Assembly: GCA_964543035.1 (NCBI GenBank)
Contig: CAZIVL010000002.1
Coordinates: 58,340 to 122,339 of the forward strand
Source: an uncultured Gammaproteobacteria bacterium
GTDB taxonomy: Bacteria > Patescibacteriota > Microgenomatia > CAZETR01 > Amesbacteraceae
Direction of reading: 5' to 3'
Length of the DNA stretch: 64,000 nucleotides
This document shows positions 1 to 64,000 of the stretch, piece by piece. Made by a program: the position numbers and the translations under genes. Each line of letters opens with the position of its first letter. Within the stretch, counting starts at the first letter, position 1. The notes beneath the pieces were generated by a model that saw nothing but the letters and a program-made list of their open reading frames with translations, was not told where the DNA came from and made no database searches.

Positions 1-107
1 CCAACCATCAAGGCTGGGGTAAATGTGTAGAGACTATATACCTGGGAACCAGAACGGTTCATAAGATAGTCCGACCCTTTTGGTAACAAGAGGACTGTTG
101 TAACTTC

Positions 108-140
108 AAGGTTCGAGGTTCGAATCCTCGCGGGGGAGCT
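108..140 (+). other. tRNA 3'-end-like fragment: T-arm (CGAGG-TTCGAAT-CCTCG) plus a 7-nt acceptor 3' strand, with no matching 5' half in the window
   Basis: GGTTCGAATCC T-loop consensus at 117-127 inside a 5-bp stem (114-118/126-130), followed by CGGGGGA and G. No complementary TCCCCCG acceptor strand, D-arm or anticodon arm could be folded upstream. Could be an att-site remnant, the 3' exon of an intron-containing tRNA, or a tmRNA/tRNA-like 3' end. Confidence 0.3.
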
Positions 141-174
141 TAATACGATCTTAGAACTTTGGTAGAATTGGTTT

Positions 175-738
175 GTGAGTACAGAAGAGGAAAAGACTAA
201 TCTAAGGACAGAGATTGTTTTGGGAAGAGGCTTGTCACCTGAAACCATCGATATGATGAACAGCCAGAGGATTAAAGAGTATGGTGAAAATACAAAAGAT
301 TTTAGAAGAAATGAGCAGGAGTCAACCTTTTTCTTTCTCAAAGAGGGTGAGGAAGTCAAAGCTTTTGGAATGCTCAAGCCCGTGACGATCTATTACGAAG
401 ATAAGCCCTATCAAATCATGGGTATTGCTAATGTAATCGCGATTGAGAAAAGCAAAGGACTCGGGACTATCTTGATGCGACAAATAACGAATTATCTTGA
501 GGAGAATAATCAAGTTGGGGTAGGTAATACATATACGGGTAATTTCGAATTTTATAAAAAGTGTGGTTACACTTTCGTACCTGGTTTGCTTGAGCGTTTT
601 GTCTATATAAAAGATAGCGGAGAAGAGGAGAAGACGGAAACTGAAGGGTATGACTTGTTCGTCTATGACTCGAAGAACGCGCTCAAAGATGTCATAGAAG
701 GAGATGGTCCTGTGGTGATAAAGGTCCCATTCTGGTAA
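175..738 (+). CDS. GNAT family N-acetyltransferase (GTG start)
   Basis: 187-aa ORF; IANVIAIEKSKGLGTILM resembles the GNAT acetyl-CoA-binding motif A (Q/R-x-x-G-x-G/A). Confidence 0.45.
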   Translation: MSTEEEKTNLRTEIVLGRGLSPETIDMMNSQRIKEYGENTKDFRRNEQESTFFFLKEGEEVKAFGMLKPVTIYYEDKPYQIMGIANVIAIEKSKGLGTILMRQITNYLEENNQVGVGNTYTGNFEFYKKCGYTFVPGLLERFVYIKDSGEEEKTETEGYDLFVYDSKNALKDVIEGDGPVVIKVPFW

Positions 739-787
739 TTGAACTACTTTCTACTATGATTCGATCTTTTTTTGTTATACTTTTTAT

Positions 788-1120
788 ATGACAATTGATG
801 TATTGTTCTTTGGCGTATTTATTCTCTTCGCAATGTATTTTATTTTCTCTTTTTTTTCAAAAAGGGGGAAATTATTAAGTATCAAAATTATTTTTGGTTC
901 TGCTGAGGTAAAGGAAATAGCGACCTTACCTTCTACTCAATTTAGTACCAAACTGGGAATTACGACGACTCAAGACATCAAGATTTACGAGTGCTCTGAT
1001 GGAGACCAAAAATTTTACGTTTTGGAGACGACAAATAAAAATTTTGGAGCTATCGGCAGGCATTATACGAAGCTAACTCCTGAAACATTAAAAATGCTTA
1101 AAGACTTTACTGACAAATAA
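788..1120 (+). CDS. hypothetical protein with N-terminal hydrophobic segment
   Basis: 110-aa ORF with N-terminal TM/signal-like stretch (VLFFGVFILFAMYFIFSFF); no recognisable domain. Confidence 0.3.
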   Translation: MTIDVLFFGVFILFAMYFIFSFFSKRGKLLSIKIIFGSAEVKEIATLPSTQFSTKLGITTTQDIKIYECSDGDQKFYVLETTNKNFGAIGRHYTKLTPETLKMLKDFTDK

Positions 1121-1230
1121 GTCGCAGAGAATCCTGTATCTGTATGCTAGAATTAATATGGCCATCTCAAAATAAGATGACCATATATCTCGCTCAAAAA
1201 AACTACATTTTATTTTGAGCTCACTATAAA

Positions 1231-1731
1231 ATGAGTAGGCTAATCACATGTATCTGGTTTGCAAATAATGATGGGGAAATTGCTGCAAAGTACTATGTAG
1301 ATACTTTTAATTCTGCTCCGGGGGAACACACGGCCAAGTTGGGAGATATCACGAAAAACCCTAAGGCGTTTGAAGAAGTTTCTGGTAGACCTGAAGGATC
1401 CGTTCAGACTGCTGAATGTGAGCTGGATGGAATAAGCTTCATGTTTCTAAATGGTGGTCCGGTCGAACAATTTAAACTCAATGGGGCAACTTCACACATC
1501 ATAGAGTGTGAAACCCAGGAAGAAATTGATCATTTTTGGGGGAAGCTATCTGCTGTGCCTGAAGCTGAGCAATGCGGATGGTGCACGGATCAGTTTGGGA
1601 TCACATGGCAGGTAACACCTAGAATCCTGGACGAACTAATGCGTAATCCTGAAAAGGCAGAAGTAGTAGGGCCAGTATTTTTGCAAATGAAAAAACTGGA
1701 TCTGGAGGCAATACGAAAAGCAGGGGAATGA
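1231..1731 (+). CDS. VOC-superfamily protein, 3-demethylubiquinone-9 3-methyltransferase-domain (PhnB-like)
   Basis: 166 aa; [14 protein letters not shown] and FMFLNGGP motifs are typical of the PhnB/3-demethylubiquinone-9 3-methyltransferase glyoxalase-like fold. Confidence 0.6.
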
Positions 1732-2090
1732 GTACAAGTAACTCCAAACATAGGATCTATACAATGAGTGTCGCTTCCGTGTATCCACACTATGTAGCCA
1801 AGGCAGTGAAAAAAGGGAGAACTAAAGATGAGGTGGATGAAATCATTTGCTGGCTGACGGGATACAGTGAGAAAGAACTGGAGAAGCATCTGGAAAAAGA
1901 AACAGACTTTGAAACATTTTTTGGAGAAGCGCCGAAACTTAATCCGGCACGAAAACAGATCAAGGGTATCATCTGTGGCGTGCGAATAGAAGAGATACAG
2001 GATCCGCTCATGCGAGAGGTCAGGTATCTGGATAAGCTGATTGATGAGCTGGCAAAAGGAAAGACGATGGAGAAGATCCTAAGGGTTTAG
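1728..2090 (+). CDS. DUF2200-family protein
   Basis: 120 aa; [29 protein letters not shown] matches what I recall of DUF2200; start overlaps the upstream stop (ATGA), suggesting an operon. Confidence 0.45.
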
Positions 2091-2552
2091 TAAGACAATG
2101 GCTGCGTTCAGCATGGTGGCAAAGGTGACCCAGAGAAGATATGGTACAAGAAGATAGGCGGCGGGCCTAGATAGGGGGTAAAACTTTTTCATCGTCAATA
2201 CTATAAAAATCCACATGGACACAATGATTATCAATCCTAATGCTGGAGCTCTCAGACCAAAGAAAATAGGGGACCAAATAAAATTGAGAGCAAGCTGAAT
2301 GAGGAAAAACTTGCCGGCCTGTCTGACTTTATTTTTTTGGAAACCCTGCTTCCAAATCAAATAAATAGATATGCCCATCAGAAAATATAACAGCGTCCAG
2401 ACGGGGCCAAACAGCCAGTTGGGTGGGGAAAAGAAAGGCTTGTTAAGAGTAGTGTACCAAGTGGGGATGGATGAGATGGTGAATGGGGTACCGAGAATAC
2501 CTACTAGATCACAGCCGATTATAGAAATAAGAAGCTTGGGCAAGTCTTTCAT
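2079..2552 (-). CDS. tspO: TspO/MBR family tryptophan-rich sensory protein
   Basis: 157 aa, 5 predicted TM helices, Trp-rich; motifs [13 protein letters not shown] and [13 protein letters not shown] are characteristic of TspO. Confidence 0.8.
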
Positions 2553-2611
2553 CTAAACTAATTATGTACCTAAGTAATGTGGAGGGCAAATGGAAATGGG
2601 TATTAGTATAA

Positions 2612-3121
2612 TTGGGAAATATGATCAACTTTAAAACTAAGCTCATAAAAATCGGGGAGAAGGTGATTGTGAGGCTGCCAAGAGAGGCGAGCTCTAAGCT
2701 GCCGTCGCGAGGAATTGTGGCGGTTATGGGATCTGTAAACAAGCAAAAAATTACAACCGTACTGGAGCCGGATGGAGTGGGGAGCCACTGGTTTGAAGTA
2801 TCGGGAAAATCTGGAGATATGGTGACTGTCACACTCGAGACTACCGACGTCTGGCCAGAACCGAAAGTGTCTGGCGACATAAAAAAAGCGCTCGAAGAAT
2901 CGGACAGAGCTCATGAAGTGTGGAAAGATATAACCCCAATGGCTAGGTGGGACTGGGTGAGGTGGATAAACTCCACCAAAAATATGGAGACTAGGAAAAA
3001 ACGGATTGAGGTAGCCATGTCCAAGATGAGATCTGGGAAGAGAAGACCCTGCTGCTTTAATAGAACAGAGTGTACGGTGCCCGAAGTAGCAAATGGGGGA
3101 GTGTTAATGGGTACAGTCTGA
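2612..3121 (+). CDS. DUF1905 / YdeI-OmpD-associated family protein
   Basis: 169 aa; N-terminal IKIGEKVIVRLP DUF1905-like beta domain plus a C-terminal basic YdeI-like region (WVRWINSTK...RKKRIE). Confidence 0.5.
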   Translation: MGNMINFKTKLIKIGEKVIVRLPREASSKLPSRGIVAVMGSVNKQKITTVLEPDGVGSHWFEVSGKSGDMVTVTLETTDVWPEPKVSGDIKKALEESDRAHEVWKDITPMARWDWVRWINSTKNMETRKKRIEVAMSKMRSGKRRPCCFNRTECTVPEVANGGVLMGTV

Positions 3122-3126
3122 AATAA

Positions 3127-3687
3127 ATGAAAGAGGTGTTTGCAATTGTGGCGTCGGTGTTTGCCATCATGGGCAATATCTCTTATGTACGGGACGTATT
3201 TGCCAAAAAGGTCATACCCCATCCTTATACTTGGCTGGTGTGGTCGATGGTCTCGGGGATTACTTTTTTTGGACAAGTCGTACGGGGCGCTGGAGTGGGA
3301 GCGATACCGACTGGGATTGCAGAACTGTTTACTATCCTAATATTTTTATTTTCTTTGCGATATGGATTTTCGCAAATCAGAAAGATCGACACGTACTTTC
3401 TCATATTTGCTTTGGTGGGAATCGGAACTTGGATCTTGACCTCTGACCCCACCATATCTGTAATAATTGCGGTAGGGATAGACTTGATCGCGTTTGTACC
3501 TACACTTCGAAAAACTAGGCTAAATCCCAAGACAGAAACGCCCACGCTATATGGGATGAATGTGCTGCGGCATGGCCTGACACTGATGTCTCTTGAGAGC
3601 TATAACATAGTCACGACGCTGCACTCGCTGGCTATGGTAGTCGTGAACGGGATGATGACGGTCATGACTGTGGGTAAGAAAAAGTAG
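3127..3687 (+). CDS. integral membrane protein, function unknown
   Basis: 186 aa with about 5 hydrophobic helices. Confidence 0.4.
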   Translation: MKEVFAIVASVFAIMGNISYVRDVFAKKVIPHPYTWLVWSMVSGITFFGQVVRGAGVGAIPTGIAELFTILIFLFSLRYGFSQIRKIDTYFLIFALVGIGTWILTSDPTISVIIAVGIDLIAFVPTLRKTRLNPKTETPTLYGMNVLRHGLTLMSLESYNIVTTLHSLAMVVVNGMMTVMTVGKKK

Positions 3688-3693
3688 GAGGAG

Positions 3694-4077
3694 TTATAAA
3701 TGGTCGGAAGTATCTGAGTCGGCATCTTCTTTGGTTTTGTGAATTGTGCCGTCTACATGATGGGGAGGGGAGTAAAGAGTATAGAGCTTGAGAGGTTGTG
3801 TGTCTGAAATATTGATGACATTGTGCTCGGTGCCGGCGGGGACTACAAACGCATCACCATCTCGAACCTCGTGTTCCTGGCCGTCCATAATCAACTTGCC
3901 TACACCAGATTCGATCCTCAAAAATTGGTCAGTCACGGCATGAACTTCGGTGCCGATCTCTCCCCTGGGAACAATAGACATGACGACCAATTGGGTGTGC
4001 TGGCTGGTAAACAATACTTGTCTAAAAAACTCATTTTTTCTGGTCTTTTCCTCGATATTGCCTACGAAACCTGTCAT
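3694..4077 (-). CDS. cupin domain protein
   Basis: 127 aa; HxH...E...H-type cupin motifs (GTEVHAVTDQF ... GDAFVVPAGTEHNVIN). Confidence 0.7.
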   Translation of the reverse strand: MTGFVGNIEEKTRKNEFFRQVLFTSQHTQLVVMSIVPRGEIGTEVHAVTDQFLRIESGVGKLIMDGQEHEVRDGDAFVVPAGTEHNVINISDTQPLKLYTLYSPPHHVDGTIHKTKEDADSDTSDHL

Positions 4078-4112
4078 TACTAATAGTATATACCCTTTGG
4101 TAAAATACAGAG

Positions 4113-4535
4113 GTGGCGGAGCTGAAAACTAAATTGACTAGTCAAGACCCTAAAGAATTTTTGGCAACTATTGAACCCGTCGAGAAAAGAAAAGCCGGAC
4201 TAGTGCTCCTGGATCTATTTGAAAAAGTCACGGGAGAAAAAGGAAAGATGTGGGGGAGTAGTATCGTCGGATTTGGGATGTATCACTATAAATCAGAAAG
4301 AAGTACACAAGAAGGGGACTGGCCACTGGTGGGGTTTTCACCCCGAAAGCAAAATCTGACCTTGTATCTGATGGCAGGATTTGGAGAACATAGAGAATTG
4401 TTGTCTAAACTGGGGAAACACAAAACGAGTGCAGGATCTTGCTTGTATATAAACAAACTTGAGGATGTGGATATGCAGGTGCTTTCGGCACTCATCAAAA
4501 AATCATATCTGGAGGCAAAGAAGAAACTGACTTGA
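4113..4535 (+). CDS. DUF1801 (YdhG-like) domain protein, GTG start
   Basis: 140 aa; overall YdhG/DUF1801-like pattern (KAGLVLLDLFEKVTGE...WGSSIVGFGMYHY). Confidence 0.6.
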   Translation: MAELKTKLTSQDPKEFLATIEPVEKRKAGLVLLDLFEKVTGEKGKMWGSSIVGFGMYHYKSERSTQEGDWPLVGFSPRKQNLTLYLMAGFGEHRELLSKLGKHKTSAGSCLYINKLEDVDMQVLSALIKKSYLEAKKKLT

Positions 4536-4538
4536 ATT

Positions 4539-4958
4539 TTAGACCCAGAGGGCGAGGAGCGTGCCCATGGAGCAAAGAAGGACTAGATAGTAAGCATTGT
4601 TGAGAGCGTAAAGTTTCCAGGACTTGCCCTCCCAGAGAACTGAAGCCAGAGTCGTGGGAGCGACAAAGCCTAGCCAATTCCAGAATCCAGTCTGAAGACC
4701 GGCGGAGACACCACTGGTGCCAAGATAGGACATGGCGAAAACAATAGTGTGGGACAGAACAAAAGCCATGATAAGGGAGCCTAAAAGCTGGATGCCGTAT
4801 AACTTGCCCATCTCGCTACTACTCATATTGATATCTTTTTTTGATAATCCCATGAGCTTCATCCAGGGTTTGCCAAAGATTGGGCCATACCAGAGGGAAC
4901 CTATAACCATAGAAAGAACGGCGCAGGCGAGAACGGCAAGATAATTTATGGGAACCAT
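4539..4958 (-). CDS. DUF1761 family membrane protein
   Basis: 139 aa, 4 TM; SLWYGPIFGKPWMKLMGLSK resembles the DUF1761 signature. Confidence 0.6.
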   Translation of the reverse strand: MVPINYLAVLACAVLSMVIGSLWYGPIFGKPWMKLMGLSKKDINMSSSEMGKLYGIQLLGSLIMAFVLSHTIVFAMSYLGTSGVSAGLQTGFWNWLGFVAPTTLASVLWEGKSWKLYALNNAYYLVLLCSMGTLLALWV

Positions 4959-4988
4959 GGAAGTGATGATGACAAAAATGATTGATGC

Positions 4989-5180
4989 TTGTCAAGGCCG
5001 GTGTATAATAAATTTATGAAAAATGGGGGAGGAGGAGCAGTATATGGACTGGGGTTTTTGGGAGCTCTGGTGTACTACTTTCAGCAAGCAAACGGATTTT
5101 GGGAAGTGATTGTGGGGATATTTAAGGCCATGCTGTGGCCAGGGATATTGGTGTATCAGATACTGAATTTTTTGGCATGA
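4989..5180 (+). CDS. small membrane protein
   Basis: 63-aa ORF with two hydrophobic helices; weak. Confidence 0.25.
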   Translation: MSRPVYNKFMKNGGGGAVYGLGFLGALVYYFQQANGFWEVIVGIFKAMLWPGILVYQILNFLA

Positions 5181-5392
5181 GTGAGAAACGTTTCATTTAT
5201 GGACCTGCTTATACAGACGATGGTTGGACTGTTCGGCCACTTATGGATAGGCAAACAGGGGTGATACATGGATCGTCTGCTTTTAAACAGATTTCTCCTG
5301 AAATTCAGGCACAAATGCCAGTTGTTGTAGAGCGATTAACATTGAGAGAGGTAATCGGTAAAGCAATAGCTTGGTTACGGCGAGACTTTTAA
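5135..5392 (+). CDS. hypothetical protein
   Basis: 85-aa ORF; no motif; overlaps the 4989..5180 ORF. Confidence 0.2.
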   Translation: MARDIGVSDTEFFGMSEKRFIYGPAYTDDGWTVRPLMDRQTGVIHGSSAFKQISPEIQAQMPVVVERLTLREVIGKAIAWLRRDF

Positions 5393-5410
5393 AGTTGCTA
5401 CAATGGATAT

Positions 5411-6610
5411 ATGGATGAGATGACGCGGGTGGTGTTTTTTTCACTATTGGGAGTGGGGGTCGGGGCGCTGATTGCAGCTGTGGTCATGAAGATGCAGGCG
5501 GATGCGCTGCGGAGAAGAGTGAAGTATGAGGCACTTCTTGGAAGTCTGGGAGAAGGGATCGTGGTGACAGATGAAAAAGGAAATATAGAGCTAATTAACA
5601 AACAGGCGGAAGTGCTCGTGGGTTGGAGAAATGAGGAAGTGGTGGGAAAGAAATGGTATGAGATTGCCCCTCTGGAAAATGAAAAGGGTGAGCGAATCCC
5701 GCCGGAAAAAAGAGCTACCCAGGTGGTACTCACCACTGGTAAAGCGAGATCAAATGACAAATACAGTTATGTAAGACGGGATGGAACAAAATTTGCCGTA
5801 GGGACGACGGCGGCGCCGATTGTCGTGAACGGCAAGATAGTGGGAGTAATCGCGGTATTTCGTGACATTAGCCACGAAAAAGAAGTGGACCGAGCCAAAA
5901 GTGAATTTGTGTCACTGGCTTCACACCAGCTGAAGACTCCACTATCTGCTATCAAATGGTTTTCGGAAATGCTTTTGTCTGGAGACGTAGGAGCTCTAAA
6001 TGATGGACAGAAAGAATATGTAGACAACATTAACCAATCCAATGAAAGAATGATCACTCTGGTCAACTCACTTCTAAATATCTCGCGAATAGAATCGGGG
6101 AGAATAATAGTAGACCCGGAACCCACTGACATGTCTAAACTGCTGTCTGAGGTGACGGTAGGACTTAAGGCCAAGCTCGAGGAAAAACATATTGACCTGG
6201 TGGTGCAAGTACAAGATGGATTGCCCCTTATAGAAGTGGATCCAAAACTGATATCCCAGGTGTATGTAAACTTGCTCACAAATGCGATCAAATACTCACC
6301 AAAAGACAGTAAGGTGGTAGTGAGTGTGGTGAAAGATGGTGATGAAGTCCTGTCGCAAGTCTCGGACCGAGGATATGGAATACCCAAAGAGGAGCAACAC
6401 CGACTGTTTGATAAATTTTACCGGGGATCAAATGTCGTCAAATTGGAAACTGATGGAACGGGGTTGGGACTGTATCTGGTCAAAGCCATAATCACATCTT
6501 CGCAGGGGCGAATATGGTATGAATCTGAAGAGGGGAAGGGAACAAGCTTTTGGTTTGCATTACCCATCTCTGGTATGATCGCAAAAGAAGGGGAAGTGGG
6601 GCTGATATGA
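5411..6610 (+). CDS. PAS-domain sensor histidine kinase
   Basis: 399 aa; N-terminal TM, PAS-like region, H-box SLASHQLKTPLSAIKW, N/G1/G2 boxes (LLTNAIKYSP, DRGYGIP, GTGLGLYLVKAI). Confidence 0.9.
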   Translation: MDEMTRVVFFSLLGVGVGALIAAVVMKMQADALRRRVKYEALLGSLGEGIVVTDEKGNIELINKQAEVLVGWRNEEVVGKKWYEIAPLENEKGERIPPEKRATQVVLTTGKARSNDKYSYVRRDGTKFAVGTTAAPIVVNGKIVGVIAVFRDISHEKEVDRAKSEFVSLASHQLKTPLSAIKWFSEMLLSGDVGALNDGQKEYVDNINQSNERMITLVNSLLNISRIESGRIIVDPEPTDMSKLLSEVTVGLKAKLEEKHIDLVVQVQDGLPLIEVDPKLISQVYVNLLTNAIKYSPKDSKVVVSVVKDGDEVLSQVSDRGYGIPKEEQHRLFDKFYRGSNVVKLETDGTGLGLYLVKAIITSSQGRIWYESEEGKGTSFWFALPISGMIAKEGEVGLI

Positions 6611-6972
6611 AAAAAATCTTGATTGCAGAAGACGATAAATTTTTGGCCAATGCATATAGAGTCAAACTAGAAAAAGCCGGGTTTGAACTAAAAATTGCTG
6701 CCGATGGGGTGGAGGCTGTCGAAATACTCAAGACTTTTGTACCAGATGCCATCATGCTGGATCTGGTTATGCCCAACAAAGATGGGTTTGCCACACTTGA
6801 GGAGATAAAAAAAGATCCGAGACTCCAAAAAATCCCGGTACTGGTGGCATCTAATCTGGGACAAAAGGAGGATATTGAGAGAGCAAAGAAGCTGGGAGCG
6901 GGAGATTATGTGGTGAAGAGCGACCTGTCTATGAGTGATCTCGTATCCAAGGTGAACTCTTTGGTACAATGA
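6607..6972 (+). CDS. single-domain response regulator (CheY-like receiver)
   Basis: MKKILIAEDD...IMLDLVMPNKDGF...VLVASNLG...GAGDYVVKS; start overlaps the HK stop (ATGA). Confidence 0.9.
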   Translation: MKKILIAEDDKFLANAYRVKLEKAGFELKIAADGVEAVEILKTFVPDAIMLDLVMPNKDGFATLEEIKKDPRLQKIPVLVASNLGQKEDIERAKKLGAGDYVVKSDLSMSDLVSKVNSLVQ

Positions 6973-6976
6973 TTTT

Positions 6977-8662
6977 ATGCAACTGCCCTATCAAGATGCT
7001 GCCTTGTATCAGGCTCTTTCGGAACTCCAGGTAATAGAAAAAAACAAGCTGGATGAGGCTTATTTGGAAAGCCAGCAGAAAAAACTGAATCTGGCCAAAA
7101 TCCTTTTGGATAGAAACCTAATTGCGGATGAAAACCTGGGAAGAGTGGAGGCGGAACTGGCGGGGGTGCCGCTCGCTCGCCTGGGGGAAGTGGCGATACC
7201 GGACGATGTACTTCGAGTAGTGCCCGAGGTGATGGCGCGAAAGCAAAAAGTAATCGCTTTTGGACATGATGCCGCTGGCTGGAAACTGGCGATGGCAAAT
7301 CCCACTAACACTGAAGTCAGAGACTTTATCGCCAAAAAGACAGGAGAAAAAATAAATGTGTACTATGCCACTGAGCGAGACTTGGACATGGCCATGGGCT
7401 TCTATAAAAAAGATCTACAAAAATCTTTTGATGAACTGCTGGCGGCGCAGGTAAGTGAGGCCAGCCGGGGGGGACCGGCTAAATCTGAGGCGCCGATTAT
7501 AAAAATAGTCAGTCTCTTAATCGAATACGCGTTTGCCAACCGAGCATCGGATATCCATATAGATCCGGAGAAAAAGATAACTATTGTGCGATTTAGGGTA
7601 GATGGAGTGCTACATGATGTACTGGAACTGTCTCCTGAGATACAAGAACAAGTGGTGTCAAAGATAAAAGTGGCATCCAGACTACGAACTGATGAACATC
7701 TATCTGCTCAGGACGGGAAGATGCAGGCGATGGTCGAGAATGAAGAATTGGATATCCGTGTGTCAATAGTCCCGGTCGTGCATGGTGAGAAAATCGTGAT
7801 GCGCCTTCTGTCGTCTGGGATCAGGCAACTATCGATAGGAGACTTGGGAATGAGTGAAGTGGATCTGCAAAAAGTAAAAAGTGGATTTGATAAACCATAT
7901 GGAATGGTCCTGGTCACGGGGCCCACTGGATCAGGGAAGACGACGACTATCTATACAATTCTCAAAATTCTAAATGTGCGGGAGATCAATATCGCGAGTA
8001 TCGAAGATCCGGTGGAATATGACATCGAAGGTATTAACCAGATCCAAGTGAACCCTAAGACGAACCTGACATTTGCCAATGGACTCCGAGCAATCTTGCG
8101 TCAGGATCCAAATGCGATATTTGTGGGAGAAATCCGGGATGCGGAAACTGCCGATATCGCCGTCAACTCGGCCATGACGGGACACTTGGTCCTGTCGACC
8201 TTGCACACCAACGATGCAGCCACGACACTGCCGAGACTAATTGATATGGGAGTGGAACCCTTTTTGGTGGCATCGACTGTAAATATCATTGTGGGACAAA
8301 GACTTGTTCGAAAAATATGTGAGAAGTGCCGAGTATCACAGACTCTGACGCCTACTGAAGTGACAAGACACTTGCCGGAGGAGCTGGTCACGAAAGTATT
8401 TGGGACGGGAGAAATACGGGTGTATATGGGTAAGGGGTGCCCGGTGTGTCATGGAACAGGGTATACGGGGAGAGCGGGAATATTTGAAGTGTTGGAGATG
8501 ACCCCTGCTATCAAAGAGCTGATTATGAATAAAGCAGATGCCGACAAAATCCGTAAAGAAGCAGTGACTGCCGGTATGACTACAATGCTAGAAAATGGAC
8601 TCAAAAAAGCCGCTGCCGGTGTAACCACCATAGACGAAGTTATTCGAGTAACCAAAGAATAA
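6977..8662 (+). CDS. pilB: type IV pilus assembly ATPase PilB (GspE family)
   Basis: 561 aa; N-terminal GspII_E_N-like region, Walker A VTGPTGSGKTTT, His-box LVLSTLHTNDA, tetracysteine motif CEKC...CPVCHGTG. Confidence 0.9.
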   Translation: MQLPYQDAALYQALSELQVIEKNKLDEAYLESQQKKLNLAKILLDRNLIADENLGRVEAELAGVPLARLGEVAIPDDVLRVVPEVMARKQKVIAFGHDAAGWKLAMANPTNTEVRDFIAKKTGEKINVYYATERDLDMAMGFYKKDLQKSFDELLAAQVSEASRGGPAKSEAPIIKIVSLLIEYAFANRASDIHIDPEKKITIVRFRVDGVLHDVLELSPEIQEQVVSKIKVASRLRTDEHLSAQDGKMQAMVENEELDIRVSIVPVVHGEKIVMRLLSSGIRQLSIGDLGMSEVDLQKVKSGFDKPYGMVLVTGPTGSGKTTTIYTILKILNVREINIASIEDPVEYDIEGINQIQVNPKTNLTFANGLRAILRQDPNAIFVGEIRDAETADIAVNSAMTGHLVLSTLHTNDAATTLPRLIDMGVEPFLVASTVNIIVGQRLVRKICEKCRVSQTLTPTEVTRHLPEELVTKVFGTGEIRVYMGKGCPVCHGTGYTGRAGIFEVLEMTPAIKELIMNKADADKIRKEAVTAGMTTMLENGLKKAAAGVTTIDEVIRVTKE

Positions 8663-8667
8663 ATAAT

Positions 8668-9714
8668 ATGAGCGTATCGCCGGTAGAAAAACTTCTTCTG
8701 ACCAAACACTTGGCCATAATGCTCAAAGCCGGAATACCCCTGACTGAAGCCGTGAATGTGGTGATCGCACAGACGAAAAATAGCGCGTTCAAAAAACTCC
8801 TAGGGGGAATTGAGGCAAATCTGAGAAATGGGCAAACACTGGAAAAAAGTCTGTCTAAGTACCCCAAAGTATTTGATCCTCTATACCGAAGTATTGTGGC
8901 AATCGGGGAAGAGTCAGGGGTCTTGGAAAAAAACCTAAATTATTTGGCATCACAACTGGAAAGAACTTATGAATTTAGACGAAAAGTACAAGGGGCCCTC
9001 TTGTACCCGGTAATAGTCCTGATAACAATGGCGATTGTGGGGAGTGGCATAGCTTTGTTTGTGCTGCCACAACTTGTGGATCTGTTTGCCTCGCTGGAGG
9101 TGGAGCTGCCAATGTCTACCAAGGTGCTGCTGTTTGTGGCAACGGCTATGAAATCGCATGGAGTGATAATAATTGCCAGCTTGTTTGGGGCTGTGGGTCT
9201 ATTTGCATTACTTGTACAGACAAGACCCATCAAGCCTATTTGGCAGAGATTTCTTTTGAGACTGCCTATATTTGGTAACTTGAGACAACAAATGGAGATG
9301 GCTATGTTTTGTCGCAATTTGGGCATCATGCTTCGATCTGGACTGCCTATTGCCTCGGCTCTCAAATCTTGTGGTGAAGCCACGGAAAACCTGATCTATA
9401 AATCATATGTCTTGGGATTGGAAAGAGCAGTAGATGGGGGATCGACAATCGAAAACGAGCTTTCCAATGGAAAATATCCACTGGTGCCTACAATGGTGAC
9501 GAAGATGGTGGGGATTGGGGAAAAGTCAGGAAATCTGGATGAAGTACTTTTATATTTGGCGGACTTTTTTGAAGAAGAAGTGGATCATATGACAAAGAGT
9601 CTGTCTACGATACTTGAGCCGGTACTCTTGTTTGCTATTGCCATGGTGGTCGGATTTTTGGCATTGTCTATCATCTCACCTATCTATAAATTTACTGGTA
9701 GTGTAGGGAACTGA
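8668..9714 (+). CDS. pilC: type IV pilus platform protein PilC (GspF family)
   Basis: 348 aa, duplicated GspF-type domains with 3 TM segments. Confidence 0.85.
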   Translation: MSVSPVEKLLLTKHLAIMLKAGIPLTEAVNVVIAQTKNSAFKKLLGGIEANLRNGQTLEKSLSKYPKVFDPLYRSIVAIGEESGVLEKNLNYLASQLERTYEFRRKVQGALLYPVIVLITMAIVGSGIALFVLPQLVDLFASLEVELPMSTKVLLFVATAMKSHGVIIIASLFGAVGLFALLVQTRPIKPIWQRFLLRLPIFGNLRQQMEMAMFCRNLGIMLRSGLPIASALKSCGEATENLIYKSYVLGLERAVDGGSTIENELSNGKYPLVPTMVTKMVGIGEKSGNLDEVLLYLADFFEEEVDHMTKSLSTILEPVLLFAIAMVVGFLALSIISPIYKFTGSVGN

Positions 9715-9715
9715 T

Positions 9716-10132
9716 ATGCAAAAACCCGGGTTAACCATGATCGAGCTAACGCTGGTTTTGGGACTGGTAGTCATGCTATCGGCAATTTCGGTGGGATGGT
9801 ATTCGCGGTTTTTGACCCAAAATGCAGTGTCTGACACGACTGATTATCTGGTGGAAACACTGAGAAAGGCGCAAGTTTACACGACGTCGGGGAGGTATGA
9901 CAGCGGTTGGGGAGTGTCATATGTGGCACCTACTATTACGTTGTACGCAGTGGGTACAAGTGCGTATAACGAGACATATACTGTGAATTCCAATATCTCT
10001 ATCTCGGGACTAACTAGTATTGAATTTTCTAGTCCGGCTGGAATTCCGAGTGCGACGGCGTCTATTGTAGTTTCGGGTAACAATACTAGTAAGACGATTA
10101 CAGTTAATTCGGCTGGATCGATATCTAGATGA
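9716..10132 (+). CDS. prepilin-type N-terminal cleavage/methylation domain protein (minor pilin)
   Basis: N-terminus MQKPGLTMIELTLVLGLVVMLSAI is a class III signal peptide (G-L-T-M-I-E-L). Confidence 0.75.
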   Translation: MQKPGLTMIELTLVLGLVVMLSAISVGWYSRFLTQNAVSDTTDYLVETLRKAQVYTTSGRYDSGWGVSYVAPTITLYAVGTSAYNETYTVNSNISISGLTSIEFSSPAGIPSATASIVVSGNNTSKTITVNSAGSISR

Positions 10133-11940
10133 AAAGAAAATTGGGATTCTCTGTCGTGGAAGTCACATTGGCCGTCGCTTTGTTTGCCATATTTGGAGTG
10201 GGAGTAGTCGTGGCTGTGATATCAAATCTGAGCTTAAACCAGTCGGGACAAGAACAAACGATTGCTAGTCAATATGCTTCTGAAGGGGTGGAAGCAATAA
10301 GGTCTATTAAAAACCAAAATTTTTCGGCACTAACTAATGGTAATTGGGGAATCGTTCAAAGCGGGGGAGTGTGGACACTATCTGGGGCTAATAATACTTG
10401 GGATAAATATACGCGGGTGATAAATATCTCTTCTGTGCAAAGAGATGTGAGTGGGAATATCGTGGCATCGGGAGGAACAGTAGATCCGGATACAAAAAAA
10501 GTAACGGTGACTGTGTCTTGGAACGTGAATCCTGTAAGACCTGTGTCGTCTGTAACTTCGTCATATGTCACAAACTGGAAAGCAGGGGTGGATGACGGGG
10601 TGATCGTGTATGGAGATACAGGTAACGCTACTATTCAGAGATATCGACTGTTTAATGACTCGACTAATTCTTTTACTACAGAGGGACCTGCGGGGTCGGG
10701 ATTTTCGGACGCGAGTGTGGGAAGAAGATTTGTTACGGCTAGTTCTCCGACCAAAAAAGAAGCAGTGGCGGGGTATGAAAGTTCTAGTGGGGCAATGAGG
10801 ATAATGTGTTTTGACGGAAGTACTTGGAGTAATGAATTTACGGTCGCTTTGGGAGGAAACCCCCTTATAGATGGAAGATTTGATATTGGGTATGAAAAAA
10901 GTACTGGCGATGTGATCGTGGTGTATTCGAAAAATGTAGCGAATACAAATGAACTGGCATATCGGACAAAATCGGGAAGCGTCGGTTGCGGGGCGGCTAA
11001 TTGGAGTGGGGAAAATCTATATGACGCAGTACGGACTACTGGGACTGTGCATTGGATAAGAGTAGAAAGTAATCCGGTATCCTCGTCATCCGATGTGGCA
11101 GTCGCATGGGCGGACTCGAACTCAGATCTGTCGGTTGCTATCTGGACGGGTAATTCGTTTGGCATTGCAGAGCCTGCGACTGTTCTTGAAAATAACCTGG
11201 AGCGGGCATCTGGTTCACAGGATGTATTATCTTTTGATCTGGCTTATGAAAGCTTGACGGGCAATCTGATGGTTGTATGGGGACTATTGCAGGCAACAAC
11301 TTGCACAGCCGGTACGACGATTGCGACCACTAATTGTATTCGGTATGCCAGATACTCGGGCGCTTGGGAAGCCGTGGCTGTGATACCTACGGTTGCAGAT
11401 CCGGCTACAAATATAGATATAGCTGGGAATCCAGCTAGTAATGAGCTAGCTCTGATTGCAGTCGATAATTCTCAGGCTGATACATCACTGGCTTATTGGT
11501 CGGGGAGTACTTGGACTGGGACTGCGAATAGAGATACTTCGGCGCAAGCAGTTTCCGCTGGAGCAAAACGTGTGGCAATAGGGTGGCTCAAATCTGGATC
11601 TACGAGTAGAAGTATTGCTGTGTACGATGATGCCGGAGCGACAACAAATATAGGTTGGGTGGTGGGAAACGGAGCGGTATTTACGAGTCAAACAGACGTG
11701 GCACCAACACCGGCTTTTGGGGCACCGCAGACGTGGTATGAGATATATCCTGATCCCATAAACACTGACAAGCTGATGTTCGTTGTTTCAGACAACAACA
11801 ACGATCTGTTTGCCAAGAGGCTGGTAATGACGTCTGCCCCGGCTTTTACCTGGACTAATTCAGACGGGGGAGCGGCTTTGGAGACATTGATGGGACAAGC
11901 AGTCGGGGCTCCTTATGGTTTTTCGTATTGGAAGCAATGA
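10129..11940 (+). CDS. large (603 aa) prepilin-type protein, probable minor pilin/tip protein
   Basis: N-terminus MKRKLGFSVVEVTLAVALFAIFGVGVV is a prepilin-like signal with E at +5, followed by about 570 aa of extracellular sequence. Confidence 0.65.
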   Translation: MKRKLGFSVVEVTLAVALFAIFGVGVVVAVISNLSLNQSGQEQTIASQYASEGVEAIRSIKNQNFSALTNGNWGIVQSGGVWTLSGANNTWDKYTRVINISSVQRDVSGNIVASGGTVDPDTKKVTVTVSWNVNPVRPVSSVTSSYVTNWKAGVDDGVIVYGDTGNATIQRYRLFNDSTNSFTTEGPAGSGFSDASVGRRFVTASSPTKKEAVAGYESSSGAMRIMCFDGSTWSNEFTVALGGNPLIDGRFDIGYEKSTGDVIVVYSKNVANTNELAYRTKSGSVGCGAANWSGENLYDAVRTTGTVHWIRVESNPVSSSSDVAVAWADSNSDLSVAIWTGNSFGIAEPATVLENNLERASGSQDVLSFDLAYESLTGNLMVVWGLLQATTCTAGTTIATTNCIRYARYSGAWEAVAVIPTVADPATNIDIAGNPASNELALIAVDNSQADTSLAYWSGSTWTGTANRDTSAQAVSAGAKRVAIGWLKSGSTSRSIAVYDDAGATTNIGWVVGNGAVFTSQTDVAPTPAFGAPQTWYEIYPDPINTDKLMFVVSDNNNDLFAKRLVMTSAPAFTWTNSDGGAALETLMGQAVGAPYGFSYWKQ

Positions 11941-12446
11941 TAAAAAATAAAAACAAATTTGGTTTTACTTTGGTGGAGATTATTTTGTATATAGGGATTG
12001 TGTCTATGATACTGGTCTCTGTCTCGTCTCTGGGGTGGATAGTGGTCTCGTCTGGGGCTAAAAGTCGGGTGCAAGAAGAAGTGTCGGGGACAGCCAGATA
12101 TGTGGCGGAAAGGATTTCGTATGAAATACGAAGAGCGTCGGGGATTGGAAGCTGGTCTGCCAATAGTATTACTTTGAATAATTTTGCGCCGGATACGACG
12201 ACTGTGATTACCTGGGATTCTCCAACTGGCAAGGTGAGGATAAACAAAAACGGAACGGGATTTGTAGATTTGAATTCCAACGATACGGCGGTGACTACGC
12301 TCACTTTTACCAACAACACGTCGGTAGATAACAAGACAAAAAACATTGGATTTACTCTCACTGTATCGGCGAACACTGCTTCTGGAAGTCAAATATATAA
12401 GTCAGAGACGACAGTTAGATCGACGGTAGAATTGAGGAGTAACTGA
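11937..12446 (+). CDS. prepilin-type minor pilin
   Basis: MIKNKNKFGFTLVEIILYIGIVSMIL class III signal peptide; start overlaps the upstream stop. Confidence 0.7.
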   Translation: MIKNKNKFGFTLVEIILYIGIVSMILVSVSSLGWIVVSSGAKSRVQEEVSGTARYVAERISYEIRRASGIGSWSANSITLNNFAPDTTTVITWDSPTGKVRINKNGTGFVDLNSNDTAVTTLTFTNNTSVDNKTKNIGFTLTVSANTASGSQIYKSETTVRSTVELRSN

Positions 12447-13993
12447 TGAAAAAAAATATGCGAGGTGGCTTCATTGCCACATATTCAGTCCTGGTAGTAC
12501 TAGCAGTAGTCGCGTCTGTGGCTACGGTGACTACATATTTGGCAGTGGGAAATGCCAAGGGATCACTGTCTTTTGCCAAGGGAGTGGATGCTTTGGGATT
12601 TGCGGAAGGATGCGTGGAAGATGGACTGCTTAAGGCTCGAGCTGCTGCTACATTTGGTGATCCAGTGGGAACTATTGTAACCGTGACCAGACCAGAAGGG
12701 ACGTGTCAGCTGACTGTGGACTCTAAGGTGGGGGAGGTGTGGACGATGACGGTCACGAACTTTGTGCCGACGCCTACAATTGCGGCTACGCCTACTCCTT
12801 CGAATACGCCGACTCCTTCACCAACGCTTGCTCCAACGGCTACTCCAGCGCCTTGGCCTACTCCTACTCCTAATGGCCCAACGCCTACAGCAGGGCCGAC
12901 GTGTGTGATGCGAAATGTAAGTACGCCATTAACTGACTTGGGAGGGGGAGAGTATATGCGACTTACCACGATCAATCCCGAGACATATACAGCAACGGGG
13001 GTTATTGGGGGATTGTATCCTGGAGGAGTGAATATCCGGCCCGGAATACATAAAACAGATGGGCTGGCAGCGGCTGCCTCGATCCAACCACTTGATGCCA
13101 CCGGCGTGCCAGATGGGGAGGGACTGATCGGAATGACTTCGATCGGGATGTCAAACACGTCTACGGAATTTGGGGTGTTCAAGTCTTTGGCGGACGCCGA
13201 TTCGCAAAAAAATTCTAAAGTCAAAATCGCCAATGGGGCTTTGTCGGGGTCGGTCGTGGAAGTGTGGACGGATCCTTTGAATAATAACTTTAACTATGCT
13301 TGGAATACGCATTTACCCCAACAGATAACGCAAGCGGGGCTAACTAATGCTCAAGTGCAGGTCGCTTGGATAAAAGTGACGCAGTTTGCTTACCAACCTG
13401 ATTTTCCGGCTGCGATGGTGAATCTAAAAGGAATGTATGAAGAATTGGCTAGGCTTTTGAAAGCCAGATTTCCGAATCTGAGAATCACTTATTTTTCCAG
13501 TCGCACTCGGTCGTTTTCATATCTGGGAGGACTATCGGGTGAATCGACGGCTTTTGAAAATGCATTTGCCGTGCGGTGGATGATCGAGGATCAGATGAAT
13601 GGACTGGGAAATGTGAATTTTAATCCTAATAATGGTCCAGTTGTCGCTTCGTATATTACTTGGGGACCGTATTTGTGGATAGACGGCGAGAATGCGAGGG
13701 GTGATGGGCGAACGTGGCCTGCAAATAGTGTGGTCTCTGACTGTACTCATCCATCTACTTGGGGATCGACGATGGTGGCGGATATGTTGACCCAACACTT
13801 TAAGACTGATGAAACGGCCGCTCCTTGGTACTTGGCTGCTCCTGGAGGTACGCCCTCACCCACGCCAACTCCAACCGCGGCACCAACACCAACCCCCGCA
13901 CCTTATGTGAGCGTGCAAAATCAAAGAACGATACGAGTGATATTTAATCGGACTGGATCTGGGCTGACGCTAACTTCTTGGCAAGAGCTGTAG
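12446..13993 (+). CDS. pilus-locus protein with N-terminal hydrophobic anchor and two Pro/Thr-rich linkers
   Basis: 515 aa; N-term GFIATYSVLVVLAVV; linkers PTPTIAATPTPSNTPTPSPTLAPTATPAPWPTPTPNGPTPTAGPT and GGTPSPTPTPTAAPTPTPAP; no known catalytic motif recognised. Confidence 0.5.
   Translation: MKKNMRGGFIATYSVLVVLAVVASVATVTTYLAVGNAKGSLSFAKGVDALGFAEGCVEDGLLKARAAATFGDPVGTIVTVTRPEGTCQLTVDSKVGEVWTMTVTNFVPTPTIAATPTPSNTPTPSPTLAPTATPAPWPTPTPNGPTPTAGPTCVMRNVSTPLTDLGGGEYMRLTTINPETYTATGVIGGLYPGGVNIRPGIHKTDGLAAAASIQPLDATGVPDGEGLIGMTSIGMSNTSTEFGVFKSLADADSQKNSKVKIANGALSGSVVEVWTDPLNNNFNYAWNTHLPQQITQAGLTNAQVQVAWIKVTQFAYQPDFPAAMVNLKGMYEELARLLKARFPNLRITYFSSRTRSFSYLGGLSGESTAFENAFAVRWMIEDQMNGLGNVNFNPNNGPVVASYITWGPYLWIDGENARGDGRTWPANSVVSDCTHPSTWGSTMVADMLTQHFKTDETAAPWYLAAPGGTPSPTPTPTAAPTPTPAPYVSVQNQRTIRVIFNRTGSGLTLTSWQEL
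12775..12900 (+). repeat. coding low-complexity (Pro-Thr)n linker repeat
   Basis: ACGCCTACTCC-type degenerate tandem repeats encoding PTPTPSPT inside the 12446..13993 ORF. Confidence 0.6.
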
Positions 13994-14000
13994 AGGGCTG

Positions 14001-14029
14001 TTGACAAGCTCTCCAGAATAGTCTTTACT
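14001..14029 (+). promoter_or_regulatory. putative sigma70-like promoter of the major pilin gene
   Basis: TTGACA (14001-14006), 17-nt spacer, TTTACT (14024-14029), 10 nt before the ATG at 14040. Confidence 0.3.
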
Positions 14030-14039
14030 AGATGTAGAT

Positions 14040-14528
14040 ATGAAAACTGGTTTTAAGCGTGGTTTTACACTGATTGAACTTTTGATGGTGGTCGCGATTA
14101 TTTCTCTTTTGGCCGTATCGGTGTTTGTGGCTCTGAATCCCTCTAAGAGATTGCGTGATACTAAAGATGCGAGAAGAGCAACAGATGCGGATACGATTTT
14201 AACTGCCATTCATCAATATATTGTCGACAACAAAGGATCTTTGCCAACTGGTCTTACTACACCGATGGTTATCACAATGTTGGGAACAGGATCTGCTTGT
14301 AGTACCACTCCTGGTGCTTATTGCGGATCGGTACCGGCAGCTTGTGTGAACTTGACTACACCGTTGGCCACCTATTTGAAGAGTATGCCGATTGACCCCA
14401 ACGGAACCTCAGGAACACCAGCATTTGATGCAGCCAAGACTGGCTATGCAGTGACAGTAGACGCTAACGGTATTGTGACGGTCACTTCATGTTCTTCAGA
14501 AAATTCGGCCATTACTGTCTCCAGGTAG
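14040..14528 (+). CDS. pilA: type IV major pilin
   Basis: MKTGFKRGFTLIELLMVVAIISLLA canonical prepilin leader (G-F-T-L-I-E-L); 162 aa with a C-terminal Cys pair. Confidence 0.85.
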   Translation: MKTGFKRGFTLIELLMVVAIISLLAVSVFVALNPSKRLRDTKDARRATDADTILTAIHQYIVDNKGSLPTGLTTPMVITMLGTGSACSTTPGAYCGSVPAACVNLTTPLATYLKSMPIDPNGTSGTPAFDAAKTGYAVTVDANGIVTVTSCSSENSAITVSR

Positions 14529-14556
14529 GTCTCCGAATTTAGTGTAAAATTGATGT

Positions 14557-15156
14557 ATGAGATGGATTGTAAGGGTGGGGAACAGGGGAATTCAAATCGT
14601 ACAGGATCATCCTGATGCGACTTTCACCTGGGGATACCCGGAAAGTTTGGTGGTAAATGGTGATGTAATAGATGAAAAGAAGCTGTGCGAAGCATTTTTG
14701 CAATTTGTAAAAAACAACAGAAAAAGACCAGTGCAGACCGTGGTAACTCTGACTGAGGAAGTAGTGTTTTATAAAAAAGGTATATTAAAGACTGGGCTTC
14801 AGGAATTTTTGGATCTGGTACCCCTAGAAGAAGCGAAGATGATAAAAAAGATTGTCGAGTACAAAGATGGAAAGGTCGATGTGTGGGTATGCAATAAGAG
14901 CTTGGTAAATGCGATTGTGACTGCCCTGGATGGAAAACTGGAGGGGGTCGTCTCTGAGGCAATGCTAAAAGATGGGGACTATAAAAATGTGTGGAAAGAT
15001 AGAAACGGTTTGAGAAATGGAAGCTTTTTGACTAAAGGGAATGGGACGGCTGGGACATCTGAAAAAACTTGGACGTGGCTCGTGTGGGGAGTGGGAGTCA
15101 TGATCTGGCTGGGGATAATCGGGGCGCTCATATATTTTAAGGTGTTGACAAAATAA
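14557..15156 (+). CDS. hypothetical protein with C-terminal TM anchor, downstream of pilA
   Basis: 199 aa; C-terminal WTWLVWGVGVMIWLGIIGALIYF helix; no recognised domain. Confidence 0.35.
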   Translation: MRWIVRVGNRGIQIVQDHPDATFTWGYPESLVVNGDVIDEKKLCEAFLQFVKNNRKRPVQTVVTLTEEVVFYKKGILKTGLQEFLDLVPLEEAKMIKKIVEYKDGKVDVWVCNKSLVNAIVTALDGKLEGVVSEAMLKDGDYKNVWKDRNGLRNGSFLTKGNGTAGTSEKTWTWLVWGVGVMIWLGIIGALIYFKVLTK

Positions 15157-15194
15157 ATTTGTATTCGTAATATATCCCCATAGGGGGGATATAT
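15145..15194 (+). promoter_or_regulatory. promoter (TTGACA-N17-TAATAT) overlapped by a C/G-rich inverted repeat, candidate CsoR operator
   Basis: TTGACA at 15145-15150 and TAATAT at 15168-15173; palindrome TATATCCCCATAGGGGGGATATAT at 15171-15194 overlaps the -10 and the csoR start codon. This resembles known CsoR operators (C-tract/G-tract inverted repeats). Confidence 0.5.
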
Positions 15195-15465
15195 GACATA
15201 CAGACCAAAAGATACTAAAGAAAGAATAATTCACAGACTAAAGATCTCCCGGGGACATCTGGATCGGGTAATAAAAATGGTAAGTGAGGACGCGTATTGT
15301 ATTGATGTCATGCATCAGCTGCAAGCCATTGAGTCAGGACTATCTGAAACTGGAAACACACTTTTGGAAAATCATTTGAAGTCGTGTGTGGCAGATGCTA
15401 TCAAGGGTGGGAGGGCACAAGAATCGATAGAGGAAATTATGCAAGTGTTTAAGAAAAAGAAATGA
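15193..15465 (+). CDS. csoR: copper-sensing transcriptional repressor CsoR (CsoR/RcnR DUF156 family)
   Basis: 90 aa; [16 protein letters not shown]...[16 protein letters not shown] with a conserved Cys-His-Cys pattern (C36/H61/C65-like). Confidence 0.85.
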
Positions 15466-17558
15466 TCAAAAAGACTTATGAAATAAAAGGAATGCACTGT
15501 GCATCTTGCGTGAGTGTGATCGAAAAAAGTCTAAAAAAAGTGCCTGGAGTAACCGATGTGGTGGCAAATCTGGCCAGTAATAAGGCTACGGTGACAATGG
15601 AACATGAGTTGCCAGAGGCCGAATTGGCAACTGCTGTAAAAAAAGTAGGGTACACCCTGGGGATAAGTGAACACGAGCATGCGAACGGATCACATGTGGT
15701 AATCCCCATGACTTTGGTGGGAGTGAGTGTAGTAATAATGCTTTGGGAGTCCTTACTGCCTATGAGTGCTTTTGTAGAAGAATTGTTTCATCATATTTTG
15801 CCACTGATGGCCACATATATGATGTTTTCTGTGGGGAGGCCATACTTATTGGGAATATGGCGGTTTTTGAAATATAAAAAGGCGGATATGGATGCACTTG
15901 TAGGAATCGGGACGGGAGTGGCGTTTCTTTATAGCTTTTGGTCATCGGTGACTGGAGGCGAATATGTATATTATGATGTGGTAATTGTGGTCATAGGGTT
16001 GGTTACCTTGGGCAAACATCTGGAAGCGGTAGCGCGAGCCCACACGTCGGATGCGATCAAAAAACTTTTGGGATTGTCACCCAAGCAAGCCCGAGTGATA
16101 CGAGGTGAAAATGAGATAGATGTGCCAATCGAACAAGTGGTTCTGGGAGACATGATCCGGGTGCGACCAGGGGAAAAAGTACCCGTGGATGGAGTGGTAG
16201 TAGAAGGTGAATCGGCGGTGGATGAATCGATGGTGACAGGAGAAAGTATGCCAATTGAGAAAAGAGTGGGTATGGATGTAATTGGGGCGACAGTGAATAA
16301 AACGGGTAGTTTTGTCATGAAGGCGAAAAGAGTCGGATCTGAGACCATACTTTCACAAATTATTAGGCTGGTCGAAGAGGCGCAAGGATCGAAAGCGCCT
16401 ATTCAGAGGCTCGCAGACTCGGTGTCAGAATATTTTGTGCCGGTAGTTTTGATACTAGCCCTGGCGACATTTCTGATATGGGGATATGTGCTGGGAGACT
16501 TCAGACAGGGAACAATCGCTGCAGTGACGGTTCTGATCATTGCTTGTCCGTGTGCGATGGGACTGGCTACACCCACGGCTATTATGGTGGGTACGGGACT
16601 GGGAGCCTCGCGGGGAATATTGATAAAAAATGCAGCTGCTTTGGAAATGGCAAATAAGGTACAAACAGTAGTGTTTGATAAAACTGGAACTCTCACTCAG
16701 GGTCGGCCTGAGGTGGTGTATTTTTCTTCTAAAAAAGTACTTGCAATTGCAGCAAGCATCGAAAAAGCTTCGGAACACGTGCTGGCAGAAGCAATAGTCC
16801 GAAAAGCTCACGATGAAGGAGTGAAACTGGAGAAGGTAACAAAGTTTGCTGCAATTGTAGGACAGGGAGTGGAGGGAGTGGTGATGGGTAAGAAGTGGGT
16901 AGTGGGTCGTGTTTTGACAAAGGAGTATGAGGAACAGGTTAGAAAATTGGAGAGCGAGGGGAATACAGTCATTTATGTGTCACAGGGAGAAAATGTAGAA
17001 GGAATAATAGCGGTTGCTGACACAGTGAAAGAAACGGCTGTGGAGGGGATATTGGTACTACAAAAATTGGGACTTGAGGTAGTGATGATGACAGGGGATA
17101 ACAAGAGGACAGCTGATGCTATTGGGACGCAACTGGAAATAGACAGGGTACTTTCTGAAGTAAAACCCGCTGACAAAGAATCTGAGGTGCGAAAGATACA
17201 GAAAGAAGGAAAAATTGTGGCTATGGTGGGAGATGGAATAAATGATGCGCCGGCACTGGCTGTTTCGGATGTGGGGATGGCTATGGGGACGGGGACTGAT
17301 GTAGCAATAGAAGCCTCATCGGTGACCCTCGTTAACCGAGATCTGAAAACAGTAGCAGCCACCATAGAGCTATCCAGAAAGACAATGAGAACAATTGTCA
17401 TGAACCTGGTCTGGGCATTTGGATACAATATTGTCCTTATACCCGTGGCCATGACGGGAAATCTAAATCCGATGCTTGCTGGCCTGGCAATGGCTCTGTC
17501 CTCGGTCTCGGTCGTGACTAACTCATTACTTTTGAAACGTGCGAAAATACATATATGA
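15462..17558 (+). CDS. copA: copper-translocating P1B-type ATPase
   Basis: 698 aa; N-terminal HMA domain [11 protein letters not shown] motif [19 protein letters not shown] phosphorylation site, GDGINDAP hinge. Confidence 0.95.
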
Positions 17559-18484
17559 ATCTGTGGGTCATACTATTTACGGGACTGACTGTGGGAGGGC
17601 TGACGTGTCTGGCTGTCCAGGGAGGACTTTTGGCTTCGATTATTGCTACAAATGAAAACAAAAATACACTGAGGCCAACCTTGATATTTTTGATGGCAAA
17701 ATTAGCGGCGCATGCTGCTTTGGGATTTGGGCTGGGGGCGTTTGGGAGTGTGGTGGGAATATCGGATAACGTTACTTTGACAGTGCAAATACTAGTCGGG
17801 GTATACATGATCTTGGTGGCACTGAATCTACTGGATATCCACCCAATATTTAGGTATGTGCAGATCCAACCGCCAAAGTTTCTGGCAAAAAAGATTAGAA
17901 CAGCATCGACTCCGGCACTTCTGGGACTCATGACGGTATTTATGCCTTGTGGAACAACTTTGGCTATGGAAGCGCTGGCGGTGGGAAGTGGAAATCCGGT
18001 AACGGGGGCTCTTATTATGGCGGTATTTGTCCTGGGGACTACACCTGCTTTTTTGGGAATTGGATACGCTTCCTCTAAACTGGGGGATAAATATAGAAAG
18101 AACTTTTTTAGACTGGCGGCCATACTGGTCATGTACTTGGGACTGTCTTCTATAAATGGAGCGTTGATTGTAAAAGGGATAAATATACTTCCTCAAAGAG
18201 AAAGTGGAGAATCAGAGACGACACAAAATGTGACTATAAATGTGATGGCTTATGGATACGAGCCGCGATATGTGAAAGTAAAACAAGGTGAGGAGGTCAC
18301 TGTGACCCTGGTCGGAAAAGGGGGATACTCTTGTGCTTCGGCATTTAGAATACCGAGCTTGTCGATTGGGAAAAACCTGCTTCCTGATGAAAAATATACT
18401 TTTTCTTTTACACCAACTAAGAAAGGTAAAATACCTTTTACTTGTTCGATGGGAATGTACACTGGCGTAATCGAGGTCATATGA
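17555..18484 (+). CDS. polytopic membrane protein (DsbD_2/TauE-like, Cys-containing) fused to a C-terminal cupredoxin-like domain
   Basis: 309 aa; about 6 TM helices with LTCLAVQGG and [11 protein letters not shown]; the C-terminal 90 aa ([25 protein letters not shown]...[14 protein letters not shown]) looks like a cupredoxin beta-sandwich. Placement between copA and copZ suggests a copper-related function. Confidence 0.5.
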
Positions 18485-18687
18485 AAATCAAAAAGAAATT
18501 GAAAATTGAGGGGATGCATTGTGCGGCGTGTGCTATGAACATAGATTTTGATGTGGAGGATATAAAAGGGGTGCTGTCATGCAAAACAAGCTACGCCCGG
18601 GCGGAGACAGAAATAGAAATGGAGGAGGGGTTGGATATGAGTCTTGTCAAAAAGGCTGTGTCAAAACTGGGATATGTCGTAAAATAG
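18481..18687 (+). CDS. copZ: heavy-metal-associated copper chaperone CopZ
   Basis: 68 aa from the ATG at 18481 (ATGA overlap with the upstream gene); GMHCAACAMNI is the MxCxxC metal-binding motif. Confidence 0.8.
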   Translation: MKIKKKLKIEGMHCAACAMNIDFDVEDIKGVLSCKTSYARAETEIEMEEGLDMSLVKKAVSKLGYVVK

Positions 18688-20463
18688 GTGGTCGTGAAGA
18701 GTATTTGGAAAATCATCAAATTGTCGAAGCCCCAACATAAGTGGATTGGGGTGGCGTGTGTTCTGATCACCATTCAAGCAGTCCTTCAGCAGGCGACGCC
18801 CATCACTCTAAAATATGTAGTAGACGAGCTGGCAAAACAGATATCCTCTGGAAGTGGTGATTATCAGACTCTGTCTTATCTATTTGCTTTGATCTTGGTC
18901 ATAAACCTAGTAGGAGTACTCCTAAACACAATCAACCAAAGAATGGGAGATCATATTGCTTCTCGTCTAGGAAGATATCTGACGGAAAAATACTACAGGA
19001 AGATATTTACTCTACCGCAAAAATATTTTGACTCAGAAATATCCGGCAAGATAGTCGCTCAACTAAATAGAGGGATTGCCTCTATCCGCGAATTTGTGGG
19101 AGGGGCGACGAATTTTATAATGCCAGCCCTCCTGCAGGCAGTCTTTGGGGTAGGGGTGCTTATGTATTTTGATCCGGTGATCGGATTTTTGGCCCTGGCT
19201 GTATTTCCTGTTTATATCGCCATATCTTCGTATTCGACCAGACGATGGGGAATGTTGCAGGAGGAAAAGAATGTGCATGAGGATGCAACTCGGGGAAGAA
19301 TATCGGAAGCGGTCGGGAATATAAAACTCGTAAAAACTTACAACACGCAAAACAGCGAATGGAAATATGTGTCGGAAAAATACGATGTCATAAATCGCTT
19401 GTATGACCGGCAGTCGACGCAATATCATGTCCTAAACTTTGCCCGGGAGTTTGGACTGGAGGCAGTCCTTGTCATTATCCTATTTTTGATATTTAGAAAC
19501 ACATTTTTGGGATATCTGAGCTTGGGAGAAATGGTACTAATTATTCAGATACTCAATCAACTGAGGTGGCCACTGTTTGGAATGAGCTACATACTGGAAC
19601 AAGTACAAAGAGCGGAAGCGGACTCGAAGGCATTTTTTGAAGTGCTGGATGTGGAAGGACAGGAAGCATTTCAAACCAAAAAGATGGCCGCACTGTCAAA
19701 GACCCCTGAAATTGAGTTTGAGCACGTGAACTTTTCTTATGAGGACGGATCACCTGTTCTTTCGGATATCAATCTGAAATTGAGGTCTAAAGAAAAGATT
19801 GCCCTGGTGGGGAACTCGGGAGCCGGGAAGACGACACTGATTAACCTGATACTGAAACTATATGACCCCACGAGTGGTGAGATAAAACTAGGTGGCAAGG
19901 ACTACTCGAAGACGGATCACGCTTGGGTGAGAGAGCACATGGCCCTCGTGTTTCAGGAGAGCGAACTTTTTTCGGCGACCATCGCTGAAAATGTGGCGTA
20001 TGGACTGCAAGATGCGACTGAGCAACAGATCGTGGAGGCTTTGAAGCAGGCGAATGCATACGATTTTGTCATGAAATTTAAGGATGGTCTGAATGCACAA
20101 ATAGGGGAACGGGGAGTGAAACTGTCTGGTGGGCAGAGGCAAAGAATACAGATCGCACGAGCGATATTGCATGACAAACCGATACTGATACTGGATGAGG
20201 CTACGAGTAGTCTGGACTCAAATTCGGAGAGACAAGTGCAGGAAGCTCTCGAAAAACTGTTTAAGAATAGACTGGTCATAATCATTGCCCACAGATTTTC
20301 GACTATCCAAAATGTGGATAGAATAATAGTGTTGGATCAAGGAACTATCGTGGACTCGGGTACACCTAAGGATCTGGCTAAAAGAAAAGGCCTGTATACA
20401 GAACTGCTGCAATACCAAATCGAGGGCAACAAAAAACTTCTCTCTGCATATGAGATTTATTAG
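18688..20463 (+). CDS. ABC transporter, fused permease/ATP-binding exporter (MsbA/type I exporter-like), GTG start
   Basis: 591 aa; 6 TM N-domain; Walker A GNSGAGKTT, signature LSGGQRQRIQIARA, Walker B ILILDEATS, H-loop IIIAHR. Confidence 0.9.
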   Translation: MVVKSIWKIIKLSKPQHKWIGVACVLITIQAVLQQATPITLKYVVDELAKQISSGSGDYQTLSYLFALILVINLVGVLLNTINQRMGDHIASRLGRYLTEKYYRKIFTLPQKYFDSEISGKIVAQLNRGIASIREFVGGATNFIMPALLQAVFGVGVLMYFDPVIGFLALAVFPVYIAISSYSTRRWGMLQEEKNVHEDATRGRISEAVGNIKLVKTYNTQNSEWKYVSEKYDVINRLYDRQSTQYHVLNFAREFGLEAVLVIILFLIFRNTFLGYLSLGEMVLIIQILNQLRWPLFGMSYILEQVQRAEADSKAFFEVLDVEGQEAFQTKKMAALSKTPEIEFEHVNFSYEDGSPVLSDINLKLRSKEKIALVGNSGAGKTTLINLILKLYDPTSGEIKLGGKDYSKTDHAWVREHMALVFQESELFSATIAENVAYGLQDATEQQIVEALKQANAYDFVMKFKDGLNAQIGERGVKLSGGQRQRIQIARAILHDKPILILDEATSSLDSNSERQVQEALEKLFKNRLVIIIAHRFSTIQNVDRIIVLDQGTIVDSGTPKDLAKRKGLYTELLQYQIEGNKKLLSAYEIY

Positions 20464-20545
20464 TATTGGCAGGTGAACTACGGCTGCTTTTTAAAGCAAT
20501 TCATCTGCCTGTGATTTTGTATCAGTCCAAAGAGGGGAATGTATA

Positions 20546-20956
20546 ATGCTGTTGTTTATGGGAGAAATTGATTTTGAACAAAGATATTCTTTGGTGAAGT
20601 CAAAAGAGTTTGGGACCAAGTTAAATGCAGCTTGTCTGGAAATGGGACCTCAAAAAGTACTCCCAGACTATAGACACTTGTGGAGACCTAATAAACCTAC
20701 AGTGGGATACTGTTATGTGATCACCCGGTATCTCAAACACGTGTTTGGAGCTTATGCCGAAGGGAGGAGATTGTTGACTCCTGAAGGGGCCCATTATTTT
20801 ATCTGCTTACCAAATTTGAATGAGATATTGGATTTTGCTGTTGATAGGGAATTTCCGTATTCCGAGGGTCGGAAGAAAACTCTGAATAAGGGTCTTTGTA
20901 AAAGAGGAGTGCAACTCAGTGGATTGATGGGATATGAGTGGGTAGACAGCTTGTGA
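20546..20956 (+). CDS. hypothetical protein
   Basis: 136-aa ORF, several Cys/His, no recognised domain. Confidence 0.3.
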   Translation: MLLFMGEIDFEQRYSLVKSKEFGTKLNAACLEMGPQKVLPDYRHLWRPNKPTVGYCYVITRYLKHVFGAYAEGRRLLTPEGAHYFICLPNLNEILDFAVDREFPYSEGRKKTLNKGLCKRGVQLSGLMGYEWVDSL

Positions 20957-20968
20957 TAAGCTGGAAGT

Positions 20969-21283
20969 ATGGTAAAAAACCCGGTGGTGAGTGCGCTTCT
21001 GGCTTCGGGATATATAACACTGGTGGCAACCGTGATGCAGCTGGGGGCGAAGGTATCAAGGCCTGAGGACACATTTTTAGGACCGATTGCTTTTATCTCT
21101 GTATTTACACTGTCTGCGGCAGTCATGGTGTATCTATTTGGATTTGCCCCAGCCACACTGTATCTGGATGGTAAAAAGAAAGAAGCGGTAAAGCATTTTT
21201 TGCAGACACTAGCCAGCTTTGGGGTAATCACGATAGCTCTTCTGGTACTGGTCTTTTCGGGGGTACTTACAGGGAAGATGTAG
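20969..21283 (+). CDS. small membrane protein
   Basis: 104 aa, 3 hydrophobic helices. Confidence 0.3.
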   Translation: MVKNPVVSALLASGYITLVATVMQLGAKVSRPEDTFLGPIAFISVFTLSAAVMVYLFGFAPATLYLDGKKKEAVKHFLQTLASFGVITIALLVLVFSGVLTGKM

Positions 21284-21287
21284 GAGA

Positions 21288-22583
21288 TTATTTTCCTTGG
21301 TATAGGGCAAAGTCTTCAGTGTGAATTGAGCGAGATTTCATCCCTAGATCTGTCAACTGCTTTTTGAGTGAATCCATCATGGGGAGTGGGCCGCAAATAA
21401 AAACGTCCCGAGACAAAAGATCTGGAACCAGAGAGGCAATCTTTTTTGCATCTAGGCGACCTGATTCTTTGGATGAATACAGATGAAAATGAAATTGGGA
21501 ATTGGTCTTTGCTTGGGTTTCAAATTCGTTGATATACACAGCTTCGTTTGGGGTTGCCACTGCATAAATAAGATCAATCGTGTAAGGACTACCCTGATCC
21601 ATGTGTCTGCACATGCTCAAAAATGGAGTGATACCGATGCCGCCTGCTATCCAGATCTGATGAATGTTGGCTGTATTGAGATATGAAAATACCCCGTAAG
21701 GACCCTCAATAAGCACATGATCCCCAGGCTTTACTAATTTGAGTGTCTCGGTGTAATCGCCTAAAGATTTGGCGGCTATGCTGATGTCTGCCGTGTTGGG
21801 GTTACTAGTAAGAGAAAATGGATGAACCTCGGAACTGACACCTTTTGAGGATACTTCTAAAAATACGAATTGACCCGGTCGGTAGGTGAGACTTTTTGTT
21901 ATTGGGGAAAGACAGATTTCGGTGACTTCGCCTATTACAGTGGAGGAAGTGATTGTAAAGGGTAATCTGCGAACCATCTTTTTGAAGAACACTGTTCTAT
22001 ATATGAATGAAATTAAGGCAAGAGCAGAGAGAATAAGAAGATATCCTTTTAGGATGTAATTTTGGTTTAGATTTCCCGGCACAATTAACATATGGACAAT
22101 AGCTGCAGCAAAAGAAATACCTAATAACTGATGTGAAAGTTTCCATAGCTGATATTTTATTTTTGTAAAAAAAGTAATGGAAAGAAGAATGATCATGATA
22201 AACAACGCGATTCCTCCAATAAGATTTGCTGGAAGTGAGCGGGAGGGGATAAAAAATTGTGCGACGAATACGATAGAGGCAGGAAGATACTCTAGCGAAA
22301 GAAGTACGGGGTGGAAAAGAAGCAAGATAAGAGATATGGCACCTATGTAATGGTGATAAAAGTATATTCGGTTTAGGCCAACAAATATCTTTTCTAAAAA
22401 GTGATATCTGGCCGAGAGAATGAAATTGAGGGCAAATAAAGCCGTGCCTACGATAGCAGTAAGTTGTCCCAGCGAAACAATGGGGCTAGAGGACGATCTT
22501 GAAAAAAAATACCAGAGAAAAACTGGGCAAATTGTTATAATCGAGACGAATATTAATCCTTGTGACTCACGAAATGACCTCAT
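21288..22583 (-). CDS. ferric reductase-like flavocytochrome (FRD transmembrane domain + FAD-binding + NAD(P)-binding FNR-like domains)
   Basis: 431 aa; N-terminal 6-TM region with conserved His (HHYIGAISL...FHPVLL ... HQLLGISFAAAIVHMLIV), then RPGQFVFLE (FAD-binding RxYS-like) and GGIGITPFLSM (NAD-binding GGxGxxP). Confidence 0.75.
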   Translation of the reverse strand: MRSFRESQGLIFVSIITICPVFLWYFFSRSSSSPIVSLGQLTAIVGTALFALNFILSARYHFLEKIFVGLNRIYFYHHYIGAISLILLLFHPVLLSLEYLPASIVFVAQFFIPSRSLPANLIGGIALFIMIILLSITFFTKIKYQLWKLSHQLLGISFAAAIVHMLIVPGNLNQNYILKGYLLILSALALISFIYRTVFFKKMVRRLPFTITSSTVIGEVTEICLSPITKSLTYRPGQFVFLEVSSKGVSSEVHPFSLTSNPNTADISIAAKSLGDYTETLKLVKPGDHVLIEGPYGVFSYLNTANIHQIWIAGGIGITPFLSMCRHMDQGSPYTIDLIYAVATPNEAVYINEFETQAKTNSQFHFHLYSSKESGRLDAKKIASLVPDLLSRDVFICGPLPMMDSLKKQLTDLGMKSRSIHTEDFALYQGK

Positions 22584-23137
22584 ATAAGTATTATCTCATA
22601 GCAGTTCTCTTGGGTGTCGTAGTAGCGGTATTTTTATTGGGGTCTTTGAAGAAGGAGGCCACCAGAGCGGTAATTGTTACCAATCTGGGAAATATTGAGA
22701 TTGAACTGAATCCCAAGACGCCAAATGCGGTTGAGCATTTTGTCATGCGGGCGAGATCTGGATATTATGCGGGAACTAGATTTCATAGAGTAGTTCCAGG
22801 TCTCTTGATAGAAGGAGGAGATCCGTTGACTTCTGATTTGGAAAACAAGATCAAATGGGGGAAGGGTGGGAGTGGAAAGCTGTTTGATGATGAGATATTT
22901 GCAGAAGACAAGATGGTGAGGGGGGTCGTGGCGATGTCGAACCATGGCAAAAATACAAATGACACTCAATTTTTTATAGTAGCGGCGGAAGAAGTGCCGT
23001 GGTTGTCTGGACTACATACAATATTTGGGCGTGTAATATCGGGAATTGAATTGGTGGAAAATATTTCACGGATGGAGGCTGGGGTGACGGGAATACCGAA
23101 TGAGGAAATAAAAGTTATTAAGATAATCCTAAGATAA
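22562..23137 (+). CDS. cyclophilin-type peptidyl-prolyl cis-trans isomerase
   Basis: 191 aa with N-terminal TM; RFHRVVPGLLIEGGDP, GVVAMSNHGKNTNDTQFFIV, GLHTIFGRVISGIELVENI. Confidence 0.9.
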   Translation: MTHEMTSYKYYLIAVLLGVVVAVFLLGSLKKEATRAVIVTNLGNIEIELNPKTPNAVEHFVMRARSGYYAGTRFHRVVPGLLIEGGDPLTSDLENKIKWGKGGSGKLFDDEIFAEDKMVRGVVAMSNHGKNTNDTQFFIVAAEEVPWLSGLHTIFGRVISGIELVENISRMEAGVTGIPNEEIKVIKIILR

Positions 23138-23142
23138 CTTTT

Positions 23143-24447
23143 ATGAAACTAAACAAGATTCAAATTGCAGTGGGGGTATCGTTAGTTTTGTTTTTTGTAA
23201 CTGTCACAGGTCTAGTCGGAACAGGACTGTGGGTCATGAAATTTCAGGAGAAGAAATCTCTTCCAGAGAAGACAGAAGACGTGGTGGTAAACAGTGTCCT
23301 TTCGGTAGAGGATGTGGCGGTACATAAGACAGTTGGTGACTGTTGGATTATTATTTCCGGAAAAGTATATGCTGTGTCTGGTTATCTGGGAACACATCCT
23401 GGAGGGGCGCTAGTAATTGCTCCGTACTGTGGAAAAGATGCAACTGAGGCATTTGCAACTAAGGGACGAATGCCTGCAGAATCACATAGTGGGACGGCGA
23501 CTGGTTTGCTGGATGAATATTTTGTAGGAAATATTGGGGAGATAATCACACAGATGGTGCCAACTACTGGGCCTACTCTTGTACCTGGACAGATAACACC
23601 GACCTCTGTATCCAAGCAATCTGTGGGAAATACAAATACTCAAGTTTCTTTGACGAATTCTGAGGTGTCGTCTCACAATACACTTTCTAACTGTTGGCTC
23701 ATCATATCTGGCAATGTATACAATGTAACTAGTTATTTGTATCAACATCCAGGAGGTGCAAGTGCGATATCTCCATACTGTGGTAAAGATGGAACTACGG
23801 CTTTTGCCACCAAAAATAAAGGTTCGTCTCACTCGTCTGTCGCAAATAATTTATTGAACAATTATTTGATAGGCACCATAGGACAGTTGGTGGTACTTGC
23901 ACCGAGTCCTACGACAGCGGTAGTAATTTTTGTACCTACGAATACCCCGGTACCACAAAATTTGACCCTAACCTCATCTGAAGTCGCAACTCACAATACG
24001 TTGCAAAACTGCTGGATGATTATCTCCAATAATGTGTACAACATTACGAGCTACGTATATCAACATCCTGGTGGGTCATCGATCTTGGCACAGTATTGTG
24101 GACGCGAAGCAACTACCGCATTTCAAACACAGGGCGGGAGGGGGAGTCACTCTAACAATGCTTCAAATTTACTGAATAATTTTCTAATAGGAACTCTGAA
24201 TTCTTCAGTAGTCGTCAACCCAACTAACACACCAGGCCCGGGAGGTACAAATCCAACTGCGACTCCAGCATCTTTTGGAGGAAGCTTGCCGGCTGCGATT
24301 ACAAACATGTACCCCGGGGCAACCAAAAAAAGTGGGGGATACGAAGATAATGGAAGTTGGGAAGGGAAGATAAATACCTCCTCTGGACAATGCAGGGAGA
24401 TGAAAGTTAATAGTTCGGGAAGTATAACTGAGAACCAAAGCTGCTAA
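23143..24447 (+). CDS. membrane-anchored protein with three tandem cytochrome b5-like heme-binding domains
   Basis: 434 aa; N-terminal TM; three repeats of about 100 aa each with HPGG and downstream SHS (VHKTVGDCWIIISGKVYAVSGYLGTHPGGALVIAPYCGKDATEAF...SHS; SHNTLSNCWLIISGNVYNVTSYLYQHPGGASAISPYCGKDGTTAF...SHS; THNTLQNCWMIISNNVYNITSYVYQHPGGSSILAQYCGREATTAF...SHS). Confidence 0.75.
   Translation: MKLNKIQIAVGVSLVLFFVTVTGLVGTGLWVMKFQEKKSLPEKTEDVVVNSVLSVEDVAVHKTVGDCWIIISGKVYAVSGYLGTHPGGALVIAPYCGKDATEAFATKGRMPAESHSGTATGLLDEYFVGNIGEIITQMVPTTGPTLVPGQITPTSVSKQSVGNTNTQVSLTNSEVSSHNTLSNCWLIISGNVYNVTSYLYQHPGGASAISPYCGKDGTTAFATKNKGSSHSSVANNLLNNYLIGTIGQLVVLAPSPTTAVVIFVPTNTPVPQNLTLTSSEVATHNTLQNCWMIISNNVYNITSYVYQHPGGSSILAQYCGREATTAFQTQGGRGSHSNNASNLLNNFLIGTLNSSVVVNPTNTPGPGGTNPTATPASFGGSLPAAITNMYPGATKKSGGYEDNGSWEGKINTSSGQCREMKVNSSGSITENQSC
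23300..24150 (+). repeat. three tandem intragenic repeats of about 300 bp (cytochrome b5 domain triplication)
   Basis: Protein-level repeat seen directly in the translation; DNA copies have diverged. Confidence 0.6.
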
Positions 24448-24474
24448 GCAGTTTGATATTATAAGGAATAGATT

Positions 24475-25806
24475 ATGAGAATTAAATTCTTGGGGGCAGC
24501 GGGGACGGTGACGGGATCATCTTATGCTCTGACCTCTGATTCGGGAACATCGATACTTATTGATCTGGGAATGTTTCAGGGGACGTATGAAATCGATAAA
24601 CTAAATTATCAGAATTATGACTATGATCCCAGTAAGTTATCGGGAGTAGTGCTCACTCACGCGCATCTGGATCACTGTGGCAGATTGCCGATACTAATCC
24701 CCAAGGGATTTGTGGGAAACATCTGGATGACAGAACCCACGCGAGATCTGACTGAAATATCGCTTCTGGATTCGGCAAAGATCGCAAAATATGATAAGAA
24801 AAAAGCGCTATATGATGAGGAGCAGGTGTATAAAACCACAGATAAATTTAAAACGACTGGATATGGAAAACAATTTGAAGTGGAAGATTTTTTGGTCACA
24901 ATGCGGGATGCGGGACACATGTTGGGATCGACTTCACTGGAAATAATAGATACCAGAGCAAAATCTGATATCAAAAAAATTGTATTCTCAGGAGATCTGG
25001 GGAACACACCAGAAGAATTGGTACGAGAAACGGAGACAATAACAGATGCGGATGTAGTGGTCATGGAATCCACATATGGAGGAAGGATGCACCCTCTCGA
25101 AAACCCAGTAGATGTGATCGCGAATGAAATAAATATCGTCCAAAAGACAGGGGGAACTCTACTCATCCCGGCCTTTTCACTGGAAAGAACTCAGGAGCTA
25201 CTGCATATGATCAAACACTTGATACTTCTTAAAAAAATATCTTCCAACACGCCAATATTTATGGATGGGCCGATGGCCAAGAAGGCGACGGCAGTGTATC
25301 TGAAATATCCGGATCTGTTTAACCCACATATACAATCTGAGATGAGAGATGAGAACCCATTTTCTTTTGAAAGTCTGGAAGAAGAGATGCGAGATGTGTC
25401 GGGGACAAAAGTCATAATAGCAGGATCAGGAATGATGATGGGGGGAAAGATAATGGAGCATGCAAAAAGATACTTGCCTGACTCTGATAATAGAATACTT
25501 ATTGTGGGGTATCAGGGAGAAGGTACTGTGGGAAGACAAATACTGGAGGGAGAAAAAGTGGTGGAAATATATGGCGAAAAAGTCACAGTGCTGGCAAATG
25601 TAAATAGTACTCAGGCCATGAGCTCGCACGCTGACTCGGGACAACTCGTCTCGTGGCTGGGTGCTATAAAAGGAGTCAAAAAAGTATTTTTGACCCACGG
25701 GGAAGATGAATCGAGAGTGGCTCTCGCAAGCGAGGTCAAAGAGAAATTGGGGATAGGGGATATCTCTCTGCCTGTTTTGAATCAAGAAGTATCATTATCC
25801 AGTTGA
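24475..25806 (+). CDS. MBL-fold metallo-hydrolase of the beta-CASP family (RNA-metabolising, RNase J/CPSF-like)
   Basis: 443 aa; VLTHAHLDHCGRLP (HxHxDH), downstream GHMLGS, and beta-CASP motifs (ESTYGG, ...SSHAD). Confidence 0.8.
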   Translation: MRIKFLGAAGTVTGSSYALTSDSGTSILIDLGMFQGTYEIDKLNYQNYDYDPSKLSGVVLTHAHLDHCGRLPILIPKGFVGNIWMTEPTRDLTEISLLDSAKIAKYDKKKALYDEEQVYKTTDKFKTTGYGKQFEVEDFLVTMRDAGHMLGSTSLEIIDTRAKSDIKKIVFSGDLGNTPEELVRETETITDADVVVMESTYGGRMHPLENPVDVIANEINIVQKTGGTLLIPAFSLERTQELLHMIKHLILLKKISSNTPIFMDGPMAKKATAVYLKYPDLFNPHIQSEMRDENPFSFESLEEEMRDVSGTKVIIAGSGMMMGGKIMEHAKRYLPDSDNRILIVGYQGEGTVGRQILEGEKVVEIYGEKVTVLANVNSTQAMSSHADSGQLVSWLGAIKGVKKVFLTHGEDESRVALASEVKEKLGIGDISLPVLNQEVSLSS

Positions 25807-25960
25807 GTACTTTGTATGGCACCGATACTCGCCCACCCGCGCGGTTATCTGCATTCTCGCTAGCCACCGAACCATAATCTTAATCTTATTACTCACCACA
25901 CAGGCTAGCTGCGAAATTCTGCCCACAAAGTACATCAACTAGGATAATATTTATTAAGAC

Positions 25961-26938
25961 ATGATAAAGCGGGTAGATGTTTTGGTGACAATTCTAGTTT
26001 TTTTGGTGGCTGCAATCGACTGCTACAAATATCCGGATAAGGTATTTAAATTGATTGGGGTGGATTCGGGAGTGATATTACTGGGATTTGTGGTACTGGC
26101 TTTGGTGCTACGCCTTAAGAACTATCAGTTCTCAAACATACTGAAAAAGGTAAATGGATATCTGGTGATGCCTGCTTCAGTCGTATTGGCCGTGAGTGTG
26201 GCAATCGTGAATGATATGACCTCGGTGAATTATGTGTATTCCCAATACGGATTGAATATCCATAGACTGGGATATATGGCTCTCGGGAGTGTGGCCCTAC
26301 AACTAATAATGCTGGGAGACACATGGTGGAAGAAAAATTGGGAGAGAGCAATATTTTGGGGAGCAGTATTGGGATCGGGGATACTTTTCCTAATAAGCCT
26401 GTGGCCTTTTGATTACTTTTTGCGGCTGGTTTCGGAAGACCATCTGATTGAGTACCTGCAATTTTTTGCTGTATTTGCCTCTGGAATTTTGGCCTGGGTT
26501 ACATCTTGGAAAGTGTATCCAAAAAACAAATTTTGGGGAATTTGTTTTTTGCTCTTTGGAGCAGGACTCCTGTTTGTGGCTGGAGATGAGATATCGTGGG
26601 GGCAAAGACTCTTTGGCCTAACTACCCCGGAATCGCTGTCACAAATTAATGCCCAAAATGAAATAACTGCTCATAATATAAAAGCAATCAGTCCTTATAT
26701 CTGGTGGGGATATATGAGTGTGGGGATAGTCGGGAGTCTGGGATGGATGCTGTCGGCAAAATACTTTCATGTGCCTTGGTATGCGGCGCCTTATTTTGGG
26801 GCACTACTGGTGTACAACAGTCTGGCGCAGCCTGGAAGGATCCATGGAATAGGAGAATGGTCAGAAGTGGCAGAACTGGCTATGTATATGGGGATACTTA
26901 TTTACTGCGTGTACGCAAATCGGTTGAGTAGAGAGTAA
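25961..26938 (+). CDS. polytopic membrane protein, unknown function
   Basis: 325 aa, about 8 hydrophobic helices. Confidence 0.4.
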   Translation: MIKRVDVLVTILVFLVAAIDCYKYPDKVFKLIGVDSGVILLGFVVLALVLRLKNYQFSNILKKVNGYLVMPASVVLAVSVAIVNDMTSVNYVYSQYGLNIHRLGYMALGSVALQLIMLGDTWWKKNWERAIFWGAVLGSGILFLISLWPFDYFLRLVSEDHLIEYLQFFAVFASGILAWVTSWKVYPKNKFWGICFLLFGAGLLFVAGDEISWGQRLFGLTTPESLSQINAQNEITAHNIKAISPYIWWGYMSVGIVGSLGWMLSAKYFHVPWYAAPYFGALLVYNSLAQPGRIHGIGEWSEVAELAMYMGILIYCVYANRLSRE

Positions 26939-26981
26939 ATGATTTGTTGCTAAAGGCTAGGTGTGCAAATATAATGGTCGG

Positions 26982-27398
26982 ATGTCTGATGTGAGTGCAA
27001 AGAATAATGCGGTGGTGCATTTTGAAATGCCGTATGAGGATGCCAGTAGGGTAGCTGAGTTTTATAAAAAATCTTTTGGTTGGGATATGCAGGTGATGGG
27101 AGAGCAATGGGGAGGATATGTGATGGCAATGACAACTGACTCCACGCAAGATGGACCGAAAAATCCGGGAGCTATCAATGGAGGATTTTTCCCCAAGAGT
27201 CCTACTTATCCTGCTGTTACGACAGTAGTGGTGCAAGTGGTGAATCTGGAAGAGGCAATGAAGAAAGTGACCGAGGCAGGAGGAAAACTACTCCTCCCTA
27301 AACCTATGGAGATCCCACAAGTGGGGCTGTATATGGCGATAGAAGATAGTGAAGGCAATCGAGTGGGTGTGCTACAACCTGCTCCAACGAATGGGTAA
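26982..27398 (+). CDS. VOC family (glyoxalase-like) protein
   Basis: AVVHFEMPYEDASRVAEFYKKSFGWDM and EDSEGNRVGVLQP fit the glyoxalase/bleomycin-resistance fold; the start at the MSDV Met is chosen over the upstream ATG at 26961. Confidence 0.6.
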   Translation: MSDVSAKNNAVVHFEMPYEDASRVAEFYKKSFGWDMQVMGEQWGGYVMAMTTDSTQDGPKNPGAINGGFFPKSPTYPAVTTVVVQVVNLEEAMKKVTEAGGKLLLPKPMEIPQVGLYMAIEDSEGNRVGVLQPAPTNG

Positions 27399-27741
27399 AG
27401 CACCTGACATCGAAGAAATAAAAAGAATTGCTGAGAAGAACTGGCCTATTGCATTGCCCTTGGTGGGTGGGCTGGCTGCAATTTCCGCTGTAGTGTATCT
27501 AACCTGGTCACTCAAGAGGCGGGCTGATGCTCATAAACAACAAGAAATTGATAAGGCTATGCAAACAGTTACAGGAATAGGAAATCCGGGAGCTTTGCTT
27601 CTGGAAGTGGCAGAAGTGCTGCCTGAGGTAGATTCAACGGCCGCTGGGATAGCTGCGAGAATGGCGAAGAAAATGAAAGGACCAAATGGTGAAGCTATGC
27701 AAGTTGTAGCTCAGAATGCAAAAACTAGGGTGATAAAGTAG
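27391..27741 (+). CDS. hypothetical membrane-anchored protein
   Basis: ORF with one TM (IALPLVGGLAAISAVVYLTW); it overlaps the VOC gene end by a few bases, so the real start is uncertain. Confidence 0.3.
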   Translation: MGKAPDIEEIKRIAEKNWPIALPLVGGLAAISAVVYLTWSLKRRADAHKQQEIDKAMQTVTGIGNPGALLLEVAEVLPEVDSTAAGIAARMAKKMKGPNGEAMQVVAQNAKTRVIK

Positions 27742-28402
27742 GAGTGGGAGTTACTTCCGGTGTGGAGACTGCGAGAGAGTTGTGGGGACTGACTTCGAGA
27801 TCAGAAAAGTAGGCGCCGGTGAGGCCGATCGCGACAAATAATGCACAGGCTATAGGAACTGCGATGGCTACTCGGGGAGAAAACTTAGGTCTGGGGAGCT
27901 TTCGCAAATTGTTTACCAATGATCTTAATTCTTCGTAAACAATAATAGTCCCGGGAACCACGACTAAGAAAATAAAACCCATGGGAGTCTTGGCAATGCT
28001 CGTTATGCGACCTACGTAGGGAACAGTGAGGAGGACCTTGCCCACTATCTTGTCCGATGCTAGCTGATTGGTGTCGAGAGAATCGTTGGCATCACCTTTG
28101 GTAACAAAACTTGGGGATTTGAAAATACCATCGGGCCAAGTCTTGGCGAGAACTCGGTGAGTAGTAGTCGTCTTGGGGCCGGAAGAAAAAGTCAAAATAT
28201 CGTTTGTAAAATACTCAGCTCTTTTTCCTACCATAATCACACTGCCTGTGGGAATGGTGGGCTCCATGGAGCCGGAAGTGACGACATAAAAACGAAAAGC
28301 ATTGACTCCTAGAAACTGATTGACAACAAAGAAGCCAGCAATAGTGAGACTCGTGTATAAAATAAAATCGGAAGCAAATTTTAGAAACTTGTTAATGGTC
28401 AT
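27725..28402 (-). CDS. sipW: signal peptidase I, SipW/archaeal-eukaryotic (S26B) type
   Basis: 225 aa; N-terminal TM, catalytic VVTSGSMEPTIPTGSVIMV (SGSMEPT Ser motif), C-terminal TM anchor; sits in an operon with TasA-like genes. Confidence 0.8.
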   Translation of the reverse strand: MTINKFLKFASDFILYTSLTIAGFFVVNQFLGVNAFRFYVVTSGSMEPTIPTGSVIMVGKRAEYFTNDILTFSSGPKTTTTHRVLAKTWPDGIFKSPSFVTKGDANDSLDTNQLASDKIVGKVLLTVPYVGRITSIAKTPMGFIFLVVVPGTIIVYEELRSLVNNLRKLPRPKFSPRVAIAVPIACALFVAIGLTGAYFSDLEVSPHNSLAVSTPEVTPTPTLSP

Positions 28403-29081
28403 ATTTCTTGGGTTTTTTGGTAGGTGTGGGAGTAGCTGTAGGCTTGGTTACACACTTTTTTTGACTGGGGCTCCAGACCCTGCCAGATCCGGTGACGGGA
28501 GTAGGAGCATCGGGACTAACTGCAATGAACTCCTCGGTAAAAGTAAGGATATCGCCCTGGGCCCAGTTGGTAACGGACTGGGGCATATGGAAGCTCTGAG
28601 TGGCCGTCACGTGCTTGTTTTTTTTTACCTCTCCCAATGGAATCCAACAAGAGACGGCATCTGGAAAGGGGAGGAGATCACCTTCTGCGATGATCGTCTT
28701 CTCACCAAATGAGAGGTCGTAATATAAATAATTTTGAATATCGGATTTGGGAACACCATTTTCTTCTTTGGATTCTGGCTCTGTCGTTGCTCCTTGGGAG
28801 GCGACGAGATTGGTTAGGTGAACAAAGACTTTGGCATCACCGTCTTTTACATATATATCTTTGTCTACATACCGATTGTCCCCGGGTTTTACATCATCTA
28901 GGCTTACGACAGTGGGGGGATTGTCTACTCCGTTGACCTTGAGGTCGATACGGCGCTCTTCGTGATGATCTCGGTCACGATGATCGCGATCATCGCGGTC
29001 ACCTAAAATCTTGGGATGATTGTTGAATGAAGAAAATATGGCAATACATCCGGCTACGAATGACTTGAAAAAATTATGCAT
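28392..29081 (-). CDS. TasA/camelysin-like paralog B (degenerate N-terminal signal, charged DRDDRDHRDRDHHEERR insert)
   Basis: Core IDLKVNGVDNP...DAVSCWIPLG...VTNWAQGD...TGSGRVW is shared with the 30006..31205 product; C-terminal PT-rich tail. Confidence 0.55.
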   Translation of the reverse strand: MHNFFKSFVAGCIAIFSSFNNHPKILGDRDDRDHRDRDHHEERRIDLKVNGVDNPPTVVSLDDVKPGDNRYVDKDIYVKDGDAKVFVHLTNLVASQGATTEPESKEENGVPKSDIQNYLYYDLSFGEKTIIAEGDLLPFPDAVSCWIPLGEVKKNKHVTATQSFHMPQSVTNWAQGDILTFTEEFIAVSPDAPTPVTGSGRVWSPSQKKCVTKPTATPTPTKKPKKYDH

Positions 29082-29155
29082 CTATTTGGCAAGTCAGAAT
29101 CCCTAACCGGGACTCTGAGCTGCCCTCCCGCTGGAAACGGGAGAGAGCAAAGAGA

Positions 29156-29992
29156 TTACTGAACTACTGGGTTACACAAGAAATCCGGGTTGTTTCTGTG
29201 CTGCTCTACTCTAAAGCGGACATCGGCAGTCAGAGAATCGGTCTGAGACTCGTTGCCCATAGATGCGCCGTCACAAGTGATTGTGAAGTTGATGCCATCG
29301 ATGGTCATTGTGCCTGCACACCAGGCCAGGCCCAGATTTTGGGTTGAACCACCTGGGAATGGAGTGGGCAGAAGAGAAGCTGAGTCTACAAGAGTATAGG
29401 TCTTGCCATTGAGAACATCGCTGGCTGGACCTTGCTCATTGGTGAACAACAAAGGCTCACCTTGCTCCCAGATATTGTCTCCATCGTCAGCCCAAGCTGT
29501 GAAATGGATATTTTGAGCCAATTCTCCTCCTTGTGGATCGTCGGTCAAATCTAGAGCTTCGACTTCAGGATCAATACGATCATTTTCAGCATTATTTAGA
29601 TTGAAAATATCGATACAGGCCCAGACGGGATTGTCTTCTACGTGCATACTGATCGTGTTTTCACCATAATCACCAGGTTTAACATCGATTAGGTCCCAGA
29701 ACTTTTCACTAGTGAGATCGCCTGCTGGCCAGGAGCCAGTACACGCCAATCCTACTAATTCTGGACGAGGTAAAACTTCGACTGATCCATCAGGCTGCCA
29801 TTGGCCGCCTTCGCAGATCATACCGTCGTAATGAGCAGTTGAGTCGATGGTGAGATCTACTTTTCCTGCTGTCAGATTGTTTGCTGGAGAAGTCTCAGTG
29901 TCTGAAAAGAAAGCTGAAGAGGCTCCCCAGACAGTCCCAGTCACTGCTCCTACTACTAACAAACTTATTAGTATGTTTTTCATTGTTGTCAT
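29156..29992 (-). CDS. TasA/camelysin (peptidase M73-like) family protein with SipW-cognate signal peptide
   Basis: 278 aa; signal MKNILISLLVVGAVTGTVWGASSAFFSDTETSPANNLTAGKVDLTI matches the SipW-cognate class (A-F-F-S-D-T-E-T, then NN..AG..DL as in TasA/CalY). Confidence 0.7.
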   Translation of the reverse strand: MTTMKNILISLLVVGAVTGTVWGASSAFFSDTETSPANNLTAGKVDLTIDSTAHYDGMICEGGQWQPDGSVEVLPRPELVGLACTGSWPAGDLTSEKFWDLIDVKPGDYGENTISMHVEDNPVWACIDIFNLNNAENDRIDPEVEALDLTDDPQGGELAQNIHFTAWADDGDNIWEQGEPLLFTNEQGPASDVLNGKTYTLVDSASLLPTPFPGGSTQNLGLAWCAGTMTIDGINFTITCDGASMGNESQTDSLTADVRFRVEQHRNNPDFLCNPVVQ

Positions 29993-30005
29993 TCACCCCC
30001 CTTCA

Positions 30006-31205
30006 CTACTGTATAGCTGTCGTACAGGAGGCACGAACCGCGTCGAGGTCGTAGCCATCTGCATCGGACGTAAATAACGCAATGTTTGAAACGTCGGTTA
30101 AGCGGACGTATTGGGCCGATGGCACGGGACTCATGTCCACTGTGCCGTCGCGGTTTAGACTCGCGGCAACGGTGGTCCAGGAAGAACCGTCAGGACCGAC
30201 TTCTACTTTTACAAGCTCATCGGGATAAGGAGGATTGGTAGCTCCTGTCACTTCGTAGACGGAAAGATCGGGGCCGGGCTGGTCGATGAAGGGACTACTA
30301 AATTTGAGAACTATAGAACCATTGGTGAAACCAAGACTAAAGAAAGAATTGGCCGCGACGGGATTGTCTGTCGGAGTGCCTGCTGATTGGGGAGCACCCA
30401 AGGCAAAATTGCCATTGCTTCTGCTGGCTAGAACTGCGGCACCACCCTTTTGAGTGCCCTGGGCGATTTGTTCAAATGAAGATGCAAAGGCGGGGATACA
30501 GGCGATGGGAGTTGGGGTCGGGGTAACCGTGGGAGAGGGAGTGATAGTCGGAGTAGGAGTAGTATTTGGGACACAGTGCTTGAGCTCGGGGTCCCAAACC
30601 CTGCCGGAGCCAGTGTCGGGGATGGTGGGATCATTTAGCTGTTGGGCTAGGAACTCTTCGGCGAAATCCAACGTGTCGCCCTGGGCCCAGTTGGTAACAT
30701 TTTTGTCAAAGTGAAAACTCTGAACTAGATTGACATGGGTGTTGCCCGGAATAGTGCCAATGGGGATCCAACAGGAGACGGCGTCGGGTAAAGATACATC
30801 GTCGGCAAAATCGATAATGACACTGGCTGATGGTGAGGATATAGAAAGGTCGTAGGTAATGTAGTTTTGGATATCAAACTTGGGAGTACCATTTTCTTCC
30901 AAATCCTCCGGTTCAGTCTGGGTGCCTTGGGTAACTTCCAGGCTTTTGATGTGCAACCAGATCTTGGTGGGATTGAAGTCCACAAATAAATCTTTGTCAA
31001 AAAATTTGTCATCACCGGGCTTGAGATCGGCAAATGACACGACTGATTCGGGATTGTCTACGCCGTTTACTTTGAGGTCGATTTTGCCGGCTGTGAAGTT
31101 GTTTGCTGTGGCTGTCTCTGTGTCTGAAAAGAAAGCGCGGGAGAGACCTATAACTGAGGGGATGGTTACACCGAGAACAATGAGGCTGGCTAGAACTTTG
31201 TTCAT
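30006..31205 (-). CDS. TasA/camelysin-like paralog C with SipW-cognate signal and extra C-terminal domain
   Basis: Start chosen at MNKVLASLIVLGV...SRAFFSDTETATANNFTAGKIDLKVNG; core shared with paralog B; PT linker TPTPTITPSPTVTPTPTP followed by a C-terminal domain of about 170 aa. Confidence 0.7.
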   Translation of the reverse strand: MNKVLASLIVLGVTIPSVIGLSRAFFSDTETATANNFTAGKIDLKVNGVDNPESVVSFADLKPGDDKFFDKDLFVDFNPTKIWLHIKSLEVTQGTQTEPEDLEENGTPKFDIQNYITYDLSISSPSASVIIDFADDVSLPDAVSCWIPIGTIPGNTHVNLVQSFHFDKNVTNWAQGDTLDFAEEFLAQQLNDPTIPDTGSGRVWDPELKHCVPNTTPTPTITPSPTVTPTPTPIACIPAFASSFEQIAQGTQKGGAAVLASRSNGNFALGAPQSAGTPTDNPVAANSFFSLGFTNGSIVLKFSSPFIDQPGPDLSVYEVTGATNPPYPDELVKVEVGPDGSSWTTVAASLNRDGTVDMSPVPSAQYVRLTDVSNIALFTSDADGYDLDAVRASCTTAIQ

Positions 31206-31337
31206 AGTATCACCATAACCTAGAGTGTCTTGGGGGATCAATTGGGACAATCAGTATCAAAGATGCACTCAAATATCTTAAAATTTTGGTTTTTTTTGAG
31301 AAATAAAGATTTGCGTGCAACAGAAATTTTATATATC

Positions 31338-31628
31338 ATGAAACATGTGGAAAACTTTCCTGCTCAGTTTTTTTATCTATCTGCCGGAGTGGGTGTGTGG
31401 GTAGGTGTGGGACTCCTTGTAATAGTCGGAATACTTCTTATCAAAATGCTCTCTAAGTTCAACCATGTGGCAGATGAAGTGAAGCAGACTGTGGATGAGG
31501 TGGCTTCGATAAAATCCAAAGTGGGAGAAGTACTAGGCGGATTTGTATCTACATTATTGGATAACAAAACAAATACAAAAAAGCGGAGAGGGGGTGTAAA
31601 GCATGTCAGGAAACAAAAAAGGAAGTAA
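31338..31628 (+). CDS. DUF948-like general stress protein (TM helix plus coiled region)
   Basis: Start chosen at MKHV; single TM GVGVWVGVGLLVIVGILLI followed by VADEVKQTVDEVASIKSKVGEV, as in DUF948 proteins. Confidence 0.4.
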   Translation: MKHVENFPAQFFYLSAGVGVWVGVGLLVIVGILLIKMLSKFNHVADEVKQTVDEVASIKSKVGEVLGGFVSTLLDNKTNTKKRRGGVKHVRKQKRK

Positions 31629-31833
31629 TTTCTTAGTCGCGGCCCTAGGGGCTGTAGTCGGAGTGGCAGCGGGTGTCGCGGGAACTCTACTGTCTGACAA
31701 AAAAAATCGTCAAGTTCTCGAAAAGAAAGCTGGTGAACTCGTAAAGGAAGGAAAAGTGCTCGCCAAGAGAGCGAGTAAGGAAGTAGCTTCCGTATCAAGA
31801 AAAATCAAAAAATCAGTAAGGAGAAGTAAGTAA
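31603..31833 (+). CDS. YtxH-like domain protein
   Basis: 76 aa; GSNFLVAALGAVVGVAAGVAGTLL followed by a K-rich helix, as in Bacillus YtxH. Confidence 0.5.
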   Translation: MSGNKKGSNFLVAALGAVVGVAAGVAGTLLSDKKNRQVLEKKAGELVKEGKVLAKRASKEVASVSRKIKKSVRRSK

Positions 31834-31837
31834 TCTT

Positions 31838-32593
31838 ATGAATCTTCTCGTCGCTTTTGTCTTGGCTGTGGTCGAGGGATTGACAGAATTTCTGCCTGTC
31901 TCGTCCACGGGACACTTGATACTGGCAGTCAAGATATTGGGAATCTCGCCCTCGGAGTTTGTATCTACTTTTGAGATAGGGATACAACTGGGGGCGATAT
32001 TGGCTGTAGTATCTCTATATCTGAAAAGATTACTTGGGAATCCAAAGTTGTGGACGAGATTGGGAATCGCATTTTTGCCGACTGTAGTAGTCGGTTTTTT
32101 GTTGTACCCATTTGTAAAAACACAGCTGGCATCTGGGACTAACCTGACACCGGTGATGCTCTTTGTAGGAGGGGTGGCGCTGATTTTTTGGGAGAAGTGG
32201 CATAAACCTGGGAAGGGAAAGATAGAAGAGCTGAGCTGGTCCAAGTGTGTATTGGTGGGACTTGGACAGTCGGTGTCGCTCGTCCCTGGAGTATCAAGAG
32301 CAATGGTGACTATCATGGCGGGTGTGGGAGTGGGACTGTCTCGCACTGAGGCGGTAGAAATGTCATTTTTGCTGGCAGTACCTACTATGATGGCGGCGGT
32401 GGTACTGGATATGTCGCATACCGCGGGCGGTATTACTCAGAATGAGTGGGGAATACTGATATTTGGAATGGGGACCGCGTATGTGGTGGCGGCGTTGACC
32501 GTCAAATGGCTGACAAACTTTGTCAAACGATCTGATCTGTCCCGATTTGGATGGTATAGGATGGCAGTCGGTATGGTGTGGCTACTTGCCTAA
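31838..32593 (+). CDS. uppP: undecaprenyl-diphosphate phosphatase
   Basis: 251 aa; VEGLTEFLPVSSTGHLIL and the overall 8-TM BacA pattern. Confidence 0.9.
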   Translation: MNLLVAFVLAVVEGLTEFLPVSSTGHLILAVKILGISPSEFVSTFEIGIQLGAILAVVSLYLKRLLGNPKLWTRLGIAFLPTVVVGFLLYPFVKTQLASGTNLTPVMLFVGGVALIFWEKWHKPGKGKIEELSWSKCVLVGLGQSVSLVPGVSRAMVTIMAGVGVGLSRTEAVEMSFLLAVPTMMAAVVLDMSHTAGGITQNEWGILIFGMGTAYVVAALTVKWLTNFVKRSDLSRFGWYRMAVGMVWLLA

Positions 32594-32849
32594 GGCGTCA
32601 CGAAACATCTGGCCTATAAAGCGAAAGGTGGCGACAAAGGCCCGGGCCGTAAAATTGATGGCCGTACCGATAACTGTGGGAGCAGCTTTGGCTATTTTTA
32701 CTTGGACTTGTTTTTGGAATGAATCTGGCATGTGGCTATTTGGTATGATCATACCAGAGTATGAAGATGCCTTTGGTCAATAAAATTGTGGTGGGGGGGA
32801 TAATCCTTGTGATATTGGGACTCATGTTATCTGCTGGGGTGGCGACAAA

Positions 32850-33410
32850 ATGAAAACGACAATACTGATTGTGGTGCTTTTGGCTGTGGGGATAATCGGA
32901 TCTGTGAAAGAATACAAACAATGGAGAGTGGATGAGACAAGTAATTATGGGCAAGGCCCTCTCGGTAAAACGAATACGGGAGATACAAAGCTGAGTGCTG
33001 ACAAGCTGTACCAAAATGATGTCGCGGGATTTCGGATAAAGTATCCGTCCTCTTGGGAAGTAGTCGCAAATCCTAAATTTAGTGATGGTAAGTACAGTCT
33101 CTCTCAGATTGCACGTATGGATGAGAGGGCAGAAGTAGTTCTCTTTGGGGGGCGAATCAGAGTAAGTGTAGTGCGAAATAGCTTGAATTTTACAGACTTG
33201 GTGGATCAGGAGGCCAGAAAAATGGAAATGGTGCGGGAACGAGAATATCTAAATACTGAAAAAGTTAGTATCGTTATTTTGACTTGGAAGCAGAATGGAC
33301 GAGAAAGACAGACCGCATTTGCACACAAAGGGGGAGATAAAGTATTTGTCCTGGAACAAGATGGAGTAGGTGGCTGGGAAGAAGTGCTTAGGAGTATGGT
33401 GATACTTTAG
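32850..33410 (+). CDS. hypothetical secreted protein
   Basis: 186 aa with N-terminal signal/TM; no recognised domain. Confidence 0.35.
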   Translation: MKTTILIVVLLAVGIIGSVKEYKQWRVDETSNYGQGPLGKTNTGDTKLSADKLYQNDVAGFRIKYPSSWEVVANPKFSDGKYSLSQIARMDERAEVVLFGGRIRVSVVRNSLNFTDLVDQEARKMEMVREREYLNTEKVSIVILTWKQNGRERQTAFAHKGGDKVFVLEQDGVGGWEEVLRSMVIL

Positions 33411-33970
33411 CGATTCTTTTTGGTTTTTTTGTGAAGACTAGGCTTGATGTGGTAGGTGATGAAATAGAGAGCGATAATAATCAGGATGACGGCAAAAACT
33501 GCGAGCTGAAAGACGGGGAGAGAAAGAGGAGAAAGAGAAGTCTCGGGTGGAGTGGTAGTAAAAGAGGCTGTGGATACAGTCTTGGGGATGAGGGCTGTGT
33601 GGGCATTGGTTACTAATTCGGCTTGTACGGTGTGGGGGCCATATTTGAGATTTGTGAGAGTATAAGTGTCGCTGGTGACTTCTATGGCATTTTCGGAAGT
33701 GGGGCGGTCTTGGTCTACCCAGAGATGAATATGGCCTTGGCCATAAGTCGCTTTGGGGCGAGTATGGTAGTCAGTGAGTGTGATGTAGGAAGGGATAGAA
33801 AAAGTAAGCGTATTTCCCTCTTTTGGAGCAGCGACTGAGAAGGAGGTTTCGGCGCGAGCCTTGACTACTCCTGCTACAAAAAGAAAGAACGCGGCCATGA
33901 GGAGAATCTTTTTCAGGTGTTTGCGAGCAGTCACATGTATCATTGTGAAGTGTTGTAAAAAGGGTGTCAA
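33407..33970 (-). CDS. hypothetical exported protein with C-terminal TM anchor (His-rich GQGHIHLWVD motif)
   Basis: 187 aa; signal peptide, beta-rich region with HxH, C-terminal anchor LAVFAVILIIIALYFI plus a basic tail. Confidence 0.35.
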   Translation of the reverse strand: MTPFLQHFTMIHVTARKHLKKILLMAAFFLFVAGVVKARAETSFSVAAPKEGNTLTFSIPSYITLTDYHTRPKATYGQGHIHLWVDQDRPTSENAIEVTSDTYTLTNLKYGPHTVQAELVTNAHTALIPKTVSTASFTTTPPETSLSPLSLPVFQLAVFAVILIIIALYFITYHIKPSLHKKTKKNR

Positions 33971-34008
33971 GTTGGTATATTTTGGAAACTGTGAATAAAA
34001 ACTTACTA

Positions 34009-34428
34009 ATGGGAGTGGCGGTAGTCTTGGTAGTTGGAGGATTGGGAGTATGGTACTTGGGACGAAATCCTAAAACTGAAATTCTAAATTCTAAAGACGT
34101 TGTCGAAAGTACACCAGCTCCGACGCCTGGACCTACGGTAGAGTCACTGGGAGAAGTAAAGGAGTTTGTAGTAAATGGAAATGACTTTAAATTTGATGTA
34201 ACTGAGATAAGAGTAAAAGTTGGGGATAAGGTAAAAGTGACGTTTAAAAACACTGGAGGATTTCACGACTGGGTCTTGGATGAATTTAACGTAAAGACCG
34301 CCCAACTTAAAGATGGAGCGGAGGAAACAGTGGAGTTTGTGGCAGAAAAAGCAGGGACATTTGAATACTATTGTTCTGTAGGCAAGCACAGACAAATGGG
34401 AATGGTGGGAAAGCTGATTGTGGAGTAA
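34009..34428 (+). CDS. cupredoxin (type 1 blue copper protein), membrane-anchored
   Basis: N-terminal TM; type-1 Cu ligands H(DWV)...C..H....M in FHDWV...YYCSVGKHRQMGMVGKLIVE; PT linker before the domain. Confidence 0.8.
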   Translation: MGVAVVLVVGGLGVWYLGRNPKTEILNSKDVVESTPAPTPGPTVESLGEVKEFVVNGNDFKFDVTEIRVKVGDKVKVTFKNTGGFHDWVLDEFNVKTAQLKDGAEETVEFVAEKAGTFEYYCSVGKHRQMGMVGKLIVE

Positions 34429-34794
34429 TTATTTTAGCGTGTAGGTTGAGGTAGTAGTGCCACCAGAGCGAAGAGTGTAAGTGACTGAGAGATTGAAACC
34501 TGAAGGGGATTTTTGAAAGACGCAGTAGCGGGACGAGCAGGTACCTAGGATTTGCTTGCGGGTGGTTTTGGAAGTACGTCCATTTAACTTAAAGCCGCCT
34601 TCGAATCCTCGTTCCCGGCCCCCTGATGTATAGGTGAGCACATAACTGACTTTTGAAACTTGTGACAGGTTTTTGAAGGTGAGATAAACATAGTGACGAT
34701 CACGAGTTGGCAAGAGTGTGGCTGATGGAGCTGCTGCTGAGGCGATCGGAGCAAACAAAAGAAATATGAATAAGACCCATGACCAGATGCGCAT
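34429..34794 (-). CDS. hypothetical secreted protein
   Basis: 121 aa with signal peptide MRIWSWVLFIFLLFAPIASA; Thr/Ser-rich. Confidence 0.3.
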   Translation of the reverse strand: MRIWSWVLFIFLLFAPIASAAAPSATLLPTRDRHYVYLTFKNLSQVSKVSYVLTYTSGGRERGFEGGFKLNGRTSKTTRKQILGTCSSRYCVFQKSPSGFNLSVTYTLRSGGTTTSTYTLK

Positions 34795-34811
34795 GAATCA
34801 ATTGTGGAGGG

Positions 34812-35291
34812 TTGAGAAGCATACGTCAAGTTTGGTATATTTGGGTGGTGAATAAGTATGTAGTGATAGGGGTTGTGGTAATTGGAATAGTAGTAGGGGG
34901 AGTCGCGATCTGGTACGCCGGCTCAAACTCTAAACCTCAAGAGACAAATACAAAAACGGAAGAAGTAGTAACCATTGAGCCGACACAACCGCCAGTTGAT
35001 GAAACGACCACGGGTGAGGTGAAAGAAATAACTGTAGAGGGAAGTAGCTTTAAATTTGAGCCGGCAGTGATCAGAGTCAAAAAGGGAGACACAGTGAACC
35101 TGACATTTAAAAGTGTGGGGACCATACACGACTTTGTGATAGATGAGCTTGGTGTGAAGACAAATCAAATTGGGGATGAAGAGGAAGAGACGGTGGAATT
35201 TGTGGCAAATAAAGCTGGAACTTATGAGTATTATTGCTCTGTAGGCAAGCACAGGCAAATGGGGATGGTGGGGAAATTAATAGTTGAATAG
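34812..35291 (+). CDS. cupredoxin paralog (type 1 blue copper protein), membrane-anchored
   Basis: IHDFV...YYCSVGKHRQMGMVGKLIVE is the same Cu site as the 34009 gene; the true start may be a GTG near 34845. Confidence 0.8.
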   Translation: MRSIRQVWYIWVVNKYVVIGVVVIGIVVGGVAIWYAGSNSKPQETNTKTEEVVTIEPTQPPVDETTTGEVKEITVEGSSFKFEPAVIRVKKGDTVNLTFKSVGTIHDFVIDELGVKTNQIGDEEEETVEFVANKAGTYEYYCSVGKHRQMGMVGKLIVE

Positions 35292-35367
35292 GGTGGGTAG
35301 TGAGTAGTGTGTAGTGAGATAGGTAGTGGGGATGGGGAGTTTGTGGGGATGGGAGTAATATAAATAT

Positions 35368-35745
35368 ATGGCAGTTGTAAGTTTTTTGGATTTGAATGTA
35401 TACAAAAATTTGTATCAGGTGATGCTGAGAATACACAAAGAAGTTCTACCCAAATTGCCAAAGACTGAAAAGTTCGACTTAGTTGATCAAATGGGTAGGG
35501 CCTCAAAGTCTCCATGCGCCTTAATTGCAGAAGGATACGCAAGGAGAACATCTGGTAAGGAGTGGGCTAAGTATTTGAGAGATGCAGTGGGAGAGTGCAA
35601 TGAAATGATTGTGCATCTGAGCATGGTCCGTGACTTGTATGGAAGCAGTATTGGAGTTGAGATGTGTAACGAGTTAATTTCTTGCTACAACATTTCAGGC
35701 AAACAGCTATACAGATTGGGTGAAAGTTGGGGTAGGGTAGAGTAA
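35368..35745 (+). CDS. four-helix-bundle protein (TIGR02436 / 23S rRNA intervening-sequence protein family)
   Basis: 125 aa; family-typical pattern FDLVDQMGRASKSPCALIAEGYAR...EWAKYLRDAVGECNE. Confidence 0.7.
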   Translation: MAVVSFLDLNVYKNLYQVMLRIHKEVLPKLPKTEKFDLVDQMGRASKSPCALIAEGYARRTSGKEWAKYLRDAVGECNEMIVHLSMVRDLYGSSIGVEMCNELISCYNISGKQLYRLGESWGRVE

Positions 35746-35788
35746 TAGTGTATTTGACAATTGGTGACAAAAAATTCACAATAATCTG

Positions 35789-36118
35789 GTGAAGAAAAGT
35801 TTTTGGGTGTGGGTTCTCGCTTTGGGAGTTGTGATCGTGGCTATGGGATTTGGGTGGGTGTGGCCAGTCAAACTGACTGGGTTTTTGGCAGTGTTTGCTG
35901 CCTGGATGGGCTGGTGGGACAAGAGAAAAAATGATGTGCAGTGGTATGCGATGGGATTTGTCCTGGGGCCGTTTATTGACTTGGTGGGAGTCTATGGGGG
36001 ATCGTGGCAGTATGGAGCACCGTTTGTGCTAGGTATTCCTGTGTGGCTACCATTTGCATATGGATTGAGTGGGCTGCTGCTACGAAGACTAGCTGAGAGT
36101 TGGATATCGAAAAAATAA
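35789..36118 (+). CDS. small membrane protein
   Basis: 109 aa, 3-4 TM helices, Trp-rich. Confidence 0.3.
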   Translation: MKKSFWVWVLALGVVIVAMGFGWVWPVKLTGFLAVFAAWMGWWDKRKNDVQWYAMGFVLGPFIDLVGVYGGSWQYGAPFVLGIPVWLPFAYGLSGLLLRRLAESWISKK

Positions 36119-36249
36119 TTTTTTGTTGCTTTTCGCCTACGCTTTGTTTGCTGCGCGTTTCCCTCGCCTGCTGGCTCAGTCCAAATGCATCCGCAAAAAA
36201 GCTACGGCTGCAAAGCATGTGCAAGGTTTAATGATATTATTGAAATGTA

Positions 36250-36897
36250 ATGATCGTAATAAACTTTAAAACATATAAAGAGGCGACGGGGTACAGAGCC
36301 ATAGAGCTTTCTCGAATATGTAAAAAAATCCAAGATGAGACGGGTGTGCGAATTGTGGTGGTGCCGCAGCTGGCAGACCTCAGAAACTGTGTAGAAACTG
36401 GTGTGGACTGCTGGGTGCAGCACATTGACGCCGTAGAGCAAGGCAAGAATACGGGATATGTCACGCGTGAATCAGTGGAAGAAGCCGGAGCTCGGGGAAC
36501 GCTCTTGAATCATTCTGAGCATAAATTGCAAGAAGAAGAATTACAGAAAATTTTGAAGGAGACTGAACAACTAGCGTTTGAAACATGTGTGTGTGCGGCC
36601 GATGTGGCAGAGGCTCAAAAATGGAATGGGTTGAGACCGAACTATATTTTGTATGAACCACCGGAGTTAGTCGGAAGCACTGACAAGTCAGTAAGTACAG
36701 AAAAACCAGAAGTAATCGAGGCTGTGGTAAAAGCAGTCACACAACCTGTCCTGGTGGGAGCAGGAGTAAAAAATGCAGAAGATGTGAAAACGGCAGTGAA
36801 GCTGGGGGCGAGGGGAGTAGGACTGGCATCTGGCTTCGTGCTGAGTCAAAATCCTGAAGATGCATTGCGTGAACTGGCTTTGGGATTTAAGATATAG
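36250..36897 (+). CDS. tpiA: triosephosphate isomerase, short archaeal-type
   Basis: 215 aa; MIVINFKTYKEATG N-terminus and LLNHSEHKL (catalytic His region) resemble archaeal TIMs; the length fits the archaeal-type enzyme. Confidence 0.7.
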   Translation: MIVINFKTYKEATGYRAIELSRICKKIQDETGVRIVVVPQLADLRNCVETGVDCWVQHIDAVEQGKNTGYVTRESVEEAGARGTLLNHSEHKLQEEELQKILKETEQLAFETCVCAADVAEAQKWNGLRPNYILYEPPELVGSTDKSVSTEKPEVIEAVVKAVTQPVLVGAGVKNAEDVKTAVKLGARGVGLASGFVLSQNPEDALRELALGFKI

Positions 36898-36900
36898 CCG

Positions 36901-37599
36901 ATGGATAAGAGAGTCGTATTTGTAACGGGAGCGTCTAAAGGAATCGGAGCTGCAACTGTAAAAAAGTTTGAAAAAGAGGGTTGGGCTGTAGTCGGGTTTT
37001 ATAACAAAAATAAGGTCGAAGACAGCGATAATGTGAAATTTGTGCAAATGGACATAGAGGATCCTCAGAGTATCAAAACATCATTTGAAAAAGCCTTTGC
37101 AATATATGGAAAAGTAAATGCATTGGTGAATAATGTAGGAGCATTTGGGGCTTCCGGGCTCTCAAACTATACCTCGGAAAAAATGGACTTTGTGTATCAC
37201 GTCAATGAGAGGGGAACATATCTGTGCACGCAAAATATATTGAAATGGTTAAGTGAGGGATCAATCGTAAATGTGAGTTCAACTGCTGGGCAAGTAGGGT
37301 CTACAGACCCAGTGTATGCAGGGGCAAAAGCTGCGGTGGCGGCATTTACTAAGAGTATGGCGAAAGCCCTGGCTCCTAAAATAAGAGTCAATTGTGTGGC
37401 CCCAGGTGTGGTAGATACGGAAATGCTAAGAAGCTACTATAATGAAGATAAGATGGAGAAAAGGAAACAAGAAATTCTTCTAAAAGAAATTGCTAAACCT
37501 GAGCAAATAGCAGATGGGATATACTTCCTGGCAAGTGACAATGCGAGCCATATTACTGGGGCTTGCTTGGACATCAATGGAGGATATGTACTGAGATGA
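36901..37599 (+). CDS. SDR family oxidoreductase
   Basis: VVFVTGASKGIGAAT (TGxxxGxG), NNVG, and the YAGAKAAV catalytic YxxxK. Confidence 0.85.
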   Translation: MDKRVVFVTGASKGIGAATVKKFEKEGWAVVGFYNKNKVEDSDNVKFVQMDIEDPQSIKTSFEKAFAIYGKVNALVNNVGAFGASGLSNYTSEKMDFVYHVNERGTYLCTQNILKWLSEGSIVNVSSTAGQVGSTDPVYAGAKAAVAAFTKSMAKALAPKIRVNCVAPGVVDTEMLRSYYNEDKMEKRKQEILLKEIAKPEQIADGIYFLASDNASHITGACLDINGGYVLR

Positions 37600-38057
37600 T
37601 CTATATAGGAGCTGACCACAGGGGTTTTGAGCTGAAGGGCAAGATCAACAAATGGCTGTCGGGCCGAGAATACGAGTTTGAGGATATGGGGGCTTATGCC
37701 TATGAACATGGGGATGATTATGTGGATTTTGCTGTAGCTGTGGCTCAGGGAGTGGCCAAAAATCCAAACAAAAATAGAGGGATAGTAATCTGTGGGTCGG
37801 GAGTGGGTGTGGATATCACAGCCAACAAAGTGCGAGGAGTGAGATGTGGATTGGGATTTGAACTAGATCAAGTGTATGAAGCTCGCAAAGATGACGATAT
37901 AAACGTGCTGGCGGTGGCTTCTGACAATCTGACTGAAGAAGAAGTGTTTTCTTTTGTGGAAAAGTTTTTGGAAACTGAATTTGTGACGACGGATAGGTAT
38001 TTAAGAAGACTTGAGAAGATCAAGCGCTATGAAAATGAAGTGGCCTGTGGTTTCTAG
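37596..38057 (+). CDS. rpiB: ribose-5-phosphate isomerase B (RpiB/LacAB family)
   Basis: MIYIGADHRGFELKGKI and IVICGSGVGVDITANK; ATGA overlap with the SDR gene. Confidence 0.8.
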   Translation: MIYIGADHRGFELKGKINKWLSGREYEFEDMGAYAYEHGDDYVDFAVAVAQGVAKNPNKNRGIVICGSGVGVDITANKVRGVRCGLGFELDQVYEARKDDDINVLAVASDNLTEEEVFSFVEKFLETEFVTTDRYLRRLEKIKRYENEVACGF

Positions 38058-38904
38058 TCAGGATGTATCGGACAAAGCGGTCTTGGTGCGAGGGGATCTG
38101 GATGTGGATGACATGGATAATCCGAGATTTAACTCGGTGCGTGAAATAGTTAAATGGTTAAATGGTCAGACGGTCAAGAGAGTAAAAGTAATTGGGCATG
38201 GAGGAAATATTGGGATGGTGTCAGAGCTGAATGTGGATCTGAACTGGGATCTGCGAGCGGATGAACGGGAGAAAAAAAATGATGTGGAGTTTGCCCGGGA
38301 GCTGGCGCTGGGATTTGATGTCTATATCAATGAATCGTTTGCCGTGAGTCACCGCAAACACACTTCAATAGACGCATTGCCTAGGCTTATGAAATCTGAG
38401 GGGAAGCCCGTGGCCATAGGCCTGCGGTTTGCAAAAGAGCTGGAGATGCTAGGACGGGTAATGGAAAGCTCTGAGCCGAAACTACTGGTCGTCGGGGGAA
38501 CTAAAGTGGAAGATAAAAACAGATATGCTCTCGATCTTGAGAAAAAGGGATGGACAGTGCTTCGTGGCGGCAAGTTGGAAGGAGCAAAGTTGCGAGAAGA
38601 TGGGCTAGATATATCTTCTGAATCAGTCGCCCTTTACAAAGACAAAATCGCATCGGCCAAATACATTGTGGCCGCGGGGGTAATGGGAAAGTATGAAGAC
38701 AGTGCGTCGGAAACGGGCACGAAAGAGATACTGGAGGCGATTGCAGGTAATACGGAGGCTTATAAAATCGCGGGAGGGGGAGATATTGAATCTGCGATAT
38801 CTAAATACGGATTGAGTGAAAAATTTGATTGGATATCGGTGGGTGGGGGAGCGATGCTGGAATATATCACGACTGGGACCTTGGTGGGACTAGAGGCGAT
38901 ATAA
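38011..38904 (+). CDS. short, divergent phosphoglycerate kinase-like protein
   Basis: VLVRGDLDV (PGK N-term VLxRVDxNVP-like), [12 protein letters not shown] (AHRAHAS-like), GGGAMLEYI (GGGASLE-like), but only about 290 aa versus about 400 for canonical PGK; the real start is probably MKMKWP near 38029. Confidence 0.5.
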
Positions 38905-40182
38905 GAAAGAGCCGTTGCAGTATAGCCATTCGGTGGAGAGATTGCCTTTTGTACAGGTGTCTTGAGGAGTGCGTGCTCCTTTGCCAAGAGTGGTGGGACT
39001 TTCGGTTTCGTAATCAACATAATTTAGGGAAATTTTGTCTACCATTAGGTTTCGGTCACCGAGACCTATGATGTTCAGGTCGTTTGTATAAAGAATCTCA
39101 ATTTTGTCTGTTGGCAGAATTGATTTGGGATAAGTGAAAGAGAAGTGTTGGAAGGTGCGAGTGGTGGGGTCACCACGAACATCAGTCCATTTGACCTGAG
39201 GAACACCGTTGATGCGAAGAATCATGTGAGGATACACGCCACTACTGGGAGTGCCGGCGGCAAATATATCAATAAGGGTTGACTGAGGAAATGGGGTGGG
39301 AAGGGGTGCGTCTGTGGGGGAGGGAATAGGACTGGGTACTACTGTGGGTTCGGGTGTGGCAGTGGGCTCTGGAGTGGGCTCCGGAGTAGGTTCTGGAGTG
39401 GGCTCCGGAGTAGGCTCGGGAGAGGGGGTGGGCGTATTGGTTGGCAGAGAGGTGACTACTACGTATCTGGAGTATGTATTTAGGTGATTAAATCCAGTTG
39501 ATGCTGATATGGGATTGATGTAGACATAGTAGAAACCTGCTTGGGCTGAGTAACTTGAGATATAAGTCATGATGGTAGACACGGTTTGGCCTGGAGCTAC
39601 TGTGAGTGATGATGGATTTGCGTAACTAGACCATCCGGCTGGCAAATTTGCGGTGGTAAATGAACTGATGAAAGCAGGAGGGCAAAAAACTGAATCGTTA
39701 TTGGTCACTGTGTAGGTGTATCTCAGAGGTGTGCCGGCAAGACCTGATTGAGTACTAGGAGTGAAAGAAAAAGTAGGAGTTGTGCGAGTACATTCGCCAA
39801 TAGAAACGGGAATGGATTTGATTTGGGTGCCGGATGAATGTGTGGCTCTGACCCAGAGGTCACCGTAGCCTGCAGCTTGGGGTATTAAAGTGGCTAAATT
39901 GGCATTTGGAATAAGATTTCCAACTCCTGATGAGCTGAAGCCCCATTCGTAAATCACATCGGTCCAAATGGGTTGGTTATTGGTGTCATAGGCCAGTGCA
40001 GATAGTCTGATTGGTGATCCGGATGGAGTGGTTACTATTTGGCCCGGATTGATGGCGACAAATGCAATTTGGGAAAATTCATCGGCGCTGGACTGAAGTC
40101 TCAGAGGATTGTTGAGAAGATAATTTGCGGCAACAAGAGAAATGAGAAGAAAGACGAGAGCGGCAAGTTTTTTTGTGGACAC
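38890..40182 (-). CDS. large secreted protein with (PEPT)n repeat linker
   Basis: 430 aa; signal [19 protein letters not shown]; [28 protein letters not shown] linker; Cys-containing C-terminal domain. Confidence 0.45.
39340..39430 (-). repeat. in-frame tandem 12-nt repeats encoding (PEPT)n
   Basis: GGCTCCGGAGTAGG / GGCTCTGGAGTGGG units visible on the plus strand within the 38890..40182 ORF. Confidence 0.6.
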
Positions 40183-40191
40183 GAATATATG

Positions 40192-41349
40192 CTACTGGTT
40201 ATTTAATTTGGTTGCAAGAGTGGCTTGCTCTTGGGACAATTTGATGTCCTCCGATAAATACGCTGATTCAGTGTCGGTGAGCCACTCGGCAGAATTTATT
40301 TTTTTGATAATGGGGGTGAGATTTTTTATACGCAAATTTATGATCTCGTTGATGCGACGGGCGTCAGGAGTGCCAGTGAGGGTCGCCCAGCCGGGGGCAA
40401 TTTCTCTAAGAAGAGTCAGGGTCTGAGTCCAGCCGGAAATAAACTGGGATGAGTAATTGGGCGGTACATAGCCTGAAAAGGTCACTAAGATTTTCTGATT
40501 TGGACAAGAATTGATATTGCTGGGAACTTGAGAAACGTGAACAAACTGGTAATCTTTTTCGAGCACTAATTTTTTGAAGCTGGGGGAGGATATCTGGTAA
40601 TCAAAGAGCTCAGAGGCTGTGTAATACCCGTTGTGCTGAATGTAGCCTGTGAGGGGTTGCCAATTGTTTGTAGATGTATATGCTAGCTTGGGAAGATTGT
40701 TTTGAGTGCGGTATTCGTTTATTAAATTTGTGTATTCGGTGGAATCGATTTTGGGTTTGTGGCCGGAATCTGTATCATCTTTGGGATCGTGCCAACCAGT
40801 GTCGAGATTTTTCAGCTGCAGATAATAGGGAATAGTGGCGCTGATACTGGCCTCCTCAATAAATCCAATTTCCCTTGAGTCGAGACTGTTTTTGCGATTG
40901 TCACCTAGGACAAAAAACTGACCCTCTGGCACTGTAACCTCTTTGCAATCTGGAAGAAATGCGTGGCCATAGGTGGAGTAGGGACTCTTAATAAACCCCT
41001 CTTTTTGGGGAACCGAGTTGAGATATACCAAGCCATCTCTGAGCTCTATCTTGTCTCCTGGTACACCTATGATTCTTTTTATTAGTCCGGAGGTAGTAGC
41101 CGTGGAATCAAAAGTAATGATGTCTCCGCGAACAAGGGGAATTCTCTTTTGGGGATATGCGTAACCTAGAGTCTGTCCGGGAATGCCTTCGGGCAGAGTA
41201 GGATGCATGGAGCCGGATCCGGTCCAGCGCACGGGAATAAGATAGGGATCGGGAAGAAACTCCGGGGCTAAAGGACGTGACAGAGGAATAAGTAGCGAAA
41301 GAAGGATGATGGTGGGTAGGAAACAAAAGAAGAGGAGTACTTTTCGCAT
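40192..41349 (-). CDS. lepB: signal peptidase I (LepB, S26A) with about 200-aa C-terminal extension
   Basis: GSGSMHPTL (SM Ser motif), GDIITF, GDKIELRDG, VLGDNRKNSLDSR (Lys box); followed by an extra domain of unknown function. Confidence 0.8.
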   Translation of the reverse strand: MRKVLLFFCFLPTIILLSLLIPLSRPLAPEFLPDPYLIPVRWTGSGSMHPTLPEGIPGQTLGYAYPQKRIPLVRGDIITFDSTATTSGLIKRIIGVPGDKIELRDGLVYLNSVPQKEGFIKSPYSTYGHAFLPDCKEVTVPEGQFFVLGDNRKNSLDSREIGFIEEASISATIPYYLQLKNLDTGWHDPKDDTDSGHKPKIDSTEYTNLINEYRTQNNLPKLAYTSTNNWQPLTGYIQHNGYYTASELFDYQISSPSFKKLVLEKDYQFVHVSQVPSNINSCPNQKILVTFSGYVPPNYSSQFISGWTQTLTLLREIAPGWATLTGTPDARRINEIINLRIKNLTPIIKKINSAEWLTDTESAYLSEDIKLSQEQATLATKLNNQ

Positions 41350-41365
41350 GGTATATTTAGTATAT

Positions 41366-42427
41366 ATGGTGAAAGTTGCTGTGAACGGTTTTGGAAGAAT
41401 TGGGAGACTCGCTTTTAGGCTGTGGCTTCTTAAGCATCATAACCAGATGGACATTGTGGCGGTGAACACCAGCGGATCGATGAATGTGGCCGGCTGGGCG
41501 CATCTGGTTAATCAAGACACTGCTTATCGAAAACTGGAAATACCGGTGACTTATGAGGAAAAGATTGAGGGGGATTTGATCGGATATCTGACTGTACCAA
41601 GCATGAGTATCAAAGTGCCGGTACTGGCTCAAAGAGATCCGGAGAAACTGCCTTGGGGACAGTACGGTGTGGATGTGGTGATGGAATGTACGGGGAAATT
41701 TACAGATGAAGAAGGAGCTCTCAAGCACGCAAAAGCGGGAGCAAAAAAAGTGATAATCTCGGCGCCTTCTAAGGGTGGAAACGTGGGGACGTATGTCATG
41801 GGAGTTTCAGATGTGCAAAGTGGCAAAGGTGCAGAGGTGATATCAAATGCGAGCTGCACGACAAACTGTGTCACTCCAATTGCGGCCGTAATACACGCTA
41901 AATTTGGGATTGCCAAAGCGGCTATGACGACCGTCCATGCATATACTGATGACCAAGCTTTGCAAGACGGATCGCATCGGGATCTGAGACGAGCGCGGGC
42001 GGCGGGAATGAATATAGTGCCCACGAGTACGGGAGCGGCTATTGCCACCACTGAGGTGATACCAGAACTTAAAGGACTGTTTGATGGAATTTCTCTTCGA
42101 GTACCGGTGATTACGGGATCGATTACGGATTTTACTTTTGTTCTGGCTAAAAAAACGACGCGAGAGGAAATAAACCAGGCTCTAAGTGAGGCGGCTGATC
42201 TGCCACAATATCAGGGTATATTGGGAGTAAGTGGAAAAAATGGGGTGCCAGAACATCTGGTGTCGTCGGATATAGTGGGATCATCTTATTCAGCGATAGT
42301 CGATCCAGAGTTTACACAGGTGATAGATGGAGATCTGGTCAAGCTACTCGCATGGTATGACAATGAGTGGGGATATACGAATAGATTGGTTGAACAGACG
42401 ATAAAATTTGGTGAATTGGTTAATTAG
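41366..42427 (+). CDS. gap: glyceraldehyde-3-phosphate dehydrogenase (type I)
   Basis: MVKVAVNGFGRIGR, active site ASCTTNCVTP, WYDNEWGY. Confidence 0.9.
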   Translation: MVKVAVNGFGRIGRLAFRLWLLKHHNQMDIVAVNTSGSMNVAGWAHLVNQDTAYRKLEIPVTYEEKIEGDLIGYLTVPSMSIKVPVLAQRDPEKLPWGQYGVDVVMECTGKFTDEEGALKHAKAGAKKVIISAPSKGGNVGTYVMGVSDVQSGKGAEVISNASCTTNCVTPIAAVIHAKFGIAKAAMTTVHAYTDDQALQDGSHRDLRRARAAGMNIVPTSTGAAIATTEVIPELKGLFDGISLRVPVITGSITDFTFVLAKKTTREEINQALSEAADLPQYQGILGVSGKNGVPEHLVSSDIVGSSYSAIVDPEFTQVIDGDLVKLLAWYDNEWGYTNRLVEQTIKFGELVN

Positions 42428-42442
42428 TGATTAGTTAGATAA

Positions 42443-42802
42443 ATGGCTGGTACTTTTAAGGACTTGCTGATTTGGCAGAAAGGACTGGAATTACTGCTGA
42501 TTGTTTACAAGATCACCGCTTCGTATCCAAAAGATGAAAGATATGGATTGGTCGATCAGACGAGGAGATCTTCGAATTCCATAATCGCATTAGTTGCTGA
42601 GTCTCACGGTAGATACCATTATGCCGATAAATGTAGAGTACTTTATCAGGCGCGAGGTGAATGCGAAGAAACACAAAGTCATTTGTTAGTTGCTGAACGA
42701 TTGGGATATGTGGATAAAAAAGTAATATCTGATTTGGAACAAGAGTATGAGATACTTGGAAAAAGGATTAATTCATACATTAATTCGATTAAAACCGATT
42801 AA
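42443..42802 (+). CDS. four-helix-bundle protein (TIGR02436 family)
   Basis: 119 aa; YGLVDQTRRSSNSIIALVAESHGRYHYADKCRVLYQARGECEE, same family pattern as the 35368 gene. Confidence 0.7.
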   Translation: MAGTFKDLLIWQKGLELLLIVYKITASYPKDERYGLVDQTRRSSNSIIALVAESHGRYHYADKCRVLYQARGECEETQSHLLVAERLGYVDKKVISDLEQEYEILGKRINSYINSIKTD

Positions 42803-42830
42803 CTTATCACAAATTAACTAATTAACTGAG

Positions 42831-43415
42831 ATGATTATTGTACCGGCGATATTGACGAATGATACTTATGAGCTGGATAGCTTGCTGAGGCAAGTAAGAG
42901 ATAGTAAAAAGTTTGAGCGGGTGCAGATCGATTTTATTGATGGCGAGTTTGCAAATAACAAAACCATTAAACCCTCTGAGTGTGATCTGATCCCATACCT
43001 GCCCCTCAAGTTTGATGCGCATCTGATGGTATCGGAAAACAATATAGTAGAGTGGTCAAAACTGGCCGAGAAGATGGGATTTGATCGCATAATTTCTCAA
43101 ATGGAGAGTATTTCTAATCCTGAGGAATTTGAGAATCTAGCAATAGATGACAATACGCCAGTGGAGGCGGTCGAATCATATCTGGCAAAACTGAAATGTC
43201 TGGTCGTGATGACTGTCAATCCGGGATTTGGAAACCAGGAGTTTGAAACCAGGTTATATGACAAAATAAGACAAATAGGACAAATAAGGCAAATAGGTGG
43301 CTATAAATTTAAAATATGTGTGGATGGGGGAGTAGAAAAAGAACATTTAAAGATACTCCAAGAATTGGGCGTGGATGAAGTAGCTGTGGGGGCGAAGCGA
43401 GTGCTTGGATGGTAA
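42831..43415 (+). CDS. ribulose-phosphate 3-epimerase-like protein
   Basis: MIIVPAILTND, DAHLMV, MTVNPGFGNQEF, CVDGG; contains an unusual inserted RQIGQIRQIG repeat. Confidence 0.7.
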   Translation: MIIVPAILTNDTYELDSLLRQVRDSKKFERVQIDFIDGEFANNKTIKPSECDLIPYLPLKFDAHLMVSENNIVEWSKLAEKMGFDRIISQMESISNPEEFENLAIDDNTPVEAVESYLAKLKCLVVMTVNPGFGNQEFETRLYDKIRQIGQIRQIGGYKFKICVDGGVEKEHLKILQELGVDEVAVGAKRVLGW

Positions 43416-43424
43416 TATTGTTGT

Positions 43425-44048
43425 ATGGCAGATGACATGAGTAATAAGCTGATAAAGACGGTATCGTGCTTGGGATTTGCGGATGCGGCTCCAGACGACC
43501 CGCTATATAAAGAAGCCTATGATGTATCGGCAGCCCTGGCTTCCGCTGGATTTGTAACTGCAAACGGGGGTGGTCCGGGAGTGATGCGAGCTTGTACTGA
43601 GGGAGCCAAATCCAAAGGAGGACATGTGATCGGAGTGACTTTTTATCCTGAAGACGTGGCCAATTTTGAGGGTCGGGATAAAAATAATTTGTTTGATGAA
43701 GAGATCAAGACGGAAAATTATCTGGAAAGAACACTAAAGCTTTTGGAAGTGGGACAAGCGTATGTAATATTTAAGGGAGGGACTGGGACTATCTCTGAAT
43801 TTGGCATGGCATGGGGACTGGCTCGTCTGTACTACGGACACCACAAACCACTAGTTCTGTATGGCAAGTTTTGGGAAAATATTATGGCTTCATTTATGGC
43901 AAACATGAGAATGAGACCAGAAGAGTTTCAGGTATACCGGGTGGCTACCACGCCTGAGGAAGTAGTGAAATCACTCCAAGTGTTTGAGTACATGCTGTCT
44001 CATGATGGAAAGACATTTAATCCGGCAGAGAGTGCATTCCAATTATAA
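43425..44048 (+). CDS. LOG family protein (TIGR00730 Rossmann-fold, cytokinin-riboside-phosphate hydrolase-like)
   Basis: TANGGGPGVMRA and FKGGTGTISEFGMAW are LOG-family signatures. Confidence 0.7.
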   Translation: MADDMSNKLIKTVSCLGFADAAPDDPLYKEAYDVSAALASAGFVTANGGGPGVMRACTEGAKSKGGHVIGVTFYPEDVANFEGRDKNNLFDEEIKTENYLERTLKLLEVGQAYVIFKGGTGTISEFGMAWGLARLYYGHHKPLVLYGKFWENIMASFMANMRMRPEEFQVYRVATTPEEVVKSLQVFEYMLSHDGKTFNPAESAFQL

Positions 44049-44086
44049 ATACTAAAAACTAAATTCTAAGGACCAAATAAAAACTA

Positions 44087-44317
44087 ATGATTAAACATTT
44101 GTTGATATTATTATTGATTTTATTTGGTGGGTTTGTGGGGTGGATGAATGTGACACCGGGACATTTTCAAAAGAAGGGATGTTGTATTTGTACCGTAGAT
44201 TATTACGTCGATGTTCCAGCCAATTACTGCATTGCTTTGGATTGTGCACCTACTTGTGGATGGTCTTTGCGTGACAGGTTTTTGTTATTTGTAAATAAAT
44301 TTGATTACAATAAATAA
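44087..44317 (+). CDS. small Cys-rich hypothetical protein
   Basis: 76 aa, N-terminal TM, 6 Cys; weak. Confidence 0.2.
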   Translation: MIKHLLILLLILFGGFVGWMNVTPGHFQKKGCCICTVDYYVDVPANYCIALDCAPTCGWSLRDRFLLFVNKFDYNK

Positions 44318-44327
44318 TATGGCGATG

Positions 44328-45179
44328 ACTGACGATCAAATAAAAAAACTGGAACTCAAGGCGGATGAAATCCGTCAGGATATTATCAAAATGCTTGTGG
44401 CCGCTGGATCGGGACACTCGGCTGGGCCTCTGGGAATGGCGGATATATTTACTGCCCTATATTTTTCGGGAGTACTTAACTTGGATCCTAGTAATCCTTG
44501 GAAAGAAGACCGAGACCGGGTGATACTGTCCAACGGACATATTTGTCCTGTCTGGTACTCGACACTTGCTCATGCTGGGTATTTTCCCAAAGAGGAATTG
44601 ATGACGCTTCGTAAATTGAACTCTAGACTACAGGGACACCCGCATTTTCGGGAACTACCGGGAGTCGAAAACACTGGGGGACCCTTGGGGCAGGGGTTGT
44701 CTCAGGCAGTCGGACATGCGCTGTCCGCTCGAATAGATGATAAAAAATGGCGGACAATTGCCCTCATGTCTGATGGGGAGCTACAAGAAGGACAGAACTG
44801 GGAAGCCATCATGTTTGCCGGAAAAAACAGCTTGAGAAACCTGACGGCAATCGTGGATCGCAACAATATCCAAATAGACGGATATACAGAAGAGATCATG
44901 CCACTGGAGCCCCTTTCAGATAAATTTATAGCTTTTAATTGGTCGGTTATCGAAATCGATGGACACAACTTTACTGAAATCGTAGATGCGCTGAATAAAT
45001 CTAAAGCTATATATGAAAACCCCACGGTGATAATTGCGCATACAATACCTGGTAAGGGTGTGGACTTTATGGAAGGGGAATATGAGTGGCACGGGAAGCC
45101 ACCGAAAAAAGATGAAGCCGAAAAAGCGTTAGCCCAACTGCGCACGCTGCAGGGTAAAATCATGTCTGAACATGAGTAA
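44328..45179 (+). CDS. transketolase, N-terminal (thiamine diphosphate-binding) subunit
   Basis: GSGHSAGPLGMADIF and GHPHF...TGGPLGQGL; a split TKT N-half. Confidence 0.9.
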   Translation, partial: TDDQIKKLELKADEIRQDIIKMLVAAGSGHSAGPLGMADIFTALYFSGVLNLDPSNPWKEDRDRVILSNGHICPVWYSTLAHAGYFPKEELMTLRKLNSRLQGHPHFRELPGVENTGGPLGQGLSQAVGHALSARIDDKKWRTIALMSDGELQEGQNWEAIMFAGKNSLRNLTAIVDRNNIQIDGYTEEIMPLEPLSDKFIAFNWSVIEIDGHNFTEIVDALNKSKAIYENPTVIIAHTIPGKGVDFMEGEYEWHGKPPKKDEAEKALAQLRTLQGKIMSEHE

Positions 45180-46161
45180 CACTAATCCGAAACTAAATGA
45201 TCCAGATGTGGAGCAGGTGCCCACCAGAAATGGATATGGGGAGGCGCTCATGGAGCTGGGAGAAAAAGATCCCAGAGTAGTGGTCCTGACTGGGGATCTA
45301 GCTGAATCCACCCGAGTGCTCGAATTCTGGAAAAAATATCCAGCCCGATTTGTGGAATGTGGAGTGGCGGAGCAAAATATGACTGGGATAGCCGCTGGAC
45401 TGGCGGCCGCCGGAAAAATGCCATTTATATCCTCATACGCTGTGTTTTCCCCCGGTCGGGCTTGGGATCAAGTAAGAGTATCGATCGCTTACTCTAACCT
45501 CCCGGTCAAAATAGCGGGAGCTCACACGGGAGTATCGGTAGGACCAGATGGAGCGACACATCAGGCACTGGAAGATATCGCCATCATGCGAGTGCTGCCA
45601 AATATGACAGTGGTTGTGCCTTGTGACAGTATAGAAACCAAGAAGGCGACGCTTGCTAGTATGGATATCCCTGGGCCGTTTTATTTTCGTTTTGCCCGGG
45701 AGAAGACTCCGGTAATAACAACTCCCGAGACTCCTTTTCAGATCGGGAAAGCGGAAATTTTTGCTGAATATGGACACGACTGTGCAATTGTGGCTTGTGG
45801 ACCTCTAGTCTATCAATCACTAATAGCCGCCAAAGAACTGGACGATGAAGGAGTAAAAGTGACTGTCGTAAATAACCATACTGTTAAACCTATGGATGTG
45901 GGGACAATCATGAAAGTGGCCAGAGATACGGGAGCGATTGTGACCGTCGAGGAACATCAAACAATGGGAGGAATGGGATCGGCAGTATCGGAAGTGCTAT
46001 CTCAAAACTACCCGGTGCCGGTCGAAATGATCGGGATGCCAAACACTTTTGGGCAATCAGGAGAACCGAATGAACTGCTTTCAAAATATGGGATGTCCGT
46101 TTCTGCTATAAAAGAGAAAGTTAAAAAAGTTATCGAGAGGAAAAATGAAAACAAAAAGTAA
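45172..46161 (+). CDS. transketolase, C-terminal (pyrimidine-binding/C-terminal domain) subunit
   Basis: FVECGVAEQNMTGIAAGLA and GPDGATHQALEDIAIMR; overlaps the N-subunit gene by 8 nt. Confidence 0.9.
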   Translation: MSNTNPKLNDPDVEQVPTRNGYGEALMELGEKDPRVVVLTGDLAESTRVLEFWKKYPARFVECGVAEQNMTGIAAGLAAAGKMPFISSYAVFSPGRAWDQVRVSIAYSNLPVKIAGAHTGVSVGPDGATHQALEDIAIMRVLPNMTVVVPCDSIETKKATLASMDIPGPFYFRFAREKTPVITTPETPFQIGKAEIFAEYGHDCAIVACGPLVYQSLIAAKELDDEGVKVTVVNNHTVKPMDVGTIMKVARDTGAIVTVEEHQTMGGMGSAVSEVLSQNYPVPVEMIGMPNTFGQSGEPNELLSKYGMSVSAIKEKVKKVIERKNENKK

Positions 46162-46465
46162 ACTCTCGGCATCTGTGTGGGATTTCTTTTACGCTGTAGC
46201 TCTGGCTGAAGCCACTGTATATCTGTTTGGAATCATGTATATCCAACCCACTTGGGAGCTGATACTGAATCCGACGTTGAAGTATCTAGCGCTAAATGGA
46301 GTCTATTCCTGGTCATATCTATTTTTGTGGATATTTGGAGAAGAGGCGATACTCAAGTATTCGGCTTGGGAGATGGTGATAAGATTTTTTGTACTTTGCT
46401 ATGCCATGATCCTGGCCTGGTGGTTTGTTATAAAGGCGTACAAAGAAAGACCTAGGAGAAAATAA
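46145..46465 (+). CDS. small membrane protein
   Basis: 106 aa, 3 TM, Trp-rich. Confidence 0.3.
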   Translation: MKTKSKLSASVWDFFYAVALAEATVYLFGIMYIQPTWELILNPTLKYLALNGVYSWSYLFLWIFGEEAILKYSAWEMVIRFFVLCYAMILAWWFVIKAYKERPRRK

Positions 46466-46466
46466 T

Positions 46467-46889
46467 ATGTGGCTAATATACGCTCTTTTGACTGCATTGT
46501 TCTATGTAGGTTTGGACTTTTGTGTAAAAAGAGCAGCGGGTAAGATCGATGACTTTTGGGGGATGCTGATTATTAATGCTGTCGCAGTGATCCCTGCATT
46601 GGTAGGTTTTTTGATATTGAAAATGTCTAGGTCAGAACTGCTAGTTACTCGAGAGGGGATAACATGGTCGATACTGGCTGGAATATCAATTGGACTTGGA
46701 AGTGTAACTCTGATTAAGATGTTTTCATCGGGAGCGAATCTATCCATTGGATCCCCACTGGTTAGAATCGGAACAGTGGTAGGAGTAGTTATTGTGGGAA
46801 TGTTTTTCTTGCGAGAAACTCTGAGCGTAAAACAGATCTTTGGTTTGGCAGTATCAATCGGAGGATTGTTTTTATTGGTTGTGAAATGA
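46467..46889 (+). CDS. EamA-like / DMT-superfamily small transporter
   Basis: 140 aa, 4 TM, glycine-rich helices typical of half-size EamA/SMR-like proteins. Confidence 0.5.
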   Translation: MWLIYALLTALFYVGLDFCVKRAAGKIDDFWGMLIINAVAVIPALVGFLILKMSRSELLVTREGITWSILAGISIGLGSVTLIKMFSSGANLSIGSPLVRIGTVVGVVIVGMFFLRETLSVKQIFGLAVSIGGLFLLVVK

Positions 46890-46905
46890 AAGGCGGTGAA
46901 ATAAA

Positions 46906-47148
46906 TTGGCAAAAAAAGTAACTGAAGAAAAAAAGATGAACTCTAAAGCCTGTGAAACATGTAACTGTACATGTGGAGGAAGATGGGCCACCCTAGGCTG
47001 GGTGCTCCTTTTGGCTGGAGGACTATCTCACATGCTGCCTACACAAATGGCACCACTACTTGCTTGGAACCTATGGGGAGTCACTCTGCAGATGATAGTG
47101 GGGGTCGTGTCTGTGATCTTGGCTTTGTATTATTTGTTAGGAGAGTAA
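46906..47148 (+). CDS. small Cys-containing protein with C-terminal TM
   Basis: 80 aa; CETCNCTCGG followed by two hydrophobic helices. Confidence 0.25.
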   Translation: MAKKVTEEKKMNSKACETCNCTCGGRWATLGWVLLLAGGLSHMLPTQMAPLLAWNLWGVTLQMIVGVVSVILALYYLLGE

Positions 47149-47275
47149 ATTTTTGTGTTCGGCATGCACAAAGATCGTGCTCGACTCCCGGTTCCGCTAT
47201 GGTAACTGCGGACACGGTCTCGCTGCGCGCGACTTTGTTAGCATGCCTGCACACATTTTTTGATACACTGAATGT

Positions 47276-48202
47276 ATGAGTCTGCAGGATGTGGCAAAGA
47301 GATTGGTGATGGAAGGAAAGGGGATACTGGCTGCTGATGAGAGCTTGCCTACCATTGAGAAAAGATTTTCTGCTCATGGGATAGAGAACAGCTTTGAAAA
47401 TAGAAAAGCATATAGAGAAATGTTGTTTAGTACCGTTGGGCTGGAGGAATATATTTCTGGTGTGATCTTGTTTGAGGAGACTGTAGAACAAGGGTTGCAT
47501 GAAGTTCTTACGAATAAAGGAATAATGTGGGGAATAAAAGTGGACGAGGGGGTAAAAGATGGAGTCACACAAGGGTCGGAAACTTTACAAACGAAGCTAG
47601 ATATGTATAAAAAAATGGGTGCGACTTTTTGTAAATGGAGAGCGGTGTTTGAGGTCGGTCTTGAGATCAAAAGTGCCAATGTGGAAAACCTGGCACTATA
47701 TGCCAAAAAGTGCCAAGAATCGGGCTTGGTGCCGATAGTAGAGCCCGAAGTATTGTGGAAAGAAGGGATTGATGTGAATGAATATGCATTGAGCACCAGT
47801 AAGGTACTAGCCCGAGTATTTGAAAAACTTTTTGACTTAAAGGTTAGGTTGGAAGAAATGATTTTGAAACCAAATATGATTGTGGGAACAACTTCTCAAC
47901 AAACGGCCAAAAGAACAGTGGAAGTAATGCAAAAAGGAGTGTCGGTGGCAGTACCGGGAATCGCATTTTTGTCAGGAGGACAAACCGAAACTCAAGCGAC
48001 TGAAAATCTGAATGAAATTAACAAAATGGGAGCAGGTCCTTGGAAGATGACTTATTCTTTTGGGAGAGCTTTGCAAAATAGTGCGTTGACTGCTTGGGGA
48101 GGTAAAAGTGAAAATGTGAGTCAGGCACAAGAGAAGCTCTTACACAGAGCGAAGATGAATAGTCTGGCAAGTATGGGGAAGTATGTGAGTGAGAAAGACT
48201 AA
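47276..48202 (+). CDS. fructose-bisphosphate aldolase, class I
   Basis: 308 aa; GKGILAADES and the FbaB/class I aldolase pattern, with a Lys in VDEGVKDG / KPNMIV contexts. Confidence 0.8.
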   Translation: MSLQDVAKRLVMEGKGILAADESLPTIEKRFSAHGIENSFENRKAYREMLFSTVGLEEYISGVILFEETVEQGLHEVLTNKGIMWGIKVDEGVKDGVTQGSETLQTKLDMYKKMGATFCKWRAVFEVGLEIKSANVENLALYAKKCQESGLVPIVEPEVLWKEGIDVNEYALSTSKVLARVFEKLFDLKVRLEEMILKPNMIVGTTSQQTAKRTVEVMQKGVSVAVPGIAFLSGGQTETQATENLNEINKMGAGPWKMTYSFGRALQNSALTAWGGKSENVSQAQEKLLHRAKMNSLASMGKYVSEKD

Positions 48203-48241
48203 ACACTAAATTCTAAGAACCAAATAAAAACTAAAATCTAA

Positions 48242-48577
48242 ATGGCATTTGAACTTGAAGCCAGAACATTGGAATTTGGAAAGAGGGTGATTGGACTGTG
48301 TAATCGGTTGCCAAAGAATCAAATTAATTTTCGATTGGCAGATCAACTTGTGAGGTCTGGTACCTCAGTAGGCGCAAACTATCGTGAAGCTAATGAAACA
48401 GATACAAGCAAGGATTTCAAAAACAGAATCAGGATAGCCAAAAAATAGGCAAAAGAAGCTGTTTATTGGCTAAATCTAGTTTTGGATTCTAATCCTGAAC
48501 TATCCTCTGAAATTAACTATTTATTAGATGAAGCTGGGCAGCTCGTAAAAATCCTGGCTGCTATTTACTCTAAATAG
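48242..48577 (+). pseudogene. four-helix-bundle (TIGR02436) family gene interrupted by an in-frame TAG at 48446-48448
   Basis: MAFELEARTLEFGKRVIGLCNRLPKNQ...NRIRIAKK then TAG, then in-frame AKEAVYWLNLVLDSNPELSSEINYLLDEAGQLVKILAAIYSK. The homologous paralogs continue through this position (family consensus ...AKKEAKE..YWL). Confidence 0.55.
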
Positions 48578-48644
48578 TTTCCTTTTTAGTGTTTTTAGGG
48601 TTTAATGTTTATTTGGAGCTTAGTTATTAGTTCTTTAGTTTTTT

Positions 48645-49622
48645 ATGAAATACGATGTGTTGAGTCTGGGACCTGCGAGGATGGATGTGTTTGTAAAACT
48701 GCCGGAGGAAATATCGGAATGGTGCAGTATAGACAAAAAGAGGTGCATGATAGAACTCGGGTTTGGGGAAAAAATTGCGGTGAAATCGGTAAGCTATGCA
48801 GTGGGTGGGAATACCGGAAACAATGCCGTGGGGGTGACGAGACTAGGACTGAAAGCGGCCATGCTGGGGGGAATGGGAGATGGATGGGGAGACGCGGAAG
48901 CGCTCAAGATATTGCAAAAAGAGGGCGTAAACACGGAGCATGTACAAGTGATACCCGGAAAATCTGGATTTGGAGTCGTCATCAACTACCAAGAAGAAAG
49001 AACAATCCTCTCTTATTATGCTGACACTAATGTCCAAATACCCTCTAATCTGGATATCTCAGCTGAGTGGATGTACTTGACTACTGCGGGGGAAACGTAT
49101 GAGGATTTTTACCATCAAGCCATTGAACTAGCTAAGAGCAAACATATAAAAATCGCTTTTAACCCCGGAAGTAGACAGCTCAAAGCCGGAATTGAAAAGC
49201 TAAAGGCTGTGTACGATATGGCGGAGATACTGTTTGTAAACAAAGAAGAAGCAGCTATGCTGATCTCTGGTGACGTGGGAAATGTAAAGGCACTTCTCAA
49301 TGGACTGCATAATCTGGGGCCGAAGACCGTAATTATTACTGATGGACCGGCAGGTACCTATGCTTATGATGGAACGAAGTATTGGCATATGCCGATAGTG
49401 CCTGCTCCGGTCGTGGAGCGCACGGGAGCGGGAGATGCATTTGGATCTGGGTTTCTCTCGGCCATTATTAAGGGCAAAGAATTGCCCGAAGCTCTAAGGT
49501 GGGGAACAGTAAACAGTGCGTCAGTCCTTGGGTTTATTGGTCCACAAGCGGGACTTTTGAATGAGAGTGGAATACGAGAGTGGCTTATAAAATCTGCTGG
49601 TGTTGTGCCAACTGAGGTTTGA
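48645..49622 (+). CDS. PfkB-family carbohydrate kinase
   Basis: 325 aa; N-terminal GG motif (AVGGNTGNNA) and C-terminal TGAGDAFGSGFLSA PfkB signature. Confidence 0.8.
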   Translation: MKYDVLSLGPARMDVFVKLPEEISEWCSIDKKRCMIELGFGEKIAVKSVSYAVGGNTGNNAVGVTRLGLKAAMLGGMGDGWGDAEALKILQKEGVNTEHVQVIPGKSGFGVVINYQEERTILSYYADTNVQIPSNLDISAEWMYLTTAGETYEDFYHQAIELAKSKHIKIAFNPGSRQLKAGIEKLKAVYDMAEILFVNKEEAAMLISGDVGNVKALLNGLHNLGPKTVIITDGPAGTYAYDGTKYWHMPIVPAPVVERTGAGDAFGSGFLSAIIKGKELPEALRWGTVNSASVLGFIGPQAGLLNESGIREWLIKSAGVVPTEV

Positions 49623-49936
49623 AACTAGAGGCGGAGATTTTCAAGATAGAGCTTTGATGCAGCTGTGACTCGAGCACTAAGAACCATTACCAATGTTCTT
49701 GCGTAGTCTAATTCTGATTTTGGTATCTCTCCATTTTTATGTTTTCCCAGGCTTCATTGAAGTCTATTATTGCTGATACCAATTGTTCCCGTCTACTATC
49801 GTAAACTTGAGTAAGAGCCTCAAATCCACCTCTTGAGAGCATGAAAAGATGATAACTTTCTTTCGTATGGATTTCAAATTTGGTAGACTAAATGTATAAA
49901 CCTGGATCCTTCACTGCGGTTCAGGATGACAACGAT

Positions 49937-50842
49937 ATGAGTAAGATTTTGGTTACGAGAAAGATACCGTATTGGGAGGAGCTGGCGAAGCCATTGGGGG
50001 ATGCTGGACATGAAGTGGTATTGGGGAAGCTGGAACAACTGGATGAAAGCTATGAGGGGTTGTTGTGCCTTCTTACTGACAAGATCACGGCATCTGTCTT
50101 GGAAAAAGGGACGGGTCTAAAAATCATTGCCAACTATGCAGTGGGGTATGACAACATCGATGTGGCAGCATGCGCCGCAAAAAATATATTGGTCACAAAC
50201 ACACCTTGCGACGAAGTGAGTGAAAGTGTAGCTGAGTTTACATGGACTCTCATACTGGCTCTGGCCCGGAGACTCAATGAAGCCGGAGAATATATGCGAA
50301 ATGCGGCGTATCATGGCTGGGAGCCAGATATATTTGTGGGGACTGATCTGTCTGGAAAAACACTGGGAGTAATCGGTAAAGGGAGAATCGGATCACGAGT
50401 GGAAAGTCGGGCGGTGGGGTTTGGGATGAAAATCTTAAACTTTGAACGTGGGGGGAAACTGGAAGAATTTCTACCGCAATGCGATGTTGTGACTCTCCAT
50501 GTGCCTCTCACGCCTGAGACTAAACACCTGATAAATGGCAAGAACCTGCCGCAGTTTAAAAAAGGCGCATTGCTTGTGAATACTGCCCGGGGGCCGGTCG
50601 TGTTTGAGGAAGAAGTGGCCCAAGCGCTACGAGCGGGAATGATAGGAGGATACGGCGCAGACGTGTTTGAAAACGAGCCTAACCCATATGCGGAACTACT
50701 GCAAATGGAAAATGTGATACTGACTCCACATATTGCCTCGGCGACGGTATCTGCACGGAAGGCGATGGGGAGGCTTGCCGTACAAAACCTAGTTGAGGGT
50801 CTAAGTGGAAAGACACCGAGCAATCTGGTAAAAGTGAGATGA
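49937..50842 (+). CDS. D-isomer-specific 2-hydroxyacid dehydrogenase (glyoxylate/hydroxypyruvate reductase-like)
   Basis: GVIGKGRIGSRV NAD-binding motif, TLHVPLTPETKHLI, catalytic VNTARG...E...LTPHIAS. Confidence 0.85.
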   Translation: MSKILVTRKIPYWEELAKPLGDAGHEVVLGKLEQLDESYEGLLCLLTDKITASVLEKGTGLKIIANYAVGYDNIDVAACAAKNILVTNTPCDEVSESVAEFTWTLILALARRLNEAGEYMRNAAYHGWEPDIFVGTDLSGKTLGVIGKGRIGSRVESRAVGFGMKILNFERGGKLEEFLPQCDVVTLHVPLTPETKHLINGKNLPQFKKGALLVNTARGPVVFEEEVAQALRAGMIGGYGADVFENEPNPYAELLQMENVILTPHIASATVSARKAMGRLAVQNLVEGLSGKTPSNLVKVR

Positions 50843-51687
50843 AAAAATTGATGCTAGTACTGGTAATAGTAGTTGCTGTAGCGGGAGGAGCGGTATTTAC
50901 GCAGATAAAACCGACTGAACTGAAGCTAGGCATGCCGCCTGCGGTGGACATAGTCACTCCCACACCAGACGCGAGAGACCGGGAAACTGAAGACAAGCTT
51001 ACGAAACTGGTCGAGAATGCAGAAGGAACATATGGGGTGCATGTGCGAAGACAAAAATCTGGGCAAGAGTACGGGATAAATAGAGAAATGCAATTTGAGG
51101 CGGCTTCGATGTTTAAACTCGTACCACTGATTAATGCACTTCGAAAAGTAGAAGCAGGGGAATGGAAGCTGAATCAAAAGTTTGTAATCCTGGCGTCTGA
51201 CATTGCAACTGGATCTGGTCCACTCCAGTTTATGGACCCTGGGACTGAGGTAACTCTGGATAGGATGCTAACTGAACTGGGCGCAAAGTCTGACAATACT
51301 GCTTGGAGAATGCTGAATAGGCTAATTGGGATGGAGGAGATGCAAAAAACAATCGATGGTCTTAGTATGCGAGATAGTAACTATAAAGATCTGATGACTA
51401 CCCCGGTTGATATGGGACATCTGTGGACTTACATCTCAGTTGAGAAGATGGGCTGGAAATATCTGGTGGATAGTATCTATGAAGACAGGATCCCTCTGGG
51501 GTTACCTAAAGGAACTAATCTAATTCATAAAGTGGGAACCGATGTGGGGGTGTGGAGTGACTCGGGAGTGGTAGATAATAAATTTATCTTGGTCGTGATG
51601 ACAAAAGGTGCACCACGCAAGGAAGCTGAGAAGCTAGTGCCTGAGATTACAAAGCTTGTTTGGGATTTTGAAGTTTCGAGAAATTAA
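50839..51687 (+). CDS. class A beta-lactamase-like serine hydrolase
   Basis: Signal/TM N-terminus; AASMFK (SxxK), SDNTAW (SDN), KVGTD (KTG-like) in the right order and spacing. Confidence 0.6.
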   Translation: MKKLMLVLVIVVAVAGGAVFTQIKPTELKLGMPPAVDIVTPTPDARDRETEDKLTKLVENAEGTYGVHVRRQKSGQEYGINREMQFEAASMFKLVPLINALRKVEAGEWKLNQKFVILASDIATGSGPLQFMDPGTEVTLDRMLTELGAKSDNTAWRMLNRLIGMEEMQKTIDGLSMRDSNYKDLMTTPVDMGHLWTYISVEKMGWKYLVDSIYEDRIPLGLPKGTNLIHKVGTDVGVWSDSGVVDNKFILVVMTKGAPRKEAEKLVPEITKLVWDFEVSRN

Positions 51688-52396
51688 AGTTACTCCTAAC
51701 ATATTTTTTTATTTGTGAAAATCGTTTTGCTTGATCAAGCAGTCTAGATAAATTGTCATTTGATCTTCTTTGAACATTTAGTTTGAACGAAAAACCAAGT
51801 CCTCCAATTAATTGAAACTTTTCGGTTAAAAAATTATCATCGTATACATATTTGAGGTTTAAAACTTTTTCCATTTTTTCATAATCATCTAGTCCATTTA
51901 TGAGGTTATATGCTGATTTCAGAAAAATACCGTTGCACCCGTACAGGAAATGACATGATTTGAAAAAATCATTTAGTAAATAAATTACACGACTTTTATC
52001 AAGAAAATATGTAATATTTTTGTTTGTTGCCTGTAGAGGACCAGAAGCACACACATATTTTTTTGTAGACATAATTCTGATTGCATTTTCAATCCATTGA
52101 GGATTTAGAATTGTATCAGCATCAATAGTCGCAATTAGGTCGCAGGTTGCTTTTTTGAAACCTAATCTTCGCGTGGGTAACAATCCTTGTTGAGACTGTT
52201 GGGAGATAAGAAGGTCGCATTTTTTTTCTTTGAACTTTGAAATAAATGAAATTGCTATGTTTTGTGAATCGTCTGTCGAATTGTTGTCTACAAAGATAAT
52301 TTCATTTGGAGCTACGCTCTGATGCAGAAGACTGTCCAAGCAGATCGGTAAATACTTTTGATCGTTGAAACAAGGAATAACTACACTTACCTGCAT
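51647..52396 (-). CDS. family 2 glycosyltransferase
   Basis: VSVVIPCFNDQKYLPICLDSLLHQS and DADT/DxD region typical of GT2. Confidence 0.8.
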   Translation of the reverse strand: MQVSVVIPCFNDQKYLPICLDSLLHQSVAPNEIIFVDNNSTDDSQNIAISFISKFKEKKCDLLISQQSQQGLLPTRRLGFKKATCDLIATIDADTILNPQWIENAIRIMSTKKYVCASGPLQATNKNITYFLDKSRVIYLLNDFFKSCHFLYGCNGIFLKSAYNLINGLDDYEKMEKVLNLKYVYDDNFLTEKFQLIGGLGFSFKLNVQRRSNDNLSRLLDQAKRFSQIKKYVRSNFNFSKLQNPKQAL

Positions 52397-52559
52397 ACAA
52401 GATGACTATTGGGGGAGTAGATATTTGAAGTAGCGGAAGATGATGGCCACGGTTGCCAGAGCCGTGAGAAAAGAAATTAATAACATTGTATTTTTAAATT
52501 TGGACACCATATATTTGTATTCTACAGGACTGGATTCCCGGTCGTAGCCGGGAATGACG

Positions 52560-54812
52560 TTATCTGCGGCGGGGAGATGGTTTTTTGTTTGGAGTAGGAG
52601 TAGGTGCTTGGGGATTTTGGGTGGAGGCGCCAGTCAGAATCTGATCTTTGATCTTCTGGATGGTCTCGTCGGAACAAGTCTTCTCGGGCTCGGTGCCTGG
52701 TAAGAAGTACTCAAACTTGCCACCACAACTGTTGCAGGCTTTTTCGCCAGTAATAGGGCAGATGGCAACTCGGTTTAGTCCGGAAGGAGCTACAAAATCC
52801 TCAGATGGATACCGGGCAATGGCCTCTAACATGAGTTTTTTCCAGATGGGAGAGGCGCCAGTAACACCGGAGGCGACGTAGCTCATGGGAGTGTTGTCAT
52901 TGTTGCCCACCCAGACGAGGGTGACCAAATCGCTCGTGTAGCCGATGGTCCAATTGTCCCGCAGACTATTGGTAGTCCCTGTCTTGACTGCCACGCGGTG
53001 GGGAGCGAGATTGAGCTGAGAATTGGTGCCAAATGTGGGGGCGCGGGCGGCGTTGTCCGAAAGAATATCGGTGATCATGTAGGCAATGCCGGGACCTAGG
53101 ACCTCTTCTGATGGACAGGATGTGATCTCGGTGACGAGAGCCTCTGCGGCATTGGCCGCGGGGATGAATGGTGAGTAGTGAGTAGTGGGAGATTTTTTGT
53201 CACAGCGAAATTCTTCGAGTAATCTGCCGCGGGAGTCGCGAACGGAAAGAATGGATTGGGTAGGAACTCTTTGGCCCATGTTTGCAAATGTGCCATAAAC
53301 TTGGGCCATGTCCAGCATAGTGACTTCGCCACCACCCAATGTCAATGATAGTCCAAAACGGGAGGTATCGGTCCAAGTGGTAATGCCCATCTGGGTGCCA
53401 AGGGCAATCATGTTTTCAATACCATTTGCGGATAACAGCTTTACTGCCGGAATGTTGTACGAAGAAGCCAGAGCCGTCCTCAGAGATACTCGACCGTGGT
53501 AACGATTGTCATAATTTTGGGGAGAATAGTTTGGTTGACCTGGAGTCTTATAAGTAATAGGGGAATCTTCGATGATGGAAGAAGGGGTAAAGCCTTTTTG
53601 AAAAGCTAATGCATAGTTGACTGGCTTGATACTAGAGCCGGGCTGACGAATGGCTTTGGTGACATTTACCTGACCATCGGAGGCAATGTCAAAATAATTT
53701 TTTGACCCGACCATAGCTAAGATCTCACCCGTTTTGGGATTGGTCACCAGAGCCGCGCCATTGGTAATGTGCAAATAATTTACCTTGGCTACTTCGGTTG
53801 CGACGATCTCCTCGGCTTTTTTTTGCAGATCCAAGTCAAGCGAAGTGATGACATCGAGGCCGCCTTGTTCGACCAACTCGGGTCCATATTTTCGAGTCAG
53901 TATTTCTTTTATGTACATGACAAAGTGAGGAGCTGAGATGGTAGTGGCTGGGGGCTTGAAAGTCAGATCTAGACCGGAGGCTTCTTCGGCTTGTTCCCAG
54001 GTGATATATCCGTCTTCGACCATTCTTCGCAAAACTTCTTTTTGGCGAGATTTGGCTAGCTCTGGGTGAGAACCGTAGGGAGAGTACACGGTAGGTGAGG
54101 CGGGGAGACCGGCTAAAAGAGAAACTTGGGCCAGACTCAACTGAGCTGCGGGAATGCCAAAATATGTCTGAGCTGCTTCTTCGATGCCATAACTAGAACC
54201 CCCAAAACCTACGCGATTGAGATACATCTCCAAAATCTCGTCTTTTGTGTAGATGTATTCGACGGCAATTGATAAAGCCAGTTCACGAAGTTTTCTGATC
54301 AGTGTGCGCTCGGGGGAAAGAAGAGAAATCTTTACTAACTGTTGGGTAATGGTGGATCCACCCTGAAGAGTAGAATCTTTTTTTAGATTTGATACAAAAG
54401 CCCGAAATAACCCAGTGGGTGAGAAACCACGATGGTTGTAAAAATCTTTGTCTTCGATAGCAATCACTGCCTGTTTTACGTGGTCTGGAAGATCTGCCAG
54501 TTTGATGGGAGTGCGATTTTCTCCGGAATAAATCTTGTAAAGCTCAGTACCATTTCTGTCTCTGATATGAGTCGTCTGAGGAATCGGAGTGACTGATAGT
54601 GATTGGGGAGAAGGGAGACCCTTGAGTATAAAAAAATAAACACTAAATCCTAAAATACAAATAAAGAATAAGGGGATAAAATATAAAAATCTAACTCTGG
54701 GAAGTTTGATTAATTGAAGTACTGTGACGGCTGGATAAATGGATTTGAGAAAATTGTGAAGGGTCATATAAAGCGGATTATCTCTTTGGAATGCGATTTT
54801 CACAAGACGCAT
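52560..54812 (-). CDS. class A penicillin-binding protein (PBP1A family; glycosyltransferase + transpeptidase)
   Basis: GT51 motifs (AIEDKDFYNHRGF, GGSTITQQLVK), transpeptidase SxxK (GSSIKP), SxN and KTGT; ends with a C-terminal Cys-rich tail. Confidence 0.9.
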   Translation of the reverse strand: MRLVKIAFQRDNPLYMTLHNFLKSIYPAVTVLQLIKLPRVRFLYFIPLFFICILGFSVYFFILKGLPSPQSLSVTPIPQTTHIRDRNGTELYKIYSGENRTPIKLADLPDHVKQAVIAIEDKDFYNHRGFSPTGLFRAFVSNLKKDSTLQGGSTITQQLVKISLLSPERTLIRKLRELALSIAVEYIYTKDEILEMYLNRVGFGGSSYGIEEAAQTYFGIPAAQLSLAQVSLLAGLPASPTVYSPYGSHPELAKSRQKEVLRRMVEDGYITWEQAEEASGLDLTFKPPATTISAPHFVMYIKEILTRKYGPELVEQGGLDVITSLDLDLQKKAEEIVATEVAKVNYLHITNGAALVTNPKTGEILAMVGSKNYFDIASDGQVNVTKAIRQPGSSIKPVNYALAFQKGFTPSSIIEDSPITYKTPGQPNYSPQNYDNRYHGRVSLRTALASSYNIPAVKLLSANGIENMIALGTQMGITTWTDTSRFGLSLTLGGGEVTMLDMAQVYGTFANMGQRVPTQSILSVRDSRGRLLEEFRCDKKSPTTHYSPFIPAANAAEALVTEITSCPSEEVLGPGIAYMITDILSDNAARAPTFGTNSQLNLAPHRVAVKTGTTNSLRDNWTIGYTSDLVTLVWVGNNDNTPMSYVASGVTGASPIWKKLMLEAIARYPSEDFVAPSGLNRVAICPITGEKACNSCGGKFEYFLPGTEPEKTCSDETIQKIKDQILTGASTQNPQAPTPTPNKKPSPRRR

Positions 54813-55042
54813 TTGATATGCTAGAGAAGATGGCGGAGAAAGATCTAAGTGAGAGACAGAAAACTGTATTGGAAATAATTGTGAATCATACGAGTGGGGT
54901 GCCTACAAAAGATTTGTTGGAGACAGCCAGTAAAGACGGAGGAATGAGCGAAAGAGCTGCGAGGAGAATTGCTTGGCGGCTTGTGCGATTGGGTGAGGTA
55001 CGTTTTGAAAATGGAGTTTGGGAAGTTCAGAGCGAGGATTAG
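54791..55042 (+). CDS. small hypothetical protein (possible winged-helix)
   Basis: 83 aa; weak; lies between the two convergent/tandem PBP genes. Confidence 0.25.
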   Translation: MRFSQDAFDMLEKMAEKDLSERQKTVLEIIVNHTSGVPTKDLLETASKDGGMSERAARRIAWRLVRLGEVRFENGVWEVQSED

Positions 55043-57378
55043 AAATTTTGAGCTCGACCAGTCCGATCCAGAACAATAGTATTGGCATCGCCGTAACCTC
55101 CGGCACAATCGAGACACAGATCAATACCTAGGGGATCCGTGATGACCAAATGATCTTGGTATTCGATGTCTCCCGCAAAATCTGTCACTTGTCTGGGAGT
55201 GGCTGGTACATTGCGTGACTTGAGAATGGGAATGGATTTTCTGACCGACCCTTGGACTGCAGGAACTGTGCCAGCAAGAAAATATTCGTACCTGGGGGAG
55301 CAGGTAGCTGGATCTGCACCGTCTGGGGCCTTGTAACCTGAGAGGGAACAGACGAGAGTACCTACGACTTCGGCGGGCTGGGATGGCCAGTGCTGGGGCA
55401 TACCTGTGAGAGCTCTTCGCATCACTTTGTTCCAAATGGGGGAGGCGCCGGTGACACCGGAGGCCACATTTGACATGGGAGTGTTGTCATTATTTCCAAC
55501 CCAGACTGCAGTCAGGAGACTCGGGGTGTAGCCCACTGTCCAATTGTCTCTTTTGTTGTTTGTCGTCCCAGTCTTTACAGATACTTCTGGGTGGCCTGGG
55601 ATATTTAGAAATGAGGACACACCAAAAGTGGCGGCACGGGCGCCGGGATCGTAGAGAATGTGGGAAATAATGAAGGCCGTGCCGGGGGAGATGACACGAG
55701 TGTCGGAAACACCCTGTATAACGTATCTTGTATCTTGTATCTTGTATTCTGAATAAGGATTTGGCTGGTTGTCAGTATTTACTTCACGACTTTTTACTTG
55801 TTCGAGAATTTTTCCGTTGCGGTCCATGACGACTAAAATGGGATTGAGGTCTACTCTTTTGCCAGCGTTGGCCAGAACTCCATAGGCAGTTGAGAGATCG
55901 AGCATGGTGACCTCGCCCCCGCCCAAAGCAATACTAGGCCCATATTTGGTGGGATCGGTGTATGTCGAGAATCCGAAAGCTGAAGCCGAGGCCACAAAAT
56001 TGCCTAAGCCTTCCATGACGAGGGCTTTGACGGCTGGAATGTTGAAAGAATTGCCGAGAGCAAAACGAACTTGGGTGGGGCCGTGGAACTGGACATCGTA
56101 ATTTTGGGGACAATAAATCTCTTGACCTGCTTGAGCAAAACACGTAGCTTTGTCTGCAAGAAGGGTGCTGGCTGTAAATGTGCGATGCTCGATACCTAGA
56201 GCATAGGTAATGGGTTTGATACTGGAGCCTGGCTGACGCTTGGCCAAAGTTACATTTACATTGCCATCATCTTCAATATTGAAATAATCTTTGGATCCAA
56301 CCATAGCCAGAACTTCACCGGTTTTGGGATTGGTGACCAAGGCTGCACCGTTTCCGACTTTTTCGCGGGTGAGCTTGGCTACTTCGGAAGCGACAGTGTC
56401 TTGGGCAAAATTTTGGAGCTCAAGATCGAGGGTGGTGATGACGGTCAGACCATCTTGCTCGACTTTTTCGATGCCGTATTTTTCGATGAGCTTGTCTTTT
56501 ACCCAAAGAGAGAAATGAGGAGCTTTGAGAACTGGAGGGGATGAGAAGACTAATTCGGTGTTGATGGCTGAGTCATACTCTTCTTGAGAAATAAACTTGG
56601 CATCCAGCATCTGACTCAAAATATATTTTTGACGATCGAGACCCAGCTCGGGACGGGATCCAAAGGGAGAATAATACGAAGGGGCTTGGGGGAGGGCCGC
56701 CAGAAGAGCGGCTTCGGAGAGAGTAAGAGCTGTCGCTGGTTTGCCAAAATAAGCGTTGCTGGCTGCTTCCAATCCATATGCTGTGCCACCATATGGAATC
56801 TGGTTGAGATAGAGCTCCAGAATCTCATCTTTTTTGTAGAGGTTTTCGACAGCTAGACTCAAGACCAACTCACGAATCTTTCTTCTGATGGTTCTGTCAT
56901 CAACTAAGAGGGCTTTTTTTACTAACTGCTGAGTAATAGTGGAACCACCTTGGAGTTTTTGTCTAAAAAATGTACTAAAAAGGGCTCTACTTATGCCTTT
57001 TAAAGAGAAACCTGAGTGAGAATAAAAATCGCGATCTTCGGCGGCGAGGGTGGCTTGCCAGACGTACTTGGGGAGAGTGTCTAACTTGATGGGAGTCCTA
57101 CGACCTACGGAAAAAATCTCATAAATGATTTTGCCGTTTCTATCTAATAGTTTTGTGGAAGCGGGAGCGGGGTGGGTGGTGAGCTCGCGGGGATTTGGGA
57201 GATCCCAGAAGATATAGATGGACATAAGCACTAAAAAAATAAATCCTAAGGACCAAAAGAGGCGTTTTTTTCCTGACGGAAATTTCCACTTGGTCTGGAA
57301 GCGGGCGACTAGCTTGTCCTTATACTCCTTGGTTTTTGCTTGATCGTAGGTTCTTGCCTTTTTGGGCATATATTGCAA
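55039..57378 (-). CDS. class A penicillin-binding protein, second paralog
   Basis: AAEDRDFYSHSGF, GGSTITQQLVK, GSSIKP, KTGTTNN; same architecture as the 52560 gene. Confidence 0.9.
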   Translation of the reverse strand: MQYMPKKARTYDQAKTKEYKDKLVARFQTKWKFPSGKKRLFWSLGFIFLVLMSIYIFWDLPNPRELTTHPAPASTKLLDRNGKIIYEIFSVGRRTPIKLDTLPKYVWQATLAAEDRDFYSHSGFSLKGISRALFSTFFRQKLQGGSTITQQLVKKALLVDDRTIRRKIRELVLSLAVENLYKKDEILELYLNQIPYGGTAYGLEAASNAYFGKPATALTLSEAALLAALPQAPSYYSPFGSRPELGLDRQKYILSQMLDAKFISQEEYDSAINTELVFSSPPVLKAPHFSLWVKDKLIEKYGIEKVEQDGLTVITTLDLELQNFAQDTVASEVAKLTREKVGNGAALVTNPKTGEVLAMVGSKDYFNIEDDGNVNVTLAKRQPGSSIKPITYALGIEHRTFTASTLLADKATCFAQAGQEIYCPQNYDVQFHGPTQVRFALGNSFNIPAVKALVMEGLGNFVASASAFGFSTYTDPTKYGPSIALGGGEVTMLDLSTAYGVLANAGKRVDLNPILVVMDRNGKILEQVKSREVNTDNQPNPYSEYKIQDTRYVIQGVSDTRVISPGTAFIISHILYDPGARAATFGVSSFLNIPGHPEVSVKTGTTNNKRDNWTVGYTPSLLTAVWVGNNDNTPMSNVASGVTGASPIWNKVMRRALTGMPQHWPSQPAEVVGTLVCSLSGYKAPDGADPATCSPRYEYFLAGTVPAVQGSVRKSIPILKSRNVPATPRQVTDFAGDIEYQDHLVITDPLGIDLCLDCAGGYGDANTIVLDRTGRAQNF

Positions 57379-57606
57379 TTATACCGGTTCTTCTTATATG
57401 ATGTAGCTATGGCAGCCAAGAAGAAGGCTCAAGGTGGCAAAGAAGCAGAGGTGCAAAGTGAAGCTCTTGATGGCGAAGAGAAGCTAGATCCTCAAGAAGA
57501 AAAAGTATTGGACTGGATACTCAAAGGAATCGTGATATTTGTCCTGGCCTGGCTCGGACTATCGGTACTACTGGTCATCGGGGGACTATTTGGGGTGTGG
57601 AAGTAA
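57340..57606 (+). CDS. small protein with C-terminal TM helix
   Basis: 88 aa; acidic/lysine-rich N-part then IVIFVLAWLGLSVLLVIGGLFGV. Confidence 0.3.
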   Translation: MIVGSCLFGHILQLYRFFLYDVAMAAKKKAQGGKEAEVQSEALDGEEKLDPQEEKVLDWILKGIVIFVLAWLGLSVLLVIGGLFGVWK

Positions 57607-58284
57607 ATGGATGGAGAACCGCTGAGCGAGAGAATAGGAGAAGTAAAAGAAAGAGAGAGTAAAGAGGCCAGGAGACTGTATGTAGTGGTACATGCACAAA
57701 ATGTGGCGAGTGCAGATATCGCAAATGTAGATTTGGGACACAGGCTTGAAGAAAGGTTTCGAATGGATAAGGATGATGTGATGTGGTTTATGCCCATGAA
57801 TTTTGATAAGTCACTAAGCCAACAAAAAACTGAAGTGCGTAAGAACCTGTTTGCAAAAGCTGCAAATCCTAATGTTGGAGATTGGATAAGTTTATACAGA
57901 AGTTTTAAAGGAAAAAGTCCAGAACAGGTGATGCTGAGTCATGAGATGGTATTTAGCGAAACTATTCAATCTTCAGGGAAACAAAAGATTGATGATATGG
58001 TGGAAAGGACTGAACAGAAAGGATGGGAGATTACAAATAACACTGAGGTAATCGTAGGTGGAGAGATTACCGAGTGGTGTGTAAAAAATGCTGTATTGGC
58101 TATTTTTAAATCTCCTAAATTTAATAGGATATGGATTGATACTGCCGCGTCTAAACCTGAGAGAACTACTGACAGAGCGGTTGAAAGAATAGTGGGTGAA
58201 ATTGAATACACCGAAAGGTGGGGTCTTCATGCCAAATATAATCAGGAGAGAAAAATGGTGGAGGTTACTCGAAGAGTGAATTAG
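57607..58284 (+). CDS. hypothetical protein (weak isochorismatase/cysteine-hydrolase-like pattern)
   Basis: LYVVVHAQNV and EVIVGGEITEWCV resemble the two core strands of isochorismatase-family proteins, but the usual Asp is replaced; speculative. Confidence 0.3.
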   Translation: MDGEPLSERIGEVKERESKEARRLYVVVHAQNVASADIANVDLGHRLEERFRMDKDDVMWFMPMNFDKSLSQQKTEVRKNLFAKAANPNVGDWISLYRSFKGKSPEQVMLSHEMVFSETIQSSGKQKIDDMVERTEQKGWEITNNTEVIVGGEITEWCVKNAVLAIFKSPKFNRIWIDTAASKPERTTDRAVERIVGEIEYTERWGLHAKYNQERKMVEVTRRVN

Positions 58285-59507
58285 GATTGGGTGAGCCATT
58301 CTTGAGCGACGAGAGTTTGGAGAGCTGTTCTTTGGGGTGTGAAGACGTCAATTTGTTCGGGTTGGATGTCTAACTTTGGGAGAGTGGGTTGGACTTGGCC
58401 GGTTTGAATTACGGCATCGAGGTTGTCGGCAATCAACGCGTAGGTAATTGCCGTATGGCGCATATTGTTGCCCTCGATGTTTTTTAGAATAATTTCATTG
58501 ACGGCTTTGCCTAAATCTTGTGGATTGTAGCCTGCAATCCTGGCTTCAATAAGAGTTCTGCACATTCTGGAGACGTCTTTTCGTAAAGGATGATTGCGCC
58601 ACTCTCTGAAAACTTCGTCGTCGGATATTCCTCGGGCTCTGAGATCGCCTACCAAATTTCCAATTTTGTGAGCAATAAACAAATCGTCAGGGAGAGTTTT
58701 TATATCAGTGCCTAGTATCTCTGAAGCTGCCAATTCTACTACTGCCTCTTGCCAGGTAGATATGGCAGAGTGATCTCCTGCTTGATCGCCAACTGTTAAA
58801 TGATCTGCAGGCCGGGCTTGTTTTTCTCTTCTGTCTGCAGCATCCACTATCTGACTGTAGTCAGGGTTCAGATAGGTATGACCAGTCTCGTGTGTACCTA
58901 CTCGATATGCTAAATCGGCGTTTTTCCCCTGGCAAGATTCGGGATATAAACTGGAATAATCGTCGGTAAGAAGCTGGGTGGTGGTAATCAAACTGAGCTC
59001 TCCTGCTGAAATACTTGTGGTGAGGGTTCGATTGTCTAGCGAGACTGCAGCAACTGCTTTTTGGGTGGGATCTATGTTTACGGAAACAGTGGGAGGTCGG
59101 TCAAGAAGGGGATTGTAACCACCATACTTTAGATGGTCGGTGTATTGGCGAAGGTGGGGATAGGCTTCTAAATATTTGTTCCAGGCGGAGTGGGCGACCG
59201 CAGCAAATGTAGCTTCGTCTAGACCTGCAAGTTCGTGGGCAAGGCGATTTAGATCCTCGGTTGTAAGAGGTGAGTGGTCTCCTACTTTTGTGCGCAACTC
59301 TTCTACTGGTGATTTTGGGGTTTCTAGACTTTGGATATTTGTGGCTAGTAGTTTTCTGTTGTCAGGTTGGTTTTTGATTTCAGTTTTACTATTTTTTTTG
59401 GGTAGATCGGTAGGCTCGATTGAATCTGGAATGGGATTCATGGGATGATTGTAGCACCAGAGTATTGAGTCCTTGATTTGATAAAATTGACCTATGGGGA
59501 TGTACAA
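58281..59507 (-). CDS. hypothetical protein with HExxH zincin-like motif
   Basis: 408 aa; VGTHETGHTYLNPDYSQIVDAADRRE contains HETGH plus a downstream Glu; no signal peptide obvious. Confidence 0.35.
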   Translation of the reverse strand: MYIPIGQFYQIKDSILWCYNHPMNPIPDSIEPTDLPKKNSKTEIKNQPDNRKLLATNIQSLETPKSPVEELRTKVGDHSPLTTEDLNRLAHELAGLDEATFAAVAHSAWNKYLEAYPHLRQYTDHLKYGGYNPLLDRPPTVSVNIDPTQKAVAAVSLDNRTLTTSISAGELSLITTTQLLTDDYSSLYPESCQGKNADLAYRVGTHETGHTYLNPDYSQIVDAADRREKQARPADHLTVGDQAGDHSAISTWQEAVVELAASEILGTDIKTLPDDLFIAHKIGNLVGDLRARGISDDEVFREWRNHPLRKDVSRMCRTLIEARIAGYNPQDLGKAVNEIILKNIEGNNMRHTAITYALIADNLDAVIQTGQVQPTLPKLDIQPEQIDVFTPQRTALQTLVAQEWLTQS

Positions 59508-59715
59508 CGTGATATTGACTGATAAACCATGCTCTGTGTGTGGGGCTAAAGTTCAGTGGCAGACAAAAGATCTTGTGATTGATGATATCTACCCTGTTGC
59601 AAATTATTGTGACAGCTTTCAGTTGAATGAAAGGATGGATGCTGAAATTTATACAACTTGCGATAAATGTGGGACATCCTTGGAACTGAAAATTGTAAAG
59701 GGGAAGATAGTGTAG
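59494..59715 (+). CDS. small zinc-ribbon protein
   Basis: 73 aa; CSVCGAK ... CDKCGTS, two CxxC pairs about 45 aa apart. Confidence 0.4.
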   Translation: MGMYNVILTDKPCSVCGAKVQWQTKDLVIDDIYPVANYCDSFQLNERMDAEIYTTCDKCGTSLELKIVKGKIV

Positions 59716-59718
59716 AAT

Positions 59719-60228
59719 TTGGTGATGGAAAATTATCAGAGCTCTAATTGGTGGAACTACATGGATGACACGATGAGGGATCTGGCGACACAATCGCACA
59801 CGCTTTTGGAAACATTTAAGGACGATGGAAAGTCTGGACATCATGACTACTCATTTGTCGTGTTTCCGATGTCCAAAGCCTATGAGGGTTTCCTCAAAAA
59901 GCTATTTTTGGATATGGGGCTGATTGGAATGGCGCAGTACAAAGGGGAGCACTTAAGAATCGGAAAAATACTCAATCCAAACCTACCAAGAAGATATAGA
60001 TCGGGTTGGGTGTTTGAAAAACTATCTGCTGCTTGTGGCGGAGAAGACCTACCGCTGACTCTGTGGGAAACATGGAAGAGAGCCCGAAACCGAGTATTTC
60101 ATTTTTTTCCGGATCACGCTGAATTTCTCACCTATGAAGAAGCGAAAAACCTAATAAATAAAATAATGGAAGCTATGGATAAAGCCTTGGCTGGATGTGA
60201 AGTGAAGAGTATGCCCAACGCTGTATAA
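59719..60228 (+). CDS. hypothetical protein with HEPN-like R-x4-H motif
   Basis: 169 aa; ARNRVFHF (R-N-x-x-x-H) near the C-terminal third in a predicted helical protein; 3 nt downstream of the zinc-ribbon ORF. Confidence 0.3.
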   Translation: MVMENYQSSNWWNYMDDTMRDLATQSHTLLETFKDDGKSGHHDYSFVVFPMSKAYEGFLKKLFLDMGLIGMAQYKGEHLRIGKILNPNLPRRYRSGWVFEKLSAACGGEDLPLTLWETWKRARNRVFHFFPDHAEFLTYEEAKNLINKIMEAMDKALAGCEVKSMPNAV

Positions 60229-60303
60229 TTTGCAAGCAAATTTGGTTGTGCATATATCCAACTTCGTTGTATGTTGTTGGCTATAGTTGAGACCCTTGAC
60301 TGA

Positions 60304-60945
60304 TTGTGGCATACTGATTGGTGCCCTATGGGAGAGAAGTCAGAAATGATTCGGACTTGGGGGAGCCTGAGAGCTGCTGCTTTTGGTAGTGTAGCTGCTG
60401 TGTTTTTGGGAAGCTTGGTACTTTTGGTCTCGCTACTGGCAATATCGCCTTCGGTTGTGTCTCCGCATGAAGTCACGGCCCTAATCGGGGAAGTGCCCAA
60501 GGTCGAATACTACTTGCCATATCCGGGAATACTGCCAGACAGTCCGCTGTATAAGATCAAAGCGGCTCGGGATAAAGTATCGCTACTTGTGACTCTAAAC
60601 CCAGAAAAGAAGGCTGAGAAAGAACTGTTTTTGGCTGACAAAAGAATAAACGCAGCTCTGGCTCTTTATGATGGCGGAAAAGTAGATCTGGCAATATCGG
60701 TGGCTACTAAAGCTGAGAAATATCTGGCTTCGTCTGTAAAGGGGGCAGTGAAACTGGCGTCTGAAGGAAAAGATGTCAAATCTCTTTTGAACCGATTGTC
60801 TCTTGCTACTATGAAGCATGTGGAACTGCTGAACTCTTTTAAGACAAAATCGAACGGAACGCAGGGAGTAGTGTTGGAAACAGTTATGGTAGAGGTGGAT
60901 GCCCTACATGATCTGGTGGATCAAGCCTTGGTGGAGAGTGAGTGA
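60304..60945 (+). CDS. DUF5667-like secreted/anchored protein
   Basis: N-terminal TM; YYLPYPGILPDSPLYKIK motif as recalled for DUF5667; helical remainder. Confidence 0.4.
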   Translation: MWHTDWCPMGEKSEMIRTWGSLRAAAFGSVAAVFLGSLVLLVSLLAISPSVVSPHEVTALIGEVPKVEYYLPYPGILPDSPLYKIKAARDKVSLLVTLNPEKKAEKELFLADKRINAALALYDGGKVDLAISVATKAEKYLASSVKGAVKLASEGKDVKSLLNRLSLATMKHVELLNSFKTKSNGTQGVVLETVMVEVDALHDLVDQALVESE

Positions 60946-60960
60946 TCTGATTAGATATAG

Positions 60961-61013
60961 TTGACATTGGTTATCTAGTGTTTTAGTCTAGTGTTCGTCA
61001 CTAAATGTAGTAT
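60961..61013 (+). promoter_or_regulatory. putative nrdR promoter (TTGACA-N17-TAGTCT) and NrdR-box-like imperfect palindrome
   Basis: TTGACA 60961-60966; TAGTCT 60984-60989; CACTAAATGTAGTA at 60999-61012 approximates the ACTA-N4-TAGT core of NrdR boxes and overlaps the nrdR ATG. Confidence 0.3.
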
Positions 61014-61461
61014 GCGTTGCCCTTTTTGTGCGGTCCTTGACACATCAGTATTGGAGTCCAGGGTGGCCGAAGACGGTCAATCTTTGCGACGCAGAAGAGA
61101 GTGCCAAAAATGTGAGAAAAGGTTTACTACTTTTGAAAGAGTAGAAGGACCCACAATTTTTGTCATCAAGCGTGACGGAGGTCGAGAACCATTTGACCGG
61201 GAAAAGATCATCCGGGGGGTGAGTCGGTCATTTGATAAAAGACCAGTGTCCATTGATCTGATACATCATCTGGCTGATGAAGTAGAAAGAGAAGTGAGAC
61301 GCAAAGAAGTCTCTGAGATATCTTCTAAGGCTATTGGCCGGATGGTACTTAAGAGACTCAAAAATATAGACAAGGTGGCCTGGGTGAGGTTCGCCAGCGT
61401 GTATCTGGAGCTGACAGACTTGACCGCTTTCGAAAGACTCATTGAAAAGATAACTAGTTAA
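61012..61461 (+). CDS. nrdR: transcriptional repressor NrdR
   Basis: MRCPFC...ECQKCEKRFTTFE zinc ribbon followed by an ATP-cone; start chosen at the conserved MRCPFC. Confidence 0.9.
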   Translation: MRCPFCAVLDTSVLESRVAEDGQSLRRRRECQKCEKRFTTFERVEGPTIFVIKRDGGREPFDREKIIRGVSRSFDKRPVSIDLIHHLADEVEREVRRKEVSEISSKAIGRMVLKRLKNIDKVAWVRFASVYLELTDLTAFERLIEKITS

Positions 61462-61512
61462 AAACTAAAAACAAAAAAACTAAGTACCAAATAACAACTA
61501 AGTAATCAAATT

Positions 61513-64000
61513 ATGACCGATATACAATTACAATCTGCCCTTGTAAAAAAGACCAGGGGAAGGCCCAAAAAGACAAATGGACACGTCAAAACAGAGGTGG
61601 TAAAGAGTGAAGTGGTGTGGCCCACCAAGATCATGAAGAGAGATGGGCGGGAAGTGGAATTTGACATAAAGAGAATAGAGCGAGCGATTGAAAAATGTTT
61701 TTTGGAGATGAAAAAACAACCAGAAACTTCGTATGAGGAGTTGGGGCGCCGGGTCGTAAATATAGTGGCAGCAAAATATACAGAGCCCACTGTCGAACAA
61801 GTACAAGACATTGTAGAAATGGTACTCCAGGCCGCCGGTGAATTTGAGGCTGCTAAAAGATATATCCTCTACCGAGCTGAAAAAGCAAAACTTCGAGAAG
61901 TAAGACCTGTACCTGCTTCGGTCAAAGCGGCTTTTGAGGAAGCGGATAAATATTTTCCCACTCAACTACAAAAATTTCAGTTTTTTGATAAGTACTCACG
62001 ATTTAATTATGACCTAGGTAGACGCGAAACCTGGGTGGAGACGGTGGACCGCTCGATCGATTTTTTGCGAGATCTGACAAAACAAACTACGGGACTGCCG
62101 GAAGCAACATTTGACCGACTGCGAAAATCGATACTGAAAATGGAAGCGGCGCCATCGATGCGACTCCTGGCTATGGCGGGGTCTGCGGCTAAGAGATCCA
62201 ATATTGCTATCTATAACTGCTCGTATCAGCCGGTGGAAAGCATTGATTCTTTTGTGGAGGCACTCTTGATCTCTATGAACGGGTGCGGAGTAGGATTTTC
62301 GGTAGAAGGAAAATATGTGGAGAGCCTGCCGCGAGTCAAAAGACAAATCCAGTCACTACCGCTCAAATACACAGTAGAAGATTCGACTGAGGGGTGGGCT
62401 AATGCAGTGCGACTGGGACTGTCTACTTGGTTTGAGGGAGGAGATATCCAGTTTGATTATTCTCAAGTCAGACCAGCGGGGGCGATACTAAAAATCAAGG
62501 GAGGAAGAGCGTCAGGTCCTGACCCTTTACGCAAAATGCTGGATTTTGCCCGGGCGAGAATACTATCTAGACAAGGCAGCTTCCTGCGCCCAATTGACGC
62601 TCACGACATCATGTGTGAAGTGGGAAATGCGGCCGTGTCGGGAGGGATGAGGAGGACCGCTATGATCTCGCTATTTGACTGGGATGATGAAGAAATGCGT
62701 AACTGCAAAAGTGGTGACTTTGAGCGGGAAAACTCACAAAGGTGGAATGCCAACAATTCTGTCGTCTGGCCGGACCGGGGAATCACGCAAGAAGAACTGA
62801 TGACCCAGATGCTGGAGATGGCCAAAGGGGGAAGAGGAGAGCCGGGAATATTTAATAGGCGGGGAGCCATCGATATGAGGCCGGCCAGAAGACAGGCGGC
62901 TGAGTTTGGGACCAATCCTTGTGTTACTGCTGATACCTGGGTAATGACAAGTAATGGCCCGAGGCAAGTAAATGATTTGATAGGGAATGATTATGTGGCG
63001 GTCGTGAACGGTAAAAAGTTTTTGGCCAAAGGATTTTGGAAAACAGGTGAGAAATTGGTATTGAAAGTCACAACAAAAGAAGGCCTTAGTCTGAAATTAA
63101 CCGACAACCATAAGGTTCTGTCGGTCCCTTATATGAGCAGGAAAATTGAGAAGACTGAGTGGGTAGAGGCGGGGAAATTGAAGATTGGCGATAAGATAAA
63201 AATTCACAATCATGGAAATAACTCGTGGGCAGGTGAGGGTAATGTCGACGGTGGATGGTTGTTGGGTTCATTAGTGGGTGATGGGACTTTTGATAAAAGG
63301 ACTGCCCATCTTACTTATTGGGGAGAAAATAGGTTAGCTATGGCACAGAAGGCAACGGAGTTTATCCATAAAAACTTGAATGCTAGGTCTGACCTGAGTG
63401 GACACAATCAGATTAAACACAACAGAAGCACAATAGGATCTGTCGGATTGATGGAATATGCGGCTGATTTTGGAATCAAATGGGGATTGAAGACCGTGAC
63501 TGACTTGGTCGAAAAAGGATCGAGTGATTTTTATAAGGGTTTTTTGCAAGGGTTATTTGATGCTGATGGGACAGTTGGCGGAACTCAGGAGAAAGGTGTG
63601 AGTGTGAGGTTGGCTCAGTCGGACTACTCTTTATTGGAAGGTGTGCAAAGGATGTTGCTAAGACTGGGAATCGCATCTGTGATCTATAAGAATCGTCGTA
63701 TTTCAGGTATGAGAAAACTGCCTGATGGTCATGGTGGGTACAAACTGTTTGATTGTAGAGCAGACCATGAGTTGGTAATTGCTAACGATAACTTAAACAG
63801 ATTTGCAGGAGTGATTAATTTTTCTGATCCTGATAAGAAAGCTCGGTTGGATGTAGCGATGGGATCATACAAAAGGAAATTGAATAGAGAGAGATTTGTG
63901 GTTACGGTGGAAAAAGTGGAAGTGGTGGGAGTAGAAGATGTATACGACTGCGCTGTTGATGTGGTTCATGCATTTGATGCTAATGGACTATATGTACACA
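61513..64000 (+). CDS. ribonucleotide reductase catalytic subunit with N-terminal ATP-cone, probably class II/adenosylcobalamin-type by the NPC(GE)-type active site; contains an intein; 3' end beyond window
   Basis: Frame-1 ORF open from the ATG at 61513 to the window end (not in the ORF track because no stop is reached). ATP cone KIMKRDGREVEFDIKRIERAIEKCF; radical-site context GTNP then C at 62920. Confidence 0.75.
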   Translation, partial: MTDIQLQSALVKKTRGRPKKTNGHVKTEVVKSEVVWPTKIMKRDGREVEFDIKRIERAIEKCFLEMKKQPETSYEELGRRVVNIVAAKYTEPTVEQVQDIVEMVLQAAGEFEAAKRYILYRAEKAKLREVRPVPASVKAAFEEADKYFPTQLQKFQFFDKYSRFNYDLGRRETWVETVDRSIDFLRDLTKQTTGLPEATFDRLRKSILKMEAAPSMRLLAMAGSAAKRSNIAIYNCSYQPVESIDSFVEALLISMNGCGVGFSVEGKYVESLPRVKRQIQSLPLKYTVEDSTEGWANAVRLGLSTWFEGGDIQFDYSQVRPAGAILKIKGGRASGPDPLRKMLDFARARILSRQGSFLRPIDAHDIMCEVGNAAVSGGMRRTAMISLFDWDDEEMRNCKSGDFERENSQRWNANNSVVWPDRGITQEELMTQMLEMAKGGRGEPGIFNRRGAIDMRPARRQAAEFGTNPCVTADTWVMTSNGPRQVNDLIGNDYVAVVNGKKFLAKGFWKTGEKLVLKVTTKEGLSLKLTDNHKVLSVPYMSRKIEKTEWVEAGKLKIGDKIKIHNHGNNSWAGEGNVDGGWLLGSLVGDGTFDKRTAHLTYWGENRLAMAQKATEFIHKNLNARSDLSGHNQIKHNRSTIGSVGLMEYAADFGIKWGLKTVTDLVEKGSSDFYKGFLQGLFDADGTVGGTQEKGVSVRLAQSDYSLLEGVQRMLLRLGIASVIYKNRRISGMRKLPDGHGGYKLFDCRADHELVIANDNLNRFAGVINFSDPDKKARLDVAMGSYKRKLNRERFVVTVEKVEVVGVEDVYDCAVDVVHAFDANGLYVH
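62920..64000 (+). mobile_element. intein with LAGLIDADG homing-endonuclease domain inserted at the RNR active-site Cys
   Basis: Block A CVTADTWVMTSNGPRQVNDL directly after N-P; LAGLIDADG motifs GWLLGSLVGDGTF and GFLQGLFDADGTV; block F/G EDVYDCAVDVVHAFDANGLYVH, where the terminal Asn codon would fall just past position 64000. Confidence 0.8.

Follow-up and report, generated by a model that had tools for sequence, protein, structure and literature searches.

The way in which Patescibacteria locate a host and attach to it has yet to be explained, and reviews have named the minor pilins of the pilus tip as proteins to be tested for a role in host attachment (PMC11665869). A set of pilus genes in a 64,000-nucleotide stretch of DNA from a Microgenomates genome (the window) raises this question in a concrete form: what do two long proteins, of 603 and 515 amino acids, contribute to the filament whose genes surround theirs? 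An earlier note on this DNA had suggested that they might serve as a tip adhesin or as an enzyme displayed by the pilus. Structure prediction and a fold search, both of which the note had recommended, placed the first protein nearest to propeller lectins and assigned a domain of the second to the SGNH hydrolase fold, which supports both suggestions. We consider it probable that the region is one conserved operon for a T4aP-like type IV pilus of a monoderm-type Microgenomates/Patescibacteria bacterium, with an esterase or deacetylase at the tip beside an adhesin. The locus offers two concrete tip candidates, i.e. a propeller-bearing pilin family conserved across Microgenomates and a natural experiment in which a predicted enzyme has been spliced into a presumed cap pilin.

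Gene content and order of the pilus operon

An ORF check recovered ten genes on the plus strand at the positions listed in the earlier note, and their domains fit the order proposed there (Table 1). Comparative synteny, another check named in that note, revealed the common order PilB-PilC-p138-p603-p172-small pilin-major pilin in about 24 loci of Microgenomates/Patescibacteria, among them Woese-, Levy-, Davies- and Collierbacteria. From pilC through the 515-aa gene, neighbouring genes lie end to end or share 1-4 nt, pointing to translational coupling.

Table 1. Features of the pilus locus (window positions).
Feature	Coordinates	Strand	Characteristics
Sensor histidine kinase	5411..6610	+	N-terminal membrane helix, PAS, HisKA, HATPase_c
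Receiver-only CheY-like response regulator, 121 aa, without output domain	6607..6972	+	Pfam Response_reg 4.9e-22
PilB-type assembly ATPase with N-terminal MshEN	6977..8662	+	T2SSE 2.6e-126, MshEN 1.2e-12
PilC/GspF-type platform protein	8668..9714	+	T2SSF 1.5e-58, two stretches
Minor pilin 1 (138 aa)	9716..10132	+	G|LTMIE N-terminus, Glu5; GspH/ComGD-like position
Minor pilin 2, pilin module	10129..10590	+	G|FSVVE, alpha-1 helix 9-63, beta-sheet to about residue 150
Minor pilin 2, predicted C-terminal all-beta propeller (residues ~155-603)	10591..11940	+	AF2 secondary structure
Minor pilin 3 (169-172 aa)	11937..12446 (ORF from 11928)	+	G|FTLVE, Glu5; GspJ/ComGF-like position
Minor pilin 4, N-terminal pilin part (residues 1-108)	12446..12769	+	G|FIATY without Glu5
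Pro/Thr linker 1 (residues 109-152)	12770..12901	+	predicted disordered
Inserted predicted SGNH-fold hydrolase domain (residues 153-465)	12902..13840	+	putative catalytic Ser/Asp/His
Pro/Thr linker 2 (residues 466-486)	13841..13903	+	predicted disordered
Minor pilin 4, C-terminal pilin part (residues 487-515) and stop	13904..13993	+	two beta-strands, conserved W512-x-E514
Possible major-pilin promoter	14001..14029	+	TTGACA (14001-14006), 17-nt spacer, TTTACT (14024-14029)
Major pilin (162 aa)	14040..14528	+	KRG|FTLIE; N_methyl 9.3e-7, TIGR02532 5.8e-8
Membrane-anchored accessory protein (199 aa)	14557..15156	+	soluble N-domain, then C-terminal membrane helix

Three components of a type IV filament system are present: an assembly ATPase of the PilB/GspE family, a platform protein of the PilC/GspF family and a major pilin whose class III signal peptide has Gly followed by Phe, and Glu5. 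The major pilin scored above the cut-offs of N_methyl (28.6 bits, cut-off 21.2) and TIGR02532 (32.3 bits, cut-off 16.3), and its homologues close the operon in relatives. A Gly-x4-Glu N-terminus can be read directly in p138, p603, p172 and p162. The four minor pilins are ordered as GspH-I-J-K or FimU-PilV-W-X, and two of them, the 603-aa and the 515-aa proteins, are modular pilins. Minor pilins 1 and 3 keep their positions in related loci; the former has weak NCBIfam matches to PpdD, GspH and ComGD, the latter an N_methyl match (3.8e-4) and weak matches to ComGF and PRK10557. For minor pilin 3 a length of 169 aa is more likely, from the ATG at 11937, which is the start called in locus L002.

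It had been proposed that the major pilin has a promoter of its own. In the 46-nt gap ahead of the gene a candidate is visible by eye, but a consensus scan did not call it, the scan for promoters and terminators gave nothing above chance, and promoter-like sites were fewer in the region than in shuffles; the evidence for this promoter is thus weak. The reported absence of PilD, PilM/N/O and a secretin holds: a Pfam scan of 37 further window ORFs found no Peptidase_A24 (PilD), PilM/N/O, PilT or secretin, and the precomputed Pfam matches of the upstream genes contain none of them either.

A short pseudopilus or a DNA-uptake fibre (Com-like/T2SS-like), with the large modules serving secretion or DNA capture, would fit the nearly equal NCBIfam scores of the ATPase for type IV-A PilB (524 bits, cut-off 676) and GspE (509 bits, cut-off 630), both below cut-off, and the better match of the platform protein to GspF (7e-82) than to PilC (2e-65). 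It would also fit the lack of PilT in the window ORFs scanned, together with the lack of a second T2SSE-family ORF or PilT-like gene within 10 kb in the approximately 24 related loci, and Saccharibacteria are described in one report as naturally competent (PMC10187176). The ATPase, however, has an N-terminal MshEN/GSPII-type region that ComGA lacks, and the NCBIfam matches to ComGA and ComGB are partial and lower. Moreover, comG has another gene order than this operon, in which the major pilin comes last; lectin-like propellers and esterases are not modules for binding DNA, and the scan of window ORFs revealed neither a secretin nor outer-membrane parts. We therefore regard a pseudopilus or DNA-uptake fibre as quite improbable and continue with the T4aP-like pilus.

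The two genes at the head of the locus encode a histidine kinase (Pfam PAS 1.4e-12, HisKA 8.6e-19, HATPase_c 2.1e-28) and a regulator in which Response_reg, spanning residues 4-116 of 121, is the sole Pfam domain. The likely start of the regulator is the ATG at 6607, overlapping the stop of the kinase gene. In most related loci a kinase adjoins the pilus genes and a homologous receiver-only gene lies directly 5′ of pilB. The pairing of kinase and regulator with pilB is thus conserved among relatives and not peculiar to this genome.

At the other end, the 199-aa protein, whose C-terminal hydrophobic segment can be read directly from the sequence, has no family match in Pfam or NCBIfam, and its N-domain matches nothing either. 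It is weakly homologous to 351-362-aa proteins located after the major pilin in three related loci (L005, L015, L031). By sequence it appears to be a short form of a 350-417-aa operon partner, the relatives' version having an extracellular LytR_C domain. LytR_C is present in six relatives' versions and absent from the 199-aa protein; in the longer relatives this part alone matches anything. A PilM/PilN-like role of the 199-aa protein would be a guess.

A propeller-bearing minor pilin

The 603-aa gene (10129-11940) had been noted for encoding an oversized prepilin-type protein. Besides its G|FSVVE N-terminus it has a PilV-like region (NCBIfam PilV 2.8e-4 over residues 5-131; N_methyl 0.021; both below cut-off), and the AF2 model (pLDDT 90.3) comprises alpha-1, a sheet and a propeller, so that the protein conforms to the definition of a modular pilin (Raynaud et al. 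2021), which asks for an N-terminal pilin module with a class III signal motif and a further module foreign to pilus biology. Blade segmentation of the model gave about eight blades of two alternating types. The best Foldseek matches are the propeller lectins PLL2, PHL and BP39L (E 7e-10, TM 0.64-0.66), i.e. the nearest folds are seven-bladed fucose/rhamnose lectins, at 12-13% identity and about 6 Å rmsd. As propellers match one another easily, this likeness of the predicted fold to lectins is generic. Neither RCC1 nor any other Pfam family matched the protein. A PilY1-like identity of the propeller was rejected, there being no Neisseria_PilC Pfam match and no such protein among the best 50 of 406 significant Foldseek matches.

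Most of the 145 homologues are full length, and the full-length ones share 40-62% identity. Judged by these homologues, the protein is a conserved operon component across Microgenomates and other Patescibacteria and not an oddity of one genome. In this respect the protein belongs to the ordinary conserved minor pilins, an outcome that the earlier note had named as speaking against its reading. Since the lectin-like propeller is both carried and conserved throughout the clade, the protein is likely an adhesin.

A domain inserted into the fourth minor pilin

The 515-aa gene (12446-13993, plus strand) had been described as encoding a PT-linker protein. The two Pro/Thr linkers are real, but the product is not a separate component: the gene encodes the fourth minor pilin, which lacks Glu5 and contains an inserted domain. 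Small homologues cover residues 1-108 and 487-515 and leave one clean gap between them. The N-terminal part corresponds in the alignment to the first ~100 residues of the relatives' fourth minor pilins (122-143 aa) and, in the AF2 model and the alignment, consists of a helix (5-66) and strands (77-107) with conserved Cys56 and Cys87; the C-terminal part matches the final ~25 residues of these small homologues and is modelled as two strands, 495-503 and 506-514. The model gives confident pilin strands on either side of the insert and disordered linkers, with pLDDT <50 at residues 111-136 and 140-143 of linker 1 and at 471-490 around linker 2. The small homologues lack both linkers, linker 1 being missing from all of them. 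Alignment and model therefore place the SGNH domain between the third beta-strand and the last two strands of minor pilin 4. The enzyme homologues in the alignment used for the model (MAFFT) were restricted to short ones, since a combined alignment had placed the small pilins wrongly, inside the enzyme domain.

Glu5 is missing in the 515-aa protein and in all small homologues, whose N-terminus reads G|(Y/F)(I/V)A(L/I)x, and Pfam detected no N_methyl signature in the 515-aa protein. When held against the definition of Raynaud et al. (2021), it has a pilin module by alignment and model, lacks Glu5 and the motif signature, and carries its module inserted rather than appended.

The architecture was found neither among the 120 best homologues of the SGNH domain nor, including insertion variants, among the 120 best small-pilin homologues, all of 123-160 aa, nor among the best 150 of 2661 matches in an exhaustive scan of 1.84 billion representatives. 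So far, among the matches inspected, a predicted enzyme within a pilin is seen in this organism only. Such singularity would fit an assembly or gene-calling artefact in which the genes of a small pilin and of an unrelated esterase were joined. The gene is, however, one uninterrupted frame with pilin sequence on both sides of the insert. Zero-mismatch DNA is present in two independent Logan assemblies from different sequencing runs, SRR16481187 (window 129-12366) and SRR16481186 (window 4984-16566, including the whole 515-aa gene), and because of this identity the fusion is unlikely to be a one-off assembly chimera. The third-position G+C of the insert (0.47) also resembles that of the rest of the window (0.45). 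The probability of an artefact is thus negligible in our view, and we treat it as ruled out and the fusion as genuine. There is no compositional sign of recent transfer of the insert and there are no direct repeats flanking it, only codon-level repetition within the Pro/Thr linker.

The predicted structure of the insert shows the three-layer alpha/beta/alpha fold of SGNH hydrolases. Block I (G234-M-S236-N), with Ser236 as the presumptive nucleophile, follows strand 227-234 and block V reads D432-C-T-H435. The putative catalytic positions Ser236 (13151-13153), Asp432 (13739-13741) and His435 (13748-13750) are each identical in 98% of 124 homologues. Of the blocks that supply the oxyanion-hole residues, II (Gly) could be the conserved N263-G264 after strand 259-262; for III (Asn), no classical G-x-N-D is evident after the third strand, where a conserved W308-x-K310 is found instead. 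Searches of Pfam (Lipase_GDSL, Lipase_GDSL_2 and the like), NCBIfam and PDB profiles with the domain gave nothing beyond noise, and 3 of 48 members of the domain family have whispers of Lipase_GDSL (E 0.02-0.05). The SGNH assignment rests on the predicted structure and the motifs, by which the domain is a distant, unnamed branch of the SGNH/GDSL hydrolases. A C-type lectin match (E 0.03) was dismissed as chance.

The family that donated the domain is Sec-secreted, with a mature end at a Cys that matches Cys153 of the 515-aa protein, and no real prepilin motif was found in 119 and 143 enzyme-domain homologues, two regex matches being signal peptides. The pilin part might be a mere membrane anchor that, through the wall and by means of the Pro/Thr linkers, holds a nutrient-scavenging or glycan-deacetylating ecto-enzyme on the cell surface and is never polymerised. 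The domain homologues are ordinary secreted enzymes that frequently carry Pro/Thr linkers and modules of carbohydrate-binding type (Laminin_G_3, fn3), in a manner typical of polysaccharide esterases; they agree with such an anchor, as does the lack of Glu5 and of an N_methyl signature. Yet the small homologues lack Glu5 as a family, as do the cap subunits GspK and PilX. Moreover, the protein keeps both halves of the pilin fold, including the Cys pair and the C-terminal W-x-E, and the gene retains its translationally coupled place among the minor pilins. The enzyme is followed by C-terminal strands for which a simple anchor would have no use. We consider an anchored ecto-enzyme unlikely and favour a polymerised tip subunit.

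Proposed function

In the model that we propose, the PAS histidine kinase and the receiver-only regulator would control a system made up of the PilB motor, the PilC platform, the minor and major pilins and the membrane accessory protein. Judging from known systems, the four minor pilins would make up the assembly-priming complex and finish at the pilus tip, with the Glu5-less minor pilin 4 as the subunit expected to cap it. The two flexible Pro/Thr linkers would tether the putative esterase/deacetylase there, beside the adhesin, and on contact the enzyme may modify an acylated glycan or lipid of a host cell or substrate, analogous to the SGNH esterase domains on phage tail fibres. It is very improbable that the domain works instead on the cell's own wall, e.g. 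as a peptidoglycan O-acetylesterase clearing the path for the growing pilus. One may go further and picture an epibiont whose pilus tip, with lectin-like adhesin and esterase, recognises a host glycan and strips acyl (probably acetyl) groups at first contact, which would make it a cellular counterpart of phage tailspike deacetylases and the first type IV filament whose cap subunit has a catalytic domain spliced into it; we offer this as a possible but doubtful extension.

If the enzyme is active and displayed at the tip, type IV pili would gain catalysis beyond binding, motility and DNA uptake, and the insertion site would be a cap-pilin loop that tolerates a cargo of ~380 residues, useful for engineering pilus display. 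If it is inactive or not displayed at the tip, the locus still illustrates the clade's standard pilus operon clearly.

Comparison with known systems

The genes of the two-component pair are linked with pilus genes, as is the case for PilS-PilR and PilG/PilH. Like PilG and PilH, the regulator is of the CheY type, whereas PilR is an NtrC-type sigma-54 activator; the 121-aa regulator has no output domain, and Pfam found no NtrC-type sigma-54 activation or DNA-binding domain in it. The partner of PilG/PilH is a CheA-type kinase, in contrast to the classical PAS-HisKA kinase encoded here.

The cap subunits GspK (T2SS) and PilX (T4aP) lack Glu5. The 515-aa protein resembles them in being the fourth of the minor-pilin set without Glu5, although it has no Pfam or NCBIfam match to the T2SSK/GspK or PilX families and its base protein is only ~125 aa. 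GspK likewise has a domain inserted in the pilin beta-sheet (PMC8179133), but that is a rigid alpha-domain, whereas the insert described here is a predicted catalytic-type SGNH domain on flexible linkers. For the latter, the SGNH esterase domains that phages carry on tail fibres and tailspikes (e.g. phage G7C gp63.1, PDB 4qnl) are a near known system.

For the 603-aa protein, PilY1/PilC of T4aP also presents a large beta-propeller at the tip with the minor pilins, and by this analogy it probably works like the PilY1/PilC tip adhesin. PilY1, however, is a non-pilin encoded after pilX, whereas the propeller of the 603-aa protein forms one chain with the pilin at the PilV position. PLL/PHL lectins have seven blades with repeated fucose-binding sites, while the 603-aa model seems to have about eight, and the likeness is one of fold. 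PilX2 of Nanosynbacter lyticus TM7x (Saccharibacteria) is a minor pilin with a C-terminal seven-bladed propeller like Photorhabdus PLL-type lectins, and its deletion halves host binding (PMC11623550). Compared by description, PilX2 and the 603-aa protein are built alike and share their nearest solved folds. PilX2 is described with RCC1 repeats and without a canonical prepilin signal (PMC11623550); the 603-aa protein, in contrast, has the canonical G|FSVVE, no RCC1 match and about eight blades.

Modular pilins are common, with >1200 proteins in 264 architectures, many of them from Patescibacteria (Raynaud et al. 2021, PMC8179133). In Streptococcus sanguinis, PilB, which carries a vWA module, and PilC, which carries a lectin module (PMC8179133), similarly use a small pilin module to present a bulky functional module on the filament. 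In the surveyed proteins the module is C-terminal to the pilin, unlike in the 515-aa protein, where it lies inside the pilin beta-sheet between two long Pro/Thr linkers. The survey dataset lists IPR012902 with IPR013830 (SGNH hydrolase-type esterase) once (PMC8179133). The survey could not have found the 515-aa protein, because it lacks Glu5 and the IPR012902/N_methyl signature, and we found no characterised enzyme-bearing pilin of its type in the literature. The locus is thus a variant on the known modular-pilin theme that supports the interpretation in the earlier note, with the tip as the presumed site of display and an acylated glycan or lipid as the presumed substrate.

Conservation of the pilus operon

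The ORF list reproduced exactly the gene map that the earlier note had drawn for the pilus locus. From pilC through the 515-aa gene, neighbouring genes abut or overlap by 1–4 nt. The DNA of the locus is identical in two Logan assemblies from different sequencing runs (SRR16481187 and SRR16481186), one of which covers the whole 515-aa gene. The same note had stated that PilD, PilM/N/O and a secretin are missing from the window, and Pfam searches of the 37 further window ORFs and the upstream genes indeed revealed none of them, nor a PilT domain.

Genes of the pilus locus and other features of the window (↓, prepilin cleavage site)
Feature	Position	Strand	Length (aa)	Domains, signals and model matches
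Pilus locus, ten ORFs	5411–15156	+
Histidine kinase, membrane-anchored		+		PAS-HisKA-HATPase (Pfam/NCBIfam)
Regulator	best start ATG 6607	+	121	receiver domain only (Pfam/NCBIfam)
PilB/GspE-family ATPase		+		MshEN N-domain; T2SSE, E 2.6e-126
PilC/GspF platform protein		+		T2SSF, E 1.5e-58
Minor pilin 1		+	138	Gly-x4-Glu N-terminus G↓LTMIE; GspH/ComGD-type models, weak
Minor pilin 2	10129–11940	+	603	Gly-x4-Glu N-terminus G↓FSVVE; PilV-type model, weak
Minor pilin 3		+	172	Gly-x4-Glu N-terminus G↓FTLVE; ComGF-type model, weak
Minor pilin 4	12446–13993	+	515	no family match (Pfam, NCBIfam)
Major pilin		+	162	clear class III signal; N_methyl, E 9.3e-7
Membrane-anchored accessory protein		+	199	no family match (Pfam, NCBIfam)
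Copper-handling genes, first group	15193–18484
Flavoprotein and cytochrome b5 protein	21288–24447		431, 434	three cytochrome b5 domains in the 434-aa protein, E 1.8e-64
Four-gene run	27725–31250	-	414, 278, 229, 225	Peptidase_M73 region (camelysin/TasA-type) in the 414-aa protein, E 8e-8; faint signal-peptidase S26/S24 match in the 225-aa protein, E 0.005–0.01
Copper-handling genes, second group	33964–35291
CBM60 protein and type I signal peptidase	38890–41349	-	430, 385	CBM60, E 3e-9

For the synteny comparison proposed in that note, a scan of species-representative genomes yielded 29 related loci, and all their ORFs were compared with the window proteins by phmmer. The pilus gene order does recur: PilB, PilC, the 138-, 603- and 172-aa proteins, a protein of 122–143 aa and the major pilin follow one another in about 24 of the 29. 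In most loci the operon's neighbours include a histidine kinase together with one or two regulators of the receiver-only type, a regulator usually lying directly upstream of pilB, so that the kinase/regulator link is a clade trait. We would guess that the receiver-only regulator works via protein-protein contact, perhaps with PilB. In many loci the major pilin is flanked by a 350–417-aa protein in which a membrane helix separates a soluble N-domain from an extracellular LytR_C domain; the 199-aa protein is a short form of it without LytR_C, and a search gave no assignment for its N-domain. The conserved parts of the locus are the standard pilus operon of the clade.

A second T2SSE-family gene (PilT) was found within 10 kb in none of the related loci. 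A rival reading assigns the filament a role as a pseudopilus or in DNA uptake; we favour a type IV pilus whose tip would act on a host or substrate.

Several related loci show variations. In L012 (8295–9952) the kinase and regulator genes lie inside the operon, where they separate the first minor pilin gene from the second, and five Saccharibacteria-titled loci (L020–L023 and L026, not L024) carry a short kinase of 258–273 aa 3′ of the major pilin. The third-party MAG records of nine loci (L003, L007, L011–L013, L015, L016, L018 and L027) are titled 'uncultured Gammaproteobacteria' or 'Pseudomonadales', titles that do not fit the Patescibacteria-type gene content of the operon and look like mislabelling.

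A lectin-like propeller in the second minor pilin

For the 603-aa protein 145 homologues were detected, most of them 570–670 aa long and 40–62% identical over the full length; those with names come from Levy-, Woese- and other Microgenomates/Patescibacteria. An AlphaFold2 model built on a 49-sequence alignment is confident (mean pLDDT 90.3, pTM 0.79) and features a long alpha-1 helix (residues 9–63) and a pilin beta-sheet that ends near residue 150, after which the chain is all-beta to its end. Judging from strand pattern and sequence, the all-beta domain appears to comprise about eight blades of two alternating types. Of 406 Foldseek matches in the PDB (E ≤ 0.001), the seven-bladed lectins PLL2, PHL, PLL3 and BP39L rank highest (E 7e-10 to 3e-9, TM 0.64–0.66 on the target, 12–13% identity); fucose lectins from fungi and bacteria, sialidases and GH43 enzymes come next. 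PilY1 was rejected as the nearest fold, being absent from the best 50 of the 406 matches. The protein is a modular pilin; it occupies the PilV/GspI position, and its additional module is, in the model, a lectin-like propeller. Since one propeller looks much like another, the name 'lectin' serves only as a lead.

The 603-type propeller also occurs outside pilins (L019, L025, L027, L028 and L030). Pilin-less tandem pairs are encoded by a 981-aa ORF cut at the contig end (L019, 7100–10044) and by a 1177-aa ORF (L027, 1194–4727), and pilin-less propellers are part of 1349- and 2980-aa proteins in a MAG labelled Acidimicrobiales (L025, 4840–17767). In L020–L024 and L026, titled Saccharibacteria or Peregrinibacteria, the homologue has 769–864 aa, with an extra segment of 180–250 residues between pilin module and propeller.

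An SGNH-type domain inserted into the fourth minor pilin

Homologues of the 515-aa protein were found for its middle part alone (roughly residues 150–490, about 59–68% of the length), and none of the 119 listed shares its ends. The ends match instead the relatives' 122–143-aa proteins from the same operon position, which align to residues 1–108 and 487–515 with one clean gap and share Cys56, Cys87, Trp512 and Glu514. Therefore, the 515-aa protein is the fourth minor pilin, enlarged by an insertion of 378 residues. The N-terminus of this family reads G↓Y/F-I/V-A-L/I, and Glu5, the conserved Glu at position 5 of mature pilins, is never present. A profile of the small pilins retrieved 161 proteins, and all 120 listed have 123–160 aa. 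An exhaustive phmmer search of 1.84 billion representatives gave 2661 relatives of the inserted domain; the best 150 of these have neither a match outside about residues 105–507 nor a prepilin N-terminus. The donor family, which occurs in Microgenomates and Chloroflexi, consists of Sec-secreted proteins whose mature end is a Cys corresponding to Cys153, and Pro/Thr-rich linkers and Laminin_G_3 or fn3 modules often come next. Cys153 opens the inserted domain and matches the Cys after the signal peptide in the homologues listed. That the 515-aa ORF is an artefact is effectively excluded.

The model of the 515-aa protein (pLDDT 82.6) has a helix (5–66) and strands (77–107), a disordered linker (111–143), an alpha/beta domain (about 160–465, mostly above pLDDT 85), a second disordered linker (471–490) and two strands (495–514) that rejoin the pilin module. 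Sequence models did not recognize the inserted domain. Its best Foldseek matches are SGNH esterases, namely BT4096, a Phocaeicola sialic acid esterase and XAC1771 (E 5e-4 to 4e-2). Ser236, in G-M-S-N directly after strand 227–234, as well as Asp432 and His435, in D-C-T-H, are each identical in 98% of 124 homologues, and match blocks I and V of the SGNH superfamily. Block II may be represented by Asn263-Gly264; no classical block III is evident. Within the D-C-T-H motif, Cys433 shows 94% conservation, and a disulfide adjacent to the catalytic His is possible. On the predicted fold, the insert is a distant, unnamed SGNH branch with putative activity. A rival explanation has such an enzyme act on the bacterium's own wall; we favour an external surface as its target.

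Other features of the window

Every 2-kb bin of positions 1–64000 has a positive G-C skew (0.06 to 0.40), so that cumulative skew climbs steadily, and the plus strand holds most long ORFs. An unusual disparity in strand composition has been reported for a complete Microgenomates genome (PMC7143001). The four-gene run, which includes two unknowns (278 and 229 aa), may be a TasA/SipW-like fibre locus, i.e. a second surface-filament system. The copper-handling genes, which start directly 3′ of the pilus operon, encode a CsoR-type repressor (Trns_repr_metal), a 698-aa P-type ATPase whose sequence shows an N-terminal CxxC motif for metal binding as well as a CPC motif, a DsbD_2-cupredoxin fusion and, further along, two more cupredoxin proteins. 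A ferric-reductase-like membrane flavoprotein (431 aa) adjoins the cytochrome b5 protein, a redox pair that is unexpected for a reduced-genome bacterium, and the signal peptidase next to the CBM60 protein is unusually long.

A putative enzyme-bearing pilus tip and its known counterparts

In type II secretion systems and type IVa pili, assembly is primed by four core minor pilins (GspH-I-J-K or FimU-PilV-W-X) that are located at the tip, where GspK/PilX, the subunit lacking Glu5, is topmost. The gene order observed here fits this scheme, as does the distribution of Glu5 among the subunits. By analogy, minor pilin 2 would place its propeller at the tip, and the cap subunit of this organism would also tether the esterase via linkers of about 45 and about 20 residues. 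Such a tip would probably bind and de-esterify a glycan or lipid on the surface of a host or substrate. Alternatively, the 515-aa enzyme could be displayed on the surface without polymerisation; in the tip arrangement that we prefer, it would occupy the cap.

The earlier note had regarded the two large proteins as candidates for a tip adhesin or a pilus-displayed enzyme and had suggested structure prediction and fold searches; these gave a lectin-like propeller and an SGNH hydrolase fold, in support of that reading. The insertion of an enzyme into a pilin is a real, unusual feature, its function being putative.

The published class of modular pilins is very diverse, with more than 1200 proteins in 264 architectures (PMC8179133). 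The minor pilin PilX2 of Saccharibacteria TM7x, which is required for host binding, bears a propeller that resembles PLL lectins (PMC11623550), as does that of the 603-aa protein. Since both modular pilins and PilX2 have been described, the 603-aa protein belongs to a known design. Among the catalogued modular pilins, one joins the pilin motif to an SGNH domain, and in GspK the pilin sheet is interrupted by an inserted domain (PMC8179133). A literature search yielded no description of an SGNH-bearing pilin, and the architecture of the 515-aa protein was seen in no other sequence inspected. Compared with the modular pilins, it is new in that a fold of catalytic type is inserted, not appended, and resides in a pilin of the cap position.

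Follow-up and report, generated by a model that had tools for sequence, protein, structure and literature searches.

Within the 64-kb stretch of DNA analyzed here (the window), we identified a cluster of four genes, namely csoR, copA, a gene encoding a polytopic membrane protein (gene 3), and a copZ-like gene, with an ATGA overlap at all three junctions (AGAAATGATCAAA, ATATATGAATCT, and TCATATGAAAATCA). The features of the locus are the following:

15145 to 15173, plus strand: sigma-70-type promoter, with a −35 TTGACA (15145-15150), a 17-nt spacer, and a −10 TAATAT (15168-15173)
15171 to 15194, no strand assigned: predicted CsoR operator, a C/G-tract pseudopalindrome TATATCCCC-ATA-GGGGGGATATAT with a 21-bp core at 15172-15192
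15193 to 15465, plus strand: csoR, 90 amino acids, PF02583 (6e-24)
15462 to 17558, plus strand: copA, 698 amino acids, predicted P1B-1 Cu(I)-exporting P-type ATPase (TIGR01511)
17555 to 18175, plus strand: gene 3, membrane part (residues 1-207), DsbD_2 (PF13386), six helices
18176 to 18484, plus strand: gene 3, linker (residues 208-224) and CupA-type cupredoxin domain (residues 225-309), Cupredoxin_1
18481 to 18687, plus strand: copZ-like gene, ATG at 18481, 68 amino acids, HMA
18694 to 20463, plus strand: ORF adjoining copZ, MsbA-like ABC exporter with fused permease and ATPase

The sequence-only reading of this DNA had described a csoR-copA-gene 3-copZ copper operon with ATGA overlaps, and our analysis recovered its ORFs and motifs as claimed. 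The Pfam scan gave Trns_repr_metal, E1-E2_ATPase, Hydrolase, HMA, DsbD_2, and Cupredoxin_1, of which DsbD_2 and Cupredoxin_1 had been foreseen by name. The operon assignment and its regulation are predicted with high confidence. The whole explanation, in which a Patescibacteria (Microgenomates-type) bacterium would use the locus, as an operon repressed by CsoR, to detoxify Cu(I) and gene 3 would act by the mechanism proposed below, is one for which we see about even chances.

The x-C-H-C fingerprint of Cu(I)-sensing CsoR proteins consists of Cys36, His61, and Cys65 (M. tuberculosis numbering), with Tyr35 and Glu81 in the second shell. The translation of the window csoR contains C36, H61, and C65 as well as the second-shell residues Y35 and E81 (AY35C36ID and NH61LKSC65), and the protein matches PF02583 (Trns_repr_metal; 84.6 bits, cutoff 22.8, E = 6e-24), its best NCBIfam match being RicR, under the equivalog cutoff. 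It is predicted to be a Cu(I)-sensing repressor of the CsoR/RcnR family. CopA scores 597.5 bits with TIGR01511 (cutoff 397), matches the Pfam domains E1-E2_ATPase, Hydrolase, and HMA, with a single N-terminal HMA domain (GMHCASC), and harbors the motifs TGE259, CPC362, DKTGT406, GDGIND590, YN655, and MALSS677; its prediction as a P1B-1 ATPase for Cu(I) export is strongly supported. The copZ-like protein has an HMA domain (5e-8; GMHCAAC) and no signal peptide, for which its 68 amino acids leave no room. Models of the CopZ, CopP, MerP, and NmerA type in NCBIfam all scored far under their equivalog cutoffs, and the best model was MerTP_fusion (44.5 bits, cutoff 180). The protein therefore classifies by sequence as a generic HMA protein at the family level, and its predicted role as a cytoplasmic Cu(I) carrier is strongly supported. 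The csoR-copA-copZ/copZA operons of Listeria, Bacillus, and Streptomyces lividans share with the window the CsoR C-H-C ligands, the pump, and the chaperone, whereas the window operon has an extra gene between copA and copZ. The repressor, pump, and chaperone of the window are ordinary.

The ORF encoding the MsbA-like ABC exporter starts after a 6-nt gap, with no terminator between it and copZ in the terminator scan, and is possibly a fifth operon gene. Among 80 related loci, copZ is followed by an ABC gene in just 3 (L058, L075, and L079), and by this comparison the ORF is not a conserved member of the copper module.

The promoter proposed for the operon, TTGACA-N17-TAATAT, was found as described. 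With 10 of 12 matching positions, it is the top-scoring of the 13 promoter-like sites in a scan of the 7 kb from 14000 to 21000, where the total count of such sites equals that in shuffles. The upstream ORF (14557-15156) includes the −35 hexamer in its 3′ end, and the alignment of class I csoR orthologue loci displays the same −35/−10 layout. An inverted repeat with 13-nt arms (15167-15179 and 15185-15197; 92% complementarity) contains the operator core ATATCCCCATAGGGGGGATAT (15172-15192). The operator covers the final bases of the −10 hexamer, together with the G-tract for ribosome binding and the probable site of transcription initiation, and abuts the csoR ATG at 15193. The check for further copies of the palindrome, run within the 64-kb window, gave this single occurrence with up to 3 mismatches allowed, and the core was also unique with variable spacing (chance expectation of 0.03-0.04 per shuffled window).

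The comparison on which the reading of this palindrome as a CsoR operator had been made to depend, namely its conservation upstream of csoR orthologues, came out in its favor, as a box is present at the same position upstream of csoR in 29-30 of 36-37 orthologues from related genomes. The window operator resembles the published type-2 CsoR box, ATATACCCCTNAGGGGTATAT (PMC3902906), in being a pseudopalindrome of about 21 bp with C/G tracts and AT-rich flanks located at the promoter, and it is predicted to be a CsoR box. The two differ in placement, the window box overlapping the −10 and the start codon and the classical box lying within the spacer, and in their dyads: boxes of the window clade read ATATCCCC...GGGGATAT (ATC/GAT), whereas the classical box reads ATATACCCC...GGGGTATAT (TAC-N9-GTA). 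The window box is ATC-N11-GAT and lacks the 5′-TAC-N9-GTA-3′ dyad required by S. lividans CsoR, suggesting that it is a specificity variant of the type-2 CsoR operator. Boxes in related genomes come in two flavors that track the CsoR clade, the canonical TAC/GTA box being found only with the more distant clade; the −35 and the −10 flank the box in the second CsoR clade. Alternatively, the palindrome could fold at the RNA level into a hairpin that terminates the upstream gene or sequesters the csoR start from translation, since it is a candidate for a perfect stem, takes in the G-rich stretch for ribosome binding, and stops at the csoR ATG. We regard this as highly improbable: no T-run follows the palindrome and the terminator scan did not report it, the likely transcription start lies inside the repeat so that the left arm would escape transcription, the position between −35 and −10 in the second clade is sensible for DNA binding only, and the sequence type agrees with experimentally defined CsoR operators.

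Gene 3 encodes a 309 amino acid protein whose residues 6-197 match DsbD_2 (PF13386; 104.6 bits, cutoff 24.9, E = 8.5e-30) over nearly the full length of the model (positions 2-198 of 199). The polytopic, Cys-containing membrane domain with CxxA and MPCG motifs noted previously corresponds to this match, with C18 in TM1 (LTC18LAV) and C132 in P131-C132-G133 (MPCG), at a break in TM4. Both C18 and P131-C132-G133 are invariant in relatives down to 32% identity. Family-wide, the invariant residues of the membrane domain are this cysteine pair and many glycines; the cysteines are its only conserved residues capable of serving as ligands, with no conserved Met or His. An AF2 model (pLDDT 87.6) has six TM helices. 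In an internal-repeat alignment, which was not significant, C18 pairs with C132.

The C-terminal domain matches Cupredoxin_1 (2.2e-13, residues 217-306 in the Pfam scan) and adopts a cupredoxin-like eight-strand beta fold that is nearest to CupA. The earlier expectation of a cupredoxin fold with metal ligands, stated together with its refutation, was thus borne out by a CupA-type fold with Cys2/Met2 ligands: C260, C297, M299, and M301 align with Cys74, Cys111, Met113, and Met115 of the CupA binuclear site, and are invariant or at least 90% conserved in the family. A type-1 (blue) copper cupredoxin was rejected, as the His2-Cys-Met set is absent and the translation of residues 220-309 contains no histidine. 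A CupA-type Cys2/Met2 binuclear site lacking histidine suggests a Cu(I)-binding or chaperone domain rather than a redox cupredoxin. The domain is 23-26% identical to S. pneumoniae CupA and the N-terminal cupredoxin domain of CopA (PDB 4F2E/2MRY and 4F2F). It differs from CupA in its tether, which is a conserved DsbD_2 domain of six helices and not a single N-terminal helix, and in its predicted orientation toward the outside, the CupA domain facing the cytoplasm. Furthermore, the partner CopA in the window has an N-terminal HMA and not a matching cupredoxin metal-binding domain, and the operon has CsoR and not CopY.

The topology of the gene 3 product is predicted to be N-out/C-out, with the C-terminal domain outside the cell. 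K/R counts per loop are 3.2, 0.2, 4.8, 0, and 2.1. Of 39 N-terminally extended relatives, 35 gain a single extra helix, no more and no fewer, which has K/R at its N-terminal flank. A signal-less HMA domain precedes the extra helix in 24 of 150 cluster representatives (16%); such HMA-extra helix-DsbD_2-cupredoxin relatives have 7 TM helices, which places the HMA domain inside and the cupredoxin outside. An exofacial CupA-like Cu(I)-binding domain in the gene 3 product is therefore, from sequence comparison, likely. The suggestion that gene 3 is a periplasm-side or outer-face copper handling or redox component stands as to the outer face, through the loop charge bias and the 7-TM relatives, and as to copper handling, but not as to a redox cupredoxin, which the missing histidines speak against.

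This type of protein is present in at least 573 species genomes, nearly always as copA-gene 3-copZ. Gene 3 is a regular component of the cop operons of Patescibacteria and belongs to a very large uncharacterised family, and is no one-off oddity; of the idea that it is unusual or novel, the CupA-type membrane fusion holds and the rarity does not. A literature search found no published study or experiment on any family member. This widespread membrane protein probably displays a Cu(I)-binding domain on the cell exterior, and copper or heavy-metal genes occurred in every neighborhood examined. In 67 of the 80 related loci, the gene directly after gene 3 is a small HMA gene, and HMA is fused into the gene 3 polypeptide in the 16% of cluster representatives mentioned above. 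The gene 3-HMA pair is also kept without an adjacent copA (L041 and Deinococcus), and is found on plasmids of Deinococcus, Tsukamurella, and Streptomyces. One locus (L084) has separate HMA genes beside copA and beside gene 3, while another (L088) has the HMA-fused variant and still a separate HMA gene, which makes the argument from fusion suggestive and not exclusive. Taken this way, the gene context suggests that the HMA protein may be functionally linked to gene 3. True single-helix CupA orthologues (E = 6.5e-24) have a gene of their own in 33 of the 80 related loci; no such gene was found in the 64-kb window.

We propose that apo-CsoR would bind the 21-bp C/G-tract pseudopalindrome, which extends over the −10 hexamer, the site of transcription initiation, and the ribosome-binding site, and that Cu(I) binding at C36/H61/C65 would release the repressor. 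This would switch on csoR, copA, gene 3, and copZ together, with their translation coupled. CopA would then pump Cu(I) outward, with the 68 amino acid HMA protein carrying cytoplasmic Cu(I). The gene 3 product would combine a six-helix DsbD_2 protein bearing the intramembrane C18/C132 pair with a flexible tether holding the CupA-type domain at the outer face. For this protein we infer, as the favored mechanism, a relay of Cu(I) via thiol ligands, at the membrane or across it, in which Cu(I) would pass by ligand exchange from the HMA CxxC to C18/C132 and on to the exofacial C260/C297/M299/M301. Metal-binding domains on both faces, with cysteines as the only conserved ligands in the membrane, fit such a metal hand-off. 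The relay could provide a second, ATP-independent route of Cu(I) export or hand-off, probably proton-coupled as in other LysE/DsbD superfamily exporters; alternatively, gene 3 could be an outer-face acceptor holding Cu(I) that leaves the cell. Passage of Cu(I) through the C18/C132 pair in the export direction is put forward only tentatively. It counts against this explanation that a cation uniport would move inward along the membrane potential, so that export would need a coupling, that a TM1/TM4 cysteine pair is also a hallmark of CcdA/DsbD electron transporters, and that the membrane domain is not lined by conserved Met or His.

The gene 3 product might instead be a reductant conduit, in which C18/C132 would take electrons from a thiol donor in the cytoplasm and hand them to C260/C297 on the outer face in the manner of CcdA/DsbD/ScsB, keeping the outer Cu(I) site reduced, reducing Cu(II), or repairing copper-catalyzed disulfides, with copper leaving via CopA only. 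Gene 3 shares with these proteins the DsbD clan of Pfam, six core helices (3+3), cysteines in TM1 and TM4 with a proline before the second, and a partner domain outside the membrane, and the DsbD-like ScsB, which is linked to copper tolerance, offers a precedent. Some homologues also match PF02683 (DsbD_TM) weakly, and a bis-thiolate site at the outer face has to be protected against oxidation. Of 80 loci, 11, 7, and 6 have genes for CcdA-like, TlpA/DsbA-like, and TrxB proteins, respectively, in the vicinity of the module, and such genes also accompany it on actinobacterial plasmids. CupA cysteines can moreover reduce Cu(II) in vitro (review PMC7558416). Nevertheless, we consider this conduit rather unlikely. 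The gene 3 product itself matches PF13386 without a match to PF02683, its match to a solved CcdA is not significant (5vkv, E = 7.1), and separate canonical CcdA genes co-occur with the module, suggesting a different job. The partner domains, whether fused or neighboring, are of metal-binding types (HMA, CupA-like) in every case, no thioredoxin-like domain being found fused to gene 3 or conserved beside it among 150 cluster representatives and 80 loci, and the conserved or fused cytoplasmic HMA would be left without a role.

A relay running inward, with the CupA-like domain capturing Cu(I) or another soft metal and passing it via the cysteine pair to the cytoplasmic HMA protein, after which the metal would either leave again through CopA or undergo routing or sensing within the cell, would follow the logic of MerP-MerT-NmerA for Hg(II) and CopC-CopD/YcnJ for copper. 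These systems share with gene 3 an extracytoplasmic metal-binding domain, membrane ligands (a thiol pair in gene 3), a cytoplasmic HMA, and a metal-resistance operon setting. The window HMA protein scores highest with MerTP-fusion and MerA N-terminal models, the gene 3-HMA pair lies directly upstream of merA on a Tsukamurella plasmid and near merB and MerR in Deinococcus, and a cation moving inward requires no energy coupling. However, the membrane part of gene 3 has no homology to MerT/CopD, and the operon context argues for export: in Patescibacteria, translation of gene 3 is coupled to that of an exporter gene, and the repressor in control comes off when Cu(I) is in excess. These cells have, as far as known, a single membrane and hence no periplasm to clear, so that Cu(I) uptake under copper stress would be counter-productive, and no conserved cytoplasmic detoxifying enzyme was found in the Patescibacteria loci. 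We therefore consider import improbable. Less probable by far is that gene 3 encodes an exporter of sulfite or another anion with an incidental cupredoxin, or that its six helices are a mere anchor. Although databases name its homologues "sulfite exporter TauE/SafE family protein", Pfam gives DsbD_2 and PF01925 is not among the matches at E ≤ 0.01, indicating that the name was carried over by annotation. The invariant cysteine pair and glycines would be unnecessary in a passive anchor, one helix is enough for the stand-alone CupA orthologues of the same operons, and the context always consists of copper or heavy-metal genes.

Returning to the Cu(I) relay that we favor, HMA+DsbD_2 membrane proteins (COG2836) have been predicted as CsoR-regulon members in gut Firmicutes (PMC4938975), an independent prediction that is in line with this explanation. 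These HMA+DsbD_2(+DUF2318) proteins resemble the HMA-fused gene 3 relatives in combining DsbD_2 with HMA and in their predicted CsoR control, whereas no cupredoxin domain, topology, or mechanism is given there (PMC4938975). They are rare in that dataset, whereas gene 3 is a core member of the operon described here.

The copper genes of the window form a run of four same-strand ORFs with an ATGA stop/start overlap at every junction, exactly as the sequence-only reading had described them, and they are preceded by a promoter-like site and a palindrome:

15145-15150 (TTGACA), 17-nt spacer, 15168-15173 (TAATAT), + strand: promoter-like site, sigma-70-like, 10/12 match
15172-15192: palindrome core ATATCCCCATAGGGGGGATAT, single copy in 64 kb
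15193-15465, + strand: gene 1, csoR, ORF of 90 aa
15462-17558, + strand: gene 2, copA, ORF of 698 aa
17555-18484, + strand: gene 3, ORF of 309 aa
18481-18687, + strand: gene 4, copZ-like, ORF of 68 aa counted from the ATG at 18481

The promoter proposed from the sequence is present and, with its 10/12 match, is the best-scoring sigma-70-like site within 14000-21000, an interval in which the number of such sites is no more than shuffles give. Gene 1 encodes a CsoR/RcnR-family repressor (PF02583, 6e-24), and its translation contains Y35-C36, H61, C65, and E81, which together make up the Cu(I)-sensing fingerprint known from M. tuberculosis CsoR. Gene 2 encodes a P1B-1 Cu(I) ATPase (TIGR01511, 597 bits versus a cutoff of 397) with a single HMA domain and the motifs TGE259, CPC362, DKTGT406, GDGIND590, YN655, and MALSS677. 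The 68-aa HMA protein encoded by gene 4 carries GMHCAAC and is too short for a signal peptide; since it falls under the cutoff of every CopZ or MerP equivalog model, we regard it as a generic cytoplasmic HMA chaperone.

The inverted repeat noticed over the promoter is real, with 13-nt arms (15167-15179 and 15185-15197) of 92% complementarity; its core (15172-15192) overlaps the -10 hexamer and stops directly before the csoR ATG. A search of the 64-kb window for further copies of the core returned this one alone, both with three mismatches allowed (0.03 expected) and with variable spacing. For comparison, we used 80 related loci obtained from a genome scan with the gene 3 homologue alignment, onto each of which the four window proteins were mapped (L-handles denote loci from other genomes that carry relatives of gene 3, and P-handles the relative proteins). 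A C-tract/G-tract palindrome lies within ~20 nt of the start codon in 29-30 of the 36-37 csoR orthologues in these loci, so that the element is conserved upstream of csoR. Two classes of box were distinguished. Class I, found with CsoR proteins at least 48% identical to that of the window, has the form ATATCCC-N(3-7)-GGGATAT and overlaps a TAnnAT -10 behind a TTGACA-like -35, its right arm often entering the ATG, as in the window. Class II, found with CsoR proteins 31-38% identical to that of the window, reads ATACCCC-N-GGGGTAT, lies between TTGACA and the -10, and is the published type-2 CsoR box (ATATACCCCTNAGGGGTATAT, a TAC-N9-GTA dyad; PMC3902906). The window box is as long as the type-2 box and of the same style, with ATC/GAT where the latter has TAC/GTA; it appears to be a specificity variant whose form changes together with the repressor clade, in what would be a natural specificity swap between CsoR clades. 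The two operator flavours tracking the CsoR clade occur at loci within L002-L078 and, in the window, at 15172-15192. The straightforward reading of the layout is that repression would operate through occlusion of the promoter and start site. The csoR-copA-copZ core and its G-tract operator are thus of already known kinds, the operator being a clade-specific variant, and this ordinary part of the operon is mainly useful as a clean regulon marker.

Gene 3 is the unusual member. As anticipated, it fuses a Cys-bearing polytopic membrane domain to a C-terminal cupredoxin: our Pfam scan matched DsbD_2 (PF13386, 8.5e-30) at residues 6-197 and Cupredoxin_1 (PF13473, 2.2e-13) at residues 217-306, and only the third family suggested beforehand, TauE (PF01925), gave no match. 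The annotation as "sulfite exporter TauE/SafE", a name always given to the homologues on Deinococcus, Tsukamurella, and Streptomyces plasmids, was rejected on this ground. The closest match of the C-terminal domain is the Cu(I) chaperone CupA of S. pneumoniae (2mry/4f2e; phmmer with the single sequence, 2.7e-5; profile built from 52 homologues, 6.2e-18); next comes pneumococcal CopA, through its cupredoxin-type metal-binding domain (4f2f; 0.0097 and 3.4e-14, respectively). C260, C297, M299, and M301 align with CupA C74, C111, M113, and M115, with an identical 37-residue spacing; in CupA, they make up the two Cu(I) sites, the bis-thiolate S1 and the Met-rich S2 (PMC7558416). The domain therefore has both the fold and the full set of metal ligands of the CupA type. 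A type-1 blue-copper site was excluded because residues 220-309 contain no histidine.

Six residues, C18 (in TM1), P131, C132 (in TM4), C260, C297, and G300, never vary among the 52 homologues, which range down to 32% identity; conservation of M299, M301, and Q22 is 90% or higher. An hhalign comparison of TM1-3 with TM4-6 pairs C18 with C132, without statistical support. For the structure model of gene 3, a 22-sequence AlphaFold run reached a mediocre pLDDT of 70.6, and a 52-sequence run was used.

The charges of the loops predict the orientation of the protein. The mean number of K+R per loop in 22 homologues is 3.2 for TM1-2, 0.2 for TM2-3, 4.8 for TM3-4 (a loop with zero acidic residues in these homologues), 0 for TM4-5, and 2.1 for TM5-6, a bias from which an N-out/C-out topology is predicted. 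A signal-less N-terminal HMA domain is present in 24 of the 150 best cluster representatives. In addition, 39 representatives are extended at the N terminus by more than 35 aa; in 35 of them, the extension adds one hydrophobic helix and no more, and K/R residues cluster on the N-terminal side of this helix. The extended relatives would therefore have seven helices, with the HMA domain inside and, across the membrane, one to three CupA-like domains. Loop charges and extended relatives together place the cupredoxin domain of gene 3 at the outer face, in line with the earlier proposal, and this predicted extracytoplasmic position is the opposite of that of CupA. Some relatives (P0208, P0241, and P0226) have two or three tandem CupA-like domains and also end in Cys-rich tails (GGGGCCGG, GCPCCG, and GCCRHNEKSCER), which suggests a multivalent extracellular copper-binding array.

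Relatives of gene 3 are numerous. A word-indexed search scored 4,665 matches, with the DsbD_2 plus Cupredoxin_1 combination in all of the top 120, and an exhaustive search collected 4,216 clusters with E <= 1e-3, among which 258 reach E <= 1e-30. Relatives are encoded by no fewer than 573 species-representative genomes; Patescibacteria (Roizman-, Levy-, Davies-, and Curtissbacteria, among others) make up nearly all of the best 80. Of the 80 related loci, 72 contain copA and 67 a small HMA gene immediately 3' of gene 3; this HMA gene never lies between copA and gene 3. The pair formed by gene 3 and the HMA gene is kept without an adjacent copA in four loci (L041, L035, L044, and L046). Loss of the separate copZ in HMA-fused variants was considered and not upheld, as one such locus lacks copZ (L082) and another has both (L088). 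Locus L084, with the order copZ-copA-orf-gene3-HMA, lies outside the Patescibacteria; its source is presumably diderm, as genes for an OEP-family outer-membrane factor and a CusB-like adaptor share the contig. A minority of the 80 loci encode, near the cop module, a canonical CcdA-like protein (11 loci), a membrane-anchored DsbA/TlpA-like protein of the thioredoxin fold (7), or a thioredoxin reductase (6), for example at L025:1041-1877, L008:6456-7214, and L014:5431-6387. DUF305-like proteins (15 loci) and ArsR-type regulators (10 loci) are also encoded nearby.

The family extends to plasmids, including those of Streptomyces and Mycolicibacterium; Streptomyces sp. F12 (pFRL6), Mycolicibacterium aubagnense, and Deinococcus sp. 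QL22 are among the carriers of homologues. Two loci have mercury genes as neighbours:

460349-461596, Deinococcus sp. QL22 plasmid (L085): gene 3 and HMA pair alone, with merB and MerR nearby
45657-52718, Tsukamurella plasmid NZ_LR134469.1 (L086): MerR-ATPase-gene3-HMA-merA-MCO

On the Tsukamurella plasmid, merA and a multicopper oxidase gene directly follow the pair. Given these neighbours, the module may handle other soft metals, or may act in import in some contexts.

A separate gene directly 5' of copA was found in 33 of the 80 loci (e.g., L011:1214-1576, + strand; L003:678-1040; L020:2402-2764) and is missing from the window. The 120-aa single-helix protein that it encodes is truly orthologous to S. 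pneumoniae CupA (E 6.5e-24; motif C...CGMNM[FY]HGK). Because KK(E)K follows the helix, its domain is predicted to be cytoplasmic, and these 33 loci thus encode two CupA-fold domains with predicted positions on opposite faces of the membrane. According to a 2020 review, CupA is limited to a few streptococci.

Bacterial copper export is known to involve P1B ATPases and RND systems, together with a small number of accessory chaperones; to our knowledge, little has been learned of what accepts Cu(I) at the outer face of bacteria with a single membrane. Judged from its sequence, gene 3 encodes a membrane protein that is translationally coupled and very probably under copper control, with an invariant pair of intramembrane cysteines and a predicted outward CupA-type Cu(I) site; a cytoplasmic HMA partner is tightly linked to it and sometimes fused. 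Since HMA and CupA-type domains would occupy both faces and thiols are the sole conserved ligand-capable residues of the membrane domain, Cu(I) could be handed off by ligand exchange, passing from the HMA CxxC to C18/C132 and on to C260/C297/M299/M301. Such a relay would provide a second export or hand-off route beside CopA, or an outer-face acceptor of exported Cu(I), and we consider it plausible, if a little short of probable. The main rival, though unlikely, is electron conduction in the manner of CcdA, by which the outer cysteines of gene 3 would be kept reduced. The clan relationship of DsbD_2, the TM1/TM4 cysteine layout, and the occasional proximity of CcdA, TlpA, or TrxB genes all speak for it; however, a thioredoxin-like partner is absent, and the HMA coupling would be left without explanation. 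Import in the Mer or CopCD style is consistent with the architecture and energetics and with the mer genes beside the plasmid copies, but co-expression with an exporter under a repressor released by excess copper makes it less likely still.

A bolder form of the ligand-exchange relay, which we advance only tentatively, is that gene 3 and its HMA partner constitute an autonomous, ATP-independent soft-metal translocation module, a new class of DsbD/LysE-superfamily Cu(I) transporter, possibly also for Ag(I)/Hg(II). Metal would move by thiol ligand exchange from the cytoplasmic HMA chaperone to the intramembrane cysteine pair and the extracellular CupA-type site, and the module would be mobile across Patescibacteria, Actinomycetota, Deinococcota, Chloroflexota, and Firmicutes, including plasmids.

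Compared with known systems, gene 3 would work like a membrane-tethered CupA, but one without the single-helix anchor and the cupredoxin-type CopA partner, and with a predicted orientation that is not cytoplasmic. It shares its cysteine architecture with CcdA/DsbD, yet lies outside PF02683 by sequence and has no thioredoxin partners. We would class it as an uncharacterised combination of a DsbD_2 membrane domain with a predicted exofacial CupA-type domain and an HMA partner of its own. The literature searched contained no functional study of this family; the nearest published work is a metagenomic regulon study of gut Firmicutes, in which HMA+DsbD_2 membrane proteins (COG2836) were predicted to be CsoR-controlled (PMC4938975). 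The membrane protein Rv0970, encoded after ctpV in the cso operon of M. tuberculosis (PMC4801387, PMC13043812), may occupy a position analogous to that of gene 3.

The interpretation of the region as a copper operon with a novel third gene was essentially right and the finding is real. The family sets a predicted outside CupA-type Cu(I) site on a conserved cysteine-bearing membrane domain, and, widespread but unstudied, it belongs to the core of the cop operons across a very large radiation of uncultured bacteria. Its plasmid homologues in culturable Streptomyces, Mycolicibacterium, Tsukamurella, and Deinococcus make genetics feasible. Characterisation would bring to light a new route of copper translocation or else an integral redox upkeep of extracellular copper binding, would correct a widespread "sulfite exporter TauE/SafE" misannotation, and would show CupA-type domains to reach beyond the few streptococci to which reviews confine them.

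The operon is flanked by three further genes:

14040-14528, + strand: type IV pilin-like gene with an N-terminal methylation motif (PF07963), immediately upstream of the operon
14557-15156, + strand: ORF of 199 aa that has a hydrophobic helix at its C terminus and matches no family, directly 5' of the operon
18694-20463, + strand: MsbA-like ABC exporter gene, starting 6 nt past copZ with no predicted terminator between

The 64-kb window contains no second CupA, HMA, or CPC gene beyond the cop operon, and no Rfam matches. The base composition of the cop region is unremarkable and shows no sign of recent foreign origin. The -35 of the cop promoter sits within the 3' end of the 199-aa ORF. The ABC exporter gene may be co-transcribed with the cop operon; an ABC exporter also follows copZ in three related loci (L058, L075, and L079), at 26-28% identity.

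Follow-up and report, generated by a model that had tools for sequence, protein, structure and literature searches.

A NOX/FRE-type reductase gene and a gene for a membrane-tethered triple cytochrome b5 protein lie in one cassette in the 64-kb stretch of DNA analysed here (hereafter the window), and we consider it probable, though far from assured, that their products form a two-component electron-export chain. The preliminary description of this locus had proposed an undescribed extracytoplasmic electron-transfer chain. Such a chain is the best reading of our data as well, but the colocalisation of pFre and b5 genes was already known (bioRxiv 10.1101/2021.11.17.468889), and the claim of novelty does not stand in full.

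Gene layout and the NOX/FRE reductase

The three ORFs named in that description, for the reductase, a cyclophilin and the triple b5 protein, were verified at their coordinates. The reductase gene (431 aa; minus strand, 21288..22583, stop codon at 21288-21290; assigned from the ORF and Pfam) encodes an SpNOX-like NAD(P)H flavocytochrome of the NOX/FRE family, and stands head-to-head with the other two genes on the plus strand. The first of these encodes a membrane-anchored cyclophilin-type peptidyl-prolyl isomerase (22574..23137; Pfam Pro_isomerase, E 3.7e-37), whose single hydrophobic helix lies near the N-terminus (residues 11-29). The divergent start codons of the cyclophilin (ATG 22574; an alternative GTG is at 22562) and of the reductase (ATG 22583-22581) overlap, by 10 nt, and the b5 gene (434 aa; plus strand, 23143..24447; ORF, Pfam and AlphaFold) starts 5 nt past the cyclophilin stop. 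The metabolic genes seen in the 64-kb window are glycolytic and fermentative only; those of a respiratory chain, which had been expected to be missing, may lie outside a stretch of this length. The carrier of the cassette is a tiny fermentative bacterium of the CPR/Patescibacteria type.

The Pfam matches of the reductase (Ferric_reduct 42-161, FAD_binding_8 216-298 and NAD_binding_1 312-407) were all above the gathering scores. They divide the protein into a bis-haem, six-helix transmembrane domain (residues 1-205; 21969..22583, minus strand; placed by the invariant His residues and the SpNOX alignment) and a cytoplasmic dehydrogenase domain that binds FAD and NAD(P)H (residues 206-431; 21291..21968, minus strand; Pfam). 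Hydropathy also gave six hydrophobic helices. His77, His91, His151 and His164 are invariant in 119 of 119 homologues. The inner haem ligands are His77/His151 and the outer ones His91/His164, aligning with H69/H129 and H83/H142 of SpNOX. Matches of the dehydrogenase part to NCBIfam models of FNR-type reductase components were weak, far below the curated cut-offs. The sole public gene call for this protein (P0121, 267 aa) covers only the dehydrogenase part.

Hajjar et al. (2017; PMC5676040) define prokaryotic NOX/FRE proteins by the FAD-binding motif H[PSA]F[TS][LIMV] and by two haem-binding H-x12/14-H motifs in separate TM helices, with 3-7 predicted helices. The reductase has HPFSL at residues 254-258 (His254 is invariant in all 119 homologues), and its histidines are spaced H-x13-H and H-x12-H in two separate helices. 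The NAD(P)H-side motif GIGITP is at residues 315-320, where G315, G317, T319 and P320 are invariant and I316 and I318 nearly so (alignment A2). The protein thus passes all the bacterial-NOX sequence filters (HPFSL, GIGITP, His spacings and six TM helices), and the SpNOX structures 8qt6 and 8qq7 match it over its full length (phmmer, E 1e-35). By these sequence characters it is a bona fide NOX/FRE-type flavocytochrome, as had been proposed from the domains and helices; Ferric_reduct, FAD_binding_8 and three Cyt-b5 matches were recovered as anticipated, with NAD_binding_1 as the NAD(P)H part.

The reductase resembles SpNOX (8qt6/8qq7; PMC11564096, PMC11031084, PMC5676040) in size, in its six TM helices, two haems with four His ligands and FAD/NAD(P)H domain, and also in its FAD and NADPH motifs, His spacings and short external loops. 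However, the sequence similarity is distant and the TM3-TM4 loop is ∼12 residues longer in the window protein. The loops on one side of the membrane are K/R-rich, while those on the other are short and K/R-poor (6, 21 and 5 residues). In SpNOX, such short loops fold away from the haem and leave the outer haem solvent-exposed (PMC11564096, PMC11031084, PMC5676040). From the short loops of our protein we predict that its outer haem is likewise exposed. SpNOX is described without a protein partner in these papers, whereas the window reductase is linked to a gene for a dedicated, predicted extracytoplasmic haem protein.

The triple cytochrome b5 protein and its side of the membrane

Three stretches of the b5 protein match Pfam Cyt-b5 (E 1.8e-64, 214.1 bits against a gathering cut-off of 23.7). 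Domain 1 (residues 52-131; 23296..23535, plus strand) was placed from invariant columns and Pfam and has the ligands His85/His115 and the pair Cys67/Cys96; domain 2 (168-247; 23644..23883, plus strand; invariant columns) has His202/His230 and Cys184/Cys213; domain 3 (274-353; 23962..24201, plus strand; alignment A1) has His308/His336 and Cys290/Cys319. Each carries the HPGG (residues 85, 202 and 308) and SHS (114, 229 and 335) motifs noticed earlier. Conservation of the ligands, on which the first reading depended, was borne out: among the 26 full-length homologues in alignment A1 the six ligand histidines are invariant or, as for His336, nearly so, and in the related loci the HPGG His is present in 176 of 178 domain instances and the second His in 175 of 178. 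Cys290, Cys319 and His308 of domain 3 are invariant in alignment A1. Judged by their ligand residues, the domains fit the His-ligated Cyt-b5 type and not the Tyr-ligated MAPR type, and they are probably loaded with haem.

The best solved match of each domain is a bacterial protein, cytochrome b558 of Ectothiorhodospira vacuolata (1CXY; for domain 2, E 8.6e-19, 42% identity, with both His ligands and both Cys aligned). We know of no partner or function for this cytochrome. It is a single free soluble domain with HPGP in place of HPGG, whereas the window protein has three membrane-tethered domains and a linked reductase gene. In the AlphaFold (AF2) model (mean pLDDT 79.6) the domains are confident, mostly above 85, and the Pro/Thr-rich linkers are disordered. 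The top Foldseek matches of the model were all b5 structures, with 1CXY first (TM 0.92). The three domains are not equivalent: in 68 of 78 cases the nearest neighbour of a domain is at the same position in another protein, which argues for an ordered chain and against a recent repeat. Homologous chains have up to 8 b5 domains.

We also found a fourth, C-terminal domain that was absent from the preliminary description (residues 382-434; 24286..24444, plus strand; Cys417/Cys434). No PepSY-type Pfam model matched it directly in the window protein, and one homologue gave a match below threshold (E 0.024). It was assigned to the PepSY superfamily through transitive homology and fold (one helix on a four-stranded sheet); one of its structural neighbours is UipA, a metal-binding PepSY protein.

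The N-terminal membrane anchor proposed earlier is present as a signal-anchor helix (residues 8-32; 23164..23238, plus strand; hydropathy and model helix): residues 8-26 are hydrophobic with a hydropathy peak of 2.37, the AlphaFold helix spans residues 3-38, and a short MKxxK segment precedes it. Nearly all of the 26 homologues have a net charge of +2 on the N flank of the anchor, and in 20 of them the N flank carries the higher positive charge of the two, although the bias is modest (mean net charge +2.0 against +0.9). The Cys pair is found in 177 of 178 domain instances of the related loci and has no counterpart in the cytosolic b5 sequences of the same alignment. The pair in 1CXY is presumably a disulfide, and the same bond may form in these domains. 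Some homologues carry fused Big_7, Big_13, fn3 or SH3_3 domains, which are of extracellular type. The signal-anchor-like N-terminus, the Cys pairs of the domains and of the C-terminus, the extracellular-type fusions and the PepSY-superfamily domain together make an outside location of the b5 domains the best reading of the sequence.

The opposite topology would resemble that of eukaryotic microsomes, with cytoplasmic b5 domains as donors to a desaturase, hydroxylase or P450, and seems to us most improbable. Some homologues are indeed named 'cytochrome b involved in lipid metabolism' by JGI, and a P450 gene adjoins the module in a Mycolicibacterium locus. However, the anchor is N-terminal and signal-like and not a C-terminal tail anchor, and the conserved Cys pair of each domain, the Pro/Thr-rich linkers and the extracellular-type domains of homologues all point outwards, as does the seventh TM helix of the fusions described below. 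Moreover, no desaturase recurred in the flanks of 38 loci.

A different role for outward-facing b5 domains is haem or iron acquisition. The tethered domains would then be surface haem receptors or relays, comparable to tandem NEAT-domain proteins, and the reductase would supply the electrons for haem or iron release or import, or would be an independent ferric reductase. Haem binding by b5 domains is non-covalent, and the b5 protein has no twin-arginine motif, so haem would be loaded outside the cell. To our knowledge, CPR bacteria are generally thought to be without haem synthesis; the five haems needed per module would therefore have to be scavenged, which tells against the electron-export chain and would suit this role. 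The PepSY-like C-terminal domain with its metal-binding neighbour UipA is also compatible with it, and an assimilatory iron reductase role has been proposed for some MsrQ-like systems (PMC8238504). On the other hand, the invariant bis-His sites and HPGG are typical of electron carriers and not of transfer receptors, the 38 loci have no recurrent flanking gene for a haem or iron transporter, the ferric-reductase/b5 fusions suit electron hand-over, and direct ferric reduction by SpNOX is poor (3.6 per min). We regard acquisition as unlikely, if worth keeping in mind.

Linkage of reductase and b5 genes across genomes

The complete reductase/cyclophilin/triple-b5 cassette was present in four metagenome loci, which amount to three distinct cassettes with unrelated flanks (L004 and L005 have an identical b5 protein, P0011), and in 8 species-representative genomes. 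The cyclophilin gene is kept between the reductase and b5 genes in L002-L011, L017 and L020. When loci were centred on the b5 gene in species-representative genomes, a reductase gene was adjacent in at least 34 of 80, either divergent or in a reductase-then-b5 operon. In loci centred on the reductase, b5 was directly downstream in 14 of 80, and in 7 of 13 among the closest relatives; no other Pfam family recurred more than twice at that position. Two natural fusions, P0019 and L018, have 4-5 b5 domains in one chain with Ferric_reduct and a seventh TM helix. The extra helix follows a K/R-rich loop, which places the b5 domains opposite the side of a dehydrogenase domain. The co-localisation elsewhere that the first reading had called for was therefore seen in many genomes, and the linkage is not due to chance.

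Not every locus shows the linkage, which weakens the case for a chain. A reductase gene within 6 kb is missing from about half of the b5 loci, and most CPR ferric-reductase genes lack a b5 gene in their vicinity (14 of 80 have one in our set, as do 185 of 1427 genomes in the 2021 preprint). Hence the reductase can work without an adjacent b5 gene, and b5 without the reductase.

It had been stated that b5 domains are rare in bacteria. This is correct in general, but the clade of this protein is common in CPR/DPANN, and b5 relatives are encoded in 142 of 150 pattern-matching stretches of the species-representative genome set. Outside CPR, the reductase-b5 linkage occurs in a cultured Mycolicibacterium, Chloroflexia and Woesearchaeota. 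The module of the Mycolicibacterium locus adjoins a gene for a TlpA/Redoxin-type lipoprotein as well as the P450 gene. No gene for a terminal acceptor was found to travel with the module in 38 module-bearing and 36 reductase-only loci.

These observations bear on a further reading, in which the reductase acts alone as a superoxide-generating NADPH oxidase for signalling or host attack and the b5 protein is a mere neighbour of separate role. SpNOX has been assayed with O2 or cytochrome c (PMC11564096, PMC11031084, PMC5676040); alone it oxidises NADPH and consumes O2, and an adjacent b5 gene is missing in most relatives of the window reductase. Yet reductase and b5 genes are repeatedly neighbours, in two gene orders and in different phyla and domains of life, b5 is the sole recurrent downstream partner, and natural reductase-b5 fusions exist. 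In addition, the O2-binding site known from eukaryotic NOX is missing in SpNOX, and O2 has been questioned as the natural acceptor of SpNOX (PMC11564096, PMC11031084, PMC5676040). We find an autonomous oxidase very improbable.

Relation to known systems and the proposed electron route

According to a 2021 preprint, 185 of 1427 CPR genomes have a PF01794 gene and a PF00173 gene at most 10 kb apart, and pFre and b5 were proposed to form an unknown CPR-specific membrane complex (bioRxiv 10.1101/2021.11.17.468889). The window locus fits this broad count, which takes any b5 within 10 kb. It does not belong to the cytb5MY/pFre operon type of that text, where the b5 is Tyr-ligated, MAPR-like and encoded beside two-component regulators: the window b5 is His-ligated, b558-like, triplicated, PepSY-ended and preceded by a cyclophilin gene, and within the window the closest histidine kinase gene lies 15 kb from the cassette. 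The words 'extracellular', 'periplasm' and 'signal peptide', or any beginning with 'disul', do not occur in the preprint text; the passages considered here describe no fusions, and the preprint reports no case outside CPR, whereas non-CPR cases were found here.

MsrQ-like systems pair NAD-binding membrane proteins with extracytosolic flavinylated (ApbE) carriers (PMC8238504). These, and MsrQ-MsrP of E. coli, resemble the cassette in having a PF01794 protein with six helices and two haems, in many cases joined to PF00175, which is proposed to hand electrons from the cytosol to a carrier or enzyme dedicated to it on the outside; the reductase combines Ferric_reduct with NAD_binding_1, as a PF01794 membrane protein with NAD binding. 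The carrier differs, being a haem b5 where those systems have a flavinylated FMN-binding domain or a molybdoenzyme. MsrQ-like systems occur mostly in actinobacteria, and in CPR flavinylation is under-represented (PMC8238504). ApbE, FMN_bind and MsrP/molybdoenzyme genes were absent from the window neighbours and from the top 25 families of 142 flank genes. As the partner families are missing, the cassette was classed as an analogue and not as a member of the MsrQ-like or MsrPQ systems.

Flavin-based extracellular electron transfer in Listeria uses Ndh2, EetA/B and PplA, and needs quinone and flavinylated PplA. Both routes would let a monoderm cell dispose of NADH electrons by way of a surface redox protein tethered to the membrane, but in the window system one flavocytochrome would span the membrane, with haem b5 as the carrier at the surface. 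None of the Listeria-type genes (Ndh2, EetA/B, PplA) was seen near the module, in the window neighbours or in the flanks of related loci.

The b5 chain could also serve envelope repair or defence against oxidative stress by feeding, much as MsrQ feeds MsrP, an extracytoplasmic enzyme encoded elsewhere (a methionine-sulfoxide reductase, peroxidase or thiol-disulfide system). In sulfite-oxidase-family enzymes b5 is a built-in donor, and the TlpA/Redoxin-type lipoprotein gene of Mycolicibacterium would fit; the MsrQ-MsrP precedent is cited in both SpNOX papers, and b5-type carriers have been tied to the oxidative-stress response or to re-oxidation of reduced ferredoxin or NADH in CPR genomes that lack a standard electron-transport chain (PMC8080830). 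However, no such enzyme recurs beside the 38 module-bearing or 36 reductase-only loci or is present among the window neighbours, and chains of up to 8 b5 domains seem excessive for one enzyme. We consider a repair role distinctly unlikely.

In the electron-export chain that we favour, the flavocytochrome would take hydride from cytoplasmic NAD(P)H to FAD, from which single electrons would pass to the inner haem (His77/His151) and then the outer haem (His91/His164). The direct hand-over from there to the bis-His haems of the b5 protein, anchored at the outer face of the membrane, is suggested by the ferric-reductase/b5 fusions. The b5 protein would present three non-equivalent b558-type domains on Pro/Thr-rich tethers with a PepSY-type end, and the co-transcribed, membrane-anchored cyclophilin most likely aids the folding of this proline-rich exported protein. 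Such an outward flow would on balance re-oxidise NAD(P)H with neither quinones nor a respiratory chain, and would supply one-electron reducing power outside the cell. For the terminal acceptor we give about the same probability to Fe(III) or another metal, with assimilatory reduction, as to an electron sink on O2 or other oxidants from the environment or a host.

A bolder and tentative proposal, which we think improbable but not negligible, is that the module serves ultra-small episymbiotic cells as a conduit for extracellular electron transfer independent of quinones, in which one NOX-like protein would take NAD(P)H electrons across the membrane and 1 to 8 b5 beads on flexible Pro/Thr tethers would reach several nanometres outward to minerals, O2 or a host surface redox chain. 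If so, extracellular electron wires would have their first b-type, b5-based example, and NAD(P)+ would be regenerated without a respiratory chain, allowing more ATP from fermentation. What our analysis adds to the 2021 preprint is the probable position of the b5 domains outside the membrane, the architecture of three b5 domains with cyclophilin and PepSY, the fusions and the cases from outside CPR. If the proposed chain is correct, bacterial NADPH-oxidase-like enzymes would gain a candidate natural partner.

Gene content and layout of the module

All three ORFs named in the preliminary description, encoding a reductase, a cyclophilin and a cytochrome b5 (b5) protein, proved to be real in the window. 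The reductase gene (21288–22583, minus strand) encodes 431 amino acids with Pfam matches to Ferric_reduct (residues 42–161), FAD_binding_8 (216–298) and NAD_binding_1 (312–407), all exceeding the gathering scores. The protein has six hydrophobic helices; its K/R-rich loops lie on the side of the dehydrogenase domain, and the loops on the opposite side are K/R-poor and 6, 21 and 5 residues long. In an alignment with 118 homologues, His77, His91, His151, His164 and the FAD-motif His254 were invariant. SpNOX, the NADPH oxidase homologue of Streptococcus pneumoniae, is the best solved relative (full-length match, E 1e-35), and the alignment placed His77 and His151 on its inner-haem ligands, and His91 and His164 on its outer-haem ligands. 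The reductase also carries every feature of the bacterial-NOX sequence filters of Hajjar et al. (HPFSL, GIGITP and two bis-His motifs).

Only one copy of the reductase (P0121, the public gene call) was recovered for this 241,977-bp contig from the protein collection; it is 267 aa long, starts at Met165 and entirely lacks the haem-binding membrane domain. As homologues cover 97–100% of the 431-aa ORF, we take this longer form as the correct reductase. The start at Met165 conceals the ferric-reductase domain, and annotation-based surveys may therefore undercount such modules.

The cyclophilin gene (22574–23137, plus strand; Pfam Pro_isomerase, E 3.7e-37) encodes a protein with one N-terminal hydrophobic helix. 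Its ATG at 22574 overlaps the divergent reductase start (ATG 22583–22581, minus strand) by 10 nt (22574–22583), and in related loci the spacing of the two starts ranges from a 13-nt overlap to a 118-nt gap. Because the starts overlap, each promoter must be located within the opposite gene. In a consensus scan, promoter-like sites were no commoner than in shuffled sequence and no terminators were found; the operon structure is therefore read from gene spacing alone, the b5 gene beginning 5 nt past the cyclophilin gene on the same strand. An Rfam search of the window returned zero RNA families. From its conserved position and membrane anchor, we infer that the cyclophilin may serve as a folding helper.

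The b5 protein encoded downstream of the cyclophilin (23143–24447, plus strand; 434 aa) has three Pfam Cyt-b5 domains (E 1.8e-64). Its AlphaFold model, built from 26 homologues (mean pLDDT 79.6), consists of an N-terminal helix (3–38), three confident b5 domains, disordered linkers (139–164, 256–269 and 361–380) and a small C-terminal domain. The linker segments (132–167, 248–273 and 354–381) are 54–79% Pro, Thr, Ser, Gly, Asn and Gln. Both the His ligands (85/115, 202/230 and 308/336) and a Cys pair in each b5 domain (67/96, 184/213 and 290/319) are invariant or nearly so among 26 full-length homologues. Consistent with the earlier assignment of two haem-ligating His residues to each repeat, the HPGG His was present in 176 and the second His in 175 of 178 b5 domains from related loci (each Cys in 177). 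In 68 of 78 cases, the nearest relative of a b5 domain in another protein occupied the same position, which argues that the three domains are not recent copies.

The C-terminal domain (382–434) is also conserved: Tyr390, Ala393 and Asp402 do not vary, and Pro391, Cys417 and Cys434 hardly do. A Pfam search with this domain gave no direct match; modelled alone (pLDDT 85.7), it has one helix and four strands. A profile of the domain recovered 178 representative proteins, and among the multi-copy matches scanned, 8 of 10 were PepSY_like or PepSY repeat proteins according to Pfam. As the profile retrieves PepSY-type repeat proteins, we treat the domain as a divergent member of the PepSY superfamily.

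Location of the b5 domains

The b5 protein begins with a short MKxK segment followed by a hydrophobic helix, a layout resembling that of a signal anchor. In the 26 homologues, the mean net charge flanking this helix was +2.0 on the N side versus +0.9 on the C side, the N side being the more positive in 20. The closest relative of the b5 domains by both sequence (E 8.6e-19) and fold (TM 0.92) is 1CXY, a structure of cytochrome b558, which is soluble, from Ectothiorhodospira vacuolata. The two Cys positions of the domains described here are occupied by Cys in 1CXY too, where we take the pair to form a disulfide; the cytosolic b5 sequences in the same alignment are without this pair. Homologues of the b5 protein also carry Big_7, Big_13, fn3 or SH3_3 domains.

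Fused proteins bear on the same point. The protein P0019 (locus L001, 8001–10154) and an 844-aa ORF of locus L018 (5137–7668) each have a short Ferric_reduct domain, missing the dehydrogenase part, fused to four to five b5 domains. In P0019, a K/R-rich loop and then a seventh hydrophobic helix come between the six-helix domain and the b5 domains, which would put the latter across the membrane from the cytoplasmic ends of the ferric-reductase domain. The L018 fusion, found by inspecting loci, likewise has a seventh helix ahead of its b5 domains. A homologue search with P0019 retrieved multi-b5 proteins only and no additional fusion.

Any single one of these indicators is soft evidence. When the anchor, the Cys pairs, the Pro/Thr-rich linkers, the extracellular-type domains, the PepSY-type domain and the seventh helix of the fusions are combined, the sequences make it much more likely that the b5 domains sit outside than in the cytoplasm. 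We regard a cytoplasmic b5 protein as very unlikely.

Linkage of the reductase and b5 genes in other genomes

The preliminary description had proposed a co-occurrence analysis of the reductase and b5 genes; they are co-localised elsewhere, in two arrangements. In the first, which is that of the window, the reductase gene is on the strand opposite to the cyclophilin gene and to the b5 gene, of three or four domains, that follows the cyclophilin. It was present in four metagenome loci with unrelated flanks, representing three distinct cassettes (the b5 protein of L004 and L005 is identical), and in 8 species-representative genomes labelled Woesebacteria, Microgenomates or Patescibacteria, or bearing implausible automatic labels. 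One Amesbacteria and one Mycolicibacterium locus have this arrangement without the cyclophilin. The second arrangement, a co-directional operon of reductase then b5, often with overlapping genes, was found in 24 further genomes. Many metagenome-assembled genome (MAG) records with the cassette typical of Patescibacteria-type bacteria (CPR), namely L006, L011, L014, L017, L020, L024 and others, are titled 'uncultured Gammaproteobacteria' or 'Pseudomonadales'. These are third-party assemblies, and the titles look unreliable, since gene content and nearest relatives are Patescibacteria-like.

The reductase was adjacent in at least 34 of 80 b5-centred loci; at one or two reductases of this kind in a genome of ~1000 genes, we estimate that well under one adjacency would arise by chance. 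Conversely, a b5 gene lay directly downstream in 14 of 80 reductase-centred metagenome loci, and these include 7 of the 13 loci whose reductase is at least 36% identical to that of the window. Among 36 genes downstream of reductases without b5 surveyed with Pfam, no family occurred more than twice. These, together with 142 flank genes, revealed no recurrent redox enzyme or transporter as a third partner, and only lineage-specific synteny (BipA, P-type ATPases, UvrB). The linkage is thus strong, but not universal.

The partial linkage agrees with a preprint (bioRxiv 10.1101/2021.11.17.468889), which reports 185 b5-linked genomes out of 1427 CPR genomes with a ferric-reductase domain. The same preprint describes the colocalisation of genes for putative ferric reductases (pFre) and b5 in CPR, leaves its function unknown and claims its absence outside CPR. 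To call the chain undescribed, as at the outset, is therefore too strong.

Longer chains and other hosts were also observed. A 1626-aa Nomurabacteria protein (L033, 5533–10410) combines a DoxX membrane domain and five b5 domains in one chain. In three loci labelled Saccharibacteria (L013, 3507–8649; L016, 3507–9057; L019, 3078–8676), the gene after the reductase encodes a small anchored one-domain b5 protein, and the next an anchored multi-b5 protein of 1079–1210 aa with 7–8 tandem b5 domains; one-domain b5 partners in the examined loci have no PepSY-type end. The module also occurs in one Chloroflexia chromosome and one Woesearchaeota contig. The cultured, high-GC Mycolicibacterium arseniciresistens KC300 (L043, contig166, 2689–7806) has a one-domain module, in which a 450-aa reductase is divergent from a 202-aa protein that has an anchor, a single b5 domain and the C-terminal domain seen in the window protein. 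This case runs counter to the published claim of a CPR-only pairing, and genetics is feasible in this bacterium, unlike in CPR organisms. The flanks of the L043 module encode an ArsR-like regulator (judged from its sequence), a TlpA/Redoxin lipoprotein and a cytochrome P450.

Proposed electron export, candidate acceptors and meaning

The best-supported of the models is electron export, in which electrons would pass from NAD(P)H to FAD, the inner haem and the outer haem of the reductase, and from there to the b5 haems outside. Published data on SpNOX lend this plausibility (PMC11564096): the outer haem of SpNOX is strongly exposed to solvent, the O2-binding site of eukaryotic NOX is missing from it, and its turnover is 124.7 per min with cytochrome c (direct), 48 per min with O2 and 3.6 per min with iron. 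Its authors suggested, citing MsrQ–MsrP, that the physiological acceptor is perhaps not O2, a possibility raised likewise by Hajjar et al. (PMC5676040). Both SpNOX structure papers left the in vivo substrate of bacterial NOX homologues open and raised a protein acceptor as a possibility. That the reductase is instead an autonomous superoxide-forming oxidase with b5 as an unrelated neighbour is highly improbable, given the recurrent linkage and the fusions.

Electron export also has a parallel in the 'MsrQ-like' PF01794 proteins of Méheust et al. (PMC8238504), mostly with a PF00175 NAD-binding domain, whose partners are extracytosolic flavinylated carriers; flavinylation is strikingly under-represented in CPR according to the same study. 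The b5 protein described here would be the haem equivalent of these carriers. The midpoint potentials of NOX haems are much lower than those of b5, and outward electron flow is therefore expected. Electron export with protons left inside builds no conventional proton gradient; the likely benefit would thus be redox balance or external reduction, and not energy conservation. A role in building proton-motive force has been suggested for another CPR flavocytochrome (PMC8080830). For this module we discarded it on grounds of charge balance, as exported electrons and retained protons would oppose the usual gradient.

As for what lies beyond the b5 haems, no recurrent reductase, peroxidase or iron transporter was found among the window neighbours or the 142 flank genes of 38 module-bearing loci. 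A copper-handling cluster lies 3–6 kb upstream of the module (15462–18687), encoding a CopA-type P-type ATPase with an HMA domain (15462–17558), a DsbD_2 membrane domain fused to a cupredoxin-like domain (17555–18484) and an 81-aa HMA protein (18442–18687). The DsbD_2–cupredoxin fusion is an unusual candidate for transmembrane redox chemistry in its own right. P-type ATPases are close to four other modules, and the metal-binding UipA is a structural neighbour of the C-terminal domain; with the copper cluster, these are weak hints towards metals as acceptors. Haem or iron acquisition is a minor possibility. Supply of electrons to an unlinked envelope-repair or detoxifying enzyme we regard as quite unlikely.

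By its nearest homologues, the source organism is placed with the Microgenomates/Woesebacteria-like CPR. Elsewhere in the window are genes for enzymes of glycolysis and the pentose-phosphate pathway, a D-2-hydroxyacid dehydrogenase, type IV pili and peptidoglycan synthases, in keeping with a CPR cell that lives by fermentation, and no respiratory genes were found among the ~40 ORFs scanned in the 64 kb. A central-carbon cluster (36250–50842) encodes triosephosphate isomerase, GAPDH, a split transketolase, class I aldolase, a PfkB kinase and the D-2-hydroxyacid dehydrogenase. The pilus genes (6977–9714 and 14040–14528) code for a T2SSE ATPase, a T2SSF platform protein and a pilin bearing a methylation motif at its N terminus; between them are two large ORFs (10129–11940 and 12446–13993) that gave no Pfam match. 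A minus-strand run of four genes (27725–31250) may be a TasA-like fibre operon: its first gene encodes a 225-aa protein with an SGSMEPT motif resembling SipW-type signal peptidases (no Pfam match at E 0.001), and its last (30006–31250) a camelysin/TasA-type Peptidase_M73 protein. GC skew is positive in all 2-kb windows (0.06 to 0.40), with the cumulative skew climbing steadily across 1–64000, and the long ORFs are mostly on the plus strand; the stretch therefore resembles a single replication arm whose genes strongly favour one strand.

That a protein with a ferric-reductase domain can feed a partner outside the cytoplasm is, as a general idea, already established (PMC11564096, PMC8238504). 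Added here are the case for extracytoplasmic, b558-like b5 domains; a conserved layout in which triple b5 goes with a cyclophilin and a PepSY-type domain, and in which domain positions are orthologous; natural fusions, and chains with as many as eight b5 units; b5 as the sole recurrent downstream partner of the reductase; and occurrences of the module in a cultured actinobacterium, in a genome of the Chloroflexia and in an archaeon of the DPANN group. A linked, sometimes fused, extracytoplasmic b5 is a concrete candidate acceptor for bacterial NOX to which the existing SpNOX assays are applicable, and the open question on these homologues thus becomes directly testable. CPR/Patescibacteria and DPANN cells are not known to have electron-transport chains. 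If electron export holds true, as many as eight b5 domains in tandem would make an unusual b-type haem carrier, and a self-contained route by which two genes take electrons from NAD(P)H out of the cell would call for revised models of redox balance, iron supply and host dealings in CPR and DPANN.
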